Source: Acidimicrobiia bacterium (GTDB lineage Bacteria; Actinomycetota; Acidimicrobiia; Acidimicrobiales; JANYDT01). From it: a DNA stretch of 64,000 nucleotides. The DNA lies in assembly GCA_031383405.1 (NCBI GenBank), contig JANMZO010000145.1, forward strand, positions 1,244-65,243, in the 5' to 3' direction. The notes below the pieces were generated by a model. The model was given only the letters and a program-made list of their open reading frames with translations, did no database searches and had not been told where the DNA came from. The number at the start of each line of letters is the position of its first letter. Positions within the stretch are counted from its first letter, which is position 1. This document shows positions 1-64,000 of the stretch, in pieces. A program made the translations under genes and the position numbers.

Positions 1-696
1 CTGCTTCGTTTGGGATTTCACGTCGGTCCCGGCTATCGACAAGCCGACCCAGTACCAGACCACCCGCAACCACCGACAACCGCCCTCGCCGATCGCAAGT
101 TCGTCGTCGTCCTCGTCGCTAGAAGCCCTTCAGGATGGACCGTCGCCTACCCAGTCGCAGAAGACGTCCATGAATCCCCTGCCGGCCCTGCCACCGTAGT
201 CCCGGCGCGAATCAGCGACGACGTCGCGGACCGGGTCACCACGACCGCAAAATCGATCGTCGACGGACTCGATACGAACGGAATCGTCGCCGTTCACATG
301 CTCGTATCCCCACTCAGCACCGCCACCCCGATGATCATCATGGACATCTATTCCGGACCCCAATACAGCGGCCTATTCACTATGGACGCCGCCGCCACGT
401 CCCAATTCGACAACCACCTCAGAGCAATCCTCGACTGGCCCCTCGGCCCGACCCACCTCCACACACCCGCCGCCGCCACCATCCGACTGCACCTACCCCT
501 CGACCCGACCCGGATCCACCAGCGCATTTCGCATGCCCTGGCCAACCCCGACATCCGCATCAACGTCCACCCCGGACCCCGCAACAACCGGTACATCCAT
601 GTCACCGCACTTAGCGGAACTTCCGAAGCAGCCCTTTCAGCCGCCCAGGCAGCCGCCCACGCATTCGCAATCCCATCACCCTTACCGAGGCACTGA
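1..696 (+). CDS. PurK-like (N5-CAIR synthase family) ATP-grasp protein, C-terminal part, 5' end off window; divergent, possibly decaying
   Basis: ORF open from the window edge (track 10..696, stop TGA 694-696). 'AATSQFDNHLRAILDWPLGP' resembles the conserved PurK C-terminal block. The preceding active-site block reads 'MDIYSGPQYSGLF' instead of the usual NELAPRxHNSGHW-type motif. Confidence 0.45.
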   Translation: MLRLGFHVGPGYRQADPVPDHPQPPTTALADRKFVVVLVARSPSGWTVAYPVAEDVHESPAGPATVVPARISDDVADRVTTTAKSIVDGLDTNGIVAVHMLVSPLSTATPMIIMDIYSGPQYSGLFTMDAAATSQFDNHLRAILDWPLGPTHLHTPAAATIRLHLPLDPTRIHQRISHALANPDIRINVHPGPRNNRYIHVTALSGTSEAALSAAQAAAHAFAIPSPLPRH

Positions 697-706
697 GCGG
701 TGAGAA

Positions 707-2039
707 CGCTCGTCTGATTTGGCCCCACTTGGGGGGTTCGCGCTTGGGGGTGGATTCTGATGGTCGTCGCTACACCTGAACGAACTGGAGTGTTGCGATG
801 GGTCGTGGTCGTGGGGGTATCCCGCTGGTGGAGAAGCGGGCTTTCTATGTTGAGTTGATGAAGACAGGTTTGAGTAATGCCGAGGCGTGTCGTCGGGTCG
901 GGGTTCATCGCAAGACGGGCGTGCGGTGGCAGCACGGCCGACGGGCGAAGCATCAGGACCGCTCGTACGTGTACGCTCCGATCAACGCGGAGATCGCTGC
1001 GAAGAAGCCCGAATCGGGCCGCTATCTAAGCCAGCAAGACCGGATCGTGATCGCGGACGCGGCGCGTGCTGGTTTGTCTGGCCGAAAGATTGCGGCGTTG
1101 CTCCCAGGCCGTGCGGTGTCGACGATCTGCCGTGAACTGGCCCGTAATGGTGAGACGAGCGGTGAGTATCAGCCGTTCAACGCGCAGAACAAGATGATGG
1201 AACGCAGACCGCGACCGAAAGCGCACAAGCTTGCTGACCCGATTGTGAACGTCGAGGTCCAGACGCTGTTGGATGGGCAGTGGAGCCCGGAGCAGATCTC
1301 AGCGACTTTGGCCAAACGCAACGACGGCCCGCGTATCTCGAGCGAATCGATCTACCGAGGTATTTACAACCCGTTGATCCCGCTCCGCCGTGAAGTGGCG
1401 TTACGAACCCGGCGGCTGCAACGCCGGAAACGGCGGCGTGCTGGCGAGCGGCAGCAGCGTTTCACTACGCCGATGCGGCCATTGACTGAACGGTCCGCGG
1501 GTGCGGCTGATCGAAGCGAGGCTGGGCATTGGGAAGGTGATCTGATCGTCGGGGAGTTCAATGGTTCAGCGATCGGAACCCTGGTCGAGCGTGTGACCCG
1601 GTACACGATGGTCGTTCATCTCGACGGGGCGCGTACCTCCGAGCAAGTAAAAACGGCGATCACCGGCAGGTTCAACGAATTGCCTGTGCACTTACGATTG
1701 TCGTTGACGTGGGATCAAGGAATCGAGATGGCTCGTCATCATGAGTTCACTGCAGCGACCGGGATACCGGTGTTCTTCTGTGAGCCGCACTCGCCGTGGC
1801 AGCGTCCGTCGAATGAGAACACCAACGGTCTCTTGCGCGGGTACTTTCCGAAGAGCACCGACCTCTACCAGCACAGCCCGGAACGACTCGCCGAAGTCGA
1901 GAAAGAACTCAACGAACGACCCCGGAAAACCCTTGGTTGGGACTCCCCGCAACATCGTTTCGATATACTCAGAAACCAAGCCGTGTAGCAACGACCGATA
2001 GAACCCGCCCCAGCACGACGGGGCCAAATCAGACGAGCG
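707..2039 (+). mobile_element. IS30-family insertion sequence, apparently intact
   Basis: Perfect 20-bp terminal inverted repeats CGCTCGTCTGATTTGGCCCC (707-726) and GGGGCCAAATCAGACGAGCG (2020-2039), with an imperfect inward extension, enclose a single transposase ORF. Confidence 0.9.
798..1988 (+). CDS. IS30-family DDE transposase
   Basis: 396-aa ORF with an N-terminal HTH ('LSNAEACRRVGVHRKTGVRW'), plus 'GHWEGDLIVG' and 'NENTNGLLRGYFPK' blocks typical of IS30 transposases. Confidence 0.92.
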   Translation: MGRGRGGIPLVEKRAFYVELMKTGLSNAEACRRVGVHRKTGVRWQHGRRAKHQDRSYVYAPINAEIAAKKPESGRYLSQQDRIVIADAARAGLSGRKIAALLPGRAVSTICRELARNGETSGEYQPFNAQNKMMERRPRPKAHKLADPIVNVEVQTLLDGQWSPEQISATLAKRNDGPRISSESIYRGIYNPLIPLRREVALRTRRLQRRKRRRAGERQQRFTTPMRPLTERSAGAADRSEAGHWEGDLIVGEFNGSAIGTLVERVTRYTMVVHLDGARTSEQVKTAITGRFNELPVHLRLSLTWDQGIEMARHHEFTAATGIPVFFCEPHSPWQRPSNENTNGLLRGYFPKSTDLYQHSPERLAEVEKELNERPRKTLGWDSPQHRFDILRNQAV

Positions 2040-2182
2040 AACTCAAAGGCGGTCACCCGAGAATCGTGTTGGACGTACTCGGCCACTCCTCGATTCGACT
2101 CACCCTGGACACTTACAGCCACGTGATGGCGGACCTTCAGCGCGAGGCGGCCATCGCGATGGAACGGGCGCTCGGCGTCTGA
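2040..2182 (+). pseudogene. 3' remnant of a tyrosine recombinase (phage-type integrase) gene ending at the IS30 right end
   Basis: Directly after the right IR the frame reads 'ELKGGHPRIVLDVLGHSSIRLTLDTYSHVMADLQREAAIAMERALGV*'. This is the C-terminal LGHssi..T...Y.H catalytic-Tyr block. No N-terminal part lies on the other side of the IS. Confidence 0.8.
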
Positions 2183-2205
2183 GACTTTTCTCCCGGGGAA
2201 TTCAA

Positions 2206-2229
2206 ATGGCCCGGCTGAAACCGGGCCAT
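2206..2229. terminator. GC-rich stem-loop between the convergent integrase remnant and the Ntn-hydrolase operon
   Basis: ATGGCCCGG-ctgaaa-CCGGGCCAT, a 9-bp perfect stem. It lies 22 nt downstream of the small ORF stop on the minus strand. Confidence 0.55.
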
Positions 2230-2250
2230 CACGATTCGAGGACTCTCGTT

Positions 2251-2400
2251 CTATTTTTTCTTTGTCGCGTCCTTGCGGTCCCTGATCGACTTCGCAAGAA
2301 CGTAGGGATCGCTCGCCTGGCGAAGCGCGTTGACACTTGAGCGCGGATCGGTTGCGGGGGTGGACGCTTGCTTGGTTGCTTCTGTTGCGTTTCGGATCAT
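2251..2400 (-). CDS. 49-aa hypothetical small protein, translationally coupled to the upstream Ntn hydrolase
   Basis: ATG (2400-2398) overlaps the hydrolase TGA (2399-2397) in an ATGA arrangement. Translation: MIRNATEATKQASTPATDPRSSVNALRQASDPYVLAKSIRDRKDATKKK*. A stem-loop follows. The ORF is below the ORF-track size cutoff. Confidence 0.3.
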   Translation of the reverse strand: MIRNATEATKQASTPATDPRSSVNALRQASDPYVLAKSIRDRKDATKKK

Positions 2401-3284
2401 GGTTCACTCCTCGGGTTGAGGTCTTGGGAGTAGTAGTGCTTTCGGCCTATCCACTTGAAGCCTTCGTGTCGTGAGATAGCGGCAACTTCAACCGGGCCTC
2501 CTACGGTATTTGGGCCTAACAAGTATGTGTTGAAGCCAATTGTTACATCGACCAAAAATCTAGCCAAGTTGATGGCGTCTGCGAAAGGCATAAACGGTAC
2601 AGCTGGGCTGTAGGTCGCTTGGTTGAATACATCGTCGAGCGCTCCGTGAAGACTCGGGTCGACCTGCGCCAATACCTTGCTTTTCAGTCCGGGATGGACG
2701 CCAAAAAGCCTTTCGACGGCCTCGGGCTGTGCGAACGCGACGTGGCCGTATGCATCTTTTGGAGCGATGTTGGCCGGCACCGGCGACGATCGAGGGTCAG
2801 AGATAATTATCTGCCATGCCTCGGCCTTCTCGGATCCAGCGGAGTATCCCGCGACCAGGAATCCCAGCACCGGAAGGTCGAAGCTTAACTCCGGCTCTCC
2901 ACGCGTAACCCGAGCAGCGTTTTCCGCGTCATGCCGGTCGAGTTGATCGCCAATAATCGGGGAGTAGAGCTCAGTGAATAACAGTTCGACTGCTCGAGTT
3001 GCAACTTCTTCGACGGTGTATGTGTCGGAATCGAGCGTCCAATCCGTGGAGGACCGACCCATGAGACGAGCCCTCAGGTCTTTAGCGAGAGTTTCAATAC
3101 TTGCGCTGTCGATCGACCCCAAGCCCCAAGTGAAGGCTCCGATCGGTAGCCTACGATGAAGCTGAAACACCTTATTGGCGTTGTTGTAAACCTGCGCCGA
3201 TCCGCCGGGGAGTGGGGCGGTCGTCGCTGAGTCGGTTGCGAGCACAATCCCGTCAAATACTTTCACCATTACCGCCACGGTCAT
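2397..3284 (-). CDS. Proteasome beta-subunit / HslV-like Ntn (Thr1) hydrolase homologue, orphan
   Basis: 'MTVAVMVKVFDGIVLATDSATT' places Thr directly after Met, then Asp at +17 and 'NKVF' Lys at about +37. The C-terminal 'GGPVEVAAISRHEGFKWI' resembles the beta-subunit 'GG.v.v..i..dG' block. No ATPase or alpha-subunit gene is nearby. Confidence 0.6.
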   Translation of the reverse strand: MTVAVMVKVFDGIVLATDSATTAPLPGGSAQVYNNANKVFQLHRRLPIGAFTWGLGSIDSASIETLAKDLRARLMGRSSTDWTLDSDTYTVEEVATRAVELLFTELYSPIIGDQLDRHDAENAARVTRGEPELSFDLPVLGFLVAGYSAGSEKAEAWQIIISDPRSSPVPANIAPKDAYGHVAFAQPEAVERLFGVHPGLKSKVLAQVDPSLHGALDDVFNQATYSPAVPFMPFADAINLARFLVDVTIGFNTYLLGPNTVGGPVEVAAISRHEGFKWIGRKHYYSQDLNPRSEP

Positions 3285-3422
3285 GGCGGGTGAGCGTAGC
3301 CGACTTTCGGAGGGGAAACGGGGTTCTGTAGCCCGTTACCCCGCGTCATTTACTGCCAGGCCGGCCGGTGTTGTTGCCGGTCGTCATCGAGCGATCACCG
3401 GCTCGGACCAGGGACTATCTCG

Positions 3423-3495
3423 TGGAGATGAACGGGATCGAACCGTCGACCTCCTGCTTGCAAAGCAGGCGCTCTACCAATTGAGCTACATCCCC
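3423..3495 (-). tRNA. alaT: tRNA-Ala (anticodon TGC)
   Basis: GGGGATGTAGCTCAATTGGTAGAGCGCCTGCTTTGCAAGCAGGAGGTCGACGGTTCGATCCCGTTCATCTCCA folds as a cloverleaf with the G3:U70 identity pair. The anticodon loop is TTTGCAA. CCA is not encoded. Confidence 0.95.
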
Positions 3496-3553
3496 GAAAG
3501 GGCGATCTATTGTGGCACAGCCACAAGGGATCGGGCGCGAAAGCGCTGGGTCG

Positions 3554-4555
3554 TTACAAATCAGCTCCGTGCTCCGGAACCCCGTCGAAGCGGGCGCACT
3601 TGATGCCTCGAGAAGCCAGATCCAACAGTGCCGGAGCTGCATCGATCATTTCACCGAGGCTACCGGCACCGCTTCGCCGAACAGTTCCTTCCACAACCGC
3701 ACGCGCGGCGACCGCCAATACGGCTCCGGCCGCCACCGAAACGCGATCCATGCAGCCGAAAATCACCACGTCGGCAATACCCCGTCGGATTCCACGAAGT
3801 TCAACCCGAATCGCACCCGGACCCGCTTCAGCATGAGGTTGGCGGAGCATGGGAAATCGTGAGGTCAGTCGGTCGCGTCGAGTTGCCGACAAGCGTGACG
3901 TAATCCGGCCTGCGTCGGGGAAGGCGTGGTGGAGGAGCATCGGATCCGGCAGCGCCGCCCTATAGCAGTCTGCCCCGCCGACCGGATCAGGAAACCAGCA
4001 GAGTTCGCGACCCGAACCCCCTGGTTTGGCCACCCACTCGCCGTCACGCCAGTCGATGCCGTCATGCTTTAACGCCTCGTGGTGCTGTCGGGCACAACCG
4101 GGGCCGGCCGTCCCTGTTTTCGCGACATGAATCTCGTCGACCGACTCGAACTCAACGGCTCCGTGTTTGGCGAGCAGGCATGAAAGGCCCGGAGCGAACC
4201 CCGCCCCGATGAGGATCGATCGGTTCCGGGCGACGGCTGCACCATGGAGCCCGCGCAGCTCGTTCGCATCGTCGATCGAATCGCTGACCGATACAACGTG
4301 GGCGTCAAGACCCAGGGCCCGCTTCGCCAGAGTCCCGTGACCCGGGGGGCAGGCCAAAAGTACGATCCCTGGTGTCACGTCGGCCCAAGAGCGCGATCCG
4401 AGCGCCTCCGTCTTTCCACCCATGGAAGCGACTACTTCCCTGACCCGATCGTCGCGCACATCGTCGAGCACAATCCGGTCGATACCCGAGACAGTCAACA
4501 GCTGACGGGTCGCCCGGCCACCCACAATGCCGCAACCAACTACCAGAACGTTCAT
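3554..4555 (-). CDS. Saccharopine dehydrogenase-like NAD(P)-binding oxidoreductase
   Basis: 333-aa ORF with an N-terminal Rossmann motif 'MNVLVVGCGIVGGRATRQL'. The family assignment is from general resemblance only. Confidence 0.5.
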   Translation of the reverse strand: MNVLVVGCGIVGGRATRQLLTVSGIDRIVLDDVRDDRVREVVASMGGKTEALGSRSWADVTPGIVLLACPPGHGTLAKRALGLDAHVVSVSDSIDDANELRGLHGAAVARNRSILIGAGFAPGLSCLLAKHGAVEFESVDEIHVAKTGTAGPGCARQHHEALKHDGIDWRDGEWVAKPGGSGRELCWFPDPVGGADCYRAALPDPMLLHHAFPDAGRITSRLSATRRDRLTSRFPMLRQPHAEAGPGAIRVELRGIRRGIADVVIFGCMDRVSVAAGAVLAVAARAVVEGTVRRSGAGSLGEMIDAAPALLDLASRGIKCARFDGVPEHGADL

Positions 4556-4703
4556 GTTTATGGGTTAACGCAGATCAGGGCCGGAAAGCTCTCGCCAACC
4601 GCCGTGTTGGGGCGGAATACCGCCGGAACCGCGGAGGCGAAGAACTCCAGCGATCACCCCGGCGATGCCAAGGGACAAAAGAGCACGACGGAGTGCATTC
4701 ACG

Positions 4704-4777
4704 TGGGGCTGGCAGGAATCGAACCTGCGACCTTCACATTATCAGTGTGACGCTCTAACCAACTGAGCTACAGCCCC
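4704..4777 (-). tRNA. ileT: tRNA-Ile (anticodon GAT)
   Basis: GGGGCTGTAGCTCAGTTGGTTAGAGCGTCACACTGATAATGTGAAGGTCGCAGGTTCGATTCCTGCCAGCCCCA, with anticodon loop CTGATAA. It occupies the same post-gyrA position as ileT in M. tuberculosis. Confidence 0.95.
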
Positions 4778-4847
4778 AGGGCCGAGAAACATTACACGAC
4801 CCGAGGGACACACCGTTTCGGGTTTGTTCGCCCGGTTCGTGTTGAAC

Positions 4848-5525
4848 TCAGCGAGATCCCGGGGTCATCCATGACCCGGTCGGATCGGCAGCTGCGGCGA
4901 TCCAGTCCTCATCAGCCGAAGGACCGTGCTCAGGTTCAATGTCCGCAACCGGCTCGGGGCCCTTCACCCTTACGGATTCGTCAACTGGCCAAGAGGTCAG
5001 CGCCGGCCCGGTGGTCGCTGGGTTCGCAACAGCCGGGGGCTCGTACACGAGAGGCGAGGGGCCGGCGGGCCGGGGCGCACGACGGCGCCCGCTGCGGCGG
5101 CGACGGGGAGCACGAGCGAGTTCCGCTTGGGCAGCGACTGCGTTGGCCGAAACATCTCTCGGCAGCGGTACCCGCTCCTGGAGCACTGACACAACCACGC
5201 CACCGAAGATGCTGCTCAACATGTTGTACAGGAACGCCATCACGATGGTGCCGACGGTGGCGAGGAGGATCAACGCTCCGGTCACGCCTATCGCTGCACG
5301 CAAAAGCTTATCTCCGAAGAGTTGGAAGTCTTTCGTACCAAGAAGATCACCAAGGAAAGATTCGATCTGATCTCGTGTACCGACCCGATCAGCGGTGAAC
5401 CACAGGCCGATCACTGCGAACAATGACACCACCCCACAACACAGATGGAACAAGAACGCGACTTTGGCGACCGACCAAAGCTCAAAGCGCCGAACTACCC
5501 GACGCGCTCGTATTCCTCTGCGCAC
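4848..5525 (-). CDS. DUF3566-type membrane protein (Rv0007-like)
   Basis: 'RRFELWSVAKVAFLFHLCCGVVSLFAVIGLWF' followed by a second TM helix. Its position downstream of gyrA matches Rv0007. The C-terminus is Pro/Ala-rich. Confidence 0.6.
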   Translation of the reverse strand: MRRGIRARRVVRRFELWSVAKVAFLFHLCCGVVSLFAVIGLWFTADRVGTRDQIESFLGDLLGTKDFQLFGDKLLRAAIGVTGALILLATVGTIVMAFLYNMLSSIFGGVVVSVLQERVPLPRDVSANAVAAQAELARAPRRRRSGRRRAPRPAGPSPLVYEPPAVANPATTGPALTSWPVDESVRVKGPEPVADIEPEHGPSADEDWIAAAADPTGSWMTPGSR

Positions 5526-5620
5526 ATACCGACACTACTGCCGCAGGGAGTCTCAACCCAGTCAAGCTGACCCACTATTGCGGGGTCTTGCCGAGAGCCT
5601 CTCTCCGGGCACGTACTTGC

Positions 5621-6124
5621 TCAGCGCGGCTTCGAAGTAGTCGGCCTCAGGATGATGATCCCGTCGACAATCAACTCCCCGGACGGATCCGTCTCGTCTG
5701 CGTTTGTCGTGGAGGTATCGGTCAGGTCTTCATAGCGAGGAAGCATCGCACTGTGGCGGCCGGTGGCCGTCGCAATCGCCCCGTGCAATTCAACACTGAC
5801 GACGACATCGTCAGCCACTTCAGAATATCCGGTGATGCGCACCCCGTTGCGGGCAGCCAGCGCTTCGGCTGCGGTCCGGCCGGCGGCGGCGGCGGCTAAC
5901 GCAACGGCATCAGCCGCGGCCTGAGCTTTGGCGCGGTCGTTCGCCGCCACCCCCAATCGAACGACAAACGTCGTGAGCACCGCCACGAGTGCAACAACCG
6001 CAACGGCTGTCACCGTGACCGAACCCCTCCCGCGTGGCCTCCGGGCAGGATCCACCGAACGACAACTCAGCGACATGTGCATTCGGCCATCGTGCGTGCG
6101 GCTCGCCCGTCGCGGGGGAGCCAA
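5621..6124 (-). CDS. TadE-like / Rv3654c-type small secreted protein (start uncertain)
   Basis: 'GSVTVTAVAVVALVAVLTTFVVRLGVAANDRAKAQAAADAVALAAAAAG...VRITGY' resembles the helicase/secretion-neighbourhood TadE-like family pattern. Confidence 0.4.
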   Translation of the reverse strand: MAPPRRASRTHDGRMHMSLSCRSVDPARRPRGRGSVTVTAVAVVALVAVLTTFVVRLGVAANDRAKAQAAADAVALAAAAAGRTAAEALAARNGVRITGYSEVADDVVVSVELHGAIATATGRHSAMLPRYEDLTDTSTTNADETDPSGELIVDGIIILRPTTSKPR

Positions 6125-6155
6125 ACACGCGCTTGGACAGATCGGGCTGCGGGGG

Positions 6156-8603
6156 CTACTCCGGGTCGGTGTTCAGAACTTTGGCCACCGAGGCGACGTT
6201 CTGGCCGGCATCAAGATTCATCACACGTACCCCGGTGGCCTCGCGTCCCTGGGAGGAAATTTCGCGAACTGCCTGACGGTTGGTGACCCCGCCATCGGAG
6301 ATGAGGATGATCTCATCGTCGATCTCAACGGTGAACGCGGCAGTCAGCTTGCCTTTCCGGACCGGCAACTTGATGGCGATGACACCCTGGCCGCCGCGTC
6401 CCTGCTGGTTGAACCGCTCCACCTTCACCCGCTTGCCAAACCCGTGGTCCGTGATCAGAAGCAGGTCGGTCGCATCGGTAACAGCGTCACAGCTCACAAC
6501 TTCGTCGTTGGATTTGAGCTTCATCCCGCGCACACCGGCGGCAGCACGGCCCATGGCCCGCACTTCCTCTTCGGTGAAACGGATCGCCTGACCCAGTTTT
6601 GACACCATCAGAATATCGTCGTCGCCGTTGGTTTGGATGACCTTCACGAGCTCATCCTCGTCGCGGAGATTCACGGCGATAAGGCCGGCCCGCAGCGAAG
6701 AATCGTATTCGCTCATCAGTGTCTTCTTCACCTGACCGAGCTTGGTGCAGAAGAACAGGTACCGATGATCTTCATATGTACGCGTATCAATTAGAGCTTG
6801 AATCTTCTCGTCGGGTGCGAGCGGCAGAAGGTTGACGATCGCCGTGCCGCGCGCCGTGCGGTCCTTCTCAGGGATCTCATGGGCTTTCAACCGGTAGACG
6901 CGCCCGCGATTCGAAAAGAACAGCAGATACGCATGAGCGGAGGTGGTGATGATGTCGGTCACATAGTCGTCGTCTTTGAGCTTGGCCCCCTGCACGCCGC
7001 GACCGCCTCGACCTTGCGTACGGAACGTGTCGGACGGCATGGCCTTGATGTAGCCGATCTTCGACATCGTGATAACAAGTTCCCGGTCTTCGATGAGGTC
7101 TTCGACACTCAAGTCACCCGGGTCAAAGGTGATGACCGAACGGCGTGGGTTGGCGTACTCGGCGCGTACCTCGTTTAGTTCGGTCTTGAAGACCGTGTTG
7201 AGCACGGTACGGTCGCCAAGGATCGCCTGCAGTTCGGTGATCTGAGCCTGCAACTTGGCCAGGCGCTCTTCGATGTCAATACGGCTCAGACGCGTCAACC
7301 GGCCCAGTTGCATATCAAGGATCGACTTGGCCTGAACCTGCGAGAACTCGAACGGTGCGGCCATGAGTCCCACTTCGGCGGCAGGCCGGTCATCAGAAGC
7401 CCGGATCAGCACGATGATCGCGTCGATCACGTTGATCGCCTTCATGAATCCCTCTTGGACGTGCGCGTCGTCTTGGGCCTTCTTGAGCCGGTACTCGGAC
7501 CGGCGGGTGATCACCTCGACCTGATGAGCGATGTAGTACTGCAGCATCTGAAGCAAATTCAGTGTGCGCGGCACTCCGTCAACAAGCGCCACCATGTTCA
7601 CACTGAACGTGCTCTGCAGACCGGTCTGCTTGAACAGGTTGTTCATCACGACATAGGAATTCGCATCGCGCTTGAGATCAATGACGATTCGGGTCTTGCC
7701 CTTCGAGGACTCGTCGTTTGCGTTGGCGATGCCAACGAGCTCGCCAGCGTCGACCAGCTCACCAATGCGCGTGAGAATACCCGCAGGACTCGCCTGATAC
7801 GGCAGTTCGGTGATGATGATCTGCGACTTGCCGCCCTTACCTTCTTCGATCTCTGCGACGGCCCGCATCTTAACGGCACCCTTACCGGTTCGATAAGCGT
7901 CCATAATTCCTGCGCGTCCAAGTATGAGCGCTCCAGTCGGGAAATCGGGCCCCTTCACGAAATTCATCAGTTCATCGACCGTTGCTTCCGGTCGTTCGAG
8001 CAAATGGATCACGGCATCGACAACCTCCCCGAGATTGTGTGGCGCAATGTTCGTAGCCATCCCAACCGCGATACCGGTCGAGCCGTTGACAAGAAGGTTG
8101 GGAAACCGGGCAGGGAGAACCATCGGTTCTTCCTTGTCGCCCGAAAAGTTCGGCTTGAAACCGACCGTGTTCTCGTCGATGTCAGCCAGCAGCCGCATGG
8201 CAAGCGGGGCGAGCCGACATTCGGTGTACCGGTAAGCAGCAGCGTTGGCGTCTGGTGACCCGAAGTTACCGTGACCGTCGATAAGCGGATGCCGCAGCGA
8301 AAAGCGCTGGGCCATCCGCACCAAGGCGTCGTAGACCGCTGTATCGCCGTGAGGATGATACATACCGATTACGTCGCCGACGACCTTGGCACACTTGAAG
8401 TGTGGACGGTCGGGGCGCATTCCCCCGTCGTACATGGCCCAGAGGATGCGCCGGTGCACCGGCTTGAGGCCATCGCGAACATCGGGCAGTGCGCGCGACA
8501 CGATGACGGACATCGCGTAGTCGAGGAAGGATCGCTCCATCTCGTCTTGAATTTCGATCGGCTCGAAGTTGCCAAACTCCAACGGTGGTTCTTGCATGCT
8601 CAT
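6156..8603 (-). CDS. gyrA: DNA gyrase subunit A
   Basis: 815 aa with the QRDR 'HPHGDTAVYDALVRMAQ', the catalytic Tyr block 'AAAYRYTECRL', and C-terminal beta-pinwheel repeats. Confidence 0.98.
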   Translation of the reverse strand: MSMQEPPLEFGNFEPIEIQDEMERSFLDYAMSVIVSRALPDVRDGLKPVHRRILWAMYDGGMRPDRPHFKCAKVVGDVIGMYHPHGDTAVYDALVRMAQRFSLRHPLIDGHGNFGSPDANAAAYRYTECRLAPLAMRLLADIDENTVGFKPNFSGDKEEPMVLPARFPNLLVNGSTGIAVGMATNIAPHNLGEVVDAVIHLLERPEATVDELMNFVKGPDFPTGALILGRAGIMDAYRTGKGAVKMRAVAEIEEGKGGKSQIIITELPYQASPAGILTRIGELVDAGELVGIANANDESSKGKTRIVIDLKRDANSYVVMNNLFKQTGLQSTFSVNMVALVDGVPRTLNLLQMLQYYIAHQVEVITRRSEYRLKKAQDDAHVQEGFMKAINVIDAIIVLIRASDDRPAAEVGLMAAPFEFSQVQAKSILDMQLGRLTRLSRIDIEERLAKLQAQITELQAILGDRTVLNTVFKTELNEVRAEYANPRRSVITFDPGDLSVEDLIEDRELVITMSKIGYIKAMPSDTFRTQGRGGRGVQGAKLKDDDYVTDIITTSAHAYLLFFSNRGRVYRLKAHEIPEKDRTARGTAIVNLLPLAPDEKIQALIDTRTYEDHRYLFFCTKLGQVKKTLMSEYDSSLRAGLIAVNLRDEDELVKVIQTNGDDDILMVSKLGQAIRFTEEEVRAMGRAAAGVRGMKLKSNDEVVSCDAVTDATDLLLITDHGFGKRVKVERFNQQGRGGQGVIAIKLPVRKGKLTAAFTVEIDDEIILISDGGVTNRQAVREISSQGREATGVRVMNLDAGQNVASVAKVLNTDPE

Positions 8604-8658
8604 AGAAAGGATTCCTCAGTGTTCGCTGCTGGTAAGCGCGCTTATGTATCTCGGGGAC

Positions 8659-10722
8659 TTAAATGTCAAGGAAGCGAACATCGTTCGCGTTCTGCACAAT
8701 GAACTGCTTGCGGGCATCGACGTCGTCGCCCATCAACGTGCTCATCACCTGATCGGCAATGGCTGCCTGCTCAACGGTGACCTTCAGCAGGGTGCGCTTC
8801 GTGGCATCCATGGTGGTGTCGCCGAGTTCATCGGCATCCATTTCACCCAGGCCCTTAAGACGGTTGAACTCGAACTTGCGGTTCGGATTTTCCTCCAGGA
8901 ATCGGTCTTTCGCAGAATCGTCTTTGAGGTAGCGCTTCCCCTCTTTGCCGACGACCACCGAATACAGCGGTGGTTGGGCGATATACACGAAGCCGGCCTC
9001 GACCATGGGTCGCATCTGGCGGAAGAAGAACGTGAGCAGAAGCGTGCGGATGTGGGAGCCGTCGACGTCGGCGTCGCACAGCGCGATCACCTTGTGATAG
9101 CGGCACTTCGAGGCATCGAACTCCTCGCCGACCCCGCCCCCTATTGCAGTGATGAGCGCCTGGATTTCGGTGTTCTTCATCATCTTGTCGATACGCGAGC
9201 GTTCGACGTTGAGAATCTTGCCGCGGATCGGGAGAATGGCCTGGGTACGGGGATCTCGCGCATCGGTGGCCGAACCCAGCGCCGAGTCGCCCTCCACGAT
9301 GAAGAGCTCAGACTCTTCGGGGTTCTTGCCCGAGCAATCTTTCAACTTGCCCGGTAGACCGCCGCCAAACGTTGCCGACTTACGCGCCACATCGCGGGCC
9401 TTGCGGGCCGCGACCCTCGCCTGCTGGGCGAACTGGGCCTTCTTGACGATCTTGTTAGCCTCCGTCGGGTTCTCCTCGAACCACTCCGCCAACTTCTCGT
9501 TGGTTGCCTTCTGCACGAGAGTCTTCATGCTCGTGTTGCCGAGCTTGCCCTTCGTCTGGCCTTCGAACTGCGGCTCGCGCACCTTCACGGAAATGATGGC
9601 CGTGAGACCTTCACGAATGTCTTCGCCGGCCAGGTTCTCGTCTTTCTCCTTGAGAAGTCCCTTCTCCCGGCCGTACTTGTTGATCACGCCGGTGAGCGCC
9701 GAGCGGAAACCTTCGACGTGGGTACCACCCTCAATCGTGGCGATACCGTTCGCAAAGGAATGGAGGCCCTCGTAGTAGCCGGTGTTCCACTGCATGGCCA
9801 CTTCAGCTTCACCGATGTTCTCGTCGTCGGACACCTTGAACGAGGGCACTTTGGAAAACAGAGGTTCTTTTGTAGCGTTGAGGTGCTTCACAAAGTCGAT
9901 CAGACCCTGATTGAACTTGAAGACGACCTCTTCCGGAAGACCATCGCCGTCACGGTCGTGGTCGGGCCGTTCATCGCGGAACACGATCTCCAAACCAGCG
10001 TTCAGGAACGCCATCATCCGGAACCGCTCAACCATTGTTTCGGCGCGAAACTCGGTGGTTTCGAAGATCGTGGTGTCTGGCCAGAAGGTGACGGTGGTAC
10101 CGGTGCGGTTGCGTGGTGCCTTGCCCGTCACCACCAGTTTCGTCTTGACCGTCCCGCCGTTGGCAAACTCGACGAAGTGCCGACTGCCCTCACGGTCGAT
10201 CTCCGCGATCAACTTGGAAGAAAGCGCGTTCACCACTGATACGCCCACACCGTGCAAACCACCCGAAACCTTGTAACCGCCACCCTCGCCGAACTTCCCA
10301 CCGGCATTGAGCTCCGACAACACAATCTCCGCAGCGGGACGGCCGTTGAAGCGCTTATCGTCGTGCTTCATCGGTGCCACCGGAATTCCGCGCCCGTTGT
10401 CTTCGACCCGACAGCCCCCATCGGCTTGCAATGTCACGACGATGCGGTTGGCGAAGCCGGCCATCGCCTCGTCGACCGAGTTGTCGACCACCTCCCAGAC
10501 GCAGTGATGGAGCCCTGTGATGCCGGTGGACCCGATGTACATGCCGGGTCGCTTGCGAACATGTTCCCTGCCCTCAAGGATCATGATGTCGCTTGAGTCG
10601 TAGGACGATGACCCCTTGGTGGACATCGAACCACCCGGTGATGGTGCAACGGCAGTTGGTGCAACGGCGGTTGGCGTGGTCGGGGGAGATGCAGCAGGAG
10701 GTGTCGCAGTGTCGTTACTCAT
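8659..10722 (-). CDS. gyrB: DNA gyrase subunit B
   Basis: 687 aa with 'GLHHCVWEVVDNSVDEA', 'VEGDSALGS' and 'PIRGKILNVE' motifs. Confidence 0.98.
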   Translation of the reverse strand: MSNDTATPPAASPPTTPTAVAPTAVAPSPGGSMSTKGSSSYDSSDIMILEGREHVRKRPGMYIGSTGITGLHHCVWEVVDNSVDEAMAGFANRIVVTLQADGGCRVEDNGRGIPVAPMKHDDKRFNGRPAAEIVLSELNAGGKFGEGGGYKVSGGLHGVGVSVVNALSSKLIAEIDREGSRHFVEFANGGTVKTKLVVTGKAPRNRTGTTVTFWPDTTIFETTEFRAETMVERFRMMAFLNAGLEIVFRDERPDHDRDGDGLPEEVVFKFNQGLIDFVKHLNATKEPLFSKVPSFKVSDDENIGEAEVAMQWNTGYYEGLHSFANGIATIEGGTHVEGFRSALTGVINKYGREKGLLKEKDENLAGEDIREGLTAIISVKVREPQFEGQTKGKLGNTSMKTLVQKATNEKLAEWFEENPTEANKIVKKAQFAQQARVAARKARDVARKSATFGGGLPGKLKDCSGKNPEESELFIVEGDSALGSATDARDPRTQAILPIRGKILNVERSRIDKMMKNTEIQALITAIGGGVGEEFDASKCRYHKVIALCDADVDGSHIRTLLLTFFFRQMRPMVEAGFVYIAQPPLYSVVVGKEGKRYLKDDSAKDRFLEENPNRKFEFNRLKGLGEMDADELGDTTMDATKRTLLKVTVEQAAIADQVMSTLMGDDVDARKQFIVQNANDVRFLDI

Positions 10723-10962
10723 AGTGGTTCTTTTCTGCGCGCGTTTGGGCGGGCAACCCTTTCATTTCCAACCGAATTTTGAGATTTTTCCGCGTTGGAA
10801 ACCCGTCGACGGATTCCTCAGCGAAGGCAGACGTTTCGCGAACCCAGCTTTTCGTGTTTCCGCTGGTCAGAGCGGAGAATCGCACATGCGTAATTCTACT
10901 CGACCGGGTGTGACAGACCCCCCGCAAACGGTGGGTTTTCGGAAGAAAATCCGTGGATTTCG

Positions 10963-11319
10963 CTACTCGACCGCTCGGGGACCGCGTCGGGTTCCGACCA
11001 CACGAACAGACAGGCTTGAAACGGTTCCGGCGCCGACCTGCTCGTTTACCCGCCGGATCAGATCATCACCGAGAAACTTGAGTTGCGTAGCCCACGCCGG
11101 CTCGATCACCTCAACCGTAAGCACACCGTCGCGTAACCCGACCGGACGCAGATGTGCAGCCAGAAGTTCCCCGACGAGGCCCTCCCAGCCGGCGAACACT
11201 TTCGACAGCGAGTCAGGCGGAGCTAGACCCAGGCGTTTCGTGAGAGCATCGAGTGTCTCGCCGATTTTCCGAGGATCCTGGGGATCATTTCCGGGGTTTC
11301 GTGATGAACGGTAGCTCAT
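10963..11319 (-). CDS. dciA: DUF721 protein (Rv0004 / DciA-type)
   Basis: 'LSKVFAGWEGLVGELLAAHLRPVGLRDGVLTVEVIEPAWATQLKFLGDDLIRRVN'. It sits between recF and gyrB as Rv0004 does. The ATG at 11319 overlaps the recF TGA (ATGA); the track start is GTG 11334. Confidence 0.8.
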   Translation of the reverse strand: MSYRSSRNPGNDPQDPRKIGETLDALTKRLGLAPPDSLSKVFAGWEGLVGELLAAHLRPVGLRDGVLTVEVIEPAWATQLKFLGDDLIRRVNEQVGAGTVSSLSVRVVGTRRGPRAVE

Positions 11320-12461
11320 GTCACGCGATTCCACGCGGTTTCGTCCACAGATTCCACAGCTTTATCCACAGGCAGCAGCCGGGTGGAGCCGGAGTTTCTG
11401 GCGACCCGGAGAATCGATTCGACTTCAGCGGCGGGTGGGACAAACCCGGCGGTGGCCAACAACGCCTGACCCGGCGGAAGATGCCGCACGAGCGCATCGC
11501 TCCGTTGGGGGTCAAGCTCGGAGAACACATCATCAAGCAAAAGTAACGGCGGTTCACCCAACCGGTCCGTCAAGAGGCGATGGGCGGCCAAACGCAATGC
11601 GAGCGAGAGCGTCCGCTGTTCTCCCTGAGACGCGTGAGTTCGCGACGGGCGACCTTCGATGAGTAACTCGACGTCGTCACGGTGAGGGCCAATCAACGAC
11701 AGCCCGCGTCGCGCGTCGTCGATGCGACCTTCCGCTAACGCCCCAGGCAGGCCGTCAGGGCGGTCGAACCACACTGACCGGTAGGTGAGTGTCACCGGGG
11801 CCGGCCGATCGGCTACGTCGCTGTACGCCGTGGCTACGAAAGCACGGAGATCATCCAGTAACGCGAGGCGCGCCCTTGCGACATCGGTTCCGACGTGACC
11901 CAACTTGGCGTCCCAGACGTCAAGTGTGAAACCGACCTCAGCGCTCAAGCGTCCGCCGGCCTGTTTGAGCAGGGCGTTTCTCTGCCGAAGGACCCGCTCG
12001 AGTTCCGTGAGCATCGCCTCGTTGCGAGGATGCAGCATCGTCAGCACCCCATCGAGATACGACCGGCGTTCACCCGGACCGCCCTTCACGAGAATCAGGT
12101 CCTCCGGTGAAAACACCGTGATTCTCAGGACATCACGGAGTTCACGGTTGCGTTTGAGCGGCTGTTTGTTGACGAGCACACGATTGCGTCCAGACGGCAC
12201 GATCTCGATTTCGATCAACACCGACCGCCCGTCAGCATCGATCTCGGCCCGTACAACGCCGCGCTCGGCACCAAGTCTGACCAGAGCCTCGGTGGGGGCG
12301 CCCCGAAAGGACCCGAGAATCGACAGGTAACCGGCTGCTTCGAGCAGGTTCGTCTTGCCGGTGCCGTTGGGCCCGACAACCACGGTGAGCCCGGGGCCAA
12401 ATCTGATCTCAGCTTCCTCATAGCTACGGAAGTCACGAAGCCACAACCGTTGCAGGGTCAT
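11316..12461 (-). CDS. recF: DNA replication and repair protein RecF
   Basis: 'MTLQRLWLRDFRSYEE', Walker A 'GPNGTGKTNLLEA' and 'LLLLDDVFSELD'. The ATG at 12461 is preceded by GGAGG; the track ORF extends to 12494. Confidence 0.95.
   Translation of the reverse strand: MTLQRLWLRDFRSYEEAEIRFGPGLTVVVGPNGTGKTNLLEAAGYLSILGSFRGAPTEALVRLGAERGVVRAEIDADGRSVLIEIEIVPSGRNRVLVNKQPLKRNRELRDVLRITVFSPEDLILVKGGPGERRSYLDGVLTMLHPRNEAMLTELERVLRQRNALLKQAGGRLSAEVGFTLDVWDAKLGHVGTDVARARLALLDDLRAFVATAYSDVADRPAPVTLTYRSVWFDRPDGLPGALAEGRIDDARRGLSLIGPHRDDVELLIEGRPSRTHASQGEQRTLSLALRLAAHRLLTDRLGEPPLLLLDDVFSELDPQRSDALVRHLPPGQALLATAGFVPPAAEVESILRVARNSGSTRLLPVDKAVESVDETAWNRVT
11327..11370. promoter_or_regulatory. Cluster of four co-oriented DnaA-box-like 9-mers inside the recF 3' end, upstream of dciA
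   Basis: GATTCCACG (11327-35), TCGTCCACA (11341-49), GATTCCACA (11350-58), and perfect consensus TTATCCACA (11362-70). Confidence 0.5.
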
Positions 12462-12512
12462 TGGACACCTCCGACGGGATCGGCACGACACCAACGGTAG
12501 AAGCGGAAAGCG

Positions 12513-13601
12513 TCAAACGCGGACGGGCATCAGCAGGTACAGGTAGTCAGACCGATCGAGGGACCGAAGCACCGCTGGCTTCAAGTTGTCGGTCGTTTCG
12601 AGCGTGACGGTTTCACCGACCGCCGAGTCGACACCGGCGATCAGGAACTCCGGGTTGAATGCAACCGTGAGATCCGCACCTGAATAGGTGGCTTCGATCT
12701 GCTCATTGGCCTGGCCGACGTCTTGAGTGATGGCAACCAACTCAAGGCTGTCAGCACTCAGCTTGAGTCGAACGGGAGTGGCGTCTTTCGCCAACAGGCG
12801 AACCCGCTTTAGTGCATCGAGGAAGGCTGAACGGTTCACGGTCAACTTGTTCGGGAGTTGAGCCGGGATCAGATTTCGGTAGGGCGGATACTGACCCTCG
12901 ATCAGGCGGGTCATCACCGTCGTTGAGCCGACCACGAACGAGGCCTCTCGTTCCCCGAGGTGATGGGTCACATCCCCGGTGTTCCCGAGTACGCGGGCGA
13001 CCTCGCCCAGGGCCCGACTCGGAACCAGCACCGTCTGACCTTCCTGCAGCACCGTTGTGCCGGGAAGGTCGCGTACAGCGAGTCGGTACGAATCGGTAGC
13101 CACGAGACGAAGCCCGCCCGCTTCCGCCGCCATAAGCACCCCGGTCAGAATCGGACGCGCATCGTCGTGGCTCGCCGAGGGAATCACCTGTTTGACTGCA
13201 TCGGCCAATTCAGCAGCACCGATAGTGATTCCTCCGGGAGCGGGATCCGGCAGACGGGGAAATTCCTCCACCGGAAGTGTTCGGAGCGAGAACACGGAAC
13301 GACCCGACTCAATCTGAGCCTGTTCAGCATCGACCGTCAGTGTCACCGCACCCGAGTCCAGTGCGCGAAAGATATCGGCGCCAAGCTTGGCCGGAAGTAC
13401 CGCACTGCCGTCTTTGAGGCCGGCAACGACGACGTTAACCATGATCGTGAGGTCGAGGTCGGTCCCGGTCAGCTGAAGCTTGTCACCCGACAACACGAGC
13501 CGCACTCCAGAAAGTACCGGCATTGCTGATCGCGACGCGACGGCACGAGCCGCTGTCGAGAAAGCGTCGACCAAAACATCACGTTCACAGCGGAGTTTCA
13601 C
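12513..13601 (-). CDS. dnaN: DNA polymerase III beta sliding clamp
   Basis: 362 aa starting 'MKLRCERDVLVDAFSTAARAV' (GTG start), with three-domain clamp length and its position after dnaA. Confidence 0.96.
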   Translation of the reverse strand: MKLRCERDVLVDAFSTAARAVASRSAMPVLSGVRLVLSGDKLQLTGTDLDLTIMVNVVVAGLKDGSAVLPAKLGADIFRALDSGAVTLTVDAEQAQIESGRSVFSLRTLPVEEFPRLPDPAPGGITIGAAELADAVKQVIPSASHDDARPILTGVLMAAEAGGLRLVATDSYRLAVRDLPGTTVLQEGQTVLVPSRALGEVARVLGNTGDVTHHLGEREASFVVGSTTVMTRLIEGQYPPYRNLIPAQLPNKLTVNRSAFLDALKRVRLLAKDATPVRLKLSADSLELVAITQDVGQANEQIEATYSGADLTVAFNPEFLIAGVDSAVGETVTLETTDNLKPAVLRSLDRSDYLYLLMPVRV

Positions 13602-13817
13602 AGTGTTCCTCTATAGAGAAAGAGATAAAGAAATAGCAACAACAGTAATAAGGGTTGTGGATTGTGGAAAGCTGGCCATTATGCCAGCTCACGACGGGTG
13701 TTGAGGTGTGCAACGTTATCCCCCGCGTGCACAGGAGCCGGGCTGGATTCGTAGCGACGTGTGGACGGCACCAGTTTTACCCACAGATATATACGGTTTT
13801 CCACCGGGTTATCCACC
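13602..13817. other. Putative oriC (dnaA-dnaN intergenic region)
   Basis: AT-rich stretch at about 13609-13653 (ctctatagagaaagagataaagaaatagcaacaacagtaataagg). DnaA-box-like 9-mers: TGTGGATTG (13656-64), TGTGGAAAG (13663-71), TGTGGACGG (13760-68), TTACCCACA (13777-85), TTTTCCACC (13797-805) and TTATCCACC (13809-17, overlapping the dnaA stop). Confidence 0.7.
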
Positions 13818-15212
13818 GGTCTTTATTACACGAATAAGTTCGCTGACTTGATCGTAGATGGCGCGGCGCTCTTTCATCTGCTCGGTGATTTTCTCGACCG
13901 CGTGGATCACAGTTGTGTGGTCGCGGTCGCCGAATTCCCGACCGATCATTGGATAGCTGAAGTCGGTTAACTCGCGAAAGACATACATACCAACCTGCCT
14001 GGCCGTGACCAATGGTCGGCGTCGGCTTTGCCCCGTGAGATCGACGATGGTGAAGCCGAACATGTCTGCCGTGGCGTTGAGAATCGCTTTCGCGGTGACC
14101 GGTCGAGGCTCGTTTCCCGAAAGCAGATCGGACAACACGCGCTCGGCCATTGGAAGATCAAGCGCGACCCGGTTGAGTCCGGCGTAGGCGCAAACCCGGT
14201 TGAGCGCACCCTCAAGCTCGCGAATGTTGTCTTTTATATGTGTACCGATGAAATTGAACACGTCATCGGGCACGGCTATGCGTTCGCGCTCGGCCTTCTT
14301 TCGAAGAATGGCCAGACGGGTCTCGATCTCCGGGGGTTGCACGTCGGTTATCAAACCCCACTCGAAACGGCTACGTAGGCGGTCTTCAAGCGTCGCAATA
14401 CTCTTCGGAGGACGGTCGCTTGAGATGACGATCTGGCGACCACTTTGGTGAAGGAAATTGAAGGTGTGGAAAAACTCCTCCTGCGTTCCTTCCTTGCCCT
14501 CCATGAACTGAATGTCGTCGATGAGCAGAACATCACAGTCATCGCGATAGCGACGTTTAAAACCACCGGTCGTGTTGGTTTTGATCGCGTCGACGAATTC
14601 GTTCATGAACGTTTCGGTCGAAACGTAGCGAATACGGCTGGTTCGGTAGTTCTCCCGCACATAGTGCGCTATGGCTTGGAGAAGATGAGTCTTGCCCAAC
14701 CCGGAATCACCGTAGATAAAGAGCGGGTTGTATGACCGGGCGGGCGTTTCAGCGACAGACATGGCCGCGGCATGGGCAAAACGGTTGGAGGAGCCAATAA
14801 CGAAGTCGGCGAAGGTGTAGCGCGGGTTCAACACCAGGTCGCCACTGACCCGATCGTTATTGCCGAACGGAAGTTGTGTCACCGGTCCTGGAGTCCGGGT
14901 GACTGGCTCCGGGGTGACCAACGGGTCGAGTTCGAACGTTGGCGCACCGGCCGCGCCCGCTTCAAGTACCTCGATCGACACCGTCATTCGTTGACCGGTG
15001 ACTTCCAACAGCGCGTCTGAGATGACGCCGAGATAGCGGCTTTCGATGCGCTCCTTCGCTATCGAGTGGGGAACGGCAAGAATCAGCCGGTGGTCGTCGA
15101 GGACGAGCGGACGAGCCGCGGCGAAACTGCTGTTCCACGTAGCGACCGGGAGGCGGGTACGAAGACGTGCGGCAAGCTCTGGCCAGACTGTGGCGTCATC
15201 CTCCCCGTTCAT
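13809..15212 (-). CDS. dnaA: Chromosomal replication initiator DnaA
   Basis: '[14 protein letters not shown]', '[21 protein letters not shown]' and a C-terminal DNA-binding domain. The likely start is ATG 15212 ('[17 protein letters not shown]'); the track ORF starts at TTG 15320. Confidence 0.96.
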
Positions 15213-15227
15213 GCGCTTGTCACCCGG

Positions 15228-15259
15228 TTTTCCACAAGTTCGTCCACAGATGTGGAAAT
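15228..15259. promoter_or_regulatory. DnaA boxes just upstream of the dnaA start (autoregulation candidate)
   Basis: TTTTCCACA (15228-36), TCGTCCACA (15240-48), TGTGGAAAT (15251-59). Confidence 0.55.
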
Positions 15260-15635
15260 CATATGAGCACTGATTAGTCGTTCTCTGTAACGGATCGACT
15301 GAGATAAATCCGCTGGTCAAACCACCACAACCTCAGGGCAGCACGGTAGCACTCCCTCAATCGCCTGTGTTTCGTGGCTGGCGAGGTGAGGATGAGGTGC
15401 ATGCGATTCGAAATCGCAACGGATTTCAACAGGCAGAGTGCATCGCTCAACAAACCACCGACAGTGGTGCGCAGTCCGGGCCCCGATTTCCGGCTTTGCG
15501 GGGCCTGGGTGACCATGGTCAGCCCCGCGCACCACGGTCGCACCCGTGCGGTTCTTGGCTTCGGCGCAGTCCGCTATTGTTGTTAGGTTCTGTGAACGGC
15601 CTGTACGGACGTTCTTCGCTTACCTAAGGACCGCC

Positions 15636-15770
15636 GTGAAGCGTACTTTTCAACCCAATGTCCGACGTCGTGCGAAAAAGCACGGCTTCCGAGCCCGCAT
15701 GTCCACCGCAGGTGGACGCGCCGTTCTGAAGGCTCGTCGAGCCAAGGGCCGAGCCCGGATTTCTGCCTAG
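15636..15770 (+). CDS. rpmH: 50S ribosomal protein L34
   Basis: GTG 15636 is preceded by AAGGA. Translation: '(M)[43 protein letters not shown]'. Confidence 0.95.
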
Positions 15771-15771
15771 G

Positions 15772-16125
15772 GTGCCATTGCGTGCAGCGACCGGTCGGCT
15801 CCAAGGTCGTTCGTCGTTTTATCGGCTGCGAACCTCGGGCCAACGCATCCGTCGTGGCCCACTTTCGGCGACGGTGTTGCATACGGGCGAACCAGCCCGA
15901 ATCGGGTTTGCCCTACCCGTCTCGCTCGGTAACGCCGTCGTCCGTAATCGTCTCCGACGCCGCCTGCGCGCAATTGCCATGTCGAAGCAAGATCTTCCCA
16001 AGGCCGACATTGTGATCCGTCCCCACCCGGCTTGCGTGGCCCTTAGCTATAAGGGCCTCGAAGGGCTGTTCATCGAACTCATGGCCCAAGCCGTGGTTGC
16101 CCCATCTCCACGGCCGTCTCGATGA
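15772..16125 (+). CDS. rnpA: Ribonuclease P protein component
   Basis: 117 aa, basic, with 'GFALPVSLGNAVVRNRLRRRLRAI'. It lies directly after rpmH. Confidence 0.9.
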   Translation: MPLRAATGRLQGRSSFYRLRTSGQRIRRGPLSATVLHTGEPARIGFALPVSLGNAVVRNRLRRRLRAIAMSKQDLPKADIVIRPHPACVALSYKGLEGLFIELMAQAVVAPSPRPSR

Positions 16126-16529
16126 GGACTTCCGAAGTGACAGGTTCAGGCGTTCCAGCTTCTGGTGGAACCGCGAATGATCGCGTGACGACTCAACCGA
16201 CATTCCAAGGCTTGAACACGTCACCTGCCCAAGCGGAGTTTCAACCGGCTTCGAGCTGTTGCCGTGCCCCTCGGTCAGGTGCTTTTGGCTCAGGGGAAGC
16301 CCGCACCGGCATAGTCGAGCGCTTCCTCGTCGGTTGTATCCATGCGTACCAGGGCGTGCGGGCCGGTCGCCCTTCACCGTGCCGGTTTTTGCCATCGTGT
16401 TCCGCGTACGGCGAAGAGGCGATATCTGTGCATGGCCCCCTGCGTGGCTGTGTCCTGACCCTTAGACGTATTGCCCGCTGTCGCCCGGGAGGCGGCTTCG
16501 GCGTTGACCTCGTTCCTCCCCGTTCCTAG
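16122..16529 (+). CDS. yidD: Membrane protein insertion efficiency factor YidD, with a long N-terminal extension
   Basis: C-terminal 'YQGVRAGRPSPCRFLPSCSAYGEEAISVHGPLRGCVLTLRRIARCRPGGGFGVDLVP'. The only canonical start is ATG 16122, which overlaps the rnpA stop (ATGA). Confidence 0.85.
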   Translation: MRTSEVTGSGVPASGGTANDRVTTQPTFQGLNTSPAQAEFQPASSCCRAPRSGAFGSGEARTGIVERFLVGCIHAYQGVRAGRPSPCRFLPSCSAYGEEAISVHGPLRGCVLTLRRIARCRPGGGFGVDLVPPRS

Positions 16530-16537
16530 GACATCAC

Positions 16538-17560
16538 ATGTTCGAGTTTCTTGCCGCCATCCTTTCCTTTTTTTACCAATTCACACACAGCTACGGGTTC
16601 TCAATCGTTCTGCTTACGGTGATCGTACGGTTGGTTCTGTTCCCGCTGACCGCAAAACAGATGCGCTCGATGGCCTCGATGAGCCGGGTGCAACCGCAGA
16701 TCAAGAAACTCCAGGCCGAATACAAAGACGACCGGCAAAAGCTCAACGAAGAGATGATGAAGTTTTATAAGCAGGAGGGCATCAACCCGGCCGCCGGTTG
16801 CTTCCCTCTCCTCCTGCAACTCCCGGTGTTCTTCGGTCTGTTCCGGGTTATTCGCGGCCTTTCCTCCACCGGCCCCCTCTCCTTCCTCGGGGTTCGAGTT
16901 CCAAAACCTGATTACCTGGGGAAGGATTCCGAGATGTACCGGGCGATCGTTCGGTCCGGGGGACAACTGCTTTCGTGGGGCTTCGATCTCGCCCAGTCGG
17001 CGAGCGGGACCTGGGGTTCGTCCAAGGCGACCCCCTACCTGATCCTGGTCCTCGCCTACGGAGCAAGTGGTTGGGTCCAGCAGAGCATGGCCAACAAACG
17101 CAATATGACCCAGGCGACGGGAACTGCGGCCCAAATGCAGCAGATCATGAAGATCTTCCCGCTGTTCATGGCGCTCTTTGCGTGGAGTATGCCTGCGGGC
17201 CTTGTCGTCTACTGGTTTGCGTCGAATCTCTGGACCATCGGTCAACAGGAGGTCTTGTACCGCACTATTCCGCGACACGATCCGAATGCGGTAATTGATG
17301 TCAAAGAAGACAAGCCGGACCAACTTGCGACGCCGGTGAAGGCCACCCCGGCTCCGGTGAGGCTCGGGGCAGCGAGTGGTGCAGTCAAGGTCAAAGCCCC
17401 TCTCGGTGCCGGCGCGTCGGGCCGACCGGGTAAAGCAATCACGAAAGACTCAGATCCGAGCCCCGCCAATGCGCCCCAAAAAGTGAAGCCCCCGGCCAAG
17501 GGAACGAAAACCCCCACGAGGAACATTCCTTCCTCGTCGGGTAAAAAGAAAGGACGTTAG
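16538..17560 (+). CDS. yidC: Membrane protein insertase YidC (Oxa1 family)
   Basis: 340 aa with 'GFSIVLLTVIVRLVLFPLTAKQMRSMASM' and 'LPVFFGLF'. Multi-TM protein in the conserved position. Confidence 0.93.
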   Translation: MFEFLAAILSFFYQFTHSYGFSIVLLTVIVRLVLFPLTAKQMRSMASMSRVQPQIKKLQAEYKDDRQKLNEEMMKFYKQEGINPAAGCFPLLLQLPVFFGLFRVIRGLSSTGPLSFLGVRVPKPDYLGKDSEMYRAIVRSGGQLLSWGFDLAQSASGTWGSSKATPYLILVLAYGASGWVQQSMANKRNMTQATGTAAQMQQIMKIFPLFMALFAWSMPAGLVVYWFASNLWTIGQQEVLYRTIPRHDPNAVIDVKEDKPDQLATPVKATPAPVRLGAASGAVKVKAPLGAGASGRPGKAITKDSDPSPANAPQKVKPPAKGTKTPTRNIPSSSGKKKGR

Positions 17561-17562
17561 AT

Positions 17563-18441
17563 ATGGAGTGGGTAGAGACCACGGGTAAGACGGTCGATGA
17601 GGCGGTCGAAGCTGCGCTTGATCAACTCGGCGTGGATCGCGCCGAAGCCGATATTGAGATTCTCGACGAAGCAAAGACCGGTTTGTTCGGTCGGGTCCGT
17701 TCTGAGGCCCGAATCCGGGCTCGCGTTGCTCGCGTCAAGCCACGCGCCAAAGACGATCGACGCGAGCGCAAGACAAAACCCCCCGCTGAGGCGGTAGTCG
17801 CCTCCCGTCCTGTGGAAGGCGAGGGTACCGGAGCGGCGACACCCGCCAAACGAACTCGCTCCACCGCATCAAAGTCCGCGGTCGTCAAATCCCAAGCCCC
17901 AGTGCCCGGGGTCGTCCCACGGGCTAACCGCGAACCCAGACCACCCCGTGAGCCGCGCGCTCCCAGAGAGACGAGTGCCATGCCAAGCCAGGAAGTTTCA
18001 GAAGCTGGGGAGAAGTTCCTCAACGGGTTGGTGAACGCCTTCGGGCTTGTCGGTACCGTGACCACCCATACGGTGGGCGATGGCATCACGGAGTTTCGAA
18101 TCAGCGGCCCCGACCTGGGCGTGATGATCGGCCCGAAAGCGCAGACGCTGACGGCAATTCAGGACCTTCTGCGGACGGTCGTTTACTACCAGGTTGACGG
18201 AGATGCCGGTCGTCTCCTCCTCGATGTTGGTGGTTACCGGGAACGTCGGCGTCAGGCTTTGGAGGAGTTCACGAAGAAAGTGGCGGCAGATGTGTTGGCC
18301 AGCGGCCAATCCCGTGCCCTGGAGCCGATGAGTCCCGCGGATCGCAAGGTCGTTCATGATACCGCCGGTGGTATCGATGGAATCGTGTCGCTGTCGGAAG
18401 GCGAAGATACCGCCCGCAGGGTCGTGCTCTCTCTCGGCTGA
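17563..18441 (+). CDS. jag: Jag/KhpB (R3H + KH RNA-binding protein)
   Basis: N-terminal Jag_N 'GKTVDEAVEAALDQLGVDRAEADIEILDE' and a C-terminal R3H block 'MSPADRKVVHDTAGGIDGIVSLSEGE'. Confidence 0.9.
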   Translation: MEWVETTGKTVDEAVEAALDQLGVDRAEADIEILDEAKTGLFGRVRSEARIRARVARVKPRAKDDRRERKTKPPAEAVVASRPVEGEGTGAATPAKRTRSTASKSAVVKSQAPVPGVVPRANREPRPPREPRAPRETSAMPSQEVSEAGEKFLNGLVNAFGLVGTVTTHTVGDGITEFRISGPDLGVMIGPKAQTLTAIQDLLRTVVYYQVDGDAGRLLLDVGGYRERRRQALEEFTKKVAADVLASGQSRALEPMSPADRKVVHDTAGGIDGIVSLSEGEDTARRVVLSLG

Positions 18442-18484
18442 AAGCGCACAGCAGGCTGGCCCGGTCGACTTGGATGGGATAGAA

Positions 18485-18613
18485 CTGATCCGAAAATGGC
18501 GGGTACCAATTTTCACGTCCTCGAGACGTCCGTGCCACCGGACAAAAAGACTGATCTGAAAATGGCCACCAATTTTCACGTCCTCGAGACGTCCGTGCCA
18601 CCGGACAAAAAGA
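18485..18613 (+). repeat. Two abutting copies (66 + 63 nt) of a dispersed intergenic repeat, locus A
   Basis: Unit: CTGATCYGAAAATGGC(GGGT)ACCAATTTTCACGTCCTCGAGACGTCCGTGCCACCGGACAAAAAGA. It starts 44 nt after the jag stop. Confidence 0.9.
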
Positions 18614-18684
18614 TTGAGGGGTGATCGGCTCCTACTTCAGAATTTCAACACGAGCGGCTGTCCTTTGACCATCGGAGATAGAAC

Positions 18685-19308
18685 ATGATGAACGTCCGGG
18701 AAGCCCTTAGCGTCTCCCGGACGCTCGGCTTTTTGGGCCCAGGGCCCGTCGACGACCATTTGGATCATGCTGCGGGCTTTCGTGCGGCAATACTGCGCGC
18801 TTCTGACACTCTGAACACGGTCCCGATGCGATGTGTCGATCTGGGAACGGGTGGCGGTGTACCCGGATTGCCACTCATGCTCGATTTTCCCGAAACAACG
18901 TGGGTATTTCTTGACAGTAGTGAAAAGCGAATGGCCGTGGTTCAGCAGTTGCTCGGTGAGTTGGGTCTCGAGAGTCGCTGCACCATTTATACCGGACGAG
19001 CAGAGGAGCTGGCGCGTGACCAGAAGCTTCGAGGGTGGGCGGATGTGGTGGTGGCCCGGGGCTTCGCCGGCCCGGCCGTGACTGCGGAGTGCGCGGCTCC
19101 GCTGCTCTCGGTCGGTGGAATCTTCATCAGTAGCGAGCCGCCGGCCGAGACGAATCGATGGAGTGCTGAAGGACTCGCGGAACTGGGACTTCACGAACTG
19201 CTGCGTTTGCAGGATCCCTTTCGTTTCTTTGTCGCAGAACAAACTCGCTCATGCCCAGCTCGGTATCCGCGTCGGGTTGGGATCCCAGGAAAGCGACCGC
19301 TTTTTTAG
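18685..19308 (+). CDS. rsmG: 16S rRNA (guanine527-N7)-methyltransferase RsmG (GidB)
   Basis: 207 aa with the SAM motif 'VDLGTGGGVPGLPL'. It sits between jag and parA. Confidence 0.9.
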   Translation: MMNVREALSVSRTLGFLGPGPVDDHLDHAAGFRAAILRASDTLNTVPMRCVDLGTGGGVPGLPLMLDFPETTWVFLDSSEKRMAVVQQLLGELGLESRCTIYTGRAEELARDQKLRGWADVVVARGFAGPAVTAECAAPLLSVGGIFISSEPPAETNRWSAEGLAELGLHELLRLQDPFRFFVAEQTRSCPARYPRRVGIPGKRPLF

Positions 19309-19336
19309 AAGCCGGAAGCCGGAAGCCGGAAGCCGG
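19309..19336. repeat. (AAGCCGG)x4 heptamer tandem repeat
   Basis: Four perfect copies starting at the first nt after the rsmG TAG. Confidence 0.9.
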
Positions 19337-19426
19337 AAAACACGGTGTCTCTGGTCTGGTTGTTCGCTTTGCAAAGGGTCCCTGTTGGAGGCGGTGCGGA
19401 CGTTGTAAGAACGGGGTCCGTTGCAA

Positions 19427-19442
19427 CGTTCCACGTGAAACC
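19427..19442. promoter_or_regulatory. parS-like site (13/16 to consensus)
   Basis: CGTTCCACGTGAAACC versus the consensus TGTTTCACGTGAAACA. Confidence 0.6.
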
Positions 19443-19529
19443 TCGCTGATCCTGCGCACTCAACATCAAGATTGCCGGTGATTCCCAAGTTGTCTCGAGT
19501 ATTGTCGGCGTTCCGGCAAAAACGCTCCT

Positions 19530-19545
19530 GGTTTCACGTGAAACG
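19530..19545. promoter_or_regulatory. parS centromere-like site
   Basis: GGTTTCACGTGAAACG: the inner 14 nt are a perfect palindrome identical to the parS consensus core. It lies 55 nt upstream of parA. Confidence 0.85.
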
Positions 19546-19599
19546 TTGGAAGGAACTGTCGAGGGTCCTTGACTTGTCGCTTGTGAGCAAGGACGATGG

Positions 19600-20460
19600 A
19601 TGAACCAGCCACAGAATCCGGAGTCTGCTTTGAACAGCCCTGAAGATACGGATTTGCGGACGAACGTTGGCTTCGCCCGACCTTTTCCACGAACCATCGC
19701 GATTGCGAACCAGAAGGGCGGCGTCGGTAAGACGACCACCGCTGTGAACCTGAGCGCGTCGCTGGCCGATCTCGGCTACCGCGTGCTGGTCATCGACCTC
19801 GACCCGCAGGGTAATGCCACCACTGCGCTGGGGGTAAACGCGCGAAGTCTCAAGTATTCGATCTACGACGTGCTGATGCAAGACGCACCGATGGAGGACG
19901 CAGTCGAAGCGACGTCCATTCAGAATCTGTTCCTGACGCCAACGACGATTGACCTGGCAGGCGCAGAGATCGAGCTGGTTCCTGCATTCAGTCGCGAGCT
20001 GAAATTGCGTCGAGCGATTGCGAAGGTGATCGACGACTTTGATTTCGTGGTCATCGACTGCCCACCGTCCTTGGGGCTTCTCACGATCAATGCCCTCGCC
20101 GCCGCGTCGGAGATAATCGTGCCGATACAATGCGAGTACTTTGCGCTCGAGGGTCTGGGGCAGTTGCTGCGCAACGTCAACCTGGTGCAGGCCAACTTGA
20201 ATCCGACGTTGGAAATTAGTGCGATCATCCTGACGATGTACGACGCCCGTACGAAGCTTGCGGACCAGGTAACCAAAGAAATCCGTTCGCACTTCGGAGA
20301 GCGGGTCTGCAAGAACATCGTTCCGCGCAGCGTTCGGCTTTCCGAGGCCCCATCATTCGGGCAACCAATTACGGTGTTCGATCCAACATCTCGCGGTGCG
20401 GTGGCGTACCGTGGACTCGCAAAGGAGATCAGTGGTGGTGCGCCAAAGCGGACTGGGTAG
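19600..20460 (+). CDS. parA: Chromosome partitioning ATPase ParA/Soj
   Basis: Deviant Walker A 'IAIANQKGGVGKTTTAVNL'; 286 aa. Confidence 0.95.
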   Translation: MNQPQNPESALNSPEDTDLRTNVGFARPFPRTIAIANQKGGVGKTTTAVNLSASLADLGYRVLVIDLDPQGNATTALGVNARSLKYSIYDVLMQDAPMEDAVEATSIQNLFLTPTTIDLAGAEIELVPAFSRELKLRRAIAKVIDDFDFVVIDCPPSLGLLTINALAAASEIIVPIQCEYFALEGLGQLLRNVNLVQANLNPTLEISAIILTMYDARTKLADQVTKEIRSHFGERVCKNIVPRSVRLSEAPSFGQPITVFDPTSRGAVAYRGLAKEISGGAPKRTG

Positions 20461-21400
20461 AGGACTCGGAGCATTGCTTCCGGCGGGAGATCTAGATCTC
20501 ACCGTCGCAGGTAGCTCGGGTCTGCAAACGCCTTCGGGTGCTCGATTGCTGGAGATTCCGCTCTCGGAAATCCGGCCGAACTCCTACCAACCCCGGTCGG
20601 TGTTCGACGATGAGGGAATCGCGTCCCTGGCGGCCTCGATACTGGAGCTTGGCGTTCTTCAACCGATTCTGGTCCGCCCGGGCGAGGATGGTTCATACGA
20701 GCTCATTGCCGGCGAGCGGCGTTGGAGGGCCGCTCGTCGAGCCGGACTTGCCACTATTCCGGCGATCGTCAAAGCGGCTGATGACAACGGAGCTCTTGAG
20801 GAGGCTCTGGTCGAGAACCTCCACCGGGTCGACCTCAACGCCCTCGACGAAGCGGCGGCCTACCAACAGTTGGTCGACGATTTCCATCTCACACATGATC
20901 AAATCGCGCAACGAGTCGGTAAGAGTCGGGCTGCAGTCACCAACACCCTTCGGCTTTTTCAGCTTTCCCCCTCGATACAGCGCATGGTGCTTGATGCGAA
21001 TCTTTCGCCGGGACATGCGCGAGCCCTACTCGGAACTGACGATAAGTCGTTTCAGGAGGCCCTCGCTCGTCGCTCTGTAGTAGAAGGATTGTCGGTTCGA
21101 GCAGTGGAAGAAGCGGTTCGGATGCGAACCAGTGGAAGCACAAGCGCGGGCAAGTCCTCGTCGGCAGTAGTACCTTCGACGCAGCGAGCAGATCGGCCGG
21201 TCGGACTCATCGAGTTGGAACATATTCTCGCCGACGTTCTCGGAACGCGGGTGGCAATCGACATGGTGCCGAACAAAAAGGGGAAGTTGGTTGTGGAGTT
21301 TGCCGACCTGAACGATCTTGAGCGGATTTTTCGGATCATGACCGCATCAAGCACCTTCCCTTCAGCGAGCGTCCAGGCTGGTGACGACGATCCGGTGTAA
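20435..21400 (+). CDS. parB: Chromosome partitioning protein ParB/Spo0J
   Basis: 'GLGRGLGALL', 'LVENLHRVDLNALDEA' and an HTH. The likely start is one of GTG 20432/20435/20438, after AAGGAG; the track start is 20396. Confidence 0.93.
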   Translation: MVRQSGLGRGLGALLPAGDLDLTVAGSSGLQTPSGARLLEIPLSEIRPNSYQPRSVFDDEGIASLAASILELGVLQPILVRPGEDGSYELIAGERRWRAARRAGLATIPAIVKAADDNGALEEALVENLHRVDLNALDEAAAYQQLVDDFHLTHDQIAQRVGKSRAAVTNTLRLFQLSPSIQRMVLDANLSPGHARALLGTDDKSFQEALARRSVVEGLSVRAVEEAVRMRTSGSTSAGKSSSAVVPSTQRADRPVGLIELEHILADVLGTRVAIDMVPNKKGKLVVEFADLNDLERIFRIMTASSTFPSASVQAGDDDPV

Positions 21401-21457
21401 CTGTCCCGGCAACGCTTTGGTGGATGTCGAACGATCCAAATAGAGGCCGGAAAAGAA

Positions 21458-21483
21458 CATGGGACCGCCTCGGCGGTCCCATG
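21458..21483. terminator. Bidirectional stem-loop between convergent parB and trxA
   Basis: CATGGGACCGCC-tc-GGCGGTCCCATG arms. The stem is flanked by an A-run on one side (a T-run for the minus-strand transcript). Confidence 0.6.
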
Positions 21484-21578
21484 ATTTGGATCCCATGATT
21501 CGCTTGATATTTCCTCACCGCACCGGCACGGTCGTTCAGCGAGGGTGGTTCTAGGGGGTGGTCCTGGACCATGCGGTG

Positions 21579-21914
21579 TTATAGGTGAGACTCAAGTTCG
21601 TTCATCAACTGCATCTTGCCCTTTGCGCCAACTGTGCGCTGAACAAGCTCGCCATCTTTGAAGAGCAGGAGGGTGGGAATGCTCATGACGTCGAAACGGC
21701 GCGCAATGTCAGGGTTTTCGTCGATGTTGAGCTTGGCTATCGTCAGTCGGCCTTTCTGGTCCTTGGCAATCTCTTCCAGGACCGGAGCGATCATCTTGCA
21801 CGGACCGCACCATTCGGCCCAAAAGTCTACGAGCACTGGCGTCGACGACGCGCCGACCTGCTCATCAAATGTTGCATCGGACAGGGTGAGAATTCCCTCA
21901 GCCATTCGAGTCAC
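21579..21914 (-). CDS. trxA: Thioredoxin
   Basis: 111 aa with the 'WAEWCGPCK' active site. Confidence 0.95.
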
Positions 21915-22015
21915 TTTCCCTTCGTTGAAAGACGATCAGTACAACCGGTTGGTTCGGAACAACATTCCCGATCGAACGGGGAAGGTGTGGTTAGCAGTGC
22001 GTGGTCAGAGTGCGG

Positions 22016-22969
22016 TCACGCAGCGTGAATATTCGTTTCAAGCCAGCGCTCTGCGTCGATGGCCGCCGAACAGCCTGACCCAGCCGCAGTGATGGCTTGT
22101 CGGTAGGTGTGGTCCTGCACATCGCCGCAGGCAAATACCCCTTCGATGTTGGTGCGGGTGGACTTACCTTCAGTGGTGATGTAGCCGTTCTCGTCGAGGG
22201 TGATTACTCCTTTGAAGAGGTCGGTGTTCGGAGAGTGCCCGATAGCGACAAACAGGCCGGTGACGGCGAGCGTTGACTGCACCCCTGTCTTGAGATTCTC
22301 CACGATGGCGCTCTCAAGTTTGGAGTCGCCGGCCAGATCCACCACCTTGGAATCCCACAGGAACTCAATTTTCGGGTTCGCGAACGCTCGGTCCTGCATG
22401 ATCTTGGATGCCCGAAGCGTGTCTCGACGGTGGATAATCGTGACTTTGTTCGCGAACTTCGTCAAAAACGTGGCCTCCTCGAGCGCTGAGTCGCCTCCGC
22501 CGACCACGGCGATGTCATGACCGCGGAAGAAGAATCCATCGCACGTGGCGCACGTAGAGAGGCCGTGGCCGAGAAGTCGCTCTTCGGCGGGCAGATTTAG
22601 CATTAGTGACTTGGCTCCGGTGGAGATGATGACCGCATGGGCCTCGTAGAGATCATCGCCGACCCATACCCGTTTGGGGATACTGGCGAGGTCGACCCGG
22701 GTCACCTTTGCGGTGAGGAACTCGGCGCCGAAGCGGGCGGCCTGAGCTCTCATCGTCATCATCAGTTCGGGGCCCTGAATACCGTGCTCAAAGCCGGGAA
22801 AGTTTTCAACTTCGGTGGTCAGCATGAGCTGACCACCCGGTTGGTCGCCGGTGGAGGAGATTTCCCCTTCGATCACCAAGGGAGCCAGGTTGGCTCGAGC
22901 GGTGTAGATGGCAGCCGTGAGCCCTGCTGGGCCGGAACCGACGACGATTACATTGCAGGTCTGTGACAT
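22016..22969 (-). CDS. trxB: Thioredoxin-disulfide reductase
   Basis: 317 aa with 'VVGSGPAGLTAA', redox-active 'CATCDGFFF' and 'VVGGGDSALEEA'. Confidence 0.95.
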   Translation of the reverse strand: MSQTCNVIVVGSGPAGLTAAIYTARANLAPLVIEGEISSTGDQPGGQLMLTTEVENFPGFEHGIQGPELMMTMRAQAARFGAEFLTAKVTRVDLASIPKRVWVGDDLYEAHAVIISTGAKSLMLNLPAEERLLGHGLSTCATCDGFFFRGHDIAVVGGGDSALEEATFLTKFANKVTIIHRRDTLRASKIMQDRAFANPKIEFLWDSKVVDLAGDSKLESAIVENLKTGVQSTLAVTGLFVAIGHSPNTDLFKGVITLDENGYITTEGKSTRTNIEGVFACGDVQDHTYRQAITAAGSGCSAAIDAERWLETNIHAA

Positions 22970-23029
22970 GGCGTCCCTCGAAGAGCGTTCTGCCCGAAGT
23001 TGTTACGGGCCTTGATTAGTTGAACAGGT

Positions 23030-23485
23030 TCAGGACTGTGGCTTGTGGCGTTTGCGCCACGCCCACAGCCCCGCCAGCATCAACACCGAACCCATGATGA
23101 AATATGCCAGCCAGACTCCCTGTGGAAGATAGGCGTCGACAAGACGCACCCCCCCGATCGTGAACAGCAACAACATGGTGACGGCGAGCCCTGCGGCCAG
23201 CATTCCGAACACGATCGTCTGCACGATCTTGAGAAGCGGTTCGGAGGTTCTGCTGCGAATCGCGTCGATGATGCCTTCGAGCGAGTCGAGTGCTTGAGAA
23301 ACCCAATCTTTTTCCGCAGCCGGTTCTTCCTGGTTCACGTCGGTTAGGTTAGCGCTCCGATGGGTCGAACGATCTACGCGCGGTGAGGCGTCTTGGCGGG
23401 GATGAGCGTGAACGGTTACTCGGAAGCGTTGTGGAGGCTCAAGGGGTCGATTGCCGGGACAGCACCGCACACGTCGTTGGATCAA
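23030..23485 (-). CDS. Small membrane protein (two TM helices), start uncertain (possibly GTG 23338)
   Basis: 'IVQTIVFGMLAAGLAVTMLLLF' and 'GVWLAYFIMGSVLMLAGLWAW' helices. The N-terminal 49 aa of the track ORF are Arg/Pro-rich and doubtful. Confidence 0.4.
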   Translation of the reverse strand: MIQRRVRCCPGNRPLEPPQRFRVTVHAHPRQDASPRVDRSTHRSANLTDVNQEEPAAEKDWVSQALDSLEGIIDAIRSRTSEPLLKIVQTIVFGMLAAGLAVTMLLLFTIGGVRLVDAYLPQGVWLAYFIMGSVLMLAGLWAWRKRHKPQS

Positions 23486-24992
23486 CGATTTCCGTGAAGG
23501 TCGGTGAGGGTGTCGACGAGGGCGGATCAGACGGTGACGGGAGGGGTCTCACGATTCGGATCAAAACCGGTCGGCCGGTAACGCTTCCGCTGCCGGTTGC
23601 GATGATCTGCTGGGTCGAGGTGGGGCACGGGGCTCCCGTTAAAACGACCGGGCCCGGCGCTCCGGTTGTCGGCACGCCGGATGCGACTGCGAGAACTCGG
23701 GAACTGAGTGCGGGGTCCCCGGTGATCGCTCTGTGGAACCGGGTGAAGAGCTCGTCGTACGACACCGTCTCGCCGAGCGCAGGTACAGCGATCGCCGAAG
23801 AATCCGGAGCGGAGCGGGATTGACCCGCTGCCGCAGGCGCTGCGGTTGCAACGGACGAGGTGTTTGGCGCGGCTATCTCTACTGCGGGTGAAGGGGCAGG
23901 GGCCCCGGTCGGAGTCGAGGTTGCCGGCGGTACGGTGGCCTTGATCGTGGGCTGACTGGATGTCGTTCTGTCCTGCCCCGACGACTTTTTTGGCGGCGTC
24001 GACCGTTGGCCTGCGAGCGTCGTGGTCGGTTCCGGTGCGGCGTTCAACGGCGGCGCATCCTGCTCCGCCGGTGATCCGACAACGGTTGTGGCCGGGATGT
24101 TTGTTCGGGCCGCAGGTGCTTTTGCAACCGGAGTACCCGTGTCGCCGACGGGTTGTCCGGCTGCCCGGGAAGGGGTCGCTTCAGCAGGTACGAGACCGCC
24201 CTCCATGGCAACGGTGTCTGCGCCAGCGTCGGGTGCGGCGGCAGTTTTGGTGACTGCCTTGTTTGCTGCGGCCTCCGAGCCTCCGTTGCTGTTGAGGTTC
24301 CCGACACCGTCGGAGCGTGCCGGTACCTCCGCTTCGAGCAGATCGACCGTTGTGGTTGCCGAAATGGCGACGGTCGACACCTGGTCGATCCGCCCCGGTC
24401 GAAGGAGCACCGCCGACAGGGCGACCAGGGCGCCGGCCCCCACCACGAGGACACTTCGTTGGCGTAGAAAGGCCAGTGCGCCTCCGGAGCCGGTGGTACC
24501 GGTTGGCGACGGGGCACGGGAACCGAGGAGGTTTCGCCACCACGAGGCCCCGGGCACCGGTGCCGTTTCCGGCTTGGGTGTGGCGATGAGCTGATGGGCG
24601 TGGCTGACCGGAATCTCGGCGTCGAATGCCGCAAGGGCGGCTGACACCGCCTGCTCCATGTGTGCGGGCTCAACGTCGAAAGCGGTACCGACCAAACGCA
24701 ATTCCGCCGTCGACAACCCGAGAATCGTTGCGTGGCGGGCCGAGCAGGAAGCACATCGCGAGATATGGCCTGCGGCCTCCAGGAGAGCGGGTTCTTTCCA
24801 CCGGTCTTCAATCCGGGGATCATCCTCATGCAACTCCGCTGCGAATCGGCGAACTTCGTCGACGGAGAGGTCGATCTCACCGAGCAGCGCCAACGTCGTG
24901 TCGTCGATGTGGTCGATGTGGTCGATGTGGTCGATGTGCCCCGAATCCTCCGAATCCGGAATGGGCGGTTGGGTGTCTTCAATGCCCATCAT
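23439..24992 (-). CDS. ZAS-type anti-sigma factor with a long Pro/Ala/Thr-rich extracytoplasmic region
   Basis: HxxxCxxC motif 'HISRCASCSARH', a TM helix 'VLVVGAGALVALSAVLL', and a 14-nt overlap with the upstream ECF sigma gene. Its position matches Rv3912. Confidence 0.7.
   Translation of the reverse strand: MMGIEDTQPPIPDSEDSGHIDHIDHIDHIDDTTLALLGEIDLSVDEVRRFAAELHEDDPRIEDRWKEPALLEAAGHISRCASCSARHATILGLSTAELRLVGTAFDVEPAHMEQAVSAALAAFDAEIPVSHAHQLIATPKPETAPVPGASWWRNLLGSRAPSPTGTTGSGGALAFLRQRSVLVVGAGALVALSAVLLRPGRIDQVSTVAISATTTVDLLEAEVPARSDGVGNLNSNGGSEAAANKAVTKTAAAPDAGADTVAMEGGLVPAEATPSRAAGQPVGDTGTPVAKAPAARTNIPATTVVGSPAEQDAPPLNAAPEPTTTLAGQRSTPPKKSSGQDRTTSSQPTIKATVPPATSTPTGAPAPSPAVEIAAPNTSSVATAAPAAAGQSRSAPDSSAIAVPALGETVSYDELFTRFHRAITGDPALSSRVLAVASGVPTTGAPGPVVLTGAPCPTSTQQIIATGSGSVTGRPVLIRIVRPLPSPSDPPSSTPSPTFTEIVDPTTCAVLSRQSTP
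24903..24938. repeat. 4 x 9-bp in-frame repeat in the anti-sigma factor 5' region
   Basis: (GTCGATGTG)x4 encodes 'HIDHIDHIDHID' on the minus strand. Confidence 0.9.
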
Positions 24993-25680
24993 GAAACCTT
25001 TGACGTTGATGCGTGGCGGAAAAGTTCCCGATATCGCCGTGATCTTTGAGGGCGATATGGGTCGGAGCGGGGAGCGGCTCGTTGGCAGTCATGGAGCGGA
25101 GGAGGTGAGGTGCGAGGCTCGCCCGACCCCGGGCGATGCGAGAGCGGACGGTGCCGGGCGGAATACCGAGCACGTCTGCGATTTCCGCGTAATCAAGGCC
25201 GCATAGGTCGCGAAGAACGAGGGGTGCCCGGAAGTCAGGGGCGATGTTCGCCAGTGCCTCGTGGATCGCCTCCCGGTCGACGATGGACTCGATCTTTTCC
25301 GTGGCCCCGTTGTCGATGGCCAGAGGGGCGCGGAACCTGCGTCCCTGGGTCTCGTCTTCCGGTTCCGGTGCCCCGATCATGCGGGGCTCCGGTCGACGGT
25401 TACGGCGGCGGACCTCGTCCAGCGCTGCGTTCGTGGCGACCCGGTACAACCACGTCGTGAACGAACTGGTTCCGTCGAAACGGCCAATCGCCTTTGCCAC
25501 CGAAACGAGCGCGTTCTGTGCAGCGTCGTTGGCGTCCGCGTCGTTGTTAAGGACCCGGCGGCAGCGTTCGAGCACGGCTGGATAGTGACGACGTAGCAGG
25601 GCGTCCAACGCAGCGCGCTCTCCCCGCTGGGCTGCCGCCACGAGAATGACATCAGATTCGTCGTGGAAGCGGGGGCTCAT
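24979..25680 (-). CDS. ECF (sigma-70 family) RNA polymerase sigma factor, SigM-like position
   Basis: Region 2 'FTTWLYRVATNAALDEVRRR' and region 4 'LDYAEIADVLGIPPGTVRSRIARGR'. Confidence 0.9.
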   Translation of the reverse strand: MSPRFHDESDVILVAAAQRGERAALDALLRRHYPAVLERCRRVLNNDADANDAAQNALVSVAKAIGRFDGTSSFTTWLYRVATNAALDEVRRRNRRPEPRMIGAPEPEDETQGRRFRAPLAIDNGATEKIESIVDREAIHEALANIAPDFRAPLVLRDLCGLDYAEIADVLGIPPGTVRSRIARGRASLAPHLLRSMTANEPLPAPTHIALKDHGDIGNFSATHQRQRFHDGH

Positions 25681-25690
25681 ACGGTCCGAG

Positions 25691-27334
25691 CTAGCGACGT
25701 GGAGTGAGTTCTTGGATGATCACACGAGTAAGTTGCTGGCCGTCCGCCTTCGGGCCGAGTTCAGTGATCCACAGGAGCACCAGTGAGCCGCGCTTTTTGG
25801 TGAGCTTCACGTTGGTTGTCGATGTACCGACATTGCTCAACCGGCCGAGGGCCGGTCCCCAGTCGGCGAAGTTGACCGGTATCTTGTCGGCAATGTACAC
25901 CTTCGCCGACCACTGCCGACTCGGGCTGGCCACGCGTAGTTCAGACACCTCGCTCGCCTCGTGGAGCCGGACGATAATCCCGACGCCATCTTTGGTGTCG
26001 TTGAACTTCCGGGTTCCGTAGCCTTCGGTCGTCCAACTCGTGGCCAGGTCGCCATCGACCGCGTTCTTCGCGGCGGCGTCCTTCTCGGAACCGTCGCCCA
26101 ACGGGTCGTACGCGGAGGCGCCATCGACCTGCAGCACTTTTGTCGTCCGCACGGCCTTCAACACCGAGCTAACTGCGACACCCGCCCCGATACCGAGGAC
26201 TAGACCGGCCAGGGCCAACACGAACAATCGACGACCGAGGAGTTTGGCGGGCGTTGCGGAGTGGTTCTGCACTGTTGTGGGATCGGTCGTACTCTGCCCC
26301 GGGCGAGCACCGGTCACCACCGACGATTTCGGTAGCACCCGGACCGGACCGCTTTGGTCAACCGGCTTCGCGGGCGGCGGCGAGGATCCCCCCAGCGCAG
26401 CTGGTCCGACCGCTGGACCAACTCCGGGCGGTCGGACGAACGGTTTCGGGGGGGTAACGTCATGTTCGGTGCGCCCGACCGCGGGCAGCGCATCGTCGGG
26501 TCGAAGGTCGATCGTCCGGAGGGCCGCGGCGAGATCATCGGCTGTCGCGAAGCGCTCCGGGGGTCGACGGGCCATCGCCTTCGTAATTGCGGCCTCGAGG
26601 CTGCGGGGAACGCCGGCCCTGACCTGACGGGGCGGCGTCGCCGTCTCCCGGACGTGCTTGAGAGCCGTTGTGATGTCGTTCTTTCCGGTGAACGGAGGAC
26701 GCCCGCAGACGCTTTCGTACAGCACCACACCAAGCGCGTAAATGTCGGAGCGTGCGTCGATCTCCCCTCCTTCCACCTGTTCGGGAGCGAGGTACTTGGC
26801 AGTACCGAGGATGGCCCCCACCTGCGTGAGGTCTTCGCCCGCCTGAGCATTCTGGATCGCCCACGCGCCAACGTCTTGGTCGTCGACGCGGCGGTCGGTC
26901 AACTTGGCGATTCCGAAGTCGACGACCTTCACCCGGCCGTCTGCCTGCACGAGGATGTTCGCCGGTTTCACGTCGCGGTGGATCAACCCGTTGCGGTGGG
27001 CATAGGCCAACCCGTCGGCGGCCTGGCGCACGATGTCGACGGCCTTTTGCATGGTTAGACCCTTTTGGAGCAACGCCCGGAGCGACTCGCCCCGAATGAG
27101 CTCCATAACGATGTAGGCCCTTGTAGTGGTGGGAGCACCCTTCGGTCCGGCAACCTGGTCTACCCCGGTGTCGAAGATCGCAACCACATTGGGGTGGCTG
27201 AGTTTGGCGATCGAAAGGGCCTCGCGACGAAATCGGCTCACAAACCCGGCATCGCCGGCCAGGTGACCGTGGAGCATCTTGACCGCAACATCGCGATCGA
27301 GGTTCTCGTCGTGGGCTTCCCACACCTCGGCCAT
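25691..27334 (-). CDS. Ser/Thr protein kinase with a TM helix and an extracellular C-terminal domain (N-terminus problematic, see findings)
   Basis: 'VAVKML', 'HRDVKPANIL', 'DFGIAK' and 'GTAKYLAPEQ', plus TM 'LFVLALAGLVLGIGAGVAV'. The track ATG lies inside the Gly-rich loop. Confidence 0.9.
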   Translation of the reverse strand: MAEVWEAHDENLDRDVAVKMLHGHLAGDAGFVSRFRREALSIAKLSHPNVVAIFDTGVDQVAGPKGAPTTTRAYIVMELIRGESLRALLQKGLTMQKAVDIVRQAADGLAYAHRNGLIHRDVKPANILVQADGRVKVVDFGIAKLTDRRVDDQDVGAWAIQNAQAGEDLTQVGAILGTAKYLAPEQVEGGEIDARSDIYALGVVLYESVCGRPPFTGKNDITTALKHVRETATPPRQVRAGVPRSLEAAITKAMARRPPERFATADDLAAALRTIDLRPDDALPAVGRTEHDVTPPKPFVRPPGVGPAVGPAALGGSSPPPAKPVDQSGPVRVLPKSSVVTGARPGQSTTDPTTVQNHSATPAKLLGRRLFVLALAGLVLGIGAGVAVSSVLKAVRTTKVLQVDGASAYDPLGDGSEKDAAAKNAVDGDLATSWTTEGYGTRKFNDTKDGVGIIVRLHEASEVSELRVASPSRQWSAKVYIADKIPVNFADWGPALGRLSNVGTSTTNVKLTKKRGSLVLLWITELGPKADGQQLTRVIIQELTPRR

Positions 27335-27566
27335 GCCGCCGCGTTCAATGGACCGACGAAGACGGTAACGACCAGCTACCAGTTCGCCTTCGGACGCGAC
27401 AGAAGCAGCCTCATGGCCGCTCCCTAGGGCGGAACCGGGAGTGGGTTCATCCCAGATGATGGCTCCAGCGAACCGGATGCAGACGTGACCCGTTCATGAT
27501 GGCCCTAGCTTCGATGCCCAAAGGACAGCCGCTCGTGGTGAAGTGTGGAATCGGAGCCATTCAGGG

Positions 27567-27698
27567 CTCAGTCTTTTTGTCCGGTGGCACGGACGTCTCA
27601 AGGACGTGAAAATCGGTACCCGTCATTTTCCGCTCAGTCTTTTTGTCCGGTGGCACGGACGTCTCAAGGACGTGAAAATCGGTACCCGTCATTTTCCG
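27567..27698 (-). repeat. Two identical 66-nt copies of the dispersed intergenic repeat, locus B (inverted relative to locus A)
   Basis: 27567-27632 and 27633-27698 are identical. Their reverse complement differs from the locus A unit at about 5 positions. The array ends 1 nt from the DegV stop codon. Confidence 0.9.
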
Positions 27699-27699
27699 C

Positions 27700-28557
27700 T
27701 CAGCGCTTCGGCACGTTGAAGGTGATGCCGACCACCCGGGGGCCGCCGTGGCTTCCAATCACGGCCCCGATTTGGCCCTGTACGATCTGGTCGCGTGGGA
27801 AGGCGATGGATAGTTGCTCGACGATCTGGTCGGCGTCGTCGGCGTCGCCGTGCATGACCGCCAGGTTTTCGATCGAGCCGTATTCCTTCTTCGCGTCCAT
27901 CACCATCTGGGTCAGCTGCGCGAGTGCTTTGGAACGGGTGCGTTGCTTTCCGAGTTCTTCAACGGCTCCGCTGGAGATGTCGAGCAGCGGCTTGACCGAG
28001 AGCAGCGAACCAATGAGGGCCCTGGCGCCTCCGATCCGCCCGCCCTTCTTCAGATTGTCGAGGGTGTCGAGCGCGCCGTAGACACGGGTGCGTAGCTTCA
28101 TCGACTCGATCTCAGCCACGATCTCTTCTGGGCTTGCGCCGCTCGCGGCCATCCTCGCCGCAACCCGGACCATCGAACCCTGTCCCATCGTGATCGACAG
28201 CGAGTCGATCACGCGAACGTCGATCTCGGGACGGACGGAGGAGGCGGCCAACTCGGCCGACGCATAGGTCGCCGACAACTTCGACGACAGGTTGATGCAG
28301 ATCACCGTTGTCGCTCCGGCTGCCGCGGCACGACGAAAGGCCTGTTCAAAGGCACCGGGGGAAGGAGCGGCGGTCTCCGGGAGCACCGGTGACTGGCCGA
28401 CCCGGCGCCAGAATTCCTTTGGGCTGAGGTCCTTGCGATCGATGAACTCTTCGCTTCCGAAACGGATGCTGAGCGGCACCACTTCGATGTTCAGCTCGGC
28501 GGTGTCGGCTTCCGCCAGATCACAAGCGCTATCGGTGACGATCTTGACGTTCGACAT
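27700..28557 (-). CDS. DegV-family fatty-acid-binding protein
   Basis: 'KIVTDSACDLAE...NIEVVPLSIRFG', 285 aa, typical DegV length and N-terminus. Confidence 0.85.
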   Translation of the reverse strand: MSNVKIVTDSACDLAEADTAELNIEVVPLSIRFGSEEFIDRKDLSPKEFWRRVGQSPVLPETAAPSPGAFEQAFRRAAAAGATTVICINLSSKLSATYASAELAASSVRPEIDVRVIDSLSITMGQGSMVRVAARMAASGASPEEIVAEIESMKLRTRVYGALDTLDNLKKGGRIGGARALIGSLLSVKPLLDISSGAVEELGKQRTRSKALAQLTQMVMDAKKEYGSIENLAVMHGDADDADQIVEQLSIAFPRDQIVQGQIGAVIGSHGGPRVVGITFNVPKR

Positions 28558-28651
28558 GTTGATGGGTCCTTGGAGGTGTGGTCCTAGTGCAAGAAGTCAA
28601 ACGTGCAATAGGTACGGCTTGGGTCGTTTCTGACCGGGTTGGGTTTGACGT

Positions 28652-30463
28652 TTACGAGAACCCCGGCAGCCTGCGTTGCAATCCGCGCACGATAGCGTCG
28701 AGTTGGTTGATACCAACGCGTCGGCCGATGACGACGTAAACGCTAACACCGACTCCAACACCGGTCCCTACTTCGAGTAGCGAACCGAACCGGGCGTTGA
28801 GCGCGATAATCGCGTCAGGGCGGACGAACAACCAGTGCATGGAGTACGTGGTCACCGAGCAGGCGAGCGCCATGGCGGCGGTGGCCAGAAACACCCGGGC
28901 GAGGCTGTCGAGAATCTGGTTGCCGTTAAGACCCTTTGTCCGTTGACTTACAACTGCGAACGCGAGAAAGGAGCTGAGGATGTACGCCACGGCCATGCCG
29001 AACGCAAGTCCTTGGACTCCGAATCCGAGCCGAAACGCGACGCCGGCCAGAAGAATGTTAAGCGCGCATTCCAACACGTTGACGTGGTATGTCGCCTTGG
29101 TGGAACGCATCGCCTTCAACGCGTTCATGAGCAGCAGGTACACGCTGAACGCCGGCAGGCCGATTGCGAAGACCTGAAGGGTGTCGGCCAACAGACGTGC
29201 ACCACCTGAGTTGAGGTCGCCGTTGCGGATCAGTGCCACGATCGGCCGGGAGAGAATCATGTAGCCGGCGGCGGCGGGAACCATGATGGTCAGCACAGAC
29301 GAGATCGCGTCGGACAGACGGTTGCGGAAGCGGGCCCGTTTGCGGTCGAGAAACGCTTCGGCCAACTCGGGCTGGATGCCACTCATGATCGAAACGGCGA
29401 ACACACCGTGGGGGAGCAGAAAGAACGTGCTGTAGGCGAGCGAATAGACCGCATAGTCGCCGTCTATCCGACTCGATGCCCAGACCACGAACTGCAGTGC
29501 AACCATGTTCGCGATCACGTACCCGAACGTCCACGTCGATAGCGTGACCAGTTCCCGAATCGCGGGATGACTTGGCTCCCAGTGCCAGCGTGGCCGGTAG
29601 CCGGTCGCCCGCAAAGAAGGCACATGGCCCATGGCCATTATGACCACACCGAGGGTGGTACCCAGCCCAAGGAGCACCTTGGTCGGCGTGTCGTTCAAAA
29701 CGAGGTTCAAACCCACCAAAGGATCGTTCGGGTCGGCATTCGCAGCGTGCTTCACATTCGAAAGCAGGCGTTGAGCCCAGATCAGCACAACGATGACCGT
29801 GAGGTTGTTGAGAACCGGGGCCAACATCGGAGCACCGAAGCGGCGACGGGCGTTCAACAGAGCGGTGGCGACCGTGATGAACCCGTAGAAGGCGATCTGC
29901 GGAGCGAACCAGCGCAGGAGATATGCCGCCAGCCGTTGTTTCTCTTCGCTGGCCGAGCCGATCCAGATACTCATGATGGTCGGCGCGAGCGCCATCGTGA
30001 GAAGAACCGTGACTGCGAGGACCACTCCGACCAGCGTCACGATGGCATCTATGCCTTCGTCGGCCCGCCGGGTCTTCTTGCGCATCAACGCGAGGAAGAT
30101 CGGCACGAGCGAAGCGGAAAGAACTCCTCCGGCGACGAGTTCATAAAGCATGTTCGGGGTGGTGTTGCCGATTTGGTACGCGTCGGCCAGAGCGGTGGCT
30201 CCGAAGCCGAGGAACACAAACGAGCGGATCGCGCCGGTGAGGCGCGACAGCAACGTTCCCATGGCCATCAAGGCTGTGGCGTCACCGAGCGCACTCCCTT
30301 GCGACGACGGTGTTTGACGGTGTGACGACGGTGTTTGAGGGGGCGACGACGGTGTTTGAGGGGGCGACGACGGTGTTTGACGGTGTGACGAAGATGTTTG
30401 ACGGCCCGCGACTCGCGGCGTCGGTCGTCGGCGGGCAGGCGTGTCGGGACGGTCGTCGGTCAC
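28652..30463 (-). CDS. murJ: Lipid II flippase MurJ (MviN) with a repeat-rich N-terminal tail
   Basis: 603-aa polytopic protein with 'LSRLTGAIRSFVFLGFGATALADAYQIGNTTPNMLYELVAGGVLSASLVP'. Its position matches Rv3910. Confidence 0.88.
   Translation of the reverse strand: MTDDRPDTPARRRPTPRVAGRQTSSSHRQTPSSPPQTPSSPPQTPSSHRQTPSSQGSALGDATALMAMGTLLSRLTGAIRSFVFLGFGATALADAYQIGNTTPNMLYELVAGGVLSASLVPIFLALMRKKTRRADEGIDAIVTLVGVVLAVTVLLTMALAPTIMSIWIGSASEEKQRLAAYLLRWFAPQIAFYGFITVATALLNARRRFGAPMLAPVLNNLTVIVVLIWAQRLLSNVKHAANADPNDPLVGLNLVLNDTPTKVLLGLGTTLGVVIMAMGHVPSLRATGYRPRWHWEPSHPAIRELVTLSTWTFGYVIANMVALQFVVWASSRIDGDYAVYSLAYSTFFLLPHGVFAVSIMSGIQPELAEAFLDRKRARFRNRLSDAISSVLTIMVPAAAGYMILSRPIVALIRNGDLNSGGARLLADTLQVFAIGLPAFSVYLLLMNALKAMRSTKATYHVNVLECALNILLAGVAFRLGFGVQGLAFGMAVAYILSSFLAFAVVSQRTKGLNGNQILDSLARVFLATAAMALACSVTTYSMHWLFVRPDAIIALNARFGSLLEVGTGVGVGVSVYVVIGRRVGINQLDAIVRGLQRRLPGFS
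30303..30407. repeat. 5 x 21-bp in-frame tandem repeat in the murJ 5' region
   Basis: GACGACGGTGTTTGA(C/G)GG(T/G)G(T/C) units encode '(H/P)(R/P)QTPSS' heptads on the minus strand. Confidence 0.9.
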
Positions 30464-32640
30464 GAACCGGCCCGCTTCGGACTCGCCTGTGACGGGTGGC
30501 TGTTCAAGGACCGCTCACGCCGGGTTCGGAGAATTGTTCGGATCCACCATGCGCCCAGAACAAGAAGTGCTCCTATCGTGAGAATTTTGCCGAGCCCACC
30601 AACAGCAGTTGAACGCAACGTATACCGAACGTTAGTGAGCGCGAGTCCCGAGGGGGTGGTCAAGCGCAGCCGCATCGAGAATGATCCCGGGCCCCGGGTG
30701 GTCACCTGAATCTGCTCCTGGTGGATCCGGCTCTGGATAACGATCGTGCGACGGACCAGAAGTTGTCCGGGCCGGTTCGGATCGGCCACCGATCCTTCCA
30801 ACGAGACGTTGTCGCTCGAAACCTCAAGGACGACGGTGGTCGGTCGCCCGCTGTCGTTGATGATCGGTATCGGAACCTCCTGCTGACGCGCCGTTAATGT
30901 GACGATGTCCGTCGGGGAAAGATGGATGGTTCCGATACGCGCGTTGGATTCGTCCTCTATCCGTTTGAGGGCCGCTGCGAAGTTCGCCCCCGGTGTGGCA
31001 GCGCTGCCTGACGGTAGGGAAGCCACCGCCACGAGTACACGCTTTTCCAGATCGTCGGCGTCGGTGGCCGGGCCCTGGAACGCAGATCTGTAGCCGTCGA
31101 GTCGGGTGAGGATGCGATTGACGTCCCTCGCGGCGCGTGAAGGGAGTGTCGCTCCCACATTCTTTGGTGAGCGCACCAGGGCCGTGCCTCCGCTCGAAGC
31201 CAGGGGGAGGCTGAACAGCGTCGACAAAGTCACGGGTTCGATGATCTCCTTCGCCTCAAGGCCGGCAAGTACTTCTGACAACGTGGCCTGTGAGGTGCTC
31301 TCCGGTACGAGGACCGCCGCGCCGTGTGAACCCGACCGTTGGCCGGCTTGAACCATTGCCAGGTCGGCGATGAGGTGCTGAGCCCGAAGCACATCATCGG
31401 CGCCAGGTCGACGTTCGGAAAGTCTTCGGACGAAATGATCTTCGAGCGCGCTGTCGAGCACCATACCGGGCACCGGTACGCCATCGGAGTTGTCGATCGC
31501 AGCGGCATCGATCAGAACTGGCAGGGTCGGGGGGACCTCCCCGGCCTCCGTCTGCAGGGCGGACGCCTGTACGACAACGCGTCGGTAGCTTAAGGTGCTG
31601 AGGGTTCGTGATCCGACGAGTTGGTCGGTGAAGAGGCCGACGCCCGACGTTGTTCTTGTCTGGAGCAGTGAACGAATTGTGGCCGCGCCCATGGCCTGGT
31701 TCCCCTGAACGAGCCGCTTCAGAACGGAGTCGTTCGAGATGGCGCCGGTGATCGGCACATAGGGGGTTCCGAGCACCTCACGGCCGACGAGTGCCTGACG
31801 CATCTGGTCGAGAAGGGGGCTGGAATTGGCGTCTTGCTGGGAAAGCCGGTAGAGGGTATCGAGCGTTTCCGGGGTCGGTGCAATGGTAAGCGGCGTGGAG
31901 GGCCGGGCCACGAGCGCCTCGATGACGCTGATGAGGTTTCGGGTTGAGGGGACCTGTTCCTCGCCGGCGTTATCGAAGTTGGGATCGGTGCGCAACGGCA
32001 CGATCAACGCCACCTTCAGTGGTTCGAGGGTGGTGTTCACCGCTCGGATCACGTAGGTGGTAAACCGGTCGACAACGGTTTCTTCGGTGGTTGATCGAAG
32101 TTCAACCATGATCGGGTAGACACCGTTGACCCGCAGGTTGATGCAACTCGGGCACTCGGCCGAAGGAACGCCGATCGGAAGATTGAGTCGAATCGGTATT
32201 TCGCGTGCTGCGGCGGACTCGGCGTCGGCGTCGGGGTCGGTTGGGACGGGCACCGAGGCCCCGATACCGATAACCGAGCCGAGGGCGCGGCTGAGGTTCG
32301 TTTGGGCGAACTCAGCTCGGGTTTTGACCCGTTGAAAGACCGTCGCCGCCACCTCAAGGTTGCGGTCGGAGCCCGGAGGAAGGAGTACTTCAACGTCGAC
32401 GAGTTGAACGCCGTCCTGCCGAAGCACCGGACCTTGCTGGATGAGCCGAATCTCTGACTTCGGAACCTTCGCCTGGGTGTTCGCAGCTTCTTCCGCGGTT
32501 GTCGAGTCGACCGGCTTTTTCGCCGAGTCCGCTTCGGCTGGGGCCATTGGATGAACGGGCCCCATGACAATCGCGGCGGTCACGAGGATCGTCAGGGCCA
32601 GCCGTCTGAGGGTCGTCGAGCGGCCGTTGGAGGACCTCAT
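30460..32640 (-). CDS. Rv3909-like secreted, C-terminally anchored protein (DUF6049-type)
   Basis: 726 aa with a signal-like N-terminus 'LALTILVTAAIVMGPVHPMAPAEA' and a C-terminal TM 'ILTIGALLVLGAWWI'. Synteny with Rv3909 next to murJ; the family call is tentative. Confidence 0.45.
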   Translation of the reverse strand: MRSSNGRSTTLRRLALTILVTAAIVMGPVHPMAPAEADSAKKPVDSTTAEEAANTQAKVPKSEIRLIQQGPVLRQDGVQLVDVEVLLPPGSDRNLEVAATVFQRVKTRAEFAQTNLSRALGSVIGIGASVPVPTDPDADAESAAAREIPIRLNLPIGVPSAECPSCINLRVNGVYPIMVELRSTTEETVVDRFTTYVIRAVNTTLEPLKVALIVPLRTDPNFDNAGEEQVPSTRNLISVIEALVARPSTPLTIAPTPETLDTLYRLSQQDANSSPLLDQMRQALVGREVLGTPYVPITGAISNDSVLKRLVQGNQAMGAATIRSLLQTRTTSGVGLFTDQLVGSRTLSTLSYRRVVVQASALQTEAGEVPPTLPVLIDAAAIDNSDGVPVPGMVLDSALEDHFVRRLSERRPGADDVLRAQHLIADLAMVQAGQRSGSHGAAVLVPESTSQATLSEVLAGLEAKEIIEPVTLSTLFSLPLASSGGTALVRSPKNVGATLPSRAARDVNRILTRLDGYRSAFQGPATDADDLEKRVLVAVASLPSGSAATPGANFAAALKRIEDESNARIGTIHLSPTDIVTLTARQQEVPIPIINDSGRPTTVVLEVSSDNVSLEGSVADPNRPGQLLVRRTIVIQSRIHQEQIQVTTRGPGSFSMRLRLTTPSGLALTNVRYTLRSTAVGGLGKILTIGALLVLGAWWIRTILRTRRERSLNSHPSQASPKRAGS

Positions 32641-33593
32641 GGATTCGGTTCTGGTGGAAGGTCGTGTTCAAGGAGCATCAATCCGAGAGGAGATTCAACG
32701 AATCCGGTCCGGTGGTACAGCCGTAGGGCATTCGTGTTTGTCGTCTGGGTGTTGACGATAAGTCGTCGGACATCGCGTCGGGCGGACCATTCAGTAGCGG
32801 CGTCGACGAGCGCCGTGCCGACTCCGAGGCGTTGCGCGCCGGAATCGACGGCGAGTCGCTGGAGGTACCCTCGACGGCCGGAACAGCCGATGATCGCGAA
32901 TCCAACCGGTTCGTCATCGCGCTGTGCGACGAGCAGTTGAGCGCTCGGCGTCGCCGTGAGTGCCGACGTTAGATCGTGGAGATCCATAGCCCAGGATTCT
33001 CCGAAGGAGTTTCGGTCGACTTCGACGGCAGCTTGTAGGTCGTGGTCGGTGCCACGCCGAATCGTGGAGCCGGTCGGAAATACGCGCTTACCCCGCGCCA
33101 GTCGAACGGACCGAAACCGCAAAATCTGGAATGGGCTGCGTGGAAGTTCCTTGGTGAGCAGCGTAAGTTTGGAACGGACGCGGAACCCGACATCGAACAA
33201 CGGTGGAGCCGCGTCGGGGCTCATTGCCGAGGTCAGAACCCGGATGAACCCGGAGTCTGTGCCTGTAACGGTGCTGGCACCGGTCGGGAGGCGTATGGCG
33301 GCCACGGTGCGTTGCACGTCAATCAGCAGTCGACGAACGGCGTCTGTGGAAAGGGAGCCCTCACTCAAGGGGGAAAACGTGACAGTGACCAGCCGACCGG
33401 GTGCGTCGAAGCGGTAGTCGAGTTGAACCCGGGTCGATCCGTAGCGGAACTGTCGGCTGACGACGCGGCTTACAGGTCCGGCGGTTTTGGCCAGCGCAGC
33501 GAGGCCCGCGAACGGAGCGCCCTGGGCTCGGACGGTCGACGTTGAGCATGGCATGGGCCAGTCTTCGCTCGGAACGTCGGCCGGTGAATGCAC
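32637..33593 (-). CDS. GNAT-family N-acetyltransferase (C-terminal domain)
   Basis: 'GYLQRLAVDSGAQRLGVGTALVDAATEWS...NTNALRLYHRTGF' matches acetyl-CoA-binding motif A/B. Confidence 0.75.
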   Translation of the reverse strand: MHSPADVPSEDWPMPCSTSTVRAQGAPFAGLAALAKTAGPVSRVVSRQFRYGSTRVQLDYRFDAPGRLVTVTFSPLSEGSLSTDAVRRLLIDVQRTVAAIRLPTGASTVTGTDSGFIRVLTSAMSPDAAPPLFDVGFRVRSKLTLLTKELPRSPFQILRFRSVRLARGKRVFPTGSTIRRGTDHDLQAAVEVDRNSFGESWAMDLHDLTSALTATPSAQLLVAQRDDEPVGFAIIGCSGRRGYLQRLAVDSGAQRLGVGTALVDAATEWSARRDVRRLIVNTQTTNTNALRLYHRTGFVESPLGLMLLEHDLPPEPNP

Positions 33594-33647
33594 AGGTAGA
33601 GAATACTGACGCGTGGCGTGCCGTTCTCCGGATGCCTCTCGTTCGGG

Positions 33648-33681
33648 TAGTTGGCTTGTTCGGGTCGTTGGCTTGTTCGGG
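33648..33681. repeat. 2 x 17-bp tandem repeat in the GNAT/cca divergent intergenic region
   Basis: TAGTTGGCTTGTTCGGG / TCGTTGGCTTGTTCGGG, followed by a degenerate third copy. Confidence 0.8.
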
Positions 33682-33762
33682 TTGGTCGGTTCTTCTGGTG
33701 CGGGCGTCGGCCGCGCAGCGGGTGGTCGGATTGACGCGAGGTAGGCGAGTTACGCTCTTGCG

Positions 33763-35076
33763 GTGCGAGATCAACTGTTCGACGCCCTCGTCGCGGAAAC
33801 CGCATCGCTGGCCGGGGAATTCACGAACGCCGGAAAGTCCCTTTACCTTGTCGGTGGCATCGTTCGCGACACCCTGTTGGGTCGGGTGCGCGCCGAACTC
33901 GATATCGACTTCACGACAAACGCCGAACCCGACGAAATCGAATCGATTGTGCGTCGCACCAGCCCGACGGCACTGTGGACGCAGGGCAAGCGCTTCGGCA
34001 CAATCGGGGCAACGTTTGTAGGACCCAACGGGCCGAGAGCGGTGGAGATCACCACCCATAGAGCCGAGCAGTATCACGACGACTCTCGCAAACCCGAGGT
34101 CCGATTTTCGACCGACATCACGCTTGACCTTTCCCGGCGCGATTTTACGGTAAACGCAATGGCCTTCGATCTGCGCGATCTCCGGCTGCTCGATCCGTTC
34201 GGCGGGGAAGAGGATCTGAGGGCCCGGGTACTTCGGACACCGCTGTCCCCGGAAATCAGCTTTCGTGACGATCCGCTCCGCATGCTTCGCGCCGCCCGGT
34301 TCATAGCGGCACTGGCGCTGACCGCCGATCCGCCACTCACGGATGCGGTCATCAGTCATCGCGAGCGGATGGCGATCATCTCGGCTGAACGGATCCGGGG
34401 TGAGCTGGGGAAACTACTCACGCTCGAGGACCCATCAGACGGTCTTCGGTTCCTCTCCAGTACCGGACTGGTCTCGACATTCCTGCCCGAGCTCTCAATT
34501 GGAGACCTCCAACGGAGGACGGCCCGGATCCTGGCTATGGAACCCACCTGGGAGCGTCGGTTCACGGCGCTGCTGTTCGGTGCCTTTGCCTCAGAAGCGG
34601 TGGCACGATCTCGTCTGCGTGCATTGAAGTGCTCGGTCGACGAGGAGACCCTTGTAGTGAAGATCCATCGGCTCGGGAGCGTTGAGTTGGCCGATGCCGT
34701 CGAGCACGACAGCGCCGCGCGGAGGCTCGTCTACCGAGCAGGTTCGGAACTTGATCTGTTTCTGTCACTTCAACGTGCAGATGCCGTCGCGCGTATGGCC
34801 GCCGGCGATCATGATGCCGAAGCCGTGCGACTGGTTGTCGATGCGCTTCGACTGAAGTTGAAATCGTTGGCGAGGATGGGTGAGCTCGACGAACTTGGCC
34901 CCGCCCTGAATGGCGAAGAAGTCATGGATCTTCTCGGTTTGTCGCCGGGTCGCGAAGTTGGCGAGGCCCTGGCGATGCTCCTTGATCTACGACTCGATGA
35001 GGGTCAACTCCCGCGACCGGAAGTTGAGCGTCGCTTGATGGAGTGGTTCGACCGGCACCTTTCCGAGCGGGGCTGA
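33763..35076 (+). CDS. cca: CCA-adding tRNA nucleotidyltransferase / poly(A) polymerase family (PcnA-like)
   Basis: 'LYLVGGIVRDTLLGR...LDIDFTT' and 'RDFTVNAMA'. Its position matches Rv3907c. Confidence 0.88.
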   Translation: MRDQLFDALVAETASLAGEFTNAGKSLYLVGGIVRDTLLGRVRAELDIDFTTNAEPDEIESIVRRTSPTALWTQGKRFGTIGATFVGPNGPRAVEITTHRAEQYHDDSRKPEVRFSTDITLDLSRRDFTVNAMAFDLRDLRLLDPFGGEEDLRARVLRTPLSPEISFRDDPLRMLRAARFIAALALTADPPLTDAVISHRERMAIISAERIRGELGKLLTLEDPSDGLRFLSSTGLVSTFLPELSIGDLQRRTARILAMEPTWERRFTALLFGAFASEAVARSRLRALKCSVDEETLVVKIHRLGSVELADAVEHDSAARRLVYRAGSELDLFLSLQRADAVARMAAGDHDAEAVRLVVDALRLKLKSLARMGELDELGPALNGEEVMDLLGLSPGREVGEALAMLLDLRLDEGQLPRPEVERRLMEWFDRHLSERG

Positions 35077-35078
35077 CG

Positions 35079-35672
35079 GTGCGGTTTCTTGTCGTTCACT
35101 GCCATCCCGATCCGAACAGTTTCAATCGAGCGTTGTGCGATGCCGTGATGGAGGGTTTGGACGCGGCGGGCCATGAGGTCAATCTCATTGATCTGTACGC
35201 AGATCAATTCGACGCCCGCATGTCGTTTGCCGAACGCGCCGCGTACGAAGGTCCGAACCCAATTCTCGACCCGATGGTCGAACGGTATGCTGGCTTAGTA
35301 AAATCATCTCAGGGCTTAGTGTTTGTATACCCGACCTGGTGGTGGGGCCTGCCGGCGATCCTAAAAGGGTTCTTGGATCGCGTCCTCGTGCCGGGAGTTT
35401 CGTTCTCGCTCGATCCGAAGACGAACAAGGTGGTTCCCGGTCTGGCTCACGTCCAACGCATCGTCGGCGTATCCACATATGGATCATCATGGGCGTCGAT
35501 GCGCCTGTTCAATGACGCCGGCCGGCGTCTTGTCATGCGCTGTGTCCGTGCACTTGCTCCGATGTTGCGCTGTCAGACAACGTGGATGGCGTTGTACCGC
35601 CTCGACCGTGCGACGCCGGAGCGACGCGAAGCGTTTGTTGCCAAGGTCCGACAGAAGATGAGCCGACTGTGA
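35079..35672 (+). CDS. Flavodoxin-like fold NAD(P)H:quinone oxidoreductase (paralogue 1)
   Basis: 'RFLVVHCHPDPNSFNRAL' and 'YPTWWWGLPAILKGFLDRV'. The likely start is GTG 35079; the track start is 35043. Confidence 0.75.
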   Translation: MRFLVVHCHPDPNSFNRALCDAVMEGLDAAGHEVNLIDLYADQFDARMSFAERAAYEGPNPILDPMVERYAGLVKSSQGLVFVYPTWWWGLPAILKGFLDRVLVPGVSFSLDPKTNKVVPGLAHVQRIVGVSTYGSSWASMRLFNDAGRRLVMRCVRALAPMLRCQTTWMALYRLDRATPERREAFVAKVRQKMSRL

Positions 35673-35701
35673 AGCGGTTTCGGGCGTCTCGACGGTCGAG
35701 G

Positions 35702-36289
35702 ATGTCCAGAGCCCTGGTGGTCTTCTGCCATCCGATGCGCGCGAGCTTTGTCGGAGCGATTTTCGACCGTTGCGTGGAGTCATTGCAAGGCTCGGGCGTT
35801 GAGGTTCGGGTACTTGATCTGTACGCAGATGATTTTCAACCCGTGCTTCCTCGGGCGGAGTGGCAGGCATACCACTCGGATGCGGCCATCGTTACCTCAC
35901 AGGTGCAGGCACACATCGACCTGCTTCGCTGGGCCGACGCGTTGGTCCTTGTGTACCCGACATGGTTCGGTTCACAGCCCGCCATGCTCAAGGGTTGGTT
36001 TGACCGCGTCTGGTTGCCCGGTGTGGCGTTCTCGCTGCCCAGGCGCTGGGGACCGCTTCGACCTCGTCTCGGCAACATAACGTCGTTTTCGGTCGTGACG
36101 ACGCACGGCTCGAGCAAGCTGCTGAACTCGGTACAGGGTGAACCCGGCAAACGGGTAGCGCTGCGCGGCCTGAGGACTCTCTGCCACTGGCGTTGTCGAA
36201 CGGACTGGATCGCCTTCTATGGCAATGACCAGGCCACAACTGCCTTACGCGAACGCTTCCTCGATCGGGTCGGGGACCACTTCCGCTGA
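35702..36289 (+). CDS. Flavodoxin-like fold NAD(P)H:quinone oxidoreductase (paralogue 2)
   Basis: 'MSRALVVFCHPMRASFVGAI' and 'YPTWFGSQPAMLKGWFDRV'. ATG 35702; the track ORF starts at 35582. Confidence 0.75.
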   Translation: MSRALVVFCHPMRASFVGAIFDRCVESLQGSGVEVRVLDLYADDFQPVLPRAEWQAYHSDAAIVTSQVQAHIDLLRWADALVLVYPTWFGSQPAMLKGWFDRVWLPGVAFSLPRRWGPLRPRLGNITSFSVVTTHGSSKLLNSVQGEPGKRVALRGLRTLCHWRCRTDWIAFYGNDQATTALRERFLDRVGDHFR

Positions 36290-36354
36290 GCGGAGAACCG
36301 AGCGGTCGCAGCAACGACAAATGAAGCACCCAGCGCCGCACTAGCCTTTCCCGA

Positions 36355-36777
36355 GTGTCATTTCGAGCTGACTCCGTTCGCGGCGTCCAGGAGAGTCGGC
36401 CGGGAGCGGTGGATTTTCGTTTGGTTCGCCGCCATCTCATCGCAGAGTACAAGCGCGGGCGGCTTTCGCGTATCGACGTTTGCGATGCGCACCCCGAGCT
36501 TCTCCGCGCTGCTGAAAACCTGGGTGAACCGGTCCCTGAACCGTGTCCGATCTGTGAGGGTGAGACGCTTGTCCATGTCTCTTACGTCTTCGGCCCGAGG
36601 CTCCCGGCTTACGGTCGTTGCGTTTCGAAGAAGTCGGAGTTGTCGGCTTTCTCGCGGCAACTGGGTGACTTCGTGTGTTACGTCGTTGAGGTGTGTGGTG
36701 AGTGCCGGTGGAACCACCTGGCCAAGTCGTACCATCTCGGTCGAAGCGTAGGTCGTTCCCAAACAGATGCGACCTGA
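36355..36777 (+). CDS. DUF5318-type small Cys-rich protein
   Basis: 'VDFRLVRRHLIAEYKRGRLSRIDVCDAHPELLRAA...CPICEG...CGECRWNHL'. Its position upstream of a class A PBP matches other actinobacteria. Confidence 0.6.
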   Translation: MSFRADSVRGVQESRPGAVDFRLVRRHLIAEYKRGRLSRIDVCDAHPELLRAAENLGEPVPEPCPICEGETLVHVSYVFGPRLPAYGRCVSKKSELSAFSRQLGDFVCYVVEVCGECRWNHLAKSYHLGRSVGRSQTDAT

Positions 36778-36884
36778 CAAGTCCGCTTCGAGCTTCGACA
36801 TCTGTGAATGCGGTTCGCGTCACCGACGTTGTCGTGGCGATTCCGCTCCAGTAACACCCGGACACAGAGGTCGGTGATCTGCCT

Positions 36885-39119
36885 ATGAGACGCTTCGGTC
36901 GAATAGCGGTTCGGTTGTTCGCGGCCTTTTTGGTGTTCGGCGTCGCCATGGTGATTGTCGGAGCGGTCTACGTGTGGAGTGTCGATCTTCCTCCCGATCA
37001 GGTGCCGGTGCAGACCTCGTTCATCTACGACCGCCACCACACGCTGATCGCCGAGCTGTCGAACGGAGAGAACCGCCAATCGGTCTCACTTTCGCAGGTG
37101 CCACCGATCCTGGTCGAGGCAGTGATCGCCGCCGAAGATCGCCGCTTCTACGAACACAGTGGGGTGGATCCGATCGGGATCGTCCGCGCGGTGGCACAGG
37201 ATCTTCGGCAGCCGAACCGTCGTCAGGGCGGCTCGACGATTACCCAGCAGTACGTGAAGAATGTGTACGTGGGTCGGGAGTTGACGCTTCGTCGAAAGCT
37301 CCGCGAAGCAGCCATCGCAGTGAAGCTCGAACGACGACTTTCCAAAGATCAGATCCTCGAGCGTTATCTCAACACGATCTATTTCGGGCGCGGGGCCTAC
37401 GGGGTGCAACTGGCGGCCCAGGCCTATTTCGGAAAGAACGTCGAACAGATCGATCTGGCCGAGGCGGCCTACCTGGCGGCGTTGATCCGCGGCCCGGAGT
37501 CGACTGATGCGTCGCGCAATGAGGAGAAGGCCCGTCGTCGCCGTTCGTCGGTATTGTCGGCGATGGTGGACACCGGATCCATTTCGGCGGCGCAGGCGGC
37601 CGACGCTGAGCTTCGGCCCTTGACCGGGCCGGACGGTGTCGTCGAGAGAACGCGTCGAACTTCGTACAGCCGTCCGGAGGCCGGGGCCGAGTTCTTTGTC
37701 GACCTGGTGAAGCGCGACCTGATCGCGCGCTTCGGCGAAGCCGTCGTTACCGCGGGTGGTCTGAAGGTGACGACGACGCTCGATCTCGACCTGCAGGCCA
37801 GAGCGCGCAAGGCCGTGTTTGCGAAGATGCTGCCAAAGATCGACGACCCCGACGCTGCGGTGGTCACCCTCAATCACGCTGGCGAGGTGCTGGTACTTGT
37901 GGGTGGTCGCGACTTCAACAGGTCGCAGGTCAACCTGGCTGTCGGCTCCGGTGGCGGAGGCCGGGGGCGGGCCGCCGGATCCGCATTCAAGCCATTTGTG
38001 GCGGCGGCAATGTTGCGGGCCGGCTATTCGATGGAATCGGCGTTCAAAGCTCCTGCGTCGATCACCATCGACGGGGCCGATGTGGGGGGTGCACCGTGGA
38101 ACGTGGCGAACTACGAGGATCGGAGCTATCCGACGCTCAACGTGAACGATGCGATGCGCCAGTCGGTCAACACGGTTTTCGCGCAAATTGTCACCAACGC
38201 AGGGATGGGATCGCGGCGGGTTGTCGATGAAGCCAGGATGCTTGGCATTACCTCACCGTTGAACCCGGTCGACAGCATCGCTCTCGGTACGCAGAATGTC
38301 GGCCCGCTCGAGATGGCCGACGCCTACCTCACGTTCGCCAATAGGGGGATGCGCAGGGATCCGAGCGTTCTGCGCGCCGTGACCGGGTCTGATGGCAACA
38401 GCCTGAAAGTGCGCCCCGCGGAGCCGCAACGGGTCATGAAAGCGCGCGACGCTGACGTGATCAACCGCATGCTCGTGAACGTGGTTACCGGCGGGACCGG
38501 TGTGGCGGCCAGGGCCAAGGGCATGACCGTCGCCGGAAAGACGGGCACGACGAATGACTACAACGACGCCTGGTTCGTGGGGTATACGCCGGGTTCTGAT
38601 TCGCCCGAGGAGTGTTGCGTGATGGCGATCTGGATGGGCTACGCCAACGGCGATCGACAGATGGCCAACGTGGAGGGCCGGAGCGTGACAGGTGGGTCAT
38701 ATCCGGCAGAGCTCTTTTCCCGAATCCTGGTCGCCGCTCGAGACGGTGCACCAACGGGTTCGTTCGCCCCGGTACCGCGCTACCGCGGGGAACTCCTGGG
38801 CGGGTCGCGTCGCCGTATTCAGCTCGATGCCGGTCCGGCCGATGCCGTGGCCGACACCTCGTTGGTCGACCCGCTGAGCGCAGCGGACCCGGTGGTCGCG
38901 CCGACGACCGCTGGCGCTACGCCCATCGAACCGACGCTGCCGCCGGTGTCGGTGTCGGTGTCGGTCGTCGACGGCTCGGAGCCGATGCCGGTCGAAGCAC
39001 CGACAAATGGTGTGCCCGACGCGGTGGCGACGCCGGAACCGACGGCCGCGACAATTCCCCCACCCGCAAAGGTGCCCCGGGTCGCCGTCACCAATCCCAC
39101 GGTGACCGGGCTGGGTTGA
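36885..39119 (+). CDS. Class A penicillin-binding protein (transglycosylase/transpeptidase, PonA-like)
   Basis: GT51 motifs 'EDRRFYEHSGVD' and 'GGSTITQQYVKN'. Transpeptidase motifs 'SAFKPF', 'SVN' and 'KTGTT'. N-terminal TM helix and a Pro-rich tail. Confidence 0.93.
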   Translation: MRRFGRIAVRLFAAFLVFGVAMVIVGAVYVWSVDLPPDQVPVQTSFIYDRHHTLIAELSNGENRQSVSLSQVPPILVEAVIAAEDRRFYEHSGVDPIGIVRAVAQDLRQPNRRQGGSTITQQYVKNVYVGRELTLRRKLREAAIAVKLERRLSKDQILERYLNTIYFGRGAYGVQLAAQAYFGKNVEQIDLAEAAYLAALIRGPESTDASRNEEKARRRRSSVLSAMVDTGSISAAQAADAELRPLTGPDGVVERTRRTSYSRPEAGAEFFVDLVKRDLIARFGEAVVTAGGLKVTTTLDLDLQARARKAVFAKMLPKIDDPDAAVVTLNHAGEVLVLVGGRDFNRSQVNLAVGSGGGGRGRAAGSAFKPFVAAAMLRAGYSMESAFKAPASITIDGADVGGAPWNVANYEDRSYPTLNVNDAMRQSVNTVFAQIVTNAGMGSRRVVDEARMLGITSPLNPVDSIALGTQNVGPLEMADAYLTFANRGMRRDPSVLRAVTGSDGNSLKVRPAEPQRVMKARDADVINRMLVNVVTGGTGVAARAKGMTVAGKTGTTNDYNDAWFVGYTPGSDSPEECCVMAIWMGYANGDRQMANVEGRSVTGGSYPAELFSRILVAARDGAPTGSFAPVPRYRGELLGGSRRRIQLDAGPADAVADTSLVDPLSAADPVVAPTTAGATPIEPTLPPVSVSVSVVDGSEPMPVEAPTNGVPDAVATPEPTAATIPPPAKVPRVAVTNPTVTGLG

Positions 39120-39121
39120 CG

Positions 39122-39157
39122 GTGGATGGCTGGGTGGATGGCTGGGTCGATGGCTGG
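39122..39157. repeat. 3 x 12-bp tandem repeat just after the PBP stop
   Basis: GTGGATGGCTGG GTGGATGGCTGG GTCGATGGCTGG. Confidence 0.85.
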
Positions 39158-39334
39158 GTGGAACCGCTTGTCGTGCGCGTCGCAGTCCCCCCACGGTCGG
39201 CCGGGTGAGCGGTCGCGTTTCCCGGCGGAAAGGTTTCCGGGCGCAAGTTGAACGGCATCTGGACATCTGCTTAGATTCGTAGTGCTGCCGGCAGCCATAT
39301 TGGCGCTGGACGGTTAGAAAGGACAGGTGTTCCC

Positions 39335-40324
39335 GTGAACGCCTCACACATTCCTTCAGCTCCGCTGAAGCCCGCCCGTCGTTGGACCGCCCCGTCGGTC
39401 CAAGCCCGCAAGACCGACACTCAAGGTGTCGCCTCACGACTCGTGATGGTCACGGCCTACGATGCCCCGAGCGCCAAAATTGCCCACCGGGCCGGTGCCG
39501 ACATGATCCTCGTTGGTGACTCGCTCGCCATGGTTGTTCTCGGTTACGACGACACCCTTCAGGTGACAACCGCCGACATGGCCCACCACACCGCTGCAGT
39601 TTCTCGAGGTCTCATTGCCTCTGAACTGGCCGGATGCCCCAACGGGCGTCCACTGATCGTCGGCGATATGCCTTGGATGAGCTACCACACCAGCATCGAC
39701 GACGCCGTCACCAACGCGGCCACGCTGCTTCGGGCCGGTGCCGGGTGCGTGAAGTTGGAAGGGGGTCGGAAGCGGCTCCCCGTCATCCGGGCGATCCTCG
39801 ACGCCGAGATTCCGGTCATGGGTCATATCGGTCTGACGCCGCAGTCGGTCAATACCCTTGGGGGATTCAAGGTTCAGGGCAAGCAACTCGAAGCGGCCCA
39901 GGACCTCATTGCCGACGCCAAAGCTCTTGCCGAAGCCGGTTGCTTCGCGATTGTATTGGAAGCGGTGCCCGACGCTTTGGCCAAAGCCATCACCGACTCG
40001 ATCGACATTCCGACGATCGGTATTGGCGCCGGACCGCATTGCGACGGTCAGGTTCTTGTGTGGCACGACCTGCTCGGTATCGAGGACCGCATCCTCCCCA
40101 AGTTCGTACGTCGTTACGCGAACGTGGCTGCCGATGCCGAAGCTGCGGTAGCGGCCTATGCCGCCGACGTGCGCACGGGGGCGTTCCCTACCGCGCAGGA
40201 AAGCTACGCCGCCACGCCGGAACTTGTTGATGCGCTCCGCAACGTGTCAGCCGCTCGAATCGAAGAAGCGACCCTGGCATCCGATGTCGAAGAGTTCCTG
40301 ATCAGTCTCTACGGTTCGAAGTAG
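39335..40324 (+). CDS. panB: 3-methyl-2-oxobutanoate hydroxymethyltransferase
   Basis: 'VTAYDAPSAKIAHRAGADMILVGDSLAMVVLGYDDTLQVT' and 'VKLEGG'. GTG start after GAAAGGA. Confidence 0.92.
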   Translation: MNASHIPSAPLKPARRWTAPSVQARKTDTQGVASRLVMVTAYDAPSAKIAHRAGADMILVGDSLAMVVLGYDDTLQVTTADMAHHTAAVSRGLIASELAGCPNGRPLIVGDMPWMSYHTSIDDAVTNAATLLRAGAGCVKLEGGRKRLPVIRAILDAEIPVMGHIGLTPQSVNTLGGFKVQGKQLEAAQDLIADAKALAEAGCFAIVLEAVPDALAKAITDSIDIPTIGIGAGPHCDGQVLVWHDLLGIEDRILPKFVRRYANVAADAEAAVAAYAADVRTGAFPTAQESYAATPELVDALRNVSAARIEEATLASDVEEFLISLYGSK

Positions 40325-40421
40325 CTCATCGTCTCGCGGTTGGGCTAGCGCTCGCTGCGAGCGGGGCGTCGGGACCCGTAACCGGCCGCGGCAGAACCGG
40401 CGATGTGCAAGCATCAGGGTC

Positions 40422-41276
40422 GTGAAGGCGTGGTCTCCAAGGCTTTTTCGGGTGCGGTACATCCCGACGGCGGTGCTTGTCGCGGCGGTTCTCACGAACT
40501 GCGCCTCGGCGACGACGAGTTTGGCAACCGAGCCGGTGTCTTCGGTGTCTTCGGTGTCTTCACCGCCAATTGCGTTGACGTTGGCCGTCGTGAAGCAGTT
40601 CCCCCGGGATACGACGTGCTTCCTTGAAGGATTCCAGTGGACGCCGACAGTCGCCGGAGGAGGCTTCTACGAGTCGTGCGGGCAAACTGGCGCGTCCACG
40701 ATGCGAATCACCAACCTGAAGGGCCAGGTCCTCAAGAAGGTGGCCGTTCCCGACGTGTTTGCCGAGGGCACCGTCCGGCTGGGTGATCGGCTCTACCAGT
40801 TGACCTGGCGGGAGCGGGTCGTGTTCGTGCGGAATCCGGTGACCCTGGCTGTCCTCGAAACCCGGGCCCTACCGAAGGAGATTGGTGAAGGTTGGGGAAT
40901 GACCACGATCGGCTCTGAACTCGTCGTGAGCGACGGGACGTCTCGCATCTACTTCGTCGACCCGAAAGGGTGGAAGGTGACGCGTACGATGTCTGTGAGT
41001 TCTGCCGGTTTGCCAATCGATCAGCTCAACGAGTTGGAGTTGATCAACGGGCAGCTATGGGCGAACGTGTGGAGAACCGAGGCAATTGTCGTGATCAACC
41101 CGGCAAATGGGCAGGTCAGCGCAAACGTTTCGTTATCCGGCCTGCGGCCCCGGTCGACGAACGCCGACCCCGAGGCCGTGGCCAACGGGATTGCCTTCGA
41201 CCCGAAAACGAAACGGATCTTCATTACCGGCAAGAACTGGCCGGTCCTCTACCAGGTAAAGACCCAGGCGGTCTGA
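40422..41276 (+). CDS. Glutamine cyclotransferase (beta-propeller type), lipoprotein-like signal
   Basis: 'CFLEGFQW', 'FAEGTVRLGDRLYQLTWRE', 'EGWGMTT', 'NELELINGQLWANVW' and a lipobox-like 'LTNCAS'. Confidence 0.8.
   Translation: MKAWSPRLFRVRYIPTAVLVAAVLTNCASATTSLATEPVSSVSSVSSPPIALTLAVVKQFPRDTTCFLEGFQWTPTVAGGGFYESCGQTGASTMRITNLKGQVLKKVAVPDVFAEGTVRLGDRLYQLTWRERVVFVRNPVTLAVLETRALPKEIGEGWGMTTIGSELVVSDGTSRIYFVDPKGWKVTRTMSVSSAGLPIDQLNELELINGQLWANVWRTEAIVVINPANGQVSANVSLSGLRPRSTNADPEAVANGIAFDPKTKRIFITGKNWPVLYQVKTQAV
40535..40561. repeat. 3 x 9-bp in-frame repeat in the glutamine cyclotransferase signal/linker region
   Basis: (GGTGTCTTC)x3 encodes 'VSSVSSVSS'. Confidence 0.85.
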
Positions 41277-41294
41277 CCGAGCCAGGGTTTCAGG

Positions 41295-41333
41295 TGCTTG
41301 GTACGGGTGCCTGGTAATGGTGCTTGTTACGGG
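41295..41333. repeat. 3 x 13-bp tandem repeat between the cyclotransferase gene and rpsF
   Basis: TGCTTGGTACGGG TGCCTGGTAATGG TGCTTGTTACGGG. Confidence 0.85.
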
Positions 41334-41497
41334 CTCCGCGCGCGCCGACTACACTGGCCAACTAGCTCGCAAACAATCTTCCGTCCCGACTCCGCCCTCC
41401 GCGTAAACGGCTTCGAAGAACCAGATTGCGGGCCCCTGCGCCGGACCGTCCGGCGCCCTGCTCACGGGCAGGACCAGAGGGAGGTAAGGAACCGCCC

Positions 41498-41878
41498 ATG
41501 CGGGCCTACGAAGTCATGCTCATCATTGATACCGGGGTAGACGACGAAGTCGTCCAGAAGGTCATCAAACGCACCGCCGATCAGATCGTTTCCCTTGGTG
41601 GAACTCTCGGTCGCACCGAAAAATGGGGCCGCCGCAAGCTGGCCTACGAAATCAAGACCGACAAGAAGAAGCACAACGACGGTTATTACACGTTGATCGA
41701 GTTCACGGCAGAGCCGGTGCAGATCAAGGAACTCGACCGTACGCTGCGTCTCACCGACGAACTTGTGCGGCACAAGGTCCTTCTTGTTCCGACGGCAGGA
41801 GCGGGCCGCTCGTTGGCCGCACCGCCTGCCCTCGACGACATCGCATCCGGTGGCGGTCGCGACCGCGATCGCGATTAA
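41498..41878 (+). CDS. rpsF: 30S ribosomal protein S6
   Basis: ATG 41498 after GGGAGG, reading 'MRAYEVMLIIDTG...KWGRRKLAYEI'. The track ORF starts at 41426. Confidence 0.93.
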   Translation: MRAYEVMLIIDTGVDDEVVQKVIKRTADQIVSLGGTLGRTEKWGRRKLAYEIKTDKKKHNDGYYTLIEFTAEPVQIKELDRTLRLTDELVRHKVLLVPTAGAGRSLAAPPALDDIASGGGRDRDRD

Positions 41879-41914
41879 CACCCTAACCACGCACCCAACC
41901 CACGAGGTTCGACC

Positions 41915-42460
41915 ATGTCAGGAAACAACATCACCATTGTTGGCAATGTGACCCGCGACCCCGAGTTGCGCTTCACCGCCAGTGGCCAAGCAACAGCAAC
42001 GTTCGGAATCGCCGTGAATCGTCGCTGGCAGAATCGCCAGACGAACGAATGGGAAGAAGCGGTCAGCTTCTTCAACGTCGTGACGTGGCGCGAACTGGCG
42101 GAAAATGCCGCCGAGTCGCTCCACAAAGGGACCCGCGTCCTCGTTTCCGGTCGGCTTGAACAGCGGTCGTGGGAAACCCCCGACGGCGAGAAGAAGACCG
42201 TTGTCGACATCGTGGCTGATGAAGTCGGACCCAGCTTGCGCTGGGCGTCGGCGCAGATCGTCCGCAATGAACGTCGGGGTGGCGAAGGTGGCCCCCAGGG
42301 TGGACAGGGTGGACAACAAGGTGGACAGGGCGGCTCCGGTGGTGCTCCGCAAGGACGTTCCGGTGGTGGCGGCGGACAAGGATCAACAGGCGGCTACAGC
42401 CGGCCGGCACCCGCTGCCGCGCCCGCTGCTGGCTATGACTATGACGAAGAGCCGTTCTGA
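41915..42460 (+). CDS. ssb: Single-stranded DNA-binding protein
   Basis: OB fold 'NNITIVGNVTRDPELRFTASGQATATFGIAVNRRW', a Gly-rich linker, and the acidic tip 'YDYDEEPF'. Confidence 0.95.
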   Translation: MSGNNITIVGNVTRDPELRFTASGQATATFGIAVNRRWQNRQTNEWEEAVSFFNVVTWRELAENAAESLHKGTRVLVSGRLEQRSWETPDGEKKTVVDIVADEVGPSLRWASAQIVRNERRGGEGGPQGGQGGQQGGQGGSGGAPQGRSGGGGGQGSTGGYSRPAPAAAPAAGYDYDEEPF

Positions 42461-42506
42461 CGCCTCCGAGGCGACAGAACGAGAAACCCAGGAGTGACTG
42501 AAAGAA

Positions 42507-42914
42507 ATGGCACGTAATAACGACCGAGATCGCGGAACAACGAAGCGAGCTCCCAAAGATGACAAGCGTCGTGTACTGAAGAAGAAGCCGGCGCCCATCG
42601 TCGTCGGCACGTACATCGACTACAAGGACATCAACCTGCTCCGCAAGTTCATGTCCGACCGAGGCAAGATCCGCGCTCGCCGCGTTTCTGGTCTGTCCAC
42701 GCAGATTCAGCGCGATGTCGCCATCGCCATCAAGACGGCCCGTGAGCTTGCGTTGCTGCCCTACGCGACGCGCACTACGAGCGAAGGCCGCGGTCCTCGC
42801 GGTGGACGCGGCCCGCGCCGGGACAAGGATGCGCCGGCCGAGTCCGATACCGGGTTGGAAGATACCTACGGGTCGCCTGACGACGCGGCTGACGATGCAG
42901 AAGGGGGGGCGTAG
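42507..42914 (+). CDS. rpsR: 30S ribosomal protein S18 with extended termini
   Basis: Core '[51 protein letters not shown]'. At 135 aa it is longer than the usual length of about 75-90 aa. Confidence 0.9.
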
Positions 42915-42917
42915 ATC

Positions 42918-43367
42918 ATGGCCGTCAAAGTCATTCTCCGTTCCGATGTCGCCGGCATTGGCAAACGCGGCGACATCACCGATGTTTCCGATGGCTACGC
43001 GCGTAACTTCCTGCTTCCCCGCGGTCTGGCCATGCCCGCCTCGGCCGGCACGGTCGAACAGGCCGCGAAGATGCGCAAGTCCCGTGACATGAAAGACGCC
43101 AAGGACCGTGGTTCGGCGGAGACGATCGCCCGGGAGCTCGTTGCTTCCACAATTGCGGTGTCGAGCAAAGCCCGCGACGGCAAGCTCTTCGGGTCGGTTA
43201 CGGCAGTGCAGATTGCCGAAGCCGTCAAGAAGCAGACGGGCGCCGTTATCGAAGCCCGTCAGATCCACCTCGAGGAGCACATCAAGACTCTTGGCATCCA
43301 TTCGGCGACGGTCAAGTTGCACCACGATGTGCAGTTCGCGCTGACCGTCGAGGTTTCCGCGCTGTGA
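42918..43367 (+). CDS. rplI: 50S ribosomal protein L9
   Basis: 'MAVKVILRSDVAGIGKRGDITDVSDGYARNFLLPRGLA'. Confidence 0.95.
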   Translation: MAVKVILRSDVAGIGKRGDITDVSDGYARNFLLPRGLAMPASAGTVEQAAKMRKSRDMKDAKDRGSAETIARELVASTIAVSSKARDGKLFGSVTAVQIAEAVKKQTGAVIEARQIHLEEHIKTLGIHSATVKLHHDVQFALTVEVSAL

Positions 43368-43410
43368 CCGACTGCGGTTGACCGCAGTTCGTAAGAAGAG
43401 TTACTACGAA

Positions 43411-43445
43411 GACGCCGACCCGAACGGGTCGGCGTCTTTCCATGT
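43411..43445 (+). terminator. Intrinsic terminator of the rpsF-rplI operon
   Basis: GACGCCGACCC-gaac-GGGTCGGCGTC (11-bp stem) followed by TTTCCATGTTTTC. Confidence 0.7.
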
Positions 43446-43481
43446 TTTCTGGGCCGTCTGGCTGATTATTCGCGAACGTTC

Positions 43482-43516
43482 GGATGTTTGTGCCCGCCCA
43501 GCGGGCACAAACATCC
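43482..43516. repeat. Long perfect palindrome (16-bp arms, 3-nt loop) upstream of dnaB
   Basis: GGATGTTTGTGCCCGC-cca-GCGGGCACAAACATCC, with imperfect complementarity extending to about 43471-43526. Confidence 0.9.
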
Positions 43517-43565
43517 AAACGTCGCGAGAACCGAAAACTGTCATACCCCCGCCGTACCCTGGCAC

Positions 43566-43670
43566 TGTGGACAAGTCGATGGTTTTGCACAGAGATATCC
43601 ACCGGTCGAACTCTGAAAATCAAGGTTATCCCCAGTCATTTCCCCCGGGTTTACCCCCTCGTTACCCACA
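43566..43670. promoter_or_regulatory. DnaA-box-like motifs upstream of dnaB
   Basis: TGTGGACAA (43566-74, reverse complement TTGTCCACA), ATATCCACC (43595-603), TTATCCCCA (43626-34), TTACCCACA (43662-70). Confidence 0.4.
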
Positions 43671-43730
43671 GGGCCCCTCCCGCAGACTGTCAGGGCCGGT
43701 GACCCGTAGTCGCAACTAGCAAAGCAAAAG

Positions 43731-46424
43731 GTGGGTGCGCTTATGGTGCAGTCTCTCGATGATTTTCGGCGTCGCCAACCGGCGCAGCAACCTGCTGGAG
43801 CGCGGCTCCTTCCTCACAACGTCGAAGCCGAGGAGTCCCTGATCGGGGCGATGTTGCTCAGCCGCGAAGCGATTGCCAGCGCCGCCGAGATCTGTTCGGC
43901 GGGTGACTTCTACCGGCCCGCGCACGGTCATATCTTTGAGTCGATCATGTCGCTGTACGCTCACGGCGAACCGGCCGATCCCGTGACCGTGGCCGATGAG
44001 CTTCGCCGGTCCGGCCTGCTCGACATGATTGGTGGTTCAGGCGCTCTCGTAACTCTTCAGGCCGGTACTCCGACCACCACCAATGCCCAGCACTATGCCC
44101 GGATCGTCGAAGAACACGCGCTCCTACGCAAGCTGATCGCAGTCGCTGGAGACATTGCTGAAATGGGTTACAGCCTCCCCGAAGACATCAGCGCCGCTAT
44201 CGACCGCGCCGAAGCGATGATGTTCGACGTCGCGCAACGTCGAACGACCGACACGATGGCCCCGCTGCGTGATCTCCTCGGCCTGAACCTCGACCGTCTC
44301 GAAATGCTCTACGAGCGGGGCGAATCGATCACCGGTATTCCGTCCGGGTATCTCGACCTCGATGAGCGTCTCAACGGTCTGCAACCCAACGCTCTCTATA
44401 TCGTCGGTGCCCGACCCGCTATGGGCAAGTCAGCGTTCGCCCTTGGCATGGCCGCGCACGCGGCACTTGAGCAGCACAAGCCGGTGTTGTTCTTCTCGTT
44501 GGAAATGAGCCACATGGAGCTCACCCAGCGTCTCTTGTGTTCCGAGGCCAAGGTCGACGCGAACCGCATGCGCAACGGCAAGCTGCTCGCCGATGACTGG
44601 CCGAAGATCACCCATGCCGTCGGCCGCTTGGCCGAAGCGCCGATCTACATCGACGACAACCCGAACCTGACGGTGATGGAGATCCGAGGTAAGGCCAGGC
44701 GCCTGAAAGCCAAGCTCGGCGACCTCGGTCTCATCGTGATCGATTACCTCCAGCTCATGACCGGCCGTTCCAACGCGGAGAACCGACAGGTCGAAGTGGC
44801 GGAGATCAGCCGGGGGCTGAAGATCCTGGCCCGTGAGCTTGAGGTCCCGGTGGTCGCCCTCTCGCAGCTCTCCCGTAATCTCGAACAACGGGCCGATAAG
44901 CGTCCGATGCTCTCCGACCTCCGTGAGTCGGGATGCATGCCGGCGTCGACCAGGCTGCGGCGGGCCGACAACGGAGAAGAAATCACGCTAGGTGAACTGG
45001 TCCTTACCCAGATTCAGCCGCTGGTCTGGTCGATCGACGAGCGCGGTCGCATGGTGGCGGCGCGGCTTACCAATGCTTTCCCGTCGGGGATCAAAGAGTG
45101 CTTCCGACTCCGGTTGGCGTCGGGTCGGTCGGTCGAGGCAAGCGCCAATCACCGGTTCTTAACGGTCGACGGTTGGAAGCGGCTTGATGAGCTCGCTGTC
45201 GACGCGTTCGTAGCGACCCCTCGGGTCCTTCCGGCCCCGCTGAACGTTTCCGATTCGTGGACCGACGATCAACTCGCCCTGCTGGCCCACCTCATCGGCG
45301 ACGGATCGATCGGCCCGAGCTTCAAATACGCAACCGCCGACCCGGCAAATCGTGACCTGGTGATCCGGCTCGCCAAGTCGCTGTTCGGCATCGAGGCGAC
45401 CTACACCCAGGAGGGGAACACCTACCAGGTGTGGTTCCCAAGCCCGTACCGTCTCACCCAGGGCACGCGGCATCCGATGAGCAACTGGACCGACCCGCTC
45501 GGTTTGTTCGGGTCGCGGTCGTGGAACAAGTTCGTTCCGCCGTCGATTTTCGGATGCTCCGACGCGCAGGTTGCGCACTTTTTGCGGCATCTCTGGGCAA
45601 CGGATGGTTCGATCACGATCAGTCGCAATGGACGCGGTGATACAGCACGCGTCTACTACGCGACCACAAGTGAGCGCCTGGCGCTACACGTTCAGCAGCT
45701 TCTGCTCCGTCTGGGTATTCGGTCGAGCATTGGTATGGCGAAGAAAGAACGAGCCGGTGGTGGCGAGTACCGCCCCGGCTTCTCGGTTCGGATCCAGGGC
45801 ACCTTGGATCAAACCCGGTTCCTAACGTGTGTCGGCTGCTTCGGGCAGCGGGGAGACGTGATTTCGGAGGCACTCGCAATCGTGGCTCAACACACCCCGA
45901 ACCCAAACGTGGATCTTGTGCCGTGGGAGATTCTGGGGCAGGTGCGAGACGCCATGGCCTCTGCTGGTGTGACCCAGCGTGAACTGGCGACGACTTTGGG
46001 CGAGACCTACTGCGGTTCGTACCTACTCGGCAACGCATCGCGGCCACGGAGGTTTTCTCGTGATCGCCTGCGTCGCATCGGCGAAGTCGTTGGTTCGGCT
46101 TCCTTGGTCGACGCCGGGACCTCAGATGTGTTCTGGGACCGTATCGTGGCGATTGAGTCGACAGGCCCGCAGCCAACATTCGACGCAACCGTGGAAGGAA
46201 CGCACAACTTCATCGCCGAGGGGATTGTGGCCCACAACTCGTTGGAGCAAGATGCCGACGTCGTGATGTTTTTGTACCGCGACGAGGTGTACAACCCCGA
46301 ATCGCCCGACCGTGGTACCGCCGAGATCATCGTCGCCAAGCACCGATCGGGCCCGGTCGGTACAAGTCGCCTGGCCTTTCTCGACCACTACACGAAGTTC
46401 GCCAACATGGCGAAGGGCATCTGA
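43731..46424 (+). CDS. dnaB: Replicative DNA helicase DnaB, interrupted by an intein
   Basis: N-extein 'LPHNVEAEESLIGAML' and Walker A 'GARPAMGKSAFAL'. 'LSDLRESG' is followed by the intein and then 'SLEQDADVVMFLYRDE'. The exteins total 462 aa. Confidence 0.96.
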   Translation: MGALMVQSLDDFRRRQPAQQPAGARLLPHNVEAEESLIGAMLLSREAIASAAEICSAGDFYRPAHGHIFESIMSLYAHGEPADPVTVADELRRSGLLDMIGGSGALVTLQAGTPTTTNAQHYARIVEEHALLRKLIAVAGDIAEMGYSLPEDISAAIDRAEAMMFDVAQRRTTDTMAPLRDLLGLNLDRLEMLYERGESITGIPSGYLDLDERLNGLQPNALYIVGARPAMGKSAFALGMAAHAALEQHKPVLFFSLEMSHMELTQRLLCSEAKVDANRMRNGKLLADDWPKITHAVGRLAEAPIYIDDNPNLTVMEIRGKARRLKAKLGDLGLIVIDYLQLMTGRSNAENRQVEVAEISRGLKILARELEVPVVALSQLSRNLEQRADKRPMLSDLRESGCMPASTRLRRADNGEEITLGELVLTQIQPLVWSIDERGRMVAARLTNAFPSGIKECFRLRLASGRSVEASANHRFLTVDGWKRLDELAVDAFVATPRVLPAPLNVSDSWTDDQLALLAHLIGDGSIGPSFKYATADPANRDLVIRLAKSLFGIEATYTQEGNTYQVWFPSPYRLTQGTRHPMSNWTDPLGLFGSRSWNKFVPPSIFGCSDAQVAHFLRHLWATDGSITISRNGRGDTARVYYATTSERLALHVQQLLLRLGIRSSIGMAKKERAGGGEYRPGFSVRIQGTLDQTRFLTCVGCFGQRGDVISEALAIVAQHTPNPNVDLVPWEILGQVRDAMASAGVTQRELATTLGETYCGSYLLGNASRPRRFSRDRLRRIGEVVGSASLVDAGTSDVFWDRIVAIESTGPQPTFDATVEGTHNFIAEGIVAHNSLEQDADVVMFLYRDEVYNPESPDRGTAEIIVAKHRSGPVGTSRLAFLDHYTKFANMAKGI
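44934..46238 (+). mobile_element. DnaB intein (435 aa) with a LAGLIDADG homing-endonuclease domain
   Basis: Starts at Cys ('CMPASTRL') and has block B 'ASANHRF'. Two LAGLIDADG motifs, 'LLAHLIGDGSI' and 'FLRHLWATDGSI'. Ends 'GIVAHN' with +1 Ser. Inserted in the conserved RESG/S(I/L)EQDAD site. Confidence 0.92.
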
Positions 46425-46445
46425 CAAAGGTCTTCTGAGGACGCC

Positions 46446-46817
46446 ATGAACAACCTCGGTGGCCCCGACCTTCTGCTGTACCTGGTGCTCGCGTTTGGCG
46501 GAGCCATGTTTGTGGGCAATCTCCTGGCGCTGGTGCGTCCTCCGGCTAAACGTCCCCCGACCAAGGGATCGGGGAAGGGCGCGGCCGGCAAGGTTTCGAC
46601 GCAACAGGCTCCGCCCTCGAAAGGCCAGGTCGCGGAGGGCCTAAGTCCCAACGCCACGGGTGCCGGTGATCCAGTCAAGACGGCAGCGACACCTGCTTCA
46701 AAGAGTCCCCCGAAGTCTCCGCCGTTACCGGTAGCTCCGAAAGGGCGCACGATAGCCATGATGGCCGTGGGCGGCGTCGTTTCGCTCTGGGCGTTGGCCA
46801 CCCTTCTCACGAAGTAA
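46446..46817 (+). CDS. Hypothetical membrane protein (two TM helices flanking a Pro/Lys/Ala-rich linker)
   Basis: 'LLLYLVLAFGGAMFVGNLLALV' and 'IAMMAVGGVVSLWALATLL'. No recognisable family. Confidence 0.4.
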   Translation: MNNLGGPDLLLYLVLAFGGAMFVGNLLALVRPPAKRPPTKGSGKGAAGKVSTQQAPPSKGQVAEGLSPNATGAGDPVKTAATPASKSPPKSPPLPVAPKGRTIAMMAVGGVVSLWALATLLTK

Positions 46818-46867
46818 AACGCGTCCGCCAGCAATCCACTCCATAGCCGTCACGTCACGACAACGTC

Positions 46868-49800
46868 CTACAGAACCGGCCACTGTGGGCATGTCCTCCG
46901 GTATGAAGCGGCCCCGTGGCTGAGGCGCCATTCCGCCCGCGTAAGGTTGCGTCCAGCCAGTTGACAGGCGGACCTGCGAAGAACGTCACTTTCGAGGTCA
47001 AGACGCACGAGGGGTCCAACGAGACCTCCGACCAGAAGGCCGTCACCTTTCACGGTGAGCTTCGGCCTTTGGGAATCAGCATCGAAGGGTCCCGCAACCG
47101 GTTCGAGTGAATCGCTGTCAAGGAAGCTGCCGTCACCTGTCACCAGGAGGGACCCATCAGCCGTGAAGGCTCTCGGGGTGACGCTGCGCTGCAGCGGGAA
47201 TCGACGGAACCGTTCGACCGTGCCGGTTCCGACGTCGTAGATAGCGAGCCACTGATTTCCGAAGCCGACGGCCAACCGTCGACCGTCGGGGCTGAATTGA
47301 GGCACAATCTGTCCGTCTGTCACGGACCGGTTTGGCGGTGGGAGTATTCGTAGCCGCGTACCGTCGCTCACCTGTCGAATTTCCGTGCGACCGTCCTGGG
47401 TCGAGATCGCCAGGAGTGAACCATCGAGGCTGAGGTCCCATCCGAGACCGAACAGTTCGGCTCGTTCGACCAGGCGCCCGAGGGGAATGGAGTGGATCAC
47501 CGGCGAGCGTGGCGGCGTGCCCTTGGGCACGTCCCACAACTCGATCGTCCGGGTCGGGGTGGTGCGGGCAACCATGACCGCCGTCCCCGTCGGCATGGAC
47601 GCAAGGGGTATCGCGAACATGGGGTCCCATAACGGCTTCCCAGCGGAGGAAACCACGATGGTCCGGTCGCGGCCGTCGGTCCCCTGATAGCCGATTTGGA
47701 GCCGGTCGACGGCGACCCAACCAAAACTGGGCGTGGCGTCTGGTGCGACGTCGGGGAGTGCGACCGCGTGATCCCGGTGGCGTTTGAGGTCGCGGATGTT
47801 CACGGTGTTGCCGTGAACGACGGCACGCAAGGAACCGTCGGGATTGGCGTCTGATGTCGTCTCCAGCGCACTGTCCAATGTGGCACCGGCGGGTGTGAGT
47901 CCGGACCGGATTGACAGTACCGAACCCGCCAACGTCGAGACCGCAAGGCGTGTCTCCTGCCCGCGCGTCGGCAGACCGAAGGCCGGAGACCAGGGAAGTG
48001 ACCCGCCCGGAAGCTGGCGTTCGCTGCCGTCACCAAGGTCAACCAATCGTCCCCCGCCCTTCGACTGGGCGAAGACGAGAAACCGGTGATCCATCGACGT
48101 CGTGCACGCCAGATCGTCGGAGGTGCTGATCTGCCGGGAGGCCACCAAGTCCCAGAACTGCAGCGCGACGGCGCTTTCGCATGGTCGGCCGACCGGGAAG
48201 TAGCTGGGCTGGTCGGACTGTCGACCCTCAGTCCCGACCGTTGTGCGCGATGGGTCCGGCGTTACGACAACGGCCCGCTGATCGCGTTCCCCGGCATACA
48301 GGATTGGCCAACCATGGATCACCTGGAACGTGTGACGTAACTTCTGCAACGGGTTGTCGACAATGAGGCTGCTGAACGTTGCGCCCGCCTGGGAGGCGGA
48401 AAGGTGAACCGACAGGTAGTTGCCGTGCGGGCTGAACGCCACGTCGGTGAAGCTGGTGAACCCCCTCACGACGACTACCGGGTCCGGTCGCGCGAGGCGA
48501 AGGTCGAAAGCCGCAATCGGCAGTTTGTCGGCGGGGTCGGCGGGGTCGGCGGGGTCGGCGGGCGAAAACACCACGACGGCGGAGCTGCCATCCGGCGACA
48601 GCGCGAACGCACCGCTGGCGACCTCGCCGAGTCGGTGGCTGATTTTCGCCGAACCGGGCGTTCCGACCAGCACGCGACCTTTCGGGTCGGCGGCGAGCAT
48701 CACCGGTGCCTTGAGGGCGAAGCGTGGCATTGGAATGGCGCCGATCTCTCCGCCCGGTACCGGGCTCCGGGCGGCACTGCGCCACAAATCGAGCATCACG
48801 GGCCTGGACGCAGACCCCGCAGCGAGGTCGACGGCGACGAGGTAGCGGCCGTCGGGGCTGAAGGCGTCGCCATCCAGATAGGAACCTGTCACGCCTTTGC
48901 CCCTGGTGAGGAGCTTGGTTGTCGTTGCGTCGATGACGGTGTATTCGGCGGGTTTGAATCGCTGCACCACGAAGGTCCGGCCATCGGGTGAAATCTGGAT
49001 GGATGGGGCCAGAGTCCGGCCGGAGGTGCCAGTGCCGGTGACGGTCGGAGACACCTCCCGGTGGACCCGCCGTTCATGCCCGGGCTCAAGGTCCCAGATC
49101 TCCAGTGCGTTGGTCGCTTTCGCGTCATCGGCCGAGGTGACGGCGACGTACCGGTTCGACGCACCGAACTGGATGCTCACCACCCGACCCTCCCACTTGC
49201 CGATCCCTCTGAGGGTCGTGGTGTTCGGGCCGACATCCCACACGTAGAACTGCGGGTCGCCCGCCGGCTCGTGACCGATGGTGGTCGTGAGCCACGCGCC
49301 CGCGGCGACTCGCCGGCCGTCGGCGGTGATCGACGGTTTCGACAGCAGGCCGGGGGCGTTTGGATCCTCCGGAAGGTGCAATGTCCGATCGGTCCCATCA
49401 GCAACGTGAACGATGTCGAGGAGCGTTCCCCAAACCCGCCTTGCAGCTGCACCGGAACGATCGGGGTCGACCCGCTCCATGACTGACGACGCGTCAACGG
49501 CGAGCAGGAGTGAACGGACGAGTTGGTCGTTCACTGAAGCCCTCGCAGTTTCAGCGAGCGAGACGGCGAACGCCATGTCACGCTCCGTTCGTCGGCGTCC
49601 GGACTGTCTGCTCGATGCCACAGCAAGGGTCCCGGCGACGAGTGCCAATGAGATAATGGCGGAGGCGACGGCCAGGATCTGTCGACGCCGACGCCGGATG
49701 CCTTTCTCGGAGGCTTCGACGTAGCGGATCACCGTCGGCGGCACGCCGGTGTGATCGGGCTGGGTCTCAAGCCACGTCCGCGCCTCCTTCGCTGCGTCGG

Positions 49801-51400
49801 GGCCCAGGAGGAAATCGTCGCCTCCGCTCCACGCTGCCGCCCGTTGTTCCAGACGGGTCCGACGGACAAGGTCGTCACGACCCACCCGGACCGCCTCGGC
49901 GAGCCGCGGCCACGACTCGATCAGCCGGTCATGCACCAGGCGGGCCGTGCCGGCATCGGCGACGATGAGCCGTTCATCAGCCAGACGGTCCACGAGAACG
50001 GCTTCCGAAGCCGAGAGAGAATCAAGCGCCACGGGTTTGCTGCCAGCGACCCGATTGTCGGGTATCTGCACGAACCGCATCAGGAGCTGGTTGAGCGCGT
50101 CACTCTGGTCACCGGCGAGGCGGGCTTCGGCCTGCGAGGTGCGCCGACCGATCGCCCCTTCGATCCGGCCCACTTCTTCGTAGTGGTGGATGCCCATGGT
50201 GTCATCGTGCGCCGCGGTGACGCAGTCATACATCTGCTGCAACGTGAAAGCGATCAACGGGAGTGAACGGCCGGGGTCGTCTTCAGCACCCCGCATGGCA
50301 TCGTCGATGATCAGCTGGGTGAGGCCGGGTTCTATCGACAAATCCGCCTTCGACGCCGGCCCCTCGATCACGAGGGCCAGGGCGGAACGGTCGAGAGGGG
50401 CCACCACGAACGGTTCGCGGATCATCGGCCCGATCGGGGCGAGCGGCTGCATCTCGTTCAGCCGGTCCTGCCGGAGGGTGATGACGAGCGTGACGGGAGA
50501 GTGGGCCACGAGACCGGTCGCCATGACCTGGAGGAAGGGGTCGCGGTCGGCTGGGAGGAGCGTGGTCAACTGTTCAGCCTGATCGATCACGATGAGGAGA
50601 CGCCGTGAGCCCGGCCGGGCGTCGAGCAGACGCGATGCCACGCGGGCCAGCCCCTCTGACCGTAGTGTGGAGGCGTCGACCGGATGGCCGCCGGCTGCGG
50701 TCAGTGATGCGGCGAGCCGATCGAGCGGGAACGTTCCAGGCTCGAAGGGTGGAGCAACAACCCAGCCCTTCTGATCGAGGAGTCGAGGCACCACACCGGC
50801 ACGTACCAGTGACGACTTGCCCGCACCCGACGCCCCGATGATGGCGAACAACTGCCCATCGGGTTCAGGGATGGACGGATCGATACGGTCGAGCACCCGG
50901 CGCACGTCAAGGTCGCGACCGAAGAACACGGCAGCGTCGGACTCGTCGAAGGAACGCAGCCCCGGATAAGGGGATCGTCGTCGGTCCCATCGGCCGCGAG
51001 GCACCGAGCCGATGTCGGTCGTAAGTCGTTCCACGAGTTCGCGTGCACTTGATTCGAGATCACGCTCGAGTCGGATGCCCTGCACCTGGGTGAGAATCGG
51101 GTGCGGTGACAGTGGCGACTCGAGATCGAGCGGATAGACGGGCTTCGCGCGTTCGAGCGCCAAAGCGATTTCGGTGTGACACCACATGGAACGCTGCGAG
51201 GCGGCCGAATTCAGGAATACCACGGCCTGACACAGACGCAACTCCCGGAATAACTCGTGTTGCCAGTCGCGGCCGGGCGCGATCCCATCATCGTGATCCG
51301 TGTCGAGGAACACGTCGTGTCCCGCCGCTCGTAAAACCGCAGCCAGCTGTTCGGCGGCTCCTCGCTCCGACGAACTATGACTGATGAAGCAGTCAGCCAT
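46868..51400 (-). CDS. TIR domain / STAND (nSTAND-like) P-loop NTPase / single TM helix / large beta-propeller repeat protein
   Basis: 1510 aa. TIR: 'CFISHSS...VVFLNSAASQRSMWCHTEIALA'. NTPase: 'PYPGLRSFDESDAAVFFGRD', Walker A 'GASGAGKSS', Walker B 'LLIVIDQAEQ'. Hydrophobic helix 'ILAVASAIISLALVAGTLAVAS' at aa 575-596. Many 'SPDGR/TADG' repeat signatures follow. Confidence 0.85.
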   Translation of the reverse strand: MADCFISHSSSERGAAEQLAAVLRAAGHDVFLDTDHDDGIAPGRDWQHELFRELRLCQAVVFLNSAASQRSMWCHTEIALALERAKPVYPLDLESPLSPHPILTQVQGIRLERDLESSARELVERLTTDIGSVPRGRWDRRRSPYPGLRSFDESDAAVFFGRDLDVRRVLDRIDPSIPEPDGQLFAIIGASGAGKSSLVRAGVVPRLLDQKGWVVAPPFEPGTFPLDRLAASLTAAGGHPVDASTLRSEGLARVASRLLDARPGSRRLLIVIDQAEQLTTLLPADRDPFLQVMATGLVAHSPVTLVITLRQDRLNEMQPLAPIGPMIREPFVVAPLDRSALALVIEGPASKADLSIEPGLTQLIIDDAMRGAEDDPGRSLPLIAFTLQQMYDCVTAAHDDTMGIHHYEEVGRIEGAIGRRTSQAEARLAGDQSDALNQLLMRFVQIPDNRVAGSKPVALDSLSASEAVLVDRLADERLIVADAGTARLVHDRLIESWPRLAEAVRVGRDDLVRRTRLEQRAAAWSGGDDFLLGPDAAKEARTWLETQPDHTGVPPTVIRYVEASEKGIRRRRRQILAVASAIISLALVAGTLAVASSRQSGRRRTERDMAFAVSLAETARASVNDQLVRSLLLAVDASSVMERVDPDRSGAAARRVWGTLLDIVHVADGTDRTLHLPEDPNAPGLLSKPSITADGRRVAAGAWLTTTIGHEPAGDPQFYVWDVGPNTTTLRGIGKWEGRVVSIQFGASNRYVAVTSADDAKATNALEIWDLEPGHERRVHREVSPTVTGTGTSGRTLAPSIQISPDGRTFVVQRFKPAEYTVIDATTTKLLTRGKGVTGSYLDGDAFSPDGRYLVAVDLAAGSASRPVMLDLWRSAARSPVPGGEIGAIPMPRFALKAPVMLAADPKGRVLVGTPGSAKISHRLGEVASGAFALSPDGSSAVVVFSPADPADPADPADKLPIAAFDLRLARPDPVVVVRGFTSFTDVAFSPHGNYLSVHLSASQAGATFSSLIVDNPLQKLRHTFQVIHGWPILYAGERDQRAVVVTPDPSRTTVGTEGRQSDQPSYFPVGRPCESAVALQFWDLVASRQISTSDDLACTTSMDHRFLVFAQSKGGGRLVDLGDGSERQLPGGSLPWSPAFGLPTRGQETRLAVSTLAGSVLSIRSGLTPAGATLDSALETTSDANPDGSLRAVVHGNTVNIRDLKRHRDHAVALPDVAPDATPSFGWVAVDRLQIGYQGTDGRDRTIVVSSAGKPLWDPMFAIPLASMPTGTAVMVARTTPTRTIELWDVPKGTPPRSPVIHSIPLGRLVERAELFGLGWDLSLDGSLLAISTQDGRTEIRQVSDGTRLRILPPPNRSVTDGQIVPQFSPDGRRLAVGFGNQWLAIYDVGTGTVERFRRFPLQRSVTPRAFTADGSLLVTGDGSFLDSDSLEPVAGPFDADSQRPKLTVKGDGLLVGGLVGPLVRLDLESDVLRRSACQLAGRNLTRAEWRLSHGAASYRRTCPQWPVL
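48527..48562. repeat. 4 x 9-bp in-frame repeat inside the TIR-STAND gene
   Basis: (GTCGGCGGG)x4 encodes 'PADPADPADPAD' on the minus strand. Confidence 0.9.
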
Positions 51401-51625
51401 GGGAGATCATCACGACGTGGGGTGATGAACGATTGGACCCGATTCGGATGCGTCCGATACGAACTGGCGTCATCTCCTGGGAGGTTACACGAGTGAACCG
51501 GTTGCCTCCGAGAGACCTGAATTTCGTCTGGATAACCGCCGTGTCGCTCCGGATGTCCTTCTCACGTGGACGTATTCGTCAACCGTTGACCGAACGCTCG
51601 AGCCACGACGGGAGTAAGCGCTAGA

Positions 51626-53506
51626 TTGCCCACGATGTCCCCCGGTGCCGAACCATCCGTAACAGGACGCTCGAGCCTCGATTTGAAAGCCCGACGACTC
51701 CGCGACAGGTTGCGGATCGCCGTCCAACCCGTGTTGGCGGGGATCGCCGTCCTCACGCTCGTCTTCGGCAGTATCGGATACCACACGTACCTTTCACGTC
51801 ACGGGCTCCCAGCGGGTCCGGTCGATGTCGCGTACGCCCAACTCGACCTCTTCCGTCTCGGAAACCGCCCGGACGGTGCTCTCCCGTGGACCTTGCAGGT
51901 CGCGAGGGCGCTTGTCCCGATAGTGGTTGGCTACGGGTTCTTTCGAGCGACGTTCGCGCTGTTTCGCGAGCGGGTCGACCGTTTGCGCCTGCAGACCCGA
52001 AGCGGCCAGGTGCTCGTCATTGGGACCGGTCCGGTGGTTCGCGACTTTGCGACCGCTATGCGGCGTCTGCATCCCAAGATTGTCGTCCTGCGGCACGAAC
52101 CGGACACGGCCCTGAGCCCGGGTTCGCTTCTCCGGGGGACGCTGAGCTTCCGGGGAGACGCCACGGTCGCGGAGGTCGTCGAGGAGGCGGGGCTCGGGCG
52201 GGCGACGACCGTGGTTGTCTTAACCGACGACGATTCACTGAATCTGACCCTGGTTCTTCGCGCGCGAAGCCGCGCCGCTGCGGCGGGTGTCGCGGTTCGT
52301 GCCGTTGCTGCCGTGAGCCGCGCTGAGCTCTGCCGGAGCCTACGGGTCGACGCGCTGAACGACGCGAACAACCGGTGCTCCGTCGACTACATCAACACGG
52401 CCGAACTCACCGCCCGCACCATCGTCGCGGAACTTCGACGGGTCCTCGACCCTCCCACCCCGACCCGTTCCCCGGCGGCGCCTGCGCGCCGACTGACCAT
52501 TCTCCTCGACGCACCCCCCGTACTTGCCTCCCAGGTTGCGGTTCGCATCGCCCGCGAGGTTGACAACGTCAACAGTGGATCGAACGATGCTCCGGTGTCG
52601 GTCACGGTGAGCTTTGTCGGGGCCGATGCACCCTTCGCCGTGGAGGAGGCCCGCCGGTGGGCGCCCGGTCTCGACGGGACCATCCAACTCGGCGCAACAG
52701 TGGACATCACCACCGGAGACGACCAGATGACGGCGGTGGCGGGTATTGTCCTCGCGAGGGTCGGCGTCGAGTCGATGGCGGAGGCGATTCGTCTGGCCGG
52801 TCGGATGTCCAATGACGGCATCATCGTCGTGGGTGCAGTCGACGCCACGGCGTTGGCGCTCCTCACCCCGCCCGACGACGCTGCGGGCGCCCGTATCGTC
52901 CTGGTCGATACCGGTTCATGGGCCCGTGACCCGGAGCTCGTCATCGGCGGCACGGTTGAACACATCGCTCGCGCGACCCACGAGAACTACCGGGCTGCAT
53001 ACGTCGAGGCATTGACCCTCGACTCCCGTCCGACGGACAGCTCCTCCCCTTCCCGGCCATCGCTGGAGGTCAAGGACATCGCAGGGTTCTCATCGGGTAT
53101 CCCCACCGTGGGGAAATCCGATCCCGCGTTCGTCGCGTGGCCTCAGCTGGCCCCGCACTTCCGGGAGTCCAACCGGGCGCTGGCCCGCAGTGTCGCGGCG
53201 AAGCTCGCCGCGGTTGGTTGCATGCTCGTACCGAGCGGACTTCCGTCTGTCCGCTGGCGGGACGACGAGATCGAACTGCTGGCTCGGCTCGAGCACATTC
53301 GGTGGTGCGACGAACGTCGTTCGGCCGGTTGGCGTCCGGGGCAGCGTGACCCGGCGAGCCGGACGACACCGTTCCTGGTTCCGTGGGAGGAGCTCGATGA
53401 CTCGGCGAGAGAACTTGATCGGGCGGTCGTGAGGGATCTGCCGCGGTTCCTGGCGGACCTTGGCTATGCCGTGCTCCGGGTCTCCCGACCTGCCGTCGAC
53501 AGGTGA
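51626..53506 (+). CDS. Membrane protein: two TM helices with a degenerate K-channel-like pore loop, RCK/TrkA-N-like Rossmann domain(s), and a C-terminal RyR domain
   Basis: TM1 'VLAGIAVLTLVFGSIGY', loop 'VDVAYAQLDLFRLGNRPDG', TM2 'ARALVPIVVGYGFF', and 'VLVIGTGPVVRDF'. RyR: 'LARLEHIRWCDERRSAGWRPGQRDPASRTTPFLVPWEELDDSARELDRAVVRDLPRFLADLGY'. Start is TTG 51626 or ATG 51635. Confidence 0.7.
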   Translation: MPTMSPGAEPSVTGRSSLDLKARRLRDRLRIAVQPVLAGIAVLTLVFGSIGYHTYLSRHGLPAGPVDVAYAQLDLFRLGNRPDGALPWTLQVARALVPIVVGYGFFRATFALFRERVDRLRLQTRSGQVLVIGTGPVVRDFATAMRRLHPKIVVLRHEPDTALSPGSLLRGTLSFRGDATVAEVVEEAGLGRATTVVVLTDDDSLNLTLVLRARSRAAAAGVAVRAVAAVSRAELCRSLRVDALNDANNRCSVDYINTAELTARTIVAELRRVLDPPTPTRSPAAPARRLTILLDAPPVLASQVAVRIAREVDNVNSGSNDAPVSVTVSFVGADAPFAVEEARRWAPGLDGTIQLGATVDITTGDDQMTAVAGIVLARVGVESMAEAIRLAGRMSNDGIIVVGAVDATALALLTPPDDAAGARIVLVDTGSWARDPELVIGGTVEHIARATHENYRAAYVEALTLDSRPTDSSSPSRPSLEVKDIAGFSSGIPTVGKSDPAFVAWPQLAPHFRESNRALARSVAAKLAAVGCMLVPSGLPSVRWRDDEIELLARLEHIRWCDERRSAGWRPGQRDPASRTTPFLVPWEELDDSARELDRAVVRDLPRFLADLGYAVLRVSRPAVDR

Positions 53507-54465
53507 CCTGGTCTGCTTGTCATCTGTACGAAGTATGCAAGATTAGGACCGTGAGTTCAGTAGCGACACCCGCATGCCTCGATCCCGTGGCCCTCCACGA
53601 GTGGCACCCGGTAAGTGCGATCGACGAGATAACGCCCGGCCGACTGCATTGCACCGTGCTCCTCGGCGAGACCGTCAGCTACACACGTGACTGCTCCGGC
53701 CAGCCCTCCATATGGCTGGGTCGCTTCGATCCCGCACATTCGTCGAAGGGTGGCGAGGTCGATCTCAGCCAGGTCACCGAACGGCTTGCCACGAGGGTCA
53801 AGTTCGGTTACCTGTGGACGACGCTGGGTAGCCCCGACCACGAGATCTTCGACATCCCTGAATGCGACGAAGCTGACCGCCGGATTCTCAACGGCGGGAG
53901 TCTGATGGTCAACGTTTCAGCCCCGAGGGCGGTCGAGAACTTTCTTGACATGGGCCACTTTCCGTATGTTCACACCGGGCTCCTCGGCATCGAGCCTCGA
54001 ACCGAGGTCGTCGAGTACAACGTCGAAACCACCGACGATCAGGTCCTCGCAACCGGGTGCAAGTTCTACCAACCGGTGGCGGCCGCCAGTGCCGTCGGCG
54101 GTCAGGTAACCGACTACACCTATCGTGTCCCGCATCCATACTGCGTGATGCTCTACAAGTCGGTGCACGCGGATCCGACCCGTATGGACGTCATCGCCCT
54201 TTTCAACCAACCGATGACCGAGGAACGCATCCGGGCCCACAACTTCCTCGCCATGGTCGATACGGTGAGCTCCGACACCACTCTCAGGCATTTTCAGCAG
54301 CTGATCTTCGGACAGGACAAAACGATTCTGGAGAGTCAGTACCCCAAGCGACTTCCCCTCGACCCTCGGGCCGAGACTCCGATCAGAGCAGACAAAAGCG
54401 CCATCCACTACCGCCGCTGGCTTTCGGCCAAGGGCCTCACATACGGCGTTATCGCGGCTGCGTGA
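53503..54465 (+). CDS. Rieske-less non-haem-iron oxygenase catalytic subunit (NdmC-like architecture); start 53503 or GTG 53551
   Basis: Fe motif 'VENFLDMGHFPYVHTG' and 'IFGQDKTILESQ'. The N-terminal ~100 aa align positionally with a Rieske domain but lack the CxH...CxxH ligands. Confidence 0.75.
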   Translation: MTWSACHLYEVCKIRTVSSVATPACLDPVALHEWHPVSAIDEITPGRLHCTVLLGETVSYTRDCSGQPSIWLGRFDPAHSSKGGEVDLSQVTERLATRVKFGYLWTTLGSPDHEIFDIPECDEADRRILNGGSLMVNVSAPRAVENFLDMGHFPYVHTGLLGIEPRTEVVEYNVETTDDQVLATGCKFYQPVAAASAVGGQVTDYTYRVPHPYCVMLYKSVHADPTRMDVIALFNQPMTEERIRAHNFLAMVDTVSSDTTLRHFQQLIFGQDKTILESQYPKRLPLDPRAETPIRADKSAIHYRRWLSAKGLTYGVIAAA

Positions 54466-54476
54466 TCGGACAGGAA

Positions 54477-56267
54477 ATGACCGCCCCGATGACCCAGTGG
54501 TACCCGGTCGCCCGGAGCGACGACCTCCCCCGACGGCACGTCTATCAGGGACTTCTGCTTGGACGCGAACTCGCCATATGGAGGGCCGATGACGGTTATG
54601 TCAACGTCTGGGAGAACCGGTGCCTTCATCGTGGTGTCCGCCTGACCATCGGCCACAACGAAGGCTGGGAACTTCGCTGCCAATACCACGGCTGGCGCTA
54701 CGCGAACCGGTCCGCGGGCTGCACTTACATTCCGGCGCACCCGGCTGATTCCCCGGCGCGCACAATCTGCAACGCGACCTTCCCGGTGATCGAACGGTAC
54801 GGACTCGTGTGGACCGCCGAAGCACCGATCGGCGGGCCACCTGAAGTTGCGGGTCTGGAAGCTGGATCCCCGTTTGTTCTGCGCAGCCTGCCCGTCAACG
54901 TCGAGCCTTCGGTCGTGCTCGACGCGCTGGCTGGGTACCGCTTCGCCCCTTCGTCGGCGCTGATCGACGCCACGCGTGGCCCGGGTTCTGACACGGATTC
55001 CGAGCTGTCCGTGACCAACCGGGGCGACAGTTGGATCGAACTCACTGCAACACTGGGTGGGGAGTCGAACTCTGTGGTGTTCTTCGTGCAGCCCGTAGAT
55101 TCGGCGAGGTCGGTGATACGAAGTGTGCTTAGCATTTCACCGAACGTCGGATCGATGCTTTCGGTGCTGCGCTACCACGCCGGAAGACTCACCAGATTTC
55201 GTGATGCGCTTGAACACGACGCGGCGAAACGACAACTGCCCGAAGCCATGGTGCCGCGGATCGGTCAGGTCTCACTGGAACTTTCGACCATGCCTGAACG
55301 GTCTCCCGACGGCCGCGCAGGGGCTCTTCTGCGGGTGGTCGTGGCTCGAAAGCGAATGGTCGGCGATGACATAGTTTCTTTGGAACTCGAACCGGTCGAC
55401 GGCCAACTGCCGACCTTCCAGCCCGGGGCCCACATCGATGTGCACTTGCCGAACGGGGTTGTTCGCCAATACTCGCTCGTCAACGGACCCGGTGAGCTGA
55501 GTCACTATGTCATTGGCGTGAAGCTCGAACCGCAATCGCGTGGAGGATCGTCATGGCTGCACGACGCCGTATCGGAAGGTGATCTTCTCGCCATCTCGGA
55601 ACCGCGCAACAACTTCCCGCTGCGCCGAGACTCCTTTCACACGATGCTGATCGCCGGCGGTATCGGCGTCACGCCACTTCTGGCCATGGCTCAGGCCCTC
55701 CACGTGAGTTCTCTCGCTTTCGAACTGCACTACTTCGCCCAGTCGACGGAACACCTGGCCTTCCCGGGAGTACTTGACCGGTTGGGTGACCGGGTCACCG
55801 TCCATCTCGGGCTGACTCCCACCGGCACCGGCGAGGCGCTGCGTTCGCTGCTCGCGAATCCGATGGAAGGCCGCCATGTCTACATCTGTGGCCCCGGCCC
55901 GATGCTCGACACCGCTCGGACGACGGCGGCCGCGGCCGGATGGTCCGATGAGACGGTGCATTTCGAATACTTCAAAAACTCGACGCCGCTCGATACATCG
56001 ACATCGTTCGAAGTGGAACTTGCCCGTTCAGCGCTGACCTTGACGGTGCCCGAGGGTGCGTCGATCATGGAAGTGCTCCGGGCGAACGGTGTTGCGGTGC
56101 CGTCGTCGTGTGAACAGGGAGCGTGCGGCACCTGCGTCGTCGCGGTTCTGGCTGGTACGCCCGAGCATCAAGACGTGTATCTCAACGACTCGGAACGTAC
56201 CGCCGGAGACCGGATGACCATCTGCGTCTCGCGGTCGCGGACCCCTCGACTCGTGCTCGACATTTAG
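54477..56267 (+). CDS. Rieske [2Fe-2S] domain fused to a PDR/VanB-type reductase (FMN/NAD + plant-type ferredoxin), NdmD-like architecture
   Basis: ATG 54477 after GGACAGGAA. Rieske 'CLHRG...CQYHGW', reductase 'RQYSLVNGP' and 'IAGGIGVTPLLAM', C-terminal 'CEQGACGTCVV...ICVS'. The track ORF (54057) includes an unlikely 140-aa upstream extension. Confidence 0.8.
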   Translation: MTAPMTQWYPVARSDDLPRRHVYQGLLLGRELAIWRADDGYVNVWENRCLHRGVRLTIGHNEGWELRCQYHGWRYANRSAGCTYIPAHPADSPARTICNATFPVIERYGLVWTAEAPIGGPPEVAGLEAGSPFVLRSLPVNVEPSVVLDALAGYRFAPSSALIDATRGPGSDTDSELSVTNRGDSWIELTATLGGESNSVVFFVQPVDSARSVIRSVLSISPNVGSMLSVLRYHAGRLTRFRDALEHDAAKRQLPEAMVPRIGQVSLELSTMPERSPDGRAGALLRVVVARKRMVGDDIVSLELEPVDGQLPTFQPGAHIDVHLPNGVVRQYSLVNGPGELSHYVIGVKLEPQSRGGSSWLHDAVSEGDLLAISEPRNNFPLRRDSFHTMLIAGGIGVTPLLAMAQALHVSSLAFELHYFAQSTEHLAFPGVLDRLGDRVTVHLGLTPTGTGEALRSLLANPMEGRHVYICGPGPMLDTARTTAAAAGWSDETVHFEYFKNSTPLDTSTSFEVELARSALTLTVPEGASIMEVLRANGVAVPSSCEQGACGTCVVAVLAGTPEHQDVYLNDSERTAGDRMTICVSRSRTPRLVLDI

Positions 56268-56271
56268 TGCA

Positions 56272-56334
56272 CTGACGCGAAAATGGCCACCGATCTTCAC
56301 GTCCTCGAGACGCCCGTGCCACCGGACAAAATGA
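56272..56334 (+). repeat. Single copy of the dispersed intergenic repeat, locus C
   Basis: CTGACGCGAAAATGGCCACCGATCTTCACGTCCTCGAGACGCCCGTGCCACCGGACAAAATGA: about 7 differences from locus A unit 2. It starts 5 nt after the reductase stop. Confidence 0.85.
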
Positions 56335-56374
56335 CTGAGATGCACGAGGCCGGAGACCGTGAGACCCTGAAAAC

Positions 56375-58189
56375 ATGATCAAGCTCTACGACTACGAACT
56401 TTCGGTCAACTGCTATAAGCAACGGCTGATGATGAACATCCTCAACGTTCCCTTTGCGTCGGTCCTGATCGATTTCTTTCCCGGCTGGGAACACAAGGGC
56501 GAGGCCTTCGCGGCAATCAACCCGCTCGGTCACATTCCGGTGATCGACGACGACGGCTACATCCTTCGAGATGCCCATGCGATTCTCGTGTATCTGGCCA
56601 CCAGATACGACCCGGGCGGTCCTTGGTATCCGACCCGCGAGCCGAAGGTCCTCGGGGAGGTGGCGTCTTGGCTGCTCTTCGCCGAGGGTACGACCAACAC
56701 CGCGTCGGCGGCGCGACTCCACGACACCCTTGACTACCCCTTCGACATCGATACCGTCCGGGCCGGTGCCCATCGGTTGTTTCGCGTGCTCGATGAGCAC
56801 CTGTGGTTCCACGAACAACAGGGCTGCGACTGGGTCGCGTCATCGCCTCACCCGACGATTGCCGACCTGGCCCTCTTCCCGGACATCATGCTCTCCGAAC
56901 AGGGCGGAATCAGCCTGGTCGACTATCCGGCATTGCGCCGCTGGACCGACCGGTTCAAGCGGGTTCCGGGATTCAGCGTGATGCCCGGCATCTACCCGGC
57001 GGCTCCGGATACGTCCGCACAACGAGAGCCCGCCGCGTCGGGCGTACCCGGCCGCGCGGTCAGTATTGCAAGACGTGATGATCCCGACTCCGGAAACGAC
57101 GGTCCCGTGACCCTCGCTTCGGAGGTTGCCCCTGCGTGTTCCCGGGGACCGGACCCGATAGTGAACGAATGGTTTCCGGTGGCCTCGGGTTCGGAGGTAA
57201 CTCCCGGATCGATGCACGCGTTCATGTTGCTCGATGAGCGGTTCGTTCTCCTCTGCGGAAACGACGGCGAGGTTCTCGTGACCCGCGACCGATGTTCGCA
57301 CCGGGGCGCCCAACTGAGTCTCGGGTCCTTCGACGGGGATCGGCTTCAATGCGTCTACCACGGCTGGCAGTTCGATACCGGCGGTGTCTGCCGATTCCAA
57401 CCGGCCCACCCGGATGTGACACCTCCGGAGATAGCCGGGCTGCGACCCGTACACGCAAGATTCGCCTTTGATCTGTGGTGGGTGTGTATCGGCGACGAGC
57501 CACGAAATCTCCCTCTCTACGGAGCATTCGACGGCTATCCCGGTCGCACCACGATCTGTGCTCCGAAGCGGGTGCTGTCGTCAGGTCCTCGTGTTGTGGA
57601 GAACTTTCTTGACATTGCGCACTTCCCGTTCGTTCACGGTGGGTACCTGGGGCGGGTTCCTGAAACCAACGTCGACGACTACGACGTAAGCATCGTCGAT
57701 GGCGAGTTGTTGGCGACGAACTGTCTTTTCTTTCAGCCCCAACCGGGTCCGGCCGGTGGCGGTGGCGGTGTTGTTAGGTACACATATGGTGTGTCGCACC
57801 CGTACGCAGCTCGCCTTGTCAAGATTCCGAGCGAGGCCGACGGCGGCGCCCGTGAGGGTTTTGAGATCATGCTCGTGGTGAGCCCCGAGAGCGAGTGTTC
57901 GAATCGGGCGTGGATGATCACGACGGTCTACAACCCTGATGCCGACCTTTCCGCCTTCAACGCCTTCGGTGCGTTGATCTTTGACCAGGATGTCGACATC
58001 GTGGAATCGCAGCGTCCGTCGCTGCTCCCGCTGGCTCCCACTGATGAAGTGCATCAACGGGCCGATCGGATGAGTCTCGCCTATCGCCGCTGGCTGCTCG
58101 ACCGGGGAATCCGATACGGAACGTCGTTGAACACGGCCGAGCGCCGGAACGGAACCACCGTTCGGCTACCGAACGTTTCGCTTTCATGA
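56375..58189 (+). CDS. Glutathione S-transferase-like domain fused to a complete Rieske non-haem-iron oxygenase
   Basis: GST N-terminal domain 'MIKLYDYELSVNCYKQRLMMN...INPLGHIPVIDDDGYILRDAHAILVYLA'. Rieske 'CSHRG...CVYHGW'. Fe motif 'VENFLDIAHFPFVHGG' and 'IFDQDVDIVESQ'. Confidence 0.8.
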   Translation: MIKLYDYELSVNCYKQRLMMNILNVPFASVLIDFFPGWEHKGEAFAAINPLGHIPVIDDDGYILRDAHAILVYLATRYDPGGPWYPTREPKVLGEVASWLLFAEGTTNTASAARLHDTLDYPFDIDTVRAGAHRLFRVLDEHLWFHEQQGCDWVASSPHPTIADLALFPDIMLSEQGGISLVDYPALRRWTDRFKRVPGFSVMPGIYPAAPDTSAQREPAASGVPGRAVSIARRDDPDSGNDGPVTLASEVAPACSRGPDPIVNEWFPVASGSEVTPGSMHAFMLLDERFVLLCGNDGEVLVTRDRCSHRGAQLSLGSFDGDRLQCVYHGWQFDTGGVCRFQPAHPDVTPPEIAGLRPVHARFAFDLWWVCIGDEPRNLPLYGAFDGYPGRTTICAPKRVLSSGPRVVENFLDIAHFPFVHGGYLGRVPETNVDDYDVSIVDGELLATNCLFFQPQPGPAGGGGGVVRYTYGVSHPYAARLVKIPSEADGGAREGFEIMLVVSPESECSNRAWMITTVYNPDADLSAFNAFGALIFDQDVDIVESQRPSLLPLAPTDEVHQRADRMSLAYRRWLLDRGIRYGTSLNTAERRNGTTVRLPNVSLS

Positions 58190-58232
58190 ATTTGACGCCC
58201 GACTCGGCGCGAGGGGGAACTGTTCCAGTAGC

Positions 58233-59411
58233 TTGTGCGCCATGACTACCACTTCACCTTTCCGACCCCGTCGGATGGCGCTCTTCGGCGCTATCCTTTC
58301 GCTATCACTCATGGCGGCCGGCTGCTCAAGTGACAAGAGCTCCGATACGACCGTCGCTGCTGAAACCACTGCCGTTGCCGCCGACACGACTGCGGCCGCC
58401 GAAACTGCGGCACCTGAAGAAACTGCGGCCGTTGAAACCGCGGCAGCCACCGAAACTGTGGCTGCAGCAGAAACCGCCGCGGCGGCCCCCGCCGCCGCCG
58501 GAGCACCGAAGCTCGGCATGATCTACTCCGCTGAATGGGCCGACGGCTCATGGGGCGAAGCCGCCTTCAACGGGGCGAACGAACTCAAAAAGGCCGGTCT
58601 CGTTTCCGATATCCAGTTGCAGGAGAACGTCCCTCCGGGTGCCGAAGCCGAGCGTGCACTTCGCGCCCTCGCCGAAGCGGGCTTCAACCCGATCATCGCC
58701 CACTCCTTCAATTACGGTGACGACGTGAAGAAGGTGGCTCCCGACTTCCCGAACACCATCTTCTCCTACGCAGGCGGATTTGGCGATGTCGCCAAGAACG
58801 TCGGCGATTACGACCAGCCCTTCTTCGAAGCCTCGTACCTGTCCGGCATCCTGGCTGCGGGGGTAGAGGGCAAGGGCAAAGTGGCCGGAGCCGGTGGATT
58901 CGAAATCCCCGTCTGCTACTCGATGTACGAAGCATTCCTCGCCGGTGCCAAAGAAGTCCTGCCGGCGACTACCGGATCCTTTGTCGCCGTTGGTGACTGG
59001 TACGACGTTCAGAAGGCCAAAGAAGCCGCTCTCGCCCAGAAGTCGGCTGGCGCGACCATGTTCGTCGGATGCGGGCAGGGCCCAACCTTCGGTCAGATCG
59101 AAGCGGCGAATGACGGTGGAGATGTTTCGACCGGGTACGTCGGCGACATGTCGAAGGTCGGCAAGTCGGTGCTTTCGTCGTTCTCCTGGCGTCTCGACAA
59201 GGTCTTCGCCTTGATGGTGGCCGATGTCGCTGCAGGGAAGAAGGACGCGCAGTACTACTCCGTCAGCCTCGGCAACGGCGGCATGGACATGATCATCAGC
59301 CCCGATTGGGCTTCGAAGATTCCGGCCGACACCATGAAGCTGTACGACCAGCGTCTCGGTGAAATCAAGGCCGGTACGTTCAAGGTACCGCTGGTCACGA
59401 AGCGCGCGTAG
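58233..59411 (+). CDS. BMP-family (PnrA/Med-like) ABC transporter substrate-binding lipoprotein
   Basis: Lipobox 'LMAAGCSS', an Ala/Thr/Glu-rich linker, and 'GFNPIIAHSFNYGD' / 'GGFEIPVCYSMYEAFLAGAKE' typical of the BMP family. Confidence 0.8.
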   Translation: MCAMTTTSPFRPRRMALFGAILSLSLMAAGCSSDKSSDTTVAAETTAVAADTTAAAETAAPEETAAVETAAATETVAAAETAAAAPAAAGAPKLGMIYSAEWADGSWGEAAFNGANELKKAGLVSDIQLQENVPPGAEAERALRALAEAGFNPIIAHSFNYGDDVKKVAPDFPNTIFSYAGGFGDVAKNVGDYDQPFFEASYLSGILAAGVEGKGKVAGAGGFEIPVCYSMYEAFLAGAKEVLPATTGSFVAVGDWYDVQKAKEAALAQKSAGATMFVGCGQGPTFGQIEAANDGGDVSTGYVGDMSKVGKSVLSSFSWRLDKVFALMVADVAAGKKDAQYYSVSLGNGGMDMIISPDWASKIPADTMKLYDQRLGEIKAGTFKVPLVTKRA

Positions 59412-59481
59412 GCGCCGAGGTCCATCACGACAGCTGTGGGGAACAACGCCGTTTTCAGGCAATGAAGGTTCGTAGTGGGCA

Positions 59482-59513
59482 GATGCCGGGCGGATGAACG
59501 TCCGCTCGGCATC
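59482..59513 (+). terminator. Intercistronic stem-loop after the binding-protein gene (possible partial terminator or stabiliser)
   Basis: GATGCCGGGCGGA-tgaacg-TCCGCTCGGCATC (13-bp stem, one mismatch) followed by TTCGAGTTTCC. Confidence 0.35.
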
Positions 59514-59556
59514 TTCGAGTTTCCGACCGGTTGCGGTCATTGGAGGGTGCCAAGTA

Positions 59557-61065
59557 ATGGGTGTAGCCAACGGCACGTCGCTGGTCGAGATGCGTGGCAT
59601 ACATCGTCGCTTCGGGGACACGCACGCCCTCCGGGGGGTGGATCTGACGCTGCGAGCGGGTGAGATCCACGCGCTGCTCGGATCAAACGGAGCCGGCAAG
59701 ACAACGCTCGTGCGAATTCTGGCGGGCCTCGATCGGCCAGACGAAGGTACGGTCAGCGTCGATGGTCAACTGGTCGAGCGGTTTGACCCGAAACGGCTTC
59801 GGTCGATGGGCGTTGCCCTGGTGCAGCAACATTTCACCCTGGTGCCGACCCTCACGGCGTCGGAGAACCTTGTGCTTGCCCGCCCCGACGGATGGCGGCG
59901 TGGATCCGCTCGGAACGAATCGGCGCGTTTGAAACGGTTGATTGCCCAGACGGGGTTGTCGGTCCGAGATGATGTGCCGGCGGGTCGGTTGTCGGTGGGA
60001 GAGCAGCAGCGTCTTGAACTACTGCGCGCCCTCGACGCCGATGCGCGTGTGTTGCTGTTGGATGAGCCGACGGCGGTGCTCACCGATCACGAGGCGGAGT
60101 CGCTTCTGTCGGTGTGTCGAAGCTTGGCTGCCGAGGGGCGTGCGCTCGCCTTTATAAGTCACCGGCTCGCTGAAGTGTTCGACGGCGCCGACCGGGTGAC
60201 GGTCCTGGCGGAGGGCCGCGAAGTCCTACGGGACGAACCGGTCACGGGTCATAGCCGATCGAGTCTGGCCAGCGCCATGATCGGTCACGAGAGTTCGGGA
60301 ACCTTCACAGATCGGGGTGGTCGCGAAGGCACCCGCGCTGAAGGTCGACTCGTGCTGACGGGAATCGAACTCGGTCGGTTGAAGGGCATCAACCTGTCCG
60401 TGGCCGGCGGAGAGATTGTGGGCGTCGCCGGCGTCGACGGCAACGGTCAGTCTGACCTTGAAGCGGCTGTTTCGGCGCGGGCGGAGGTGAAGGTCGGTCG
60501 TGTAGAACTCGACGGCCTGGCGCTGATCCCCGGGAAGCCCCGAAGTCGGCGAACCCGCGGCCTGGCCTACATTCCGTCGGACCGTTACCAGTTCGGTCTG
60601 ATCGGCTCGATGGACCTGTCGGACAATTTGGATCTTGGCCGGGTTCCAAGATGGAGAAAGTCCCGAGCCACGCGTCGGGCGGGGAGTGTGAGAGAACTGG
60701 CGTTGTGGGACGTTCGCACGTCCGGTCCGGACGCGAGGGCTTCGTCGTTGTCGGGTGGAAACGCCCAGAAGCTGGTGCTCGCTAGGGAGCTCGACGGCAC
60801 ACCGAAAGCGGTACTTGCGTGTTACCCGACCCGCGGCCTTGACCCGGGTGCCGCTGACAGTGTCGCAGCGCGCCTGGTCCGCTGCGCAAGCGAAGGCGCC
60901 GCGGTGCTGTGGATTGGAGCTGAGCTCGATGAGCTTCTCGCGGTTGCCGATCGGATCGTCGTGCTCGCCGGTGGACAGCTGCTCGGGCCGTTCTTCCCTC
61001 CCTATGACCGTGGAGCGATCGGGCTTGCGATGGCCGGCGAGTACGAGGGGGTGGTGGCTCGATGA
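59557..61065 (+). CDS. ABC transporter ATP-binding protein (duplicated ATPase, sugar/nucleoside type)
   Basis: ATG 59557 after GGAGGG. Walker A 'GSNGAGKTTL', signature 'LSVGEQQRLE', and a second domain 'LSGGNAQKLVLAREL'. Confidence 0.9.
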   Translation: MGVANGTSLVEMRGIHRRFGDTHALRGVDLTLRAGEIHALLGSNGAGKTTLVRILAGLDRPDEGTVSVDGQLVERFDPKRLRSMGVALVQQHFTLVPTLTASENLVLARPDGWRRGSARNESARLKRLIAQTGLSVRDDVPAGRLSVGEQQRLELLRALDADARVLLLDEPTAVLTDHEAESLLSVCRSLAAEGRALAFISHRLAEVFDGADRVTVLAEGREVLRDEPVTGHSRSSLASAMIGHESSGTFTDRGGREGTRAEGRLVLTGIELGRLKGINLSVAGGEIVGVAGVDGNGQSDLEAAVSARAEVKVGRVELDGLALIPGKPRSRRTRGLAYIPSDRYQFGLIGSMDLSDNLDLGRVPRWRKSRATRRAGSVRELALWDVRTSGPDARASSLSGGNAQKLVLARELDGTPKAVLACYPTRGLDPGAADSVAARLVRCASEGAAVLWIGAELDELLAVADRIVVLAGGQLLGPFFPPYDRGAIGLAMAGEYEGVVAR

Positions 61066-62174
61066 GCACCGTGACGGCGGACCAGCCGGGACCTCCCCCG
61101 AGAACTCCCCCGGGAGGATTCGTTGCCGGTCTTGGCCGCCGGGCCACGTCAGGGGGCATGGTCTCGCAGGTCCTCGTGCCGGTCACCGCGGTGCTAGCGG
61201 CGCTCCTCGTGGGCGGTGTGCTGATCGCGCTCGACGGTGTAAACCCCCTTTCGGCTTACCGTGAAATTCTGCGCGCGGTGTTTCTCGGCAAACGCGGGCT
61301 GTCTGACACAGCGACGGCCGCAACACCGTTGATCCTCGTCGGACTGGGATACTCGATTGCGTACCGGGCTCGCGTGTTTACGATCGGTGGCGAAGGTCAG
61401 TACCTGATCGGGGCTATCGCCGGCACGGCATGGGTGACCGCGGGCGGGGTCCGCAACTGGCCGGGCTTTTCGTTGATCGCAACCGGGCTTCTCGTCGCCG
61501 CGATTGGCGGTGCTGTCTGGGGCGGAATCGCCGGTTGGCTGCAGACCCGGTTCGGAGCCAACGTGGTCATCTCCAGCCTCATGCTCGTCTATGTGGCCGA
61601 TTCCGTTCTGCAGTGGGCTGTGCGTACGGGCATTCGCGATCCAAGCTCGTTTGTCCCCAACAGCCGACCGCTCCTTGCGGCGGAACTTCCGAGGCTTCCC
61701 GGAACCAGCACGCATATCGGCTTTGCCATCGCCGTGGTGCTCGTGCCGATGGCGACGGTTTTCATGGCCCGCCACCGCGGCGGGTTCCGGGTGATCGCGA
61801 CCGGCTTCAATCCGAATGCGCTCGACGCCAACGAGATCAGCAAGAAAAAGATCGTGATGCTGGTCATGTTGATCGCCGGTGGGTTGGCCGGCCTCGCCGG
61901 TATGGTCGAAACCGCCGGGGCCAGTGGCCGCCTTGGCGCTGCCGCTTCGGTGGGCTTCGGGTTCGAGGCCATCATCGTGGCGATGATCGGCCGTCTTCAC
62001 CCGATCGGTGTGGCGATTGCCGCCCTCGGTCTGGCCGCTCTCACGATTGGGTTTGAGTCGACCCAGCGGGTCCTTGATGTGCCCTCGACGCTCGTCGGCG
62101 TGATTACAGCCCTCATAGTTGTGTTTGTCGTGATTGGTGATGCCTTGGCCAATCGGGGAAGGGAGGGCCGTTGA
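61062..62174 (+). CDS. ABC transporter permease
   Basis: 370-aa polytopic protein whose start overlaps the ATPase stop. Confidence 0.85.
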   Translation: MSTVTADQPGPPPRTPPGGFVAGLGRRATSGGMVSQVLVPVTAVLAALLVGGVLIALDGVNPLSAYREILRAVFLGKRGLSDTATAATPLILVGLGYSIAYRARVFTIGGEGQYLIGAIAGTAWVTAGGVRNWPGFSLIATGLLVAAIGGAVWGGIAGWLQTRFGANVVISSLMLVYVADSVLQWAVRTGIRDPSSFVPNSRPLLAAELPRLPGTSTHIGFAIAVVLVPMATVFMARHRGGFRVIATGFNPNALDANEISKKKIVMLVMLIAGGLAGLAGMVETAGASGRLGAAASVGFGFEAIIVAMIGRLHPIGVAIAALGLAALTIGFESTQRVLDVPSTLVGVITALIVVFVVIGDALANRGREGR

Positions 62175-62175
62175 G

Positions 62176-63048
62176 ATGAATGTGTTGTTCACGATTGCGA
62201 CGCTGGAGGCGGCGATACGGCTTTCGATTCCGGTGGCTCTAGCGGCACTCGGTGCGCTGCTTTCGGAGCGCACCGGCGTGTTGAACCTCGGGCTCGAAGG
62301 AATGATGCTGTCGGGTGCCTTCGCCGGCTACACGGCGAACGAGATGACGGGCTCGCCGTGGGTCGGACTACTCGCCGGAATCGTGGTCGGGTGTGGATTT
62401 GGCGCGTTGCTGGCGTTGGCGGTCGTGACGATTCGCGCGAATCAGGTGGTTACCGGAATTGCCTTCACCCTGCTTGCCTCGTCGGGCACGACGTACCTGT
62501 TTCAGCTTAAGTACTCGATCGGACAGAAACCGCCGCGGGTGGAGCGGCTGGGTATGCCACCACTTGTCGCGATCACATTGGCGTGTGTCGCCGCTTTGTG
62601 GTTCTTGTTCCAACGCACCACGGTGGGGCTCGCGATGGCGGCCACGGGCGAGTCGCCGGGGGCGGCCGACGCGCTTGGGTATCGCGTCGTTCGGTTGCGT
62701 TGGATCGCGACGACCATCGGTGGTGGTCTCGCCGGGCTCGGTGGGGCCGCGTTGACATGCGGTCCGCTCGGGTTGTTCATCCGAAACGTCACCGCCGGAC
62801 GCGGGTGGGTGGCCCTGGCCCTTGTGGTGTTCGCCGGTTGGCGGCCGGGTACAGCAGTTGCCGGTGCGTTTCTTTTCGGATTGTGCGATGCGAGTCAGCT
62901 CCGCCTTCAGGGAACCAAAACCGAAATTCCCTACGAGGTTTTTCTTGCTCTCCCCTACATGGTCACCCTCGCGGCTTTGGTGCTTCGCGCCCGGGCCAGT
63001 CGGACACCGGCAGCGCTCGCCGTCGCGTTTGTTCGAGGCGCGCATTGA
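62176..63048 (+). CDS. ABC transporter permease
   Basis: ATG 62176, 1 nt after the preceding TGA, reading 'MNVLFTIATLEAAIRLSIPVALAALG'. The track ORF starts at 62134. Confidence 0.85.
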   Translation: MNVLFTIATLEAAIRLSIPVALAALGALLSERTGVLNLGLEGMMLSGAFAGYTANEMTGSPWVGLLAGIVVGCGFGALLALAVVTIRANQVVTGIAFTLLASSGTTYLFQLKYSIGQKPPRVERLGMPPLVAITLACVAALWFLFQRTTVGLAMAATGESPGAADALGYRVVRLRWIATTIGGGLAGLGGAALTCGPLGLFIRNVTAGRGWVALALVVFAGWRPGTAVAGAFLFGLCDASQLRLQGTKTEIPYEVFLALPYMVTLAALVLRARASRTPAALAVAFVRGAH

Positions 63049-63144
63049 CGCCGCTCGTTGGCGCCCTTTTTGGTGCCGCGCGTTTGAGGTCCGGCTAAGG
63101 ATGCAATCCTCGGCCCTTTGGCTCAAGGCCCGCCGCGCGTATCG

Positions 63145-63366
63145 TTACGGTGCGTCGAAGCCGTTTGCCTTATGGGAAGCGTCGCAGAACGGCTTGTTCT
63201 TGCTCGCGCCACAGCGACAGAAGGCCACCCGACCTCCCCGGTCGATCTCGACGCCGTCGGTTCCTATCACGGTGACGTCGCCTTGCACGAGCATCGGGCC
63301 GTTCGGCCGGAGCGTGATGGTCGCGTTGCTGGGCGCGGTTGGTTGAGTGGCGTCGGGTGAAGTCAT
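63145..63366 (-). CDS. CDGSH iron-sulfur domain protein
   Basis: 'CRCGASKNKPFCDASH' CDGSH-type [2Fe-2S] motif; 73 aa. Confidence 0.85.
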   Translation of the reverse strand: MTSPDATQPTAPSNATITLRPNGPMLVQGDVTVIGTDGVEIDRGGRVAFCRCGASKNKPFCDASHKANGFDAP

Positions 63367-63498
63367 CTCTCCACAGTAGGTGAGAAACGGTTCGTCACCC
63401 GTCCGGGGTCCGTGGTTCGTACTCCTTGCACCCCCGTTTGGTGGAGTCCGGATTCACAGGGAGTTGCGCTGTGAACGACAATGGCGTGGACTGGCCCC

Positions 63499-64000
63499 AT
63501 GCTTGAGGGATATCGCGTCGTCGAACTCGCAATTTGGGTGGCCGGTCCGGCGGCCGGTGGATTGTTGGCCGATTGGGGTGCCGATGTGATCAAAGTCGAG
63601 GGTCCTAGCGGCGACCCGATGAGGGAGGCGTTCAAAGCCATCGGCGTCGACCGGGAACGGGTACCGCCGTACGAGCTCGACAACCGTGGCAAACGGTGTG
63701 TTGAACTGGACCTCACGACCGAAGCGGGTCGTGAGGATATGGATGCCCTTCTGCGGACCGCCGACGTGTTCATCACGAATCTCCGCATGCCGGCGCTTGA
63801 GAAACTTGGCCTGAGTATCGATGTCGTCCGCGAGCGGTTTCCGCGTCTCATCTATGCGGCTGTGACCGGTTACGGACTCGAAGGACCCGACCGCGACCGC
63901 GCCGGCTATGACATCGGTGCGTTCTGGGCCAGGTCCTCCCTTGCGCACACCCACGCGGTGGGCGACGACCTGCCAATCGGATTGCGTTCCGCGGTGGGCG
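63499..64000 (+). CDS. Family III CoA-transferase (CaiB/BaiF type), 3' end off window
   Basis: Absent from the ORF track because no stop falls within the window. My translation: 'MLEGYRVVELAIWVAGPAAGGLLADWGADVIKVEGPSGDPMRE...NRGKRCVELDLTTEAGREDMDALLRTADVFITNLRMPALEKLGL...YAAVTGYG'. Alternative ATG at 63481. Confidence 0.8.
   Translation, partial: MLEGYRVVELAIWVAGPAAGGLLADWGADVIKVEGPSGDPMREAFKAIGVDRERVPPYELDNRGKRCVELDLTTEAGREDMDALLRTADVFITNLRMPALEKLGLSIDVVRERFPRLIYAAVTGYGLEGPDRDRAGYDIGAFWARSSLAHTHAVGDDLPIGLRSAVG

Follow-up and report, generated by a model that had tools for sequence, protein, structure and literature searches.

Do the two divergent genes at 46868-53506 of the window (the whole 64,000-nucleotide stretch of DNA that was analysed) form one system, in which a TIR protein makes a signal for a membrane channel, or do they merely lie side by side? 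The reading that we regard as probable, if only just, is that genes 1 and 2 form a STAND-controlled, Thoeris-like membrane TIR module with a nucleotide-gated channel as effector. Both ORFs were found where the original prediction had placed them (Table 1). The 225-bp spacing that it gave holds if gene 2 begins at TTG 51626, but since two further start codons are candidates (TTG 51683, the gene caller's choice, giving the 607-aa protein P0001, and GTG 51731) the spacer measures 225-330 bp. No sigma-70 consensus was found in this spacer. The two genes belong to the core origin-proximal region, outside any recognisable defence island, and have no mobile-element or defence genes as neighbours there. 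This setting and the divergent orientation of the two genes, without co-transcription, were both counted against the preferred reading.

Table 1. Positions of the two genes and their predicted features in the window.
Feature	Position	Strand	Description and basis
Gene 1	46868-51400	-	1510 aa, coordinates with the stop codon; TIR-nSTAND1-TM-beta-propeller (ORF list, translation, Pfam)
TIR domain	51026-51400	-	aa 1-125; Pfam TIR_2 aa 5-119, E 1.9e-19
Glu77 codon GAA	51170-51172	-	putative catalytic glutamate (alignment of co-located TIRs and SARM1)
nSTAND1 NTPase module	49826-50971	-	aa 144-525; Pfam nSTAND1 278.8 bits (cut-off 27.1), E 1.4e-82
Walker A GASGAGKSS	50810-50836	-	aa 189-197 (motif search)
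Walker B LLIVIDQAEQ	50570-50599	-	aa 268-277 (motif search)
Single hydrophobic helix	49616-49678	-	aa 575-595; predicted membrane anchor (Kyte-Doolittle 2.38 over 19 aa)
C-terminal repeats	46871-49483	-	aa ~640-1510; PD40/WD40-like propeller blades (weak Pfam matches, motifs)
Divergent intergenic spacer	51401-51625		ORF coordinates; end at 51682 or 51730 with a later gene 2 start
Gene 2	51626-53506	+	626-aa ORF; channel-like TM-RCK-RCK-RyR (ORF list, translation, Pfam, AF2, Foldseek)
TM1, pore helix, filter-position loop and TM2 block	51686-51961	+	AF2, Foldseek
TM1	51686-51799	+	AF2 secondary structure
Pore helix	51818-51853	+	AF2 secondary structure
Filter-position loop RLGNRPDGAL	51854-51886	+	AF2, translation
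TM2	51887-51961	+	AF2 secondary structure
First Rossmann/RCK (TrkA_N) domain	52007-52447	+	Pfam TrkA_N aa 129-235, 45.7 bits (cut-off 23.8), E 9.2e-12; AF2
Second Rossmann-like domain	52487-52927	+	AF2 strands/helices 269-415; Foldseek GsuK RCK, TrkA
Degenerate first RyR-like repeat	52931-53212	+	ARATHENY ... VAWPQL ... ESNR (family alignments, RyDEP alignment, Foldseek)
Canonical RyR repeat	53240-53482	+	Pfam RyR aa 549-616, 45 bits (cut-off 27.4), E 1.3e-11; PDB matches
H538 (P0001 numbering)	53294-53296	+	RyDEP H75
W541 (P0001 numbering)	53303-53305	+	RyDEP W78
T562 (P0001 numbering)	53366-53368	+	Thr in place of RyDEP H100
D579 (P0001 numbering)	53417-53419	+	RyDEP D117

For gene 1 the TIR, nSTAND, hydrophobic-helix and propeller calls made from the letters, with the motifs quoted for them, were borne out by Pfam and motif searches. 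Below cut-off, the TIR domain additionally matched ThsB-like PADLOC models and, in NCBIfam, the Thoeris ThcB4 TIR region, and a profile search of the PDB returned SARM1, AbTIR and plant TIRs. The glutamate expected to be catalytic, E77 of the motif SMWCHTEIALA (aa 71-81), pairs in that search with the Glu of SARM1 'DWVHKEIV', which we take to be the catalytic E642, and is invariant in all 13 TIR domains adjoining gene 2 relatives. The NTPase module opens with the motif PYPGLRSFDESDAAVFFGRD (aa 144-163). Helices equivalent to the gene 1 TM segment were found in the STAND partners of four relatives (L002, L006, L008, L011). The C-terminal 900 aa gave weak beta-propeller, PD40 and WD40 matches in Pfam and contain the [ST]x[DH]G blade motif eight times, from aa 692 to 1413; this propeller is presumed to be a sensor, with a predicted topology that would make it extracytoplasmic.

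The AlphaFold2 model of gene 2 (pLDDT 88.1, pTM 0.85) runs from TM1 through a pore helix to TM2, followed by a pair of Rossmann domains and, at the C-terminus, a helical tandem. Its top Foldseek matches were GsuK, Slo, MthK and TrkA, including full-length GsuK, MthK and Slo chains, with GsuK the best (E 8.5e-8). The TM, TrkA_N and RyR domains originally assigned were thus recovered (Pfam, AF2, Foldseek), but instead of a single Rossmann domain there are two, arranged as an RCK tandem like that of GsuK, TrkA and Slo, and the clear C-terminal RyR repeat is preceded by a degenerate one, with a low-confidence insert in the model, that had been missed. The canonical repeat matched RyR1-3 and a B. 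thetaiotaomicron RyR in the PDB, and the C-terminus matched RyR3 Repeat12 over about 170-217 columns (Foldseek). Ion_trans_2 was undetected in gene 2 by Pfam, and it is the fold alone which suggests that the protein may conduct ions. Three features of gene 2, which belongs to a large, uncharacterised family, were counted against the preferred reading: the filter-position loop RLGNRPDG, which is not TVGYG (family consensus LxSGxV) and resembles no characterised selectivity filter, the degenerate glycine motif of the first Rossmann domain (GTGPVV, against a family consensus of GLGxxG), and the lack of a matching PADLOC model.

Support for the idea that a RyR domain could be the receiver of a TIR product now comes from phage RyR-domain proteins, which bind or cleave 2'/3'cADPR (2026 preprints: PMC13232231; 10.64898/2026.06.04.730250). 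In the alignment with RyDEP, three of the four ligand residues are kept in gene 2 (H75/W78/D117); the fourth, H100, is replaced by Thr, which was counted against the preferred reading. Across the family the residue at this fourth position co-varies with partner class, as would be expected if pocket and signal co-evolve. The same domain could instead make gene 2 a brake or sink, hydrolysing or sequestering TIR-made cyclic ADPR so that damage to the cell itself is limited or the system is reset; killing would then fall to the TIR, through NAD+ depletion. In favour of this, the RyDEP catalytic dyad H75/D117 is kept as H538/D579, glycosidase and sponge activities are both on record for phage RyR proteins (PMC13232231), and the TIR-STAND and TIR-SIR2 partners could plausibly work as NADase effectors on their own. 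We consider such a role distinctly unlikely, as most of the RyDEP homologues that share these residues and were assayed bind without cleaving (PMC13232231), the 2-TM pore and tandem RCK ring would be superfluous for a sink yet are conserved across the whole family, and in four two-gene relatives (L012, L018, L066, L069) a small lone TIR comes after the channel, an operon order that resembles the Thoeris layout of effector and ThsB.

Whether the pairing extends beyond the source genome was answered by relatives of gene 2 with 27-55% identity, which in several phyla (several actinobacterial classes, Gemmatimonadota, Proteobacteria) adjoin TIR genes with many different architectures. The partners comprise TIR-nSTAND1-propeller proteins (the window, L001, L002), patatin with TIR-nSTAND1 (L003, 53% identity to gene 2), TIR-FHA (L004, L013), TIR-SIR2 with nSTAND1-WD40 (L006, L008, L011, L014), a lone TIR or TIR-NB-ARC-TPR (L012, L017), TIR with nSTAND1-TPR (L015, Gemmatimonadota) and TIR-TPR (L018, a gammaproteobacterium). 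A single TM helix is common in the TIR and STAND partners, so that both components would sit at the membrane. An independent metagenome sample, selected solely by a gene 2 motif, gave 44 non-redundant loci whose flanks reached 5 kb or more. A TIR or DUF4062 gene lay within 5 kb in 26 of these and some conflict-type gene in 37; the roughly 40% of loci where no TIR-like gene was found within that distance, and the 7/44 where no conflict-type gene was, were counted against the preferred reading. The density of TIR-like ORFs was 0.12/kb within 2.5 kb versus 0.02-0.05/kb farther out, and all sampled TIR HMM matches were verified as Pfam TIR_2. Among the 27 TIR-linked cases the TIR was directly next to the gene 2 relative in 18, on the same strand in 12 and separated by less than 150 nt in nine; the two are apparently often operonic.

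The pairing of the gene 2 family with TIR is not a local accident. The contrary explanation would make gene 2 a cation channel with a housekeeping function, regulated by NAD(H)/ADP, that happens to lie beside a self-sufficient TIR-STAND (Avs-like) defence gene; the divergent orientation, the family members without a TIR neighbour, and the overlap of the gene 2 stop with a GTG (53503) of the next ORF, hinting at coupling to an oxygenase cluster, speak for it. However, the oxygenase neighbour is kept only in the 95%-identical relative L001 and nowhere else, which favours the TIR pairing, and TIR adjacency recurs in many lineages with varying architectures and gene orders and with short or overlapping gaps. 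We therefore hold a fortuitous pairing to be very improbable, the metagenome counts, density and adjacency having already largely refuted it. The interpretation in the original prediction is supported, its three tests (co-occurrence elsewhere, oxygenase linkage, alignment of the TIR Glu) all having come out in its favour.

Recurring as it does across many bacteria, the pairing suggests a candidate module for immunity or signalling whose ion channel would be gated by an NAD derivative that the TIR makes; its signal production, ligand identity, gating, topology and biological trigger we infer as follows. Gene 1 would be the sensor and signal generator: the beta-propeller, probably outside the membrane, would detect a cue, the nSTAND1 NTPase would then oligomerise, and the clustered cytoplasmic TIR domains would use Glu77 to cleave NAD+ to ADPR or a cyclic ADPR isomer. 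Gene 2, a GsuK/MthK-like channel, would be receptor and effector, its RyR Repeat12 domain on the cytoplasmic tandem RCK ring binding the TIR product and thereby opening, or locking, a pore that lacks K+ selectivity; ion flux or depolarisation would halt growth, as abortive infection or another stress or death response. This reading is supported by the domain content and fold, by the invariance of Glu77 and its place at the SARM1 catalytic position, by the neighbourhood conserved across divergent relatives and seen again in the metagenome sample, by the kept RyDEP residues together with the ligands of phage RyR domains, by the co-variation of the fourth ligand position with partner class, by the single TM helices common among TIR and STAND partners, by SLOG(LSDAT)-RyR effector-like proteins in about 20 of the gene 2-family islands, and by GsuK, the best structural match, having NAD- and ADP-bound structures (entry titles).

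The same machinery might serve something other than phage defence, namely a transmembrane stress or programmed-death pathway of actinobacteria in the style of Toll-like receptors, in which an extracytoplasmic propeller, lectin or TPR would sense a cue from the envelope or the surroundings, such as neighbouring cells, cell-wall fragments or antibiotics, ahead of TIR chemistry and the channel. Consistent with this are the layout of TIR-(STAND)-single TM-propeller/NHL/lectin-like/TPR in gene 1 and many partner TIR proteins, the core origin setting, the gene 2 family not having been found in viral contigs, and the apoptosis-like roles proposed for nSTAND systems in multicellular prokaryotes (PMC7159879). 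It requires a topology that is itself a prediction, and the SIR2, patatin, SLATT and RelA/SpoT-SLOG genes that co-occur with gene 2 relatives are typical of anti-phage islands. The TIR and membrane-effector pairs validated so far are also anti-phage (10.64898/2025.12.03.692087), and we regard this pathway as rather unlikely.

Compared with known systems, gene 2 shares with the RCK-gated K+ channels GsuK, MthK and Slo (PDB 4gx0, 4gx5, 4gx2) a 2-TM pore that includes a pore helix and leads into tandem RCK/Rossmann domains, but differs in the missing TVGYG filter, the degenerate GxGxxG and the additional C-terminal tandem RyR domain. A Repeat12 fold attached to a cation channel recalls eukaryotic ryanodine receptors (Foldseek RyR3 6uhb, 9ls7), and the SLOG(LSDAT) and RyR proteins of the gene 2-family islands recall ADPR-gated TRPM2, TRPM channels carrying an LSDAT SLOG domain; pore family, size and organisation are unrelated, and the likeness comes without demonstrated evolutionary continuity. 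With RyDEP (DyoEdafos gp78) and RyR-Tad it shares the Pfam family PF02026 and the ligand-contacting His, Trp and Asp; those are small soluble phage dimers that destroy or sequester the signal (PMC13232231; 10.64898/2026.06.04.730250), whereas gene 2 is a host protein with two repeats per chain, a channel fusion and Thr at His100. Gene 1 resembles TIR-STAND/nSTAND1 and Avs (AVAST) proteins in its effector-NTPase-repeat architecture, strong nSTAND1 match and intact Walker motifs (PMC7159879; PF20703). Such proteins are regarded as complete in one gene, their TIR acting by NAD+ depletion, and neither RyR nor TrkA comes up in the main text of Kaur et al. 2020 (PMC7159879). At the present locus, by contrast, there is a conserved and specific partner family, and a TM helix lies between NTPase and repeats.

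Among known systems type X Thoeris (ThsB TIR with the 'ion channel' effector ThsK, the latter compared by description only) comes closest; it was validated in a December 2025 preprint (10.64898/2025.12.03.692087). Type VII Thoeris (TIR and SLATT with a cADPR signal) was also compared. The original claim that no described system has this pairing accordingly has to be qualified for a TIR paired with an 'ion channel'. The RCK and RyR domains of the effector are mentioned nowhere in the text or tables of that preprint. As in types X and VII, the TIR gene has a conserved neighbour encoding a membrane protein, which would respond as effector to a TIR-made NAD derivative, and the two-gene layout of the four relatives named above is likewise Thoeris-like. 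Here, however, the TIR shares its chain with an nSTAND1 NTPase, a TM helix and a propeller, whereas type X TIRs are ThsB proteins with TIR regions of ~140 aa (Table S1) from Bacillus and Vibrio in the type II cluster, and their relatives in plasmids and viral contigs adjoin Macro genes rather than RyR or TrkA genes. STAND-fused TIRs are usually read as partner-free NAD+-depleting effectors, which was counted against our reading and is why the systematic Thoeris survey left TIR-STAND proteins out (10.64898/2025.12.03.692087).

Both ORFs of the divergent pair were confirmed from ORF calls and translations at the predicted positions (see the table), with a 225-bp spacer in which a sigma-70-like promoter was not found and no terminator signal above chance was detected. 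Using Pfam models, residues 5-119 of gene 1 were assigned to TIR_2 (E 1.9e-19, 70.7 bits against a cut-off of 28) and residues 144-525 to nSTAND1 (PF20703; E 1.4e-82, 278.8 bits against a cut-off of 27.1), with both the Walker A (GASGAGKSS) and Walker B (LLIVIDQAEQ) motifs found in the latter; every motif quoted for gene 1 in the original prediction is present in the sequence. The single hydrophobic helix followed by propeller repeats was likewise recovered, as one strongly hydrophobic helix at residues 575-595, eight [ST]x[DH]G blade motifs downstream of it, and weak Pfam matches to PD40, WD40 and beta-propeller models in the last 900 residues.

In an alignment of the 13 TIR domains adjoining gene 2 relatives, Glu77 was one of just three invariant columns. 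A PDB search with a profile of these 13 domains matched SARM1, bacterial TIR NADases and plant TIRs and placed Glu77 on the Glu of the SARM1 motif DWVHKEIV, which we take to be the catalytic E642, whereas the same search with a single TIR sequence returned zero matches. Because Glu77 aligns with this SARM1 residue, the claim that the TIR domain keeps a Glu at the catalytic position stands. PADLOC matched gene 1 with ThsB-like TIR models alone, and weakly (ThsB being the TIR protein of Thoeris), and the NCBIfam model ThcB4 scored 48.7 bits, under its cut-off of 220. By itself, gene 1 belongs to the known nSTAND1/TIR-STAND class.

Features of the window and of loci carrying relatives of gene 2 (L-numbers denote such loci; positions without an L-number are those of the window)
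Feature	Position or locus	Strand	Description
Gene 1	46868-51400	-	1510-aa ORF
Glu77 codon of gene 1	51170-51172	-	putative catalytic glutamate
Gene 2	51626-53506	+	626-aa ORF
gyrA, gyrB, recF, dnaN, dnaA	6156-15320	-	chromosomal origin region; high-GC (about 62%) bacterium
DnaB with intein	43731-46424	+	Intein_splicing and LAGLIDADG_3 matches within aa 413-836
VanA_C ORF	53503-54465	+	catalytic domain only; GTG overlaps gene 2 TGA
Rieske + FNR-like reductase + plant-type ferredoxin ORF	54057-56267	+	true start probably after 54465
GST-Rieske-VanA_C fusion	56375-58189	+	
Short intergenic repeat copies	56271-56339, 18484-18554, 18550-18618	+	
Short intergenic repeat copies	27567-27617, 27633-27683	-	
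53% relative	L003		divergent patatin gene, then TIR-nSTAND1 gene; its TIR 76% identical to gene 1
~30% relatives	L004, L013		TIR-FHA
Four Solirubrobacterales loci	L006, L008, L011, L014		TIR-SIR2 + nSTAND1-WD40
Phycicoccus	L012		lone TIR, 12 bp downstream
Gemmatimonadota	L015		TIR + nSTAND1-TPR, few kb off
Phytohabitans	L017		three TIR genes, including TIR-NB-ARC-TPR
Halieaceae (gammaproteobacterium)	L018		TIR-TPR, 4 bp downstream
Tandem channel paralogues	L024:3-1799, L024:1832-3883		TrkA_N-RyR genes, then TIR gene
TIR-single TM-C-terminal domain proteins	L012:4675-5901, L018:10401-12617, L031:6663-7901, L066:2075-3667, L024:4081-5382, L079:5311-6549		
Second RyR protein	L039:3266-5755		RelA_SpoT + TPR + LSDAT_prok (SLOG) + RyR
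Second RyR protein family, further loci	L034, L036, L040, L041, L047-L049, L056, L057, L077, L082, L084		
Ser at RyDEP His100 position (ESP...KEIDR)			partner DUF4062-NACHT + WD40
His at RyDEP His100 position (LHP)			partner TIR-FHA or lone TIR
Thr at RyDEP His100 position (TTP)			partner TIR-nSTAND1, among others

The start of gene 2 is uncertain: gene callers took the TTG at 51683, giving the 607-aa form P0001, and close relatives begin 16 residues further in. Pfam matches were obtained to TrkA_N (aa 129-235, 45.7 bits) and RyR (PF02026, aa 549-616, 45 bits against a cut-off of 27.4), and a PDB search with the RyR domain matched RyR1-3 and a Bacteroides RyR protein. An AlphaFold2 model, for which an alignment of 48 family members was used as input, was confident (pLDDT 88.1, pTM 0.85) and predicts, in this order, a long TM helix, a short pore helix and another TM helix, then a pair of Rossmann domains (in the 607-aa form, aa 109-255 and aa 269-415) and a helical C-terminal domain. 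The best PDB match of the model in Foldseek was the GsuK channel (E 8.5e-8, including NAD- and ADP-bound structures), with Slo2.2, Slo1, MthK and TrkA ranking after it, and the C-terminus matched the human RyR3 Repeat12 domain over about 170-217 columns. In the family alignment a degenerate first RyR repeat (ARAxHExY ... LVPW ... ESNR) precedes the canonical EHxRW ... P.LVPW ... DR. Taken together, the model, the Foldseek matches and the alignment therefore predict that gene 2 joins a 2-TM pore to a tandem RCK-like ring and a tandem RyR domain.

The C-terminal RyR domain is thus borne out by Pfam, PDB and Repeat12 matches alike, and two other predicted features of gene 2 stand in part. The two TM helices and pore-helix fold agree with the model and Foldseek, but the K-channel-like character of the loop does not extend to the filter sequence: between the pore helix and TM2 it reads RLGNRPDGAL and not T-V-G-Y-G (family consensus LxSGxV). 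The Rossmann RCK/TrkA-N-like domain agrees with the TrkA_N match, but the model shows two such domains instead of one. The first Rossmann glycine motif is GTGPVV in gene 2 versus GLGxxG in the family consensus, and Pfam Ion_trans_2 has no match in gene 2, which by its sequence differs from a standard K+ channel.

Word-indexed protein searches were too insensitive for tracing the gene 2 family, each returning only 7-11 matches that were mostly generic TrkA_N proteins. An exhaustive HMM search yielded 2428 clusters (50% identity) at E<=1e-30, mostly full-length at ~600 aa and, where named, annotated as "RyR domain-containing protein", "RCK N-terminal domain-containing protein" or "hypothetical protein"; none were found in viral contigs. 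The divergent TIR-nSTAND1 gene is kept in near-identical relatives (95% and 89% identity), which is trivial, and it is the distant relatives that are informative for the pairing. These were supplemented by 66 metagenome loci, an independent set picked by a gene 2 peptide motif alone; the locus scan was seeded with a sub-alignment sharing LPESL[KR]ESN, and the metagenome loci were scanned with purpose-built HMMs. Neighbourhoods were counted over 80 non-redundant loci, 44 of which had flanks of 5 kb or more.

A TIR or DUF4062 gene was located within 5 kb in 26 of the 44 loci with adequate flank, and a TIR, DUF4062, STAND, WD40, SIR2, SLATT or RelA/SpoT-SLOG gene in 37 of them. The density of TIR-like ORFs was 0.12/kb inside 2.5 kb as against 0.02-0.05/kb beyond, and nine of nine HMM TIR matches sampled were confirmed as Pfam TIR_2. 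A TIR-like gene lay no more than 5 kb from 27 of the channel genes; of these 27 cases, it was the immediate neighbour in 18, on the same strand in 12 and separated by a gap of <150 nt in nine. The pairing thus recurs outside the window genome, next to distant relatives of gene 2, and by these neighbourhood counts a TIR gene is conserved beside a dedicated putative effector gene; the same data speak against adjacency of gene 1 and gene 2 by chance, which we regard as very improbable. In one locus (L024), two tandem paralogues of the channel gene precede the TIR gene, which suggests possible hetero-oligomeric channels.

On the 3' side of gene 2 lies an unusual oxygenase cluster of three ORFs. 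A linkage of gene 2 to these genes was considered and rejected: a VanA_C-like downstream ORF is common only to the 95% relative. Neither co-occurrence nor the oxygenase genes count against the pairing, since TIR adjacency recurs and the oxygenase neighbour does not.

Phage RyR proteins are the subject of two 2026 preprints. Most of the other phage RyR proteins assayed alongside RyDEP, the RyR-domain anti-Thoeris protein of phage DyoEdafos, bind the TIR products 2'/3'cADPR tightly (PMC13232231), and in a separate study a Pectobacterium phage RyR protein was a sponge for 3'cADPR (10.64898/2026.06.04.730250). RyDEP was not recovered by tblastn with the RyR repeat, and its sequence (MN234187 gp78) was aligned with gene 2. 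In gene 2 (607-aa numbering), H538, W541 and D579 occupy the positions of RyDEP His75, Trp78 and Asp117, and Thr562 that of His100, so that three of the four ligand residues are kept. Across the family (about 115 of 163 sequences matching the motif) the residue at the His100 position is His in roughly 40% of cases, whereas about half have Thr or Ser and a few have Asn. In a small sample (channel genes of L004, L013, L052, L053, the window and others), uncorrected for phylogeny, the residue at this position co-varies with the class of the partner, as expected if the pocket is tuned to the product of the partner. The gene 2 RyR domain is a candidate binder of a TIR-made nucleotide, such binding having been shown for the phage homologues alone (PMC13232231). 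That gene 2 is instead a signal sink or brake, by way of a RyDEP-like dyad, we consider distinctly unlikely.

The observation of the pair is confirmed, and its interpretation is supported by the comparative genomics and by recent literature. The best-supported reading, to which we give slightly more credence than doubt, is signalling by a STAND-fused TIR via a nucleotide-gated RCK/RyR channel. The propeller of gene 1 would detect a cue, upon which its nSTAND1 NTPase would oligomerise and its TIR domain convert NAD+ to ADPR or a cyclic isomer; gene 2 would bind this product through the RyR domain that its RCK ring carries, and the pore would change state, leading to ion flux and growth arrest.

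The same machinery could serve envelope or social signalling and not phage defence, the trigger being the sole difference; we rate this as rather unlikely. The pair is located in an origin-proximal core region, with dnaB directly adjacent and gyrA, gyrB, recF, dnaN and dnaA upstream, and is therefore embedded in the core genome and not in a recognisable island; no mobile-element or other defence genes were seen near it. DnaB itself carries an intein with a LAGLIDADG homing endonuclease. Five copies of a short intergenic repeat (about 55-65 bp, 86-92% identity, including two tandem pairs) also occur in the window, with secondary structure that is not significant (z = 0.49).

The islands of the gene 2 family hold further components, including SLATT and patatin genes and a further RyR protein, which lies near the channel gene in about 20 of the metagenome loci. 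Proteins of this second family measure 830-1135 aa, those of RelA/SpoT-TPR-LSDAT(SLOG)-RyR make-up 830-930 aa; by its domains, the example in L039 resembles an alarmone or toxin-type effector that a nucleotide signal would activate. One TM helix was found in the STAND partners and in about half of the TIR partners checked, positioned between the TIR/NTPase part and a C-terminal propeller, NHL, 3-keto-disaccharide-hydrolase-like (lectin-like) or TPR domain. Should these helices be membrane-spanning, the topology of the sensors would be that of Toll-like receptors, and both components would act at the membrane. We tentatively propose, as a possibility short of probable, a widespread undescribed bacterial axis in which a membrane-spanning TIR protein, laid out like a Toll-like receptor (a propeller, lectin or TPR domain outside the cytoplasm, one TM helix, and a cytoplasmic TIR with or without STAND switch), would make an ADPR-derived messenger by which RyR Repeat12 gates a GsuK-like channel, with the RelA/SpoT-SLOG-RyR effectors of the same islands also reading the messenger. 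Such an axis would be the equivalent in prokaryotes of the animal cADPR-ryanodine-receptor link, and might be an antecedent of it.

If true, a nucleotide-gated RCK/RyR channel would be a new effector class for TIR-based immunity and, on the host side, a new sensing domain, and STAND-fused TIR domains would be able to signal, beyond depleting NAD+. The phage RyR sponges and glycosidases would then be explained as mimics of a host receptor module, and bacteria would offer a tractable system for RyR Repeat12 ligands and the coupling of binding to gating, a question shared with animal ryanodine receptors and cADPR.

The original prediction that no described system has this pairing holds in part. 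RyR and TrkA are absent from the main text of a paper on related nSTAND/TIR-STAND systems (PMC7159879) and are not mentioned in the text or tables of the study of type X Thoeris (10.64898/2025.12.03.692087), and our literature search found no paper combining Thoeris with TrkA. Type X Thoeris, however, pairs a small TIR with an "ion channel" effector, ThsK, was validated in Bacillus, and was described in a study that left out TIRs in Avs/STAND proteins (10.64898/2025.12.03.692087); judged by its published description, it is the closest known system. Relatives of the type X TIR in plasmids and viral contigs had no neighbour matching RyR or TrkA_N HMMs, their neighbours being type II Macro effectors, integrases or restriction genes only. 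Gene 2 matches no PADLOC model of the described Thoeris effectors, and its loci show the layout of a TIR gene beside a putative effector gene; it resembles GsuK/MthK-type RCK channels in its 2-TM pore fold and RCK domains and differs from them in its filter. TIR signalling itself is known, and what would be new here is the proposed effector/receptor module together with the STAND-fused, putatively membrane-anchored sensor.

What the first reader, a model, noticed from the sequence alone, without database searches (positions are those of the whole stretch)
49613..49678. Hydrophobic helix splits the TIR-STAND protein: possible Toll-like-receptor-style transmembrane topology
Seen: 'RRRRQ-ILAVASAIISLALVAGTLAVAS-SRQSGRRR' (aa 575-596) is the only strongly hydrophobic segment of the 1510-aa protein. 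It sits exactly between the TIR+NTPase half and the ~900-aa propeller half.

Established: STAND sensors are normally fully cytoplasmic, whereas animal TLRs combine an extracellular repeat sensor, one TM helix and a cytoplasmic TIR.

Inference: if the helix spans the membrane, the propellers would be extracytoplasmic. That would make this a surface-sensing TIR receptor, which is unusual for bacteria. Basic residues flank both sides of the helix, so the orientation is ambiguous.
Basis: inference. Interest (0 to 1): 0.6.

Follow-up and report, generated by a model that had tools for sequence, protein, structure and literature searches.

The report
Membrane-spanning helix in TIR-STAND receptor
The hydrophobic stretch is most likely a real membrane-crossing helix that puts this protein's propeller sensor outside the cell and its TIR and ATPase parts inside, a layout shared by most relatives and already listed in published tables, though never tested at the bench.

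Summary
Bases 49613-49678 (minus strand) encode aa 575-596 of a 1510-aa protein with the order TIR, nSTAND1 NTPase, hydrophobic helix, beta-propellers.

The helix is the only strongly hydrophobic segment. It is not amphipathic and sits in a 67-residue continuous helix in the AlphaFold model. Taken alone its hydrophobicity is weak evidence: 305 of 5000 composition shuffles reach it.

Relatives carry the case:
- 111 of 120 close homologues keep an uncharged span of about 22 residues at the same place. So do 80-92 of 134 usable representatives at 50% identity.
- The arginine cluster lies on the NTPase side in 109 of 111.
- The part after the helix is cysteine-poor with even counts (149 even, 38 odd), against 94/93 before the helix.
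- The two tail cysteines are the only invariant residues of that part.
- Relatives without the helix mostly lack this cysteine pair.

All of this points to an N-in, C-out topology with the propellers outside the cytoplasm.

It is not unusual. Supplementary tables of Kaur et al. 2021 list 'TIR+nSTAND1+TM+BetaPropeller', and this scan met the same layout twice on other DNA. No paper I found tests or discusses the topology.

Verdict: new member of a known kind, of moderate interest.

The parts
46868..51400 (-). Whole gene, 1510 aa: TIR, nSTAND1 NTPase, hydrophobic helix, beta-propellers, two-cysteine tail
   Evidence: ORF list and translation; Pfam scan
51044..51388 (-). TIR domain, aa 5-119. The SxWCxxE motif ends at E77, the position of the catalytic glutamate of NAD-cleaving TIRs (that role is recalled).
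   Evidence: PF13676 TIR_2, E 1.9e-19, 70.7 bits against a cut-off of 28. W, C and E of the motif are 90% or more conserved in alignment A1. Motif position.
49826..50971 (-). nSTAND1 STAND NTPase, aa 144-525. Walker A is at aa 189-197 and the Walker B-like hhhhDQ at aa 268-277.
   Evidence: PF20703, E 1.4e-82, 278.8 bits against a cut-off of 27.1; motif positions
49679..49696 (-). Arginine cluster (aa 569-574) on the NTPase side of the helix; the conserved positive-inside flank
   Evidence: Family mean K+R in the 15-residue N flank is 6.2, against 2.3 in the C flank.
49610..49678 (-). Uncharged hydrophobic span aa 575-597, the predicted single transmembrane helix.
   Evidence: KD19 2.38; mean H 0.76, moment 0.14; conserved in 111 of 120 close homologues and 80-92 of 134 representatives
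49538..49738 (-). One continuous helix of 67 residues in the AlphaFold2 model (aa 555-621) that contains the hydrophobic span
   Evidence: helix 35-101 of the folded fragment (fragment residue + 520). Ten-residue pLDDT block means are 84-96 over this stretch.
49400..49522 (-). Two further helices after the membrane span (aa 627-667); a helical cap ahead of the propellers
   Evidence: helices 107-122 and 130-147 of the fragment. The region aligns with the equivalent region of P0003.
48011..49351 (-). First beta-rich region, aa 684-1130: divergent WD40/PD40-type blades. Contains the cysteine pair C1074/C1099.
   Evidence: Strands in the model, mixed pLDDT; Pfam PD40 25.4 bits and weak WD40 hits; Foldseek hits to tandem WD40 propellers; cysteine positions
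47630..48004 (-). Stretch with no confident structure, aa 1133-1257. It falls within the stretch (aa 1007-1256) that did not align to the closest relative.
   Evidence: pLDDT block means about 24-43. The BLASTP alignment to P0003 skips aa 1007-1256.
47135..47614 (-). Second beta-rich region, aa 1263-1422: better-conserved WD40-like blades
   Evidence: pLDDT 73-91 over most of it; Pfam Beta-prop_THOC3 and EML_2 hits at 1269-1424
46871..46990 (-). C-terminal helical tail, aa 1471-1510, with the conserved cysteine pair C1479/C1504
   Evidence: These two cysteines are the only invariant columns of the folded fragment in the 47-sequence alignment A1. pLDDT is 87-95 over the last four blocks. The pair co-occurs with the helix across representatives.

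Best explanation
The gene encodes a single-pass membrane protein of the nSTAND1 family.

Proposed topology (inferred from sequence patterns, not measured):
- The N-terminal 570 residues, TIR domain plus STAND NTPase, stay in the cytoplasm.
- Residues 575-597 cross the membrane once as a signal-anchor.
- The C-terminal 910 residues lie outside the cytoplasmic membrane. They comprise a helical cap, divergent WD40/PD40-type propellers and a small tail held by a conserved cysteine pair.

Proposed mechanism (inferred from how STAND and TIR proteins work in general):
- The propellers cannot fold back onto the NTPase across the bilayer. A cue met outside the cell would therefore have to act by clustering or re-orienting the receptors through the long helix.
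- Clustering would allow the NTPase modules to oligomerise and bring the TIR domains together.
- The TIR keeps the glutamate of NAD-cleaving TIRs, so the likely output is NAD+ breakdown, either growth arrest and death or a signalling nucleotide.

The gene is accessory and fast-evolving. It was found in no same-genus genome searched, which fits a conflict or recognition role.
For: Helix conservation:
- 111 of 120 listed homologues carry a KD>=1.6 span at aa 520-760, with a median uncharged length of 22 residues, range 19-27. P0002 was dropped because it is the window's own protein under another start.
- 165 of the 173 fetched proteins that carry nSTAND1 have the span just after the NTPase.
- Among the best 150 of 35,853 representatives at 50% identity, 134 are long enough to judge. 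Of these, 92 have KD>=1.6 and 80 have KD>=2.0.
- The spans share hydrophobicity but little sequence: 16% mean pairwise identity. That is what a lipid-facing anchor looks like.

Positive-inside pattern:
- Close homologues: K+R in the 15-residue flanks is 6.2 (N) against 2.3 (C). N>C in 109, equal in 2, N<C in 0 of 111.
- Representatives: 5.78 against 2.52. N>C in 84, equal in 5, N<C in 3 of 92.

Cysteine pattern, set against the abstract of Daniels et al. 2010 (PMC2823432), which reports even-biased cysteines in exported proteins of aerobic Actinobacteria:
- After the helix, 149 even and 38 odd; before it, 94 and 93 (n=187).
- In representatives, 58 even and 13 odd after the helix (binomial p 6e-8); 34 and 37 before it (n=71).
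- 106 of 187 have exactly two cysteines after the helix. 116 of 187 have none in the propellers apart from the last 60 residues.
- Propeller cysteine density has a median of 0% (n=173) in the helix class and 1.0% (n=31) in relatives without the helix.

Tail cysteine pair:
- C1479 and C1504 are the only invariant columns of the part beyond the NTPase in a 47-sequence alignment.
- The pair tracks the helix. With the helix, 44 have it and 27 lack it; without the helix, 2 have it and 28 lack it. Fisher p 1.5e-7.

Partners of related propellers:
- All four nSTAND1 paralogues in this genome have the same helix and tail. Two of them carry a DNA-binding SARP/BTAD head plus a kinase, and those parts must be cytoplasmic.
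- Related propellers are joined through a similar helix to a TIR alone, to a protein kinase or to a sigma-70 region.

Structure:
- The AlphaFold2 model gives one continuous helix, aa 555-621, with pLDDT 84-96.
- The part after it matches tandem WD40 propellers: 2ymu_A at E 1.4e-16 and Apaf-1 3sfz at E 8.4e-15.

Distribution:
- No match in the 4 same-genus genomes searched, and a match in 5 of 18 same-family genomes.
- The best match has 43% identity over aa 1-640 only.
Against: - No dedicated topology predictor (DeepTMHMM, Phobius, TOPCONS) could be run. The scales used are simple ones.
- In this protein alone the flanks are nearly balanced: 6 K+R on the N side against 5 on the C side. A strongly basic C flank is unfavourable for translocation, so the call is weaker for this member than for the family.
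- 305 of 5000 composition shuffles reach the same hydrophobicity.
- 42 of 134 representatives have no such helix and still keep the NTPase-propeller order. The module can therefore work within one compartment.
- Cysteine parity does not differ significantly between the helix and no-helix classes: 56/15 against 19/11, Fisher p 0.135.
- 27 of 71 helix-class representatives lack the tail pair.
- A few KD>=1.6 calls are plainly not membrane spans: P0256, P0279 and P0285.
- The sequences are related and the blades are repeats, so all p-values overstate the case.
- In this genome the parts before the helix in the three complete paralogues also hold an even number (four) of cysteines, so parity says nothing at that scale.
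- The model is of middling quality: mean pLDDT 64.8, pTM 0.57, Foldseek TM-scores only 0.13-0.16.
- The ligand, the signalling step and NADase activity are all untested.
Confidence: 0.7

Rival explanations
1. The helix does span the membrane and the propellers are outside, but the protein is not an outside-in sensor. The helix and ectodomain would only localise the protein, for example to the envelope, the septum or wall polymers. Activation of the NTPase and TIR would come from a cytoplasmic cue or from membrane damage.
For: - No ligand is known.
- The propeller part is very divergent. The best non-self hit to it alone has E 1.4e-17 over 15% of its length.
- About 125 residues of it (aa 1133-1257) have no confident structure.
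- Published text on other conflict systems with TM segments says only that they 'function proximal to the membrane' (Kaur et al. 2020, passages).
Against: - A 900-residue repeat ectodomain with a conserved disulfide-type tail is a costly anchor.
- In STAND proteins the C-terminal repeats are the sensor in every characterised case. This is general knowledge, echoed in passages of PMC13581612.
- The same helix-plus-propeller module is attached to several different output heads: TIR, SARP-kinase, peptidase and cyclase. That is the pattern of a shared input module.
Confidence: 0.15
2. The segment is not a membrane span. It would be the hydrophobic core of a long stalk helix that packs against other copies or against the propellers, and the whole protein would be cytoplasmic like the characterised STAND sensors.
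For: - The model shows a 67-residue continuous helix.
- The span is rich in Ala, Ser and Gly, with five small-xxx-small pairs.
- Composition shuffles reach its hydrophobicity in 6% of trials.
- 42 of 134 representatives lack it.
- The C flank of this member is as basic as the N flank.
Against: - The uncharged run of 19-27 residues is kept while its sequence drifts: 16% pairwise identity.
- The arginine cluster is one-sided in 109 of 111 homologues.
- The hydrophobic moment is low, 0.14.
- Cysteine depletion, the even counts and the invariant cysteine pair occur only on the C side, and the pair is mostly lost in relatives without the helix.
Confidence: 0.1
3. The span acts as an internal signal-anchor that is then cut. 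The uncharged span ends in an Ala-x-Ala-type sequence, so the propeller part would be released outside and the TIR-NTPase part would stay behind as a separate protein.
For: Only the small residues at the end of the uncharged span in this protein and in many relatives.
Against: - Ala-rich spans give such motifs by chance.
- Cutting would uncouple sensor and effector, which makes the conserved fusion hard to explain.
- No evidence of processing was available.
Confidence: 0.03

Closest known systems
nSTAND1 proteins listed as 'TIR+nSTAND1+TM+BetaPropeller' and 'nSTAND1+TM+BetaPropeller' in the source data of Kaur, Iyer, Burroughs and Aravind 2021 (eLife 10:e70394, PMC8195603, file fig2-data1)
   Same: Same domain order, including the TM segment. 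In that file the string 'nSTAND1+TM+BetaPropeller' occurs 304 times, 'TIR+nSTAND1+TM' 16 times and 'nSTAND1+TM' 461 times. The NTPase matches PF20703 at 278.8 bits.
   Different: - The propeller part of this member is unusually divergent and about 230 residues longer than in its nearest relatives.
- In the main-text passages I saw, the paper names the clade but does not discuss the TM segment or the topology.
- I read supplement hits only, not the whole table.
Animal Toll-like receptors
   Same: [quoted passage not shown] Activation by ligand-driven association is the likely shared logic; this last point is inference.
   Different: - Polarity is reversed: here the TIR is N-terminal, there is no signal peptide, and the ectodomain is C-terminal.
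- The ectodomain is a propeller, not LRR.
- A STAND NTPase sits between the TIR and the membrane.
- The TIR keeps the enzyme-type glutamate, whereas in TLRs the TIR is an adaptor scaffold. The TLR description rests on passages of PMC7075850 and general knowledge.
- This is resemblance of logic, not family membership.
Cytoplasmic STAND sensors with WD40 propellers (Apaf-1; bacterial Avs and bNACHT-type antiphage proteins)
   Same: The order effector head, STAND NTPase, C-terminal repeat sensor. Foldseek matches the part after the helix to Apaf-1 (3sfz, E 8.4e-15) and to a cyanobacterial repetitive propeller (2ymu_A, E 1.4e-16).
   Different: - Those sensors lie in the same compartment as the NTPase and act on it directly. 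Here a membrane helix separates the two.
- PADLOC gives only weak TIR-level (ThsB-like) hits and no system call.
- The passages I read of the 2026 Nature survey of defence STANDs (PMC13581612) speak of recognition inside cells and do not mention this layout.
- Kibby et al. [quoted passage not shown]
Single-pass TIR-TM-WD40 proteins without an NTPase
   Same: A cytoplasmic TIR, one arginine-flanked helix and WD40 propellers beyond it. In P0125 TIR_2 lies at aa 16-130, the helix near aa 215 and WD40 repeats follow.
   Different: They have no STAND switch between the TIR and the membrane.
Actinobacterial receptor Ser/Thr kinases with an extracellular beta-propeller sensor (PknD type; recalled, not looked up here)
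   Same: A cytoplasmic signalling domain, one TM helix and an extracytoplasmic beta-propeller. Kinase-helix-WD40 relatives turned up in my own searches, for example P0126 with Pkinase at aa 125-375 and a helix near aa 414.
   Different: The output is a kinase, not an NTPase plus TIR. The PknD propeller is of another repeat type; that point is recalled.

Membership tests
nSTAND1 STAND NTPases (Pfam PF20703) | Match to the family model above its curated cut-off | tested here: met
   278.8 bits against a cut-off of 27.1, E 1.4e-82, covering model positions 1-372 of 379 at aa 144-525
nSTAND1 STAND NTPases (Pfam PF20703) | Intact P-loop NTPase motifs (Walker A GxxxxGK[ST]; Walker B hydrophobic strand ending in D) | tested here: met
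   Walker A lies at aa 189-197 and hhhhDQ at aa 268-277. The G, K, S and D, Q, E columns are 90% or more conserved in A1.
nSTAND1 STAND NTPases (Pfam PF20703) | Published architecture class with a TM segment between the NTPase and the beta-propeller | tested here: met
   The helix lies at aa 575-597. The strings 'TIR+nSTAND1+TM+BetaPropeller' are present in the supplement of PMC8195603.
NAD-cleaving TIR domains (Pfam PF13676 TIR_2) | Match to the TIR model above its cut-off | tested here: met
   70.7 bits against a cut-off of 28, at aa 5-119. Weak ThsB/ThcB4-like hits in PADLOC and NCBIfam are far below the NCBIfam cut-off.
NAD-cleaving TIR domains (Pfam PF13676 TIR_2) | Glutamate in the W-x-x-x-E motif that is catalytic in enzyme-type TIRs | tested here: met
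   The motif ends at E77. W, C and E of the motif are 90% or more conserved among 47 aligned relatives. That this glutamate is the catalytic one is recalled, not tested.
NAD-cleaving TIR domains (Pfam PF13676 TIR_2) | NAD+ hydrolase or cyclase activity | not testable with these tools
   Needs an enzyme assay
Single-pass (bitopic) membrane proteins, N-in/C-out | One hydrophobic span of about 20 residues and no second one | tested here: met
   KD19 is 2.38 against a next best of 1.58. The uncharged run is 23 residues. Mean H is 0.76 and the moment 0.14.
Single-pass (bitopic) membrane proteins, N-in/C-out | Positive-inside charge bias | tested here: inconclusive
   This protein has 6 K+R on the N side against 5 on the C side. 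The family has 6.2 against 2.3, with N>C in 109 of 111, and 84 of 92 among representatives.
Single-pass (bitopic) membrane proteins, N-in/C-out | Score from a trained topology predictor, or experimental topology | not testable with these tools
   No DeepTMHMM, Phobius or TOPCONS was on hand. No reporter data exist.
Animal Toll-like receptors | N-terminal signal peptide and extracellular LRR ectodomain, then a TM helix, then a C-terminal TIR (type I) | tested here: not met
   The TIR is at the N terminus and there are no LRR hits. The ectodomain candidate is C-terminal and of WD40/PD40 type. The N terminus has no hydrophobic segment; the top KD windows are listed.
WD40-type beta-propellers | Repeat model matches or fold match | tested here: inconclusive
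   - Pfam WD40 scores 18.3 bits, below its cut-off of 27.
- PD40 scores 25.4 bits, above its cut-off of 20.9.
- The whole-domain propeller models are far below their cut-offs.
- Foldseek gives probability 1.00 to tandem WD40 propellers, but TM-scores are only 0.13-0.16 on a model of mean pLDDT 64.8.
Known antiphage defence systems (PADLOC-DB 2.0) | Match to a system protein model | tested here: not met
   Only TIR-level hits to ThsB and SAVED-TIR models (E 1e-8 to 1e-4) and a P-loop-only hit

The most novel reading that the evidence does not exclude
This family would be an outward-facing NLR-like receptor, a bacterial fusion of the Toll-like and NOD-like designs. The extracytoplasmic propellers would meet a cue at the cell surface: a phage particle, a foreign or kin hypha, or envelope damage. 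Clustering would pass through the single helix to the STAND switch, and the TIR would then destroy NAD+ before or without any entry of foreign material into the cytoplasm. The cysteine pair that comes and goes with the helix would mark which relatives face outward.
Probability: 0.3. Interest if true: 0.8.

Novelty: new member of a known kind. Interest (0 to 1): 0.4.

Why it matters
Every bacterial STAND immune sensor characterised so far detects its trigger inside the cell. If the propellers of this large family really face outward, a major branch of the bacterial NLR-like proteins would work as surface receptors. That would extend the known ways a STAND switch can be driven, and it would supply bacterial examples of the ectodomain, single-helix, TIR design known from animals.

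The family is large. There are 35,853 representatives at 50% identity with E<=0.001 to the NTPase-plus-helix query, and a majority of those examined carry the helix. The layout is catalogued but untested, so a simple topology experiment would settle a point that affects many genomes.

For this particular gene the result is modest. It is one more member, with an unusually divergent ectodomain.

Tried and rejected
- Hydrophobicity of the single sequence as proof was rejected. Shuffles reach it in 305 of 5000 trials.
- Searching with the part after the helix alone for close relatives in other contexts gave only weak, repeat-level hits. The best non-self hit was E 1.4e-17 over 15% of the query. 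The N-terminal signal-like segments seen on some of those hits therefore say little about this propeller.
- Cysteine parity between the helix and no-helix classes was not significant (Fisher p 0.135).
- Parity within this genome's four paralogues is uninformative, because the parts before the helix are also even.
- A scan of genome contigs for close relatives found none: 378 pattern matches, none confirmed.
- Sequence search of solved structures gave one weak WD40 hit for the whole protein and two non-significant hits for the TIR domain alone (E 0.69 and 0.99).
- The fold did not give coordinates, so I could not measure the distance between the paired cysteines or see whether the helix stands free.
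- I considered an N-out orientation. I rejected it because the N-terminal half has no signal peptide and needs ATP and NAD+, and because the basic flank is on the N side across the family.
- I considered a decayed gene. I rejected it because the frame is open over 1510 codons and the TIR, Walker and tail motifs are intact.
- Literature searches for a discussion of this topology were followed by passage look-ups in six papers. They found none for nSTAND1. The only mention is in the supplementary tables.
- Supplements of bioRxiv preprints could not be seen.
Full report
**What is there**

The finding lies in a 1510-codon open frame on the minus strand, 46868..51400. Residues 575-596 map exactly to bases 49613-49678.

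Pfam places:
- a TIR_2 domain at aa 5-119 (70.7 bits against a cut-off of 28);
- the nSTAND1 NTPase at aa 144-525 (278.8 bits against 27.1);
- only weak WD40, PD40 and whole-propeller hits between aa 736 and 1424.

The Walker A motif is at aa 189-197 and the Walker B-like motif at aa 268-277. The TIR motif ends in E77 and is intact.

The hydrophobic run is 23 uncharged residues, aa 575-597. Five arginines come directly before it, and five arginines fall within the fifteen residues after it. It is the only window with a Kyte-Doolittle 19-residue mean above 1.6: it scores 2.38 and the next best 1.58.

**Is it more than chance?**

Not on its own. The protein is rich in Ala, Val and Leu, and 305 of 5000 shuffles of its composition reach a window of 2.38 or more. 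An uncharged run of 23 turns up in 686 of 5000. The case rests on relatives.

**Conservation**

A search with the whole protein gave 1013 hits at E<=0.001 among 8000 scored, of which 120 were listed. I dropped P0002, which is the window's own protein under a later start.
- 111 of the remaining 120 sequences (P0001 and 119 listed homologues) have a span with KD>=1.6 starting between aa 520 and 760. The uncharged length has a median of 22 and a range of 19-27.
- I located the NTPase with phmmer in the 238 proteins then held. 165 of the 173 proteins with nSTAND1 have the span just behind it, and 8 do not.

A full HMMER pass over 1.84 billion representatives at 50% identity, with aa 130-640 as query, found 35,853 at E<=0.001 and 2,518 at E<=1e-30.
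- Of the best 150, 134 have at least 60 residues after the NTPase.
- 92 of those have KD>=1.6, 80 have KD>=2.0 and 42 have no such span.
- A few of the calls between 1.6 and 2.0 are clearly not membrane spans: P0256, P0279 and P0285. The true share is therefore nearer 60% than 69%.
- The spans are alike in composition (A 25%, L 19%, V 17%) but share only 16% pairwise identity. That is how lipid-facing anchors behave.

**Orientation**

The family is not.
- Close homologues: the N flank carries 6.2 K+R and the C flank 2.3. N exceeds C in 109 of 111, is equal in 2 and is never lower.
- Representatives: 5.78 against 2.52, with N>C in 84, equal in 5 and lower in 3 of 92.

The N-terminal half has no signal peptide and needs ATP and NAD+, so the orientation is N-in, C-out.

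**An independent line: cysteines**

The abstract of Daniels et al. [quoted passage not shown]

Among 187 fetched proteins with an internal span of KD>=2.0:
- the part after the span has an even number of cysteines in 149 and an odd number in 38;
- the part before it is 94 even against 93 odd;
- 106 of the 187 have exactly two cysteines after the span;
- 116 have none in the propellers once the last 60 residues are set aside.

Propeller cysteine density has a median of 0% in the span class (n=173, with 112 at zero). In relatives without a span the median is 1.0% (n=31, with 2 at zero). Mann-Whitney p is 4e-13.

In the less redundant representative set:
- the part after the span is even in 58 and odd in 13 (binomial p 6e-8);
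- the part before it is 34 even against 37 odd (n=71, those with 400 or more residues after the span).

The two cysteines are a conserved pair in a short helical tail. In a 47-sequence alignment, C1479 and C1504 are the only invariant columns of the whole part beyond the NTPase.

Relatives without the span keep a recognisably related tail, but almost all lack the pair. Among representatives with 450 or more residues after the NTPase:
- 44 with the span have the pair and 27 lack it;
- 2 without the span have it and 28 lack it;
- Fisher p is 1.5e-7.

Limits of this line:
- The sequences are related and the blades are internal repeats, so the p-values overstate the case.
- Parity does not differ significantly between the two classes: 56/15 against 19/11, p 0.135.
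- In this genome's own paralogues the cytoplasmic parts happen to be even as well.

**Context in the genome and in relatives**

The assembly (6.0 Mb, 486 contigs) holds four strong nSTAND1 genes. All four have an arginine-flanked span about 415 residues after Walker A, the two-cysteine tail, and four cysteines after the span arranged in two close pairs.

Two of them begin with a winged-helix DNA-binding domain, a BTAD domain and a protein kinase. Those heads can only work in the cytoplasm.

Proteins found through the propeller part show the same kind of helix-plus-propeller module behind other heads: a TIR alone, a protein kinase or a sigma-70 region. The module behaves as a shared input unit for many outputs.

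The gene itself is accessory:
- none of the 4 same-genus genomes searched (completeness 76-93%) has a match at E<=1e-30;
- 5 of 18 same-family genomes do;
- the best match reaches 43% identity over aa 1-640 only.

Its neighbours are a dnaB gene with an intein, convergent with it, and a TrkA_N-RyR protein, divergent from it. No partner gene is evident. PADLOC recognises only the TIR.

**Structure**

AlphaFold2 on aa 521-1510 with the 47-row alignment gave a middling model, with mean pLDDT 64.8 and pTM 0.57.

Its confident parts are:
- one continuous 67-residue helix, aa 555-621, that contains the span (block pLDDT 84-96);
- two cap helices, aa 627-667;
- a second beta region, aa 1263-1422;
- the tail helices.

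The first beta region, aa 684-1130, is mixed. Residues 1133-1257 have no confident structure and fall within aa 1007-1256, the stretch that did not align to the nearest relative.

Foldseek matches tandem WD40 propellers such as 2ymu_A (E 1.4e-16) and Apaf-1 3sfz (E 8.4e-15). TM-scores are only 0.13-0.16. No coordinates were available to me.

**How it most likely works**

Shown:
- the domain order;
- the conserved span and the one-sided charge;
- the cysteine pattern.

Inferred:
- The span is a signal-anchor that leaves the TIR and NTPase inside and exports the propellers, whose tail is held by a disulfide.
- The sensor cannot touch the NTPase across the bilayer. Activation must therefore pass through the helix, most simply by ligand-driven clustering that lets the NTPase modules oligomerise and the TIR domains assemble.
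- The TIR then cleaves NAD+.

I put 0.7 on the topology with this general mechanism. The rivals are a mere anchoring role, a cytoplasmic stalk helix and a cleaved signal-anchor. They are listed with their evidence in the Rival explanations section.

**Comparison with what is known**

The nSTAND1 clade was named by Kaur et al. 2021. In the main-text passages I saw, the TM segment is not discussed.

A note from an earlier agent of this scan (e1-1264524) said the layout stands in published tables. I checked, and it does. The source-data file fig2-data1 of that paper holds 'nSTAND1+TM' 461 times, 'nSTAND1+TM+BetaPropeller' 304 times and 'TIR+nSTAND1+TM' 16 times, including 'TIR+nSTAND1+TM+BetaPropeller'.

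Other papers:
- The Kibby et al. 2022 preprint mentions a NACHT class with multiple TM regions that may sense intra-membrane or periplasmic signals.
- Doré et al. 2024 predict a periplasmic sensor for one NACHT target.
- The 2026 Nature survey of defence STANDs speaks of recognition inside cells in the passages I read.

Six full-text searches turned up no paper that tests or argues the topology of nSTAND1-TM-propeller proteins.

The likeness to Toll-like receptors is one of logic, not of membership. The polarity, the ectodomain type and the intervening NTPase all differ.

**Verdict**

The feature is the common state of a large, already catalogued family, and this scan has met it before on other DNA (e1-1264524 and e1-2368906).

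It is a new member of a known kind. The open and testable point is the outward-facing topology of the whole family. The link between the helix and the tail cysteine pair, seen here, offers a cheap marker for it.

Noticed in passing
window 43731-46424 (+): The replicative helicase gene dnaB carries an intein with a LAGLIDADG homing-endonuclease domain. Pfam hits are DnaB, DnaB_C, Intein_splicing and LAGLIDADG_3. It lies convergent with the TIR-STAND gene, in an ssb/dnaB neighbourhood.
   Followed up: no
window 51626-53506 (+): A 626-aa protein with a TrkA_N (NAD-binding) domain and a RyR domain is transcribed divergently from the TIR-STAND gene, 225 bases away. It has no PADLOC hit. I did not test whether it is functionally linked.
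   Followed up: partly
L011:3354-8660 (-) and L012:2241-7163 (-), own genome contigs C304 and C327: Two giant paralogues of 1769 and 1641 aa. Their order is winged-helix DNA-binding domain, BTAD, protein kinase, nSTAND1, one arginine-flanked helix, propellers, two-cysteine tail. They look like transmembrane one-component regulators built on the same module.
   Followed up: partly
window 46871-46990 (-), and tails of relatives: The C-terminal tail comes in two related forms. One has a conserved cysteine pair about 25 residues apart and is found mostly with the membrane helix. The other has no cysteines and is found in relatives without the helix. Some helix-bearing relatives instead have a CxxC just before the tail.
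   Followed up: partly
proteins P0101, P0105, P0118 and about a dozen representatives (for example P0272, P0274, P0377): A subgroup of nSTAND1-WD40 proteins has no TIR and no helix after the NTPase. It has strongly hydrophobic segments at the extreme N terminus instead, with the NTPase starting near aa 72-76. This is a different way of tethering the protein to the membrane.
   Followed up: no
window 47630-48004 (-), aa 1133-1257: About 125 residues inside the propeller region have very low model confidence, and they fall within the stretch (aa 1007-1256) that did not align to the nearest relative. This could be an insertion, a degenerate set of blades or a separate small domain.
   Followed up: no
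protein P0002 (database copy of this gene): The public protein collection holds this protein as 1478 aa, 32 residues shorter than the frame read here. The longer start fits the TIR N terminus of relatives.
   Followed up: partly

Follow-up and report, generated by a model that had tools for sequence, protein, structure and literature searches.

The stretch of DNA that we analyzed (the window) comprises 64,000 nt from an Acidimicrobiia bacterium (GCA_031383405.1 JANMZO010000145.1:1244-65243). We read positions 53551-63048 of its plus strand, with a confidence of roughly 0.7, as a single operon whose seven genes specify an Ndm-type Rieske monooxygenase system of class IA and an accompanying importer. 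The three ORFs described in a first-pass annotation were all present on this strand with the features reported there. They encode an NdmC-like, Rieske-less oxygenase of 304 aa (protein a; 53551-54465), an NdmD-like reductase of 596 aa (protein b; 54477-56267), and an NdmE-like GST fused to a complete Rieske oxygenase (protein c, 604 aa; 56375-58189). They are followed by genes for a BMP/PnrA-family substrate-binding lipoprotein (58233-59411; Bmp, 4.6e-26; lipobox LMAAGC), an ABC transporter ATPase with two ABC domains (59494-61065; ABC_tran, 1.4e-45, two stretches), and two ABC permeases (61062-62174 and 62134-63048; BPD_transp_2, 2.7e-30 and 2.7e-36), the first of which shares 4 bp with the ATPase gene. 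Immediately after the second permease gene lies a weak terminator-like hairpin (63049-63063, plus strand). As an operon end it is only suggestive, because terminator-like sites occur in this region at chance frequency. No formaldehyde-detoxification gene adjoining the operon was found in the 64-kb window.

Cofactor sites of the oxygenase (a) and the reductase (b)

Protein (a) matched VanA_C (2e-20) as its only Pfam domain, with no Rieske domain, and the CxH...CxxH motif was absent from the translated ORF. Its catalytic iron site is present: D133-x2-H136-x4-H141 (53947-53973) contains the bridging Asp and the two Fe(II) His ligands, and the FGQD motif (54307-54318) provides the carboxylate ligand D256. 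These four residues were invariant in an alignment of 59 family members, a sign that selection maintains both the Fe site and the Asp through which electrons enter. In alignment with Rieske-bearing relatives, the N-terminal part (53551-53826; alignment A1) is what is left of a Rieske fold: it keeps both edges, DPVALHEWHPV at the start and FGYLWTTLG at the end, but has lost, in frame, approximately 34 residues with both ligand loops. The same deletion was seen in all family members examined, and within residues 1-95 the family alignment contained no conserved Cys or His. Since the loops are deleted in frame in every one of these members, no other start or frameshift restores the ligands, and this explanation was ruled out. 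The earlier description of (a) as a catalytic domain devoid of Rieske ligands thus withstood proper alignment. Beta strands were predicted at residues 19-56 and 81-90, and the AF2 model (pLDDT 83) matched SxtT/GxtA in Foldseek (E 6e-18). The best 120 homologues of (a) are 248-347 aa long, and none has a Rieske Pfam domain. Two (a)-type genes (L001 and L091) lie without a (b) or GST gene within 8-10 kb.

In (b), the Rieske domain is intact (Pfam, 3e-18). Its ligands C49, H51, C68, and H71 (54621-54689) were invariant in 60 homologues, indicating that this centre is under selection, and the 2-His motif was absent from the middle part of the protein (approximately residues 116-255). The AF2 model of residues 1-290 (pLDDT 90) superposed on whole Rieske oxygenase alpha subunits over 292-316 aligned columns. 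According to AF2/Foldseek, the region 54822-55241 is the reduced, metal-free remnant of what was once an oxygenase catalytic domain (VNVEPSVVLDALAGYRF aligned with VNVSAPRAVENFLDMGHFPYVH); sequence-only hhalign support for this remnant was weak (P 0.0023). Together with the loop deletion in (a), the superposition upholds the previously proposed complementary domain losses. Residues 283-596 of (b) matched phthalate dioxygenase reductase (2pia, 6e-63). They comprise an FMN-/NAD(H)-binding module of this reductase type (55323-55991; Pfam NAD_binding; 2pia residues 7-321) and a plant-type [2Fe-2S] ferredoxin domain (55992-56264; Fer2, 3.8e-14; Cys motif at 56109-56225). The motifs RQYS (at 330), GGIGVTP (at 394), and CxxxxCxxC...C were all found, and the ferredoxin domain matched that of CBB5 NdmD (6icm_D, 1.5e-19). 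The domains, the ligands, and the 2pia alignment agree with the composition originally assigned to (b), namely an intact Rieske domain, a middle part without the 2-His motif, a flavin/NAD reductase, and a plant-type ferredoxin.

The GST-oxygenase fusion and the relation to ndm clusters

The Pfam order in (c) is GST_N/GST_C, Rieske, VanA_C. The NdmE-like GST domain (56375-57004) is joined by a linker of approximately 48 residues (57005-57148) to a complete oxygenase module (57149-58186; SxtT, 9e-43; NdmA, 1e-33). The Rieske ligands (57293-57361), the Fe motif (57611-57637), and FDQD (57980-57991) were all found, in agreement with the first description of (c) as a GST-like domain fused to a complete oxygenase. 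Residues 259-604 thus carry the full alpha-subunit set in one chain, with a CxH-x(15-17)-CxxH Rieske motif (C307/H309/C326/H329) and a 2-His-1-carboxylate site plus bridging Asp (D413/H416/H421/D539). Neither (a), for want of a cluster, nor the N-terminal part of (b), for want of a metal site, contains this set. The family motifs of the GST domain are conserved. Of the G-site residues of catalytic glutathione transferases, Ser10 and the IPV motif are kept, but the gamma-glutamyl-binding Glu-Ser is replaced by Asp-Ala (RDAxAIL) in 20 of the 21 aligned NdmE-like sequences, those of ndm clusters included, and by Asp-Ser in L037.

In a 70% identical relative (L005), the GST and the complete oxygenase are encoded by separate genes with a 4-bp overlap (ATGA stop/start). 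Comparison with L005 and L007 showed that the linker results from read-through of the former GST stop codon. The fused form was found in six protein clusters only (P0121-P0126; 76-97% identity). As the two parts are separate in this relative, (c) is a lineage-restricted fusion, in which an NdmE-like gene was joined to the complete oxygenase gene beside it.

In place of NdmC and NdmE of CBB5, the orthologous ndm clusters of Burkholderia, Paraburkholderia caffeinitolerans, Caballeronia, and Cupriavidus (L009-L012) served as reference for the Ndm proteins. NdmA of L009-L011 is approximately 80% identical to CBB5 NdmA over residues 35-341 (the L012 copy is truncated at the locus end), and the NdmD ferredoxin domains of all four clusters are 71-73% identical to the CBB5 PDB sequence. 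Identity to the corresponding products of these clusters was 45% over 295 aa for (a) and the NdmC-like protein (E 1e-78), 41-42% over approximately 599 aa, the full length, for (b) and the NdmD-like protein (E 1e-133), and 51-54% for the GST part of (c) and the NdmE-like protein (E 1e-74). The proposed Ndm-type nature of the locus is therefore supported both by its three NdmCDE oddities and by full-length homology. The a-b-GST gene order, or a variant of it, recurred in more than 30 fetched loci, most of them retrieved with an NdmD-like ferredoxin query. Taken together, the domain E-values and this recurrent neighbourhood are far beyond chance. A complete oxygenase and a BMP transporter also recur with the triad in differing arrangements (L005, L090, L020/L024, and L065), which argues for a functional link.

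In the tree, (a) fell in a subclade other than that of the NdmC proteins from caffeine clusters. Given this placement and an identity of only 45%, the substrate of NdmC is not transferable to (a). The complete oxygenase of (c) was sister to the Rieske-less clade (joint bootstrap, 82). Its catalytic domain is approximately 26% identical to NdmA/NdmB, which form a separate clade (bootstrap of 100 for the NdmA/B side). By sequence it is thus not NdmA/B-like; among Rieske-bearing proteins, it stands closest to the NdmC family. Since it is the sole complete oxygenase, the cluster contains no NdmA- or NdmB-type N1/N3 demethylase. SxtT joined the clade of Rieske-less proteins and (c)-type oxygenases (bootstrap, 91.5), at a catalytic-domain identity to SxtT/GxtA of 26-30%.

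Proposed electron path, chemistry, and alternatives

NdmCDE is a complex of roughly 360 kDa with 3:3:3 stoichiometry (PMC10380055, PMC4408171); as of May 2026 its structure had not been solved. NdmC requires NdmD and NdmE for solubility, needs the Rieske centre of NdmD, and depends on NdmE as a structural component (PMC10380055, PMC4408171) that is treated as non-catalytic (PMC10380055). By analogy, we consider it quite likely that (b) serves (a) inside an NdmCDE-like complex. The BMP lipoprotein and the ABC transporter would bring in a planar nitrogen heterocycle. Electrons would pass within (b) from NAD(P)H to FMN and on to the C-terminal plant-type [2Fe-2S] centre, where their path would split. 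One branch would lead to the N-terminal Rieske centre of (b), located on a pseudo-alpha-subunit made of the Rieske domain and the metal-free catalytic-domain remnant, and from there in trans, via the conserved Asp133, to the Fe(II) site of (a). The other would supply the complete oxygenase in (c) through its own Rieske centre, much as NdmD serves NdmA/NdmB. The NdmE-like GST domain may act as a non-catalytic assembly factor and, because it is fused to (c), would tether the second oxygenase to the a-b complex. Each oxygenase would perform one O2-dependent monooxygenation, most likely an N-demethylation with release of formaldehyde, or else a ring or side-chain hydroxylation.

The nearest solved structure to the BMP lipoprotein is AtzT (6pi5, 8.7e-28), and the adenine-containing Brucella protein 3s99 was also among the best PDB matches. 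The aromatic sandwich (Tyr45 replaced by Trp, Trp194 kept) and Ser97-Phe98 are retained; with the match to AtzT and 3s99, this favours a planar heterocycle as the ligand. The guanine-edge residues Glu165, Asn218, and Asn220 of AtzT correspond to Val, Cys, and Gln. These replacements make guanine itself an unlikely ligand, and the lipoprotein probably binds some other heterocycle of lower polarity, for which "purine-like" can serve as no more than a lead. A purine-like base as the substrate is a tentative assignment, to which we give slightly less than an even chance, and N-demethylation as the reaction stands at even odds.

Rather unlikely, and yet the strongest of the alternatives, is that the same architecture performs SxtT/GxtA-like C-hydroxylation on an alkaloid, either a guanidinium or another nitrogen-rich one, instead of N-demethylating a purine-like base. 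SxtT and GxtA are cyanobacterial biosynthetic C-hydroxylases of the saxitoxin pathway, and they are the best solved matches, in sequence and fold, for (a), (c), and the N-terminus of (b). The position of SxtT in the tree, the window without a formaldehyde-handling gene, and the loss of the guanine-reading residues from the lipoprotein point in the same direction. Against it stand the low catalytic-domain identity to SxtT and the N7-demethylase activity of NdmC, the only characterized member of the Rieske-less clade (PMC10380055, PMC4408171). Moreover, a homologous cluster of the Rhizobiales type (L002/L003) is followed by a gene for S-formylglutathione hydrolase (TIGR02821, 450 bits), an enzyme that is also encoded in the CBB5 cluster (PMC4408171).

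The Rieske centre feeding (a) could instead be that of (c), if (a) assembled with the oxygenase of (c) into a heterotrimeric alpha3 ring and the Rieske module of (b) had a redundant or regulatory role. In alpha3 oxygenases, electron transfer between neighbouring subunits is established. By sequence, (a) and the oxygenase of (c) are nearest Rieske-less and Rieske-bearing kin (39% identity of the catalytic domains), in line with their joint clade, and such proteins are encoded together in L005, L007, L089, and L090. Many clusters, however, hold a, b, and GST genes without a complete oxygenase (L004, L013, L014, L033, and L037), an active complex was reported from NdmC, NdmD, and NdmE alone (PMC4408171, PMC10380055), and selection on the Rieske ligands of (b) argues against redundancy. 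We therefore regard the mixed ring as improbable.

It is far less credible still that the fusion in (c) stems from an error of sequencing or assembly, or from a recent frameshift, with two separate proteins being made: a single indel in the overlap seen in L005 would indeed fuse the genes, but ENA, Logan, and NCBI assemblies that are independent of one another contain the fused frame of the six protein clusters, and the linkers differ in length and sequence. Equally hard to sustain is a catalytically dead, structural (a), a reading prompted by its lost cofactor domain and by the insolubility of NdmC on its own, since its 2-His-1-carboxylate triad and bridging Asp are invariant and NdmC itself is catalytic.

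A broader speculation, which we consider doubtful, is that the fusion discloses the role of NdmE-type GSTs, namely to dock Rieske oxygenase alpha subunits in general, and that they here help to build a C3-symmetric supercomplex for the catabolism of methylated purine-like bases that a dedicated importer takes up. Exactly three GST domains, one from each chain of a (c) trimer, would then join an (a)3(b)3 core, in keeping with the NdmCDE stoichiometry. Such a supercomplex would have six active sites with shared reductases, and the pseudo-alpha-subunit supplied by (b) would have its origin in a whole oxygenase. It would also represent a nutrient route for methylated purine-like bases in Acidimicrobiia and Rhizobiales, of which the searched literature contained no report.

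Comparison with known systems

Clusters of the ndmCDE type are common as such and already known, homologues in 18 other organisms having been reported in 2013 (PMC4408171); the unusual feature is not the system itself. The locus shares with NdmCDE of Pseudomonas putida CBB5 (Summers et al. 2013) the Rieske-less oxygenase, the Rieske-bearing reductase, and the GST-like partner, in the order C-D-E. It differs in that the GST forms one chain with a complete oxygenase and is not free-standing, in that the operon lacks NdmA and NdmB, and in its BMP-type ABC importer, where the gene table of a review lists a purine permease for a Pseudomonas sp. (PMC10380055). The importer's lipoprotein belongs to the same BMP family as guanine-binding AtzT and Brucella 3s99 and shares their aromatic sandwich and Ser-Phe motif, but the polar guanine-edge residues of AtzT are replaced. 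Like NdmA and NdmB, the oxygenase of (c) is a complete alpha3-type Rieske oxygenase of the same fold, probably served by an NdmD-type reductase; its divergent catalytic domain sets it apart from them. SxtT and GxtA resemble the oxygenases described here as compact, alpha-only enzymes of approximately 330 residues with a VanA_C-type catalytic domain. Unlike (a), both solved chains retain the Rieske CxH...CxxH motifs, and no GST partner or reductase with a Rieske centre appears in their PDB entries. Over its last 314 residues, (b) aligns from end to end with the reductase of the phthalate dioxygenase system (2pia). The VanA_C domain is shared with class IA pairs such as VanAB, but in ordinary pairs of this class the Rieske centre is intact on the oxygenase, the reductase carries none, and there is no GST.

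Complementary domain losses in the oxygenase and the reductase

The NdmC-like protein (a) (53551-54465, + strand, confirmed ORF of 304 aa) had been described in the first-pass annotation as a mononuclear-iron catalytic domain without Rieske ligands. In Pfam, its sole domain match was the VanA_C catalytic domain (2e-20), with no Rieske match. It contains the iron-site motifs D133-x2-H136-x4-H141 and FGQD256. Residues D133, H136, H141 and D256 were invariant in 59 aligned family members, among which no N-terminal Cys or His was conserved. The alignment check proposed for ligand loss was performed with Rieske-bearing relatives and bore out the description. Of the Rieske fold, the opening strands (DPVALHEWHPV...LLGE) and the final strand (FGYLWTTLG) are retained, and approximately 34 residues with both ligand loops are deleted in frame. 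Each family member examined had the identical deletion, and a Rieske Pfam domain was found in none of the best 120 of 2254 homologues (248-347 aa). Since the deletion is internal and in frame, we rejected the explanation that another start codon or a frameshift conceals intact ligands.

The NdmD-like protein (b) (54477-56267, + strand, confirmed ORF of 596 aa) carries the Rieske ligands C49/H51/C68/H71. Its C-terminal 314 residues aligned end to end with phthalate dioxygenase reductase 2pia (6e-63) and contain the motifs RQYS and GGIGVTP and the plant-type Cys motif. The middle part lacks the 2-His motif, and no His was conserved in this region among the aligned homologues. These data agree with the order first described, of an intact Rieske domain, a middle part without the 2-His motif, a flavin/NAD reductase and a plant-type ferredoxin.

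When the excised middle region was compared with the catalytic domains of the (a) and (c) families by hhalign, the matches were weak (P 0.0023 over 36 columns, in which VVFFVQPVDSARSV aligns with IALFNQPMTEERIRA, and P 0.2), so the case for a catalytic-domain remnant rests on a structure model. Modelling of residues 1-290 in AlphaFold2 using 60 homologues gave a confident structure (pLDDT 90.2, pTM 0.87), which matched whole alpha subunits of the saxitoxin-pathway Rieske hydroxylases SxtT and GxtA in Foldseek (E 3.5e-17, TM 0.61-0.67) over 292-316 columns, the targets being approximately 320 residues long. On this model, the best reading of the N-terminal half of (b) is a degenerate alpha subunit, complete in extent, in which the Rieske centre has survived and the iron site has been lost. 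That half would thereby mirror (a), the model of which also matches SxtT/GxtA (Foldseek E 6e-18, TM 0.73-0.78). The phrase "complementary domain losses" was fair wording for a pair in which (b) has a Rieske centre but no iron site and (a) an iron site but no Rieske centre. A whole degenerate alpha subunit at the N-terminus of the reductase, and not just a Rieske domain, would hint at the origin of the split and at a possible mode of assembly for the complex.

Apparent free-standing versions of the Rieske-plus-remnant module were found as homologues of 200-280 aa (e.g., protein clusters P0294, P0317, P0289 and P0336). Their length suggests that the split system seems to occur in fused and unfused forms. 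At loci L018, L022, L023, L038, L044, L056, L072 and L085 from other genomes, the Rieske module of (b) was matched separately, 5' of a plain reductase, and a GST was present. A 615-aa protein from a Polaromonas MAG (P0207) has VanA_C, DmmA-like_N, NAD_binding and Fer2 Pfam domains and no Rieske Pfam match. It joins the catalytic domain of an oxygenase to a reductase and may represent an intermediate, or another kind of fusion, that bears on the origin of NdmD-type proteins.

Origin and kinship of the GST-oxygenase fusion

Protein (c) (56375-58189, + strand, confirmed ORF of 604 aa) consists of GST_N/GST_C domains, a linker of approximately 48 residues, a Rieske domain (C307/H309/C326/H329) and VanA_C (D413/H416/H421/D539). 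With both domain sets and the full ligand sets present, it is a GST-like domain fused to a complete Rieske oxygenase, as first described. Full-length homologues (GST, Rieske and VanA_C) fell into six protein clusters only (76-97% identity), and among the best 150 matches in 1.84 billion cluster representatives, none covered both halves.

In a 70%-identical relative, L005 (GCA_009886115.1), the locus encodes (a), (b), a GST of 229 aa, a complete oxygenase of 368 aa, Bmp, an ATPase and two permeases. There, the GST stop codon and the oxygenase start codon overlap as ATGA, and the linker of (c) in the window is still similar to the C-terminal tail of the L005 GST. Three further loci (L007, L008 and L089, the last from GCA_031381685.1) retain the fusion, with the same gene order as in the window. 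Together, these observations indicate that read-through from an NdmE-like gene into its downstream neighbour produced (c); an assembly artefact was rejected, as the three loci carry the fusion too.

A simple distance tree of catalytic domains (neighbour joining, midpoint-rooted, 202 columns, 200 bootstraps) was used to place the oxygenase of (c). This oxygenase grouped with all Rieske-less proteins (bootstrap 82), SxtT joined this group next (91.5), and NdmA and NdmB formed a separate clade (100). Monophyly of the Rieske-less group itself was poorly supported (24.5). The (c) catalytic domain shares 39% identity with that of (a), 37-40% with the NdmC-like proteins and 26% with NdmA/B. Tree and identities argue that, of the Rieske-bearing proteins, the oxygenase of (c) stands closest to the NdmC family and is not a counterpart of NdmA/B.

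A third clade of complete Rieske oxygenases (bootstrap 93; 19-26% identity to the other oxygenases) was observed in Acidimicrobiia-type clusters: L005, 16065-17171 (-); L024, 7350-8447; and L065, 4396-5556. It was not seen in the last 950 bases of the window.

Importer genes, surroundings and spread

The seven genes of the operon are separated by gaps of 11, 107, 43 and 82 bp, followed by overlaps of 4 and 41 bp. Downstream of (c) are genes for a BMP-family lipoprotein (lipobox LMAAGC), a double ABC ATPase and two permeases. The best solved relatives of the binding protein are AtzT (8.7e-28), 4p98 and Brucella 3s99. AtzT co-purifies with guanine (Kd 110 nM), and adenine was modelled in the 3s99 site (PMC6834077). 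When the AtzT site was mapped on the alignment, stacking was kept (Tyr45 replaced by Trp, Trp194 retained), as was Ser97-Phe98, and Glu165, Asn218 and Asn220 were replaced by Val, Cys and Gln. This pattern would fit a flat heterocycle less polar than guanine. An Rfam scan of 51000-64000 (E up to 0.1) revealed no riboswitch or other RNA, and a promoter and terminator scan of the region was at chance level.

The gene at 51626-53506 (+) encodes 626 aa with an NAD-binding TrkA_N domain and a C-terminal RyR domain, and had no PADLOC match. With its stop codon 45 bp 5' of the (a) start, this gene may share a transcript with the operon. Upstream of related operons, other genes are found. Divergent from this gene, 46868-51400 (-) encodes 1510 aa with an N-terminal TIR_2 domain (1.9e-19), an nSTAND1 NTPase (1.4e-82) and C-terminal WD40/beta-propeller repeats. 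Its PADLOC matches, to TIR proteins of the ThsB type, were weak, and the protein resembles an antiviral or cell-death sensor of the TIR-STAND type. The window (approximately 62% G+C) also contains the chromosomal housekeeping genes murJ, a PBP gene, panB and dnaB, the DnaB helicase (43731-46424, +) being split by an intein with a LAGLIDADG homing-endonuclease domain. Beyond the operon lie a 73-aa ORF (63145-63366, -) with a CDGSH-like Cys/His pattern (...CRCGASKNKPFCDASH...) and the start of a family III CoA-transferase (63481-64000, +; CaiB/Frc-like, 2e-32), which runs off the window end. Close homologues were labelled Acidimicrobiales, Acidimicrobiaceae or Acidimicrobiia MAGs, which makes the actinobacterial origin first proposed for the window plausible.

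This kind of system is already known and widespread, not rare: according to a 2015 review, BLAST with ndmCDE detected homologous clusters in a further 18 organisms, for the most part Sinorhizobium and Mesorhizobium (PMC4408171). On the function of the non-caffeine homologues, the literature searched gave nothing past the 2013/2015 statement of their existence. Gene order varies between loci. L004 has a-b-GST; to these three genes L090 adds a convergent complete oxygenase plus a BMP transporter. In L002 and L003, GntR and two Rieske-less oxygenases are accompanied by b, GST and an S-formylglutathione hydrolase (TIGR02821, 450 bits), and the BMP transporter is divergent. All (a)-type catalytic domains in the compared loci lack Rieske ligands. 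Orphan (a)-type genes (L001, 10001-10909; L091, 8001-8909; 57-62% identical) have no Rieske-bearing reductase or GST within 8-10 kb and adjoin Mrp/ApbC-type and HesB-type Fe-S assembly genes.

A five-part module recurs: split oxygenase, Rieske-bearing reductase, GST, complete oxygenase and BMP importer. Its family has thousands of members in soil Rhizobiales and Acidimicrobiia, and a substrate would give a large enzyme family a function. New here are the lineage-restricted GST-oxygenase fusion, the recurring link with a complete sister-clade oxygenase and a BMP importer, and the recognition, from the model, that the reductase probably carries a whole degenerate alpha subunit.

Relation to the Ndm system and proposed chemistry

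We scanned one genome per species with the ferredoxin domain of CBB5 NdmD (PDB 6icm_D). CBB5 itself was not among the results, and orthologous clusters at 71-73% identity served as reference. The best four loci (L009-L012) were from Burkholderia ambifaria, Paraburkholderia caffeinitolerans, Caballeronia hypogeia and Cupriavidus sp. Their NdmA is approximately 80% identical to CBB5 NdmA (PDB 6ick; truncated at the locus end in L012). After NdmA and an NdmB-like gene, they encode a Rieske-less oxygenase, a Rieske-bearing reductase and a GST in C-D-E order. Compared with these proteins, (a) was 45% identical to the NdmC-like (295 aa, E 1e-78), (b) 41-42% to the NdmD-like (approximately 599 aa, E 1e-133) and the GST part of (c) 51-54% to the NdmE-like protein (210 aa, E 1e-74). 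The window and the ndm clusters share the GST motifs LYDYELSxNCYK, IPV, RDAxAIL, SAARLHD, HPTxADIA and YPAxRRW. Judged by this full-length homology and the motifs, (a), (b) and the GST domain of (c) are genuinely homologous to NdmC, NdmD and NdmE, respectively, so that the original Ndm-type interpretation stands.

An electron route can be modelled on the published service of NdmD to NdmC, NdmA and NdmB. Within (b), electrons would pass from NAD(P)H to FMN and the plant-type cluster, and they would then reach the iron of (a) by way of the Rieske centre that (b) carries. In an alternative branch, the plant-type cluster would deliver to the Rieske centre of (c). Two points would favour N-demethylation: the precedent of NdmC, and the presence in L002/L003 of a gene for formaldehyde detoxification. 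The reaction may instead be a hydroxylation, as the closeness to SxtT/GxtA and the absence of a formaldehyde-detoxification gene from the window would suggest, but the same precedent and the L002/L003 gene speak against it.

To our knowledge, NdmCDE is the sole characterised Rieske oxygenase in which the Rieske centre has moved onto the reductase and a GST-like protein is needed. The role of the GST in NdmCDE is a postulated one. In the published picture, NdmD serves NdmC inside a complex of approximately 360 kDa with 3:3:3 stoichiometry and NdmA/NdmB as a free partner, and NdmE is a non-catalytic assembly factor (PMC4408171, PMC10380055). We speculate that a trimeric (c) would bring three GST domains, in line with this stoichiometry. 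In May 2026, NdmCDE still had no solved structure (PMC13237722), which makes the fusion useful as a lead: a GST covalently tied to a complete oxygenase in nature provides a concrete hypothesis for the GST binding target. In contrast to NdmCDE of P. putida CBB5, the GST in the window is fused to a complete oxygenase from what appears to be the sister clade of the NdmC family.
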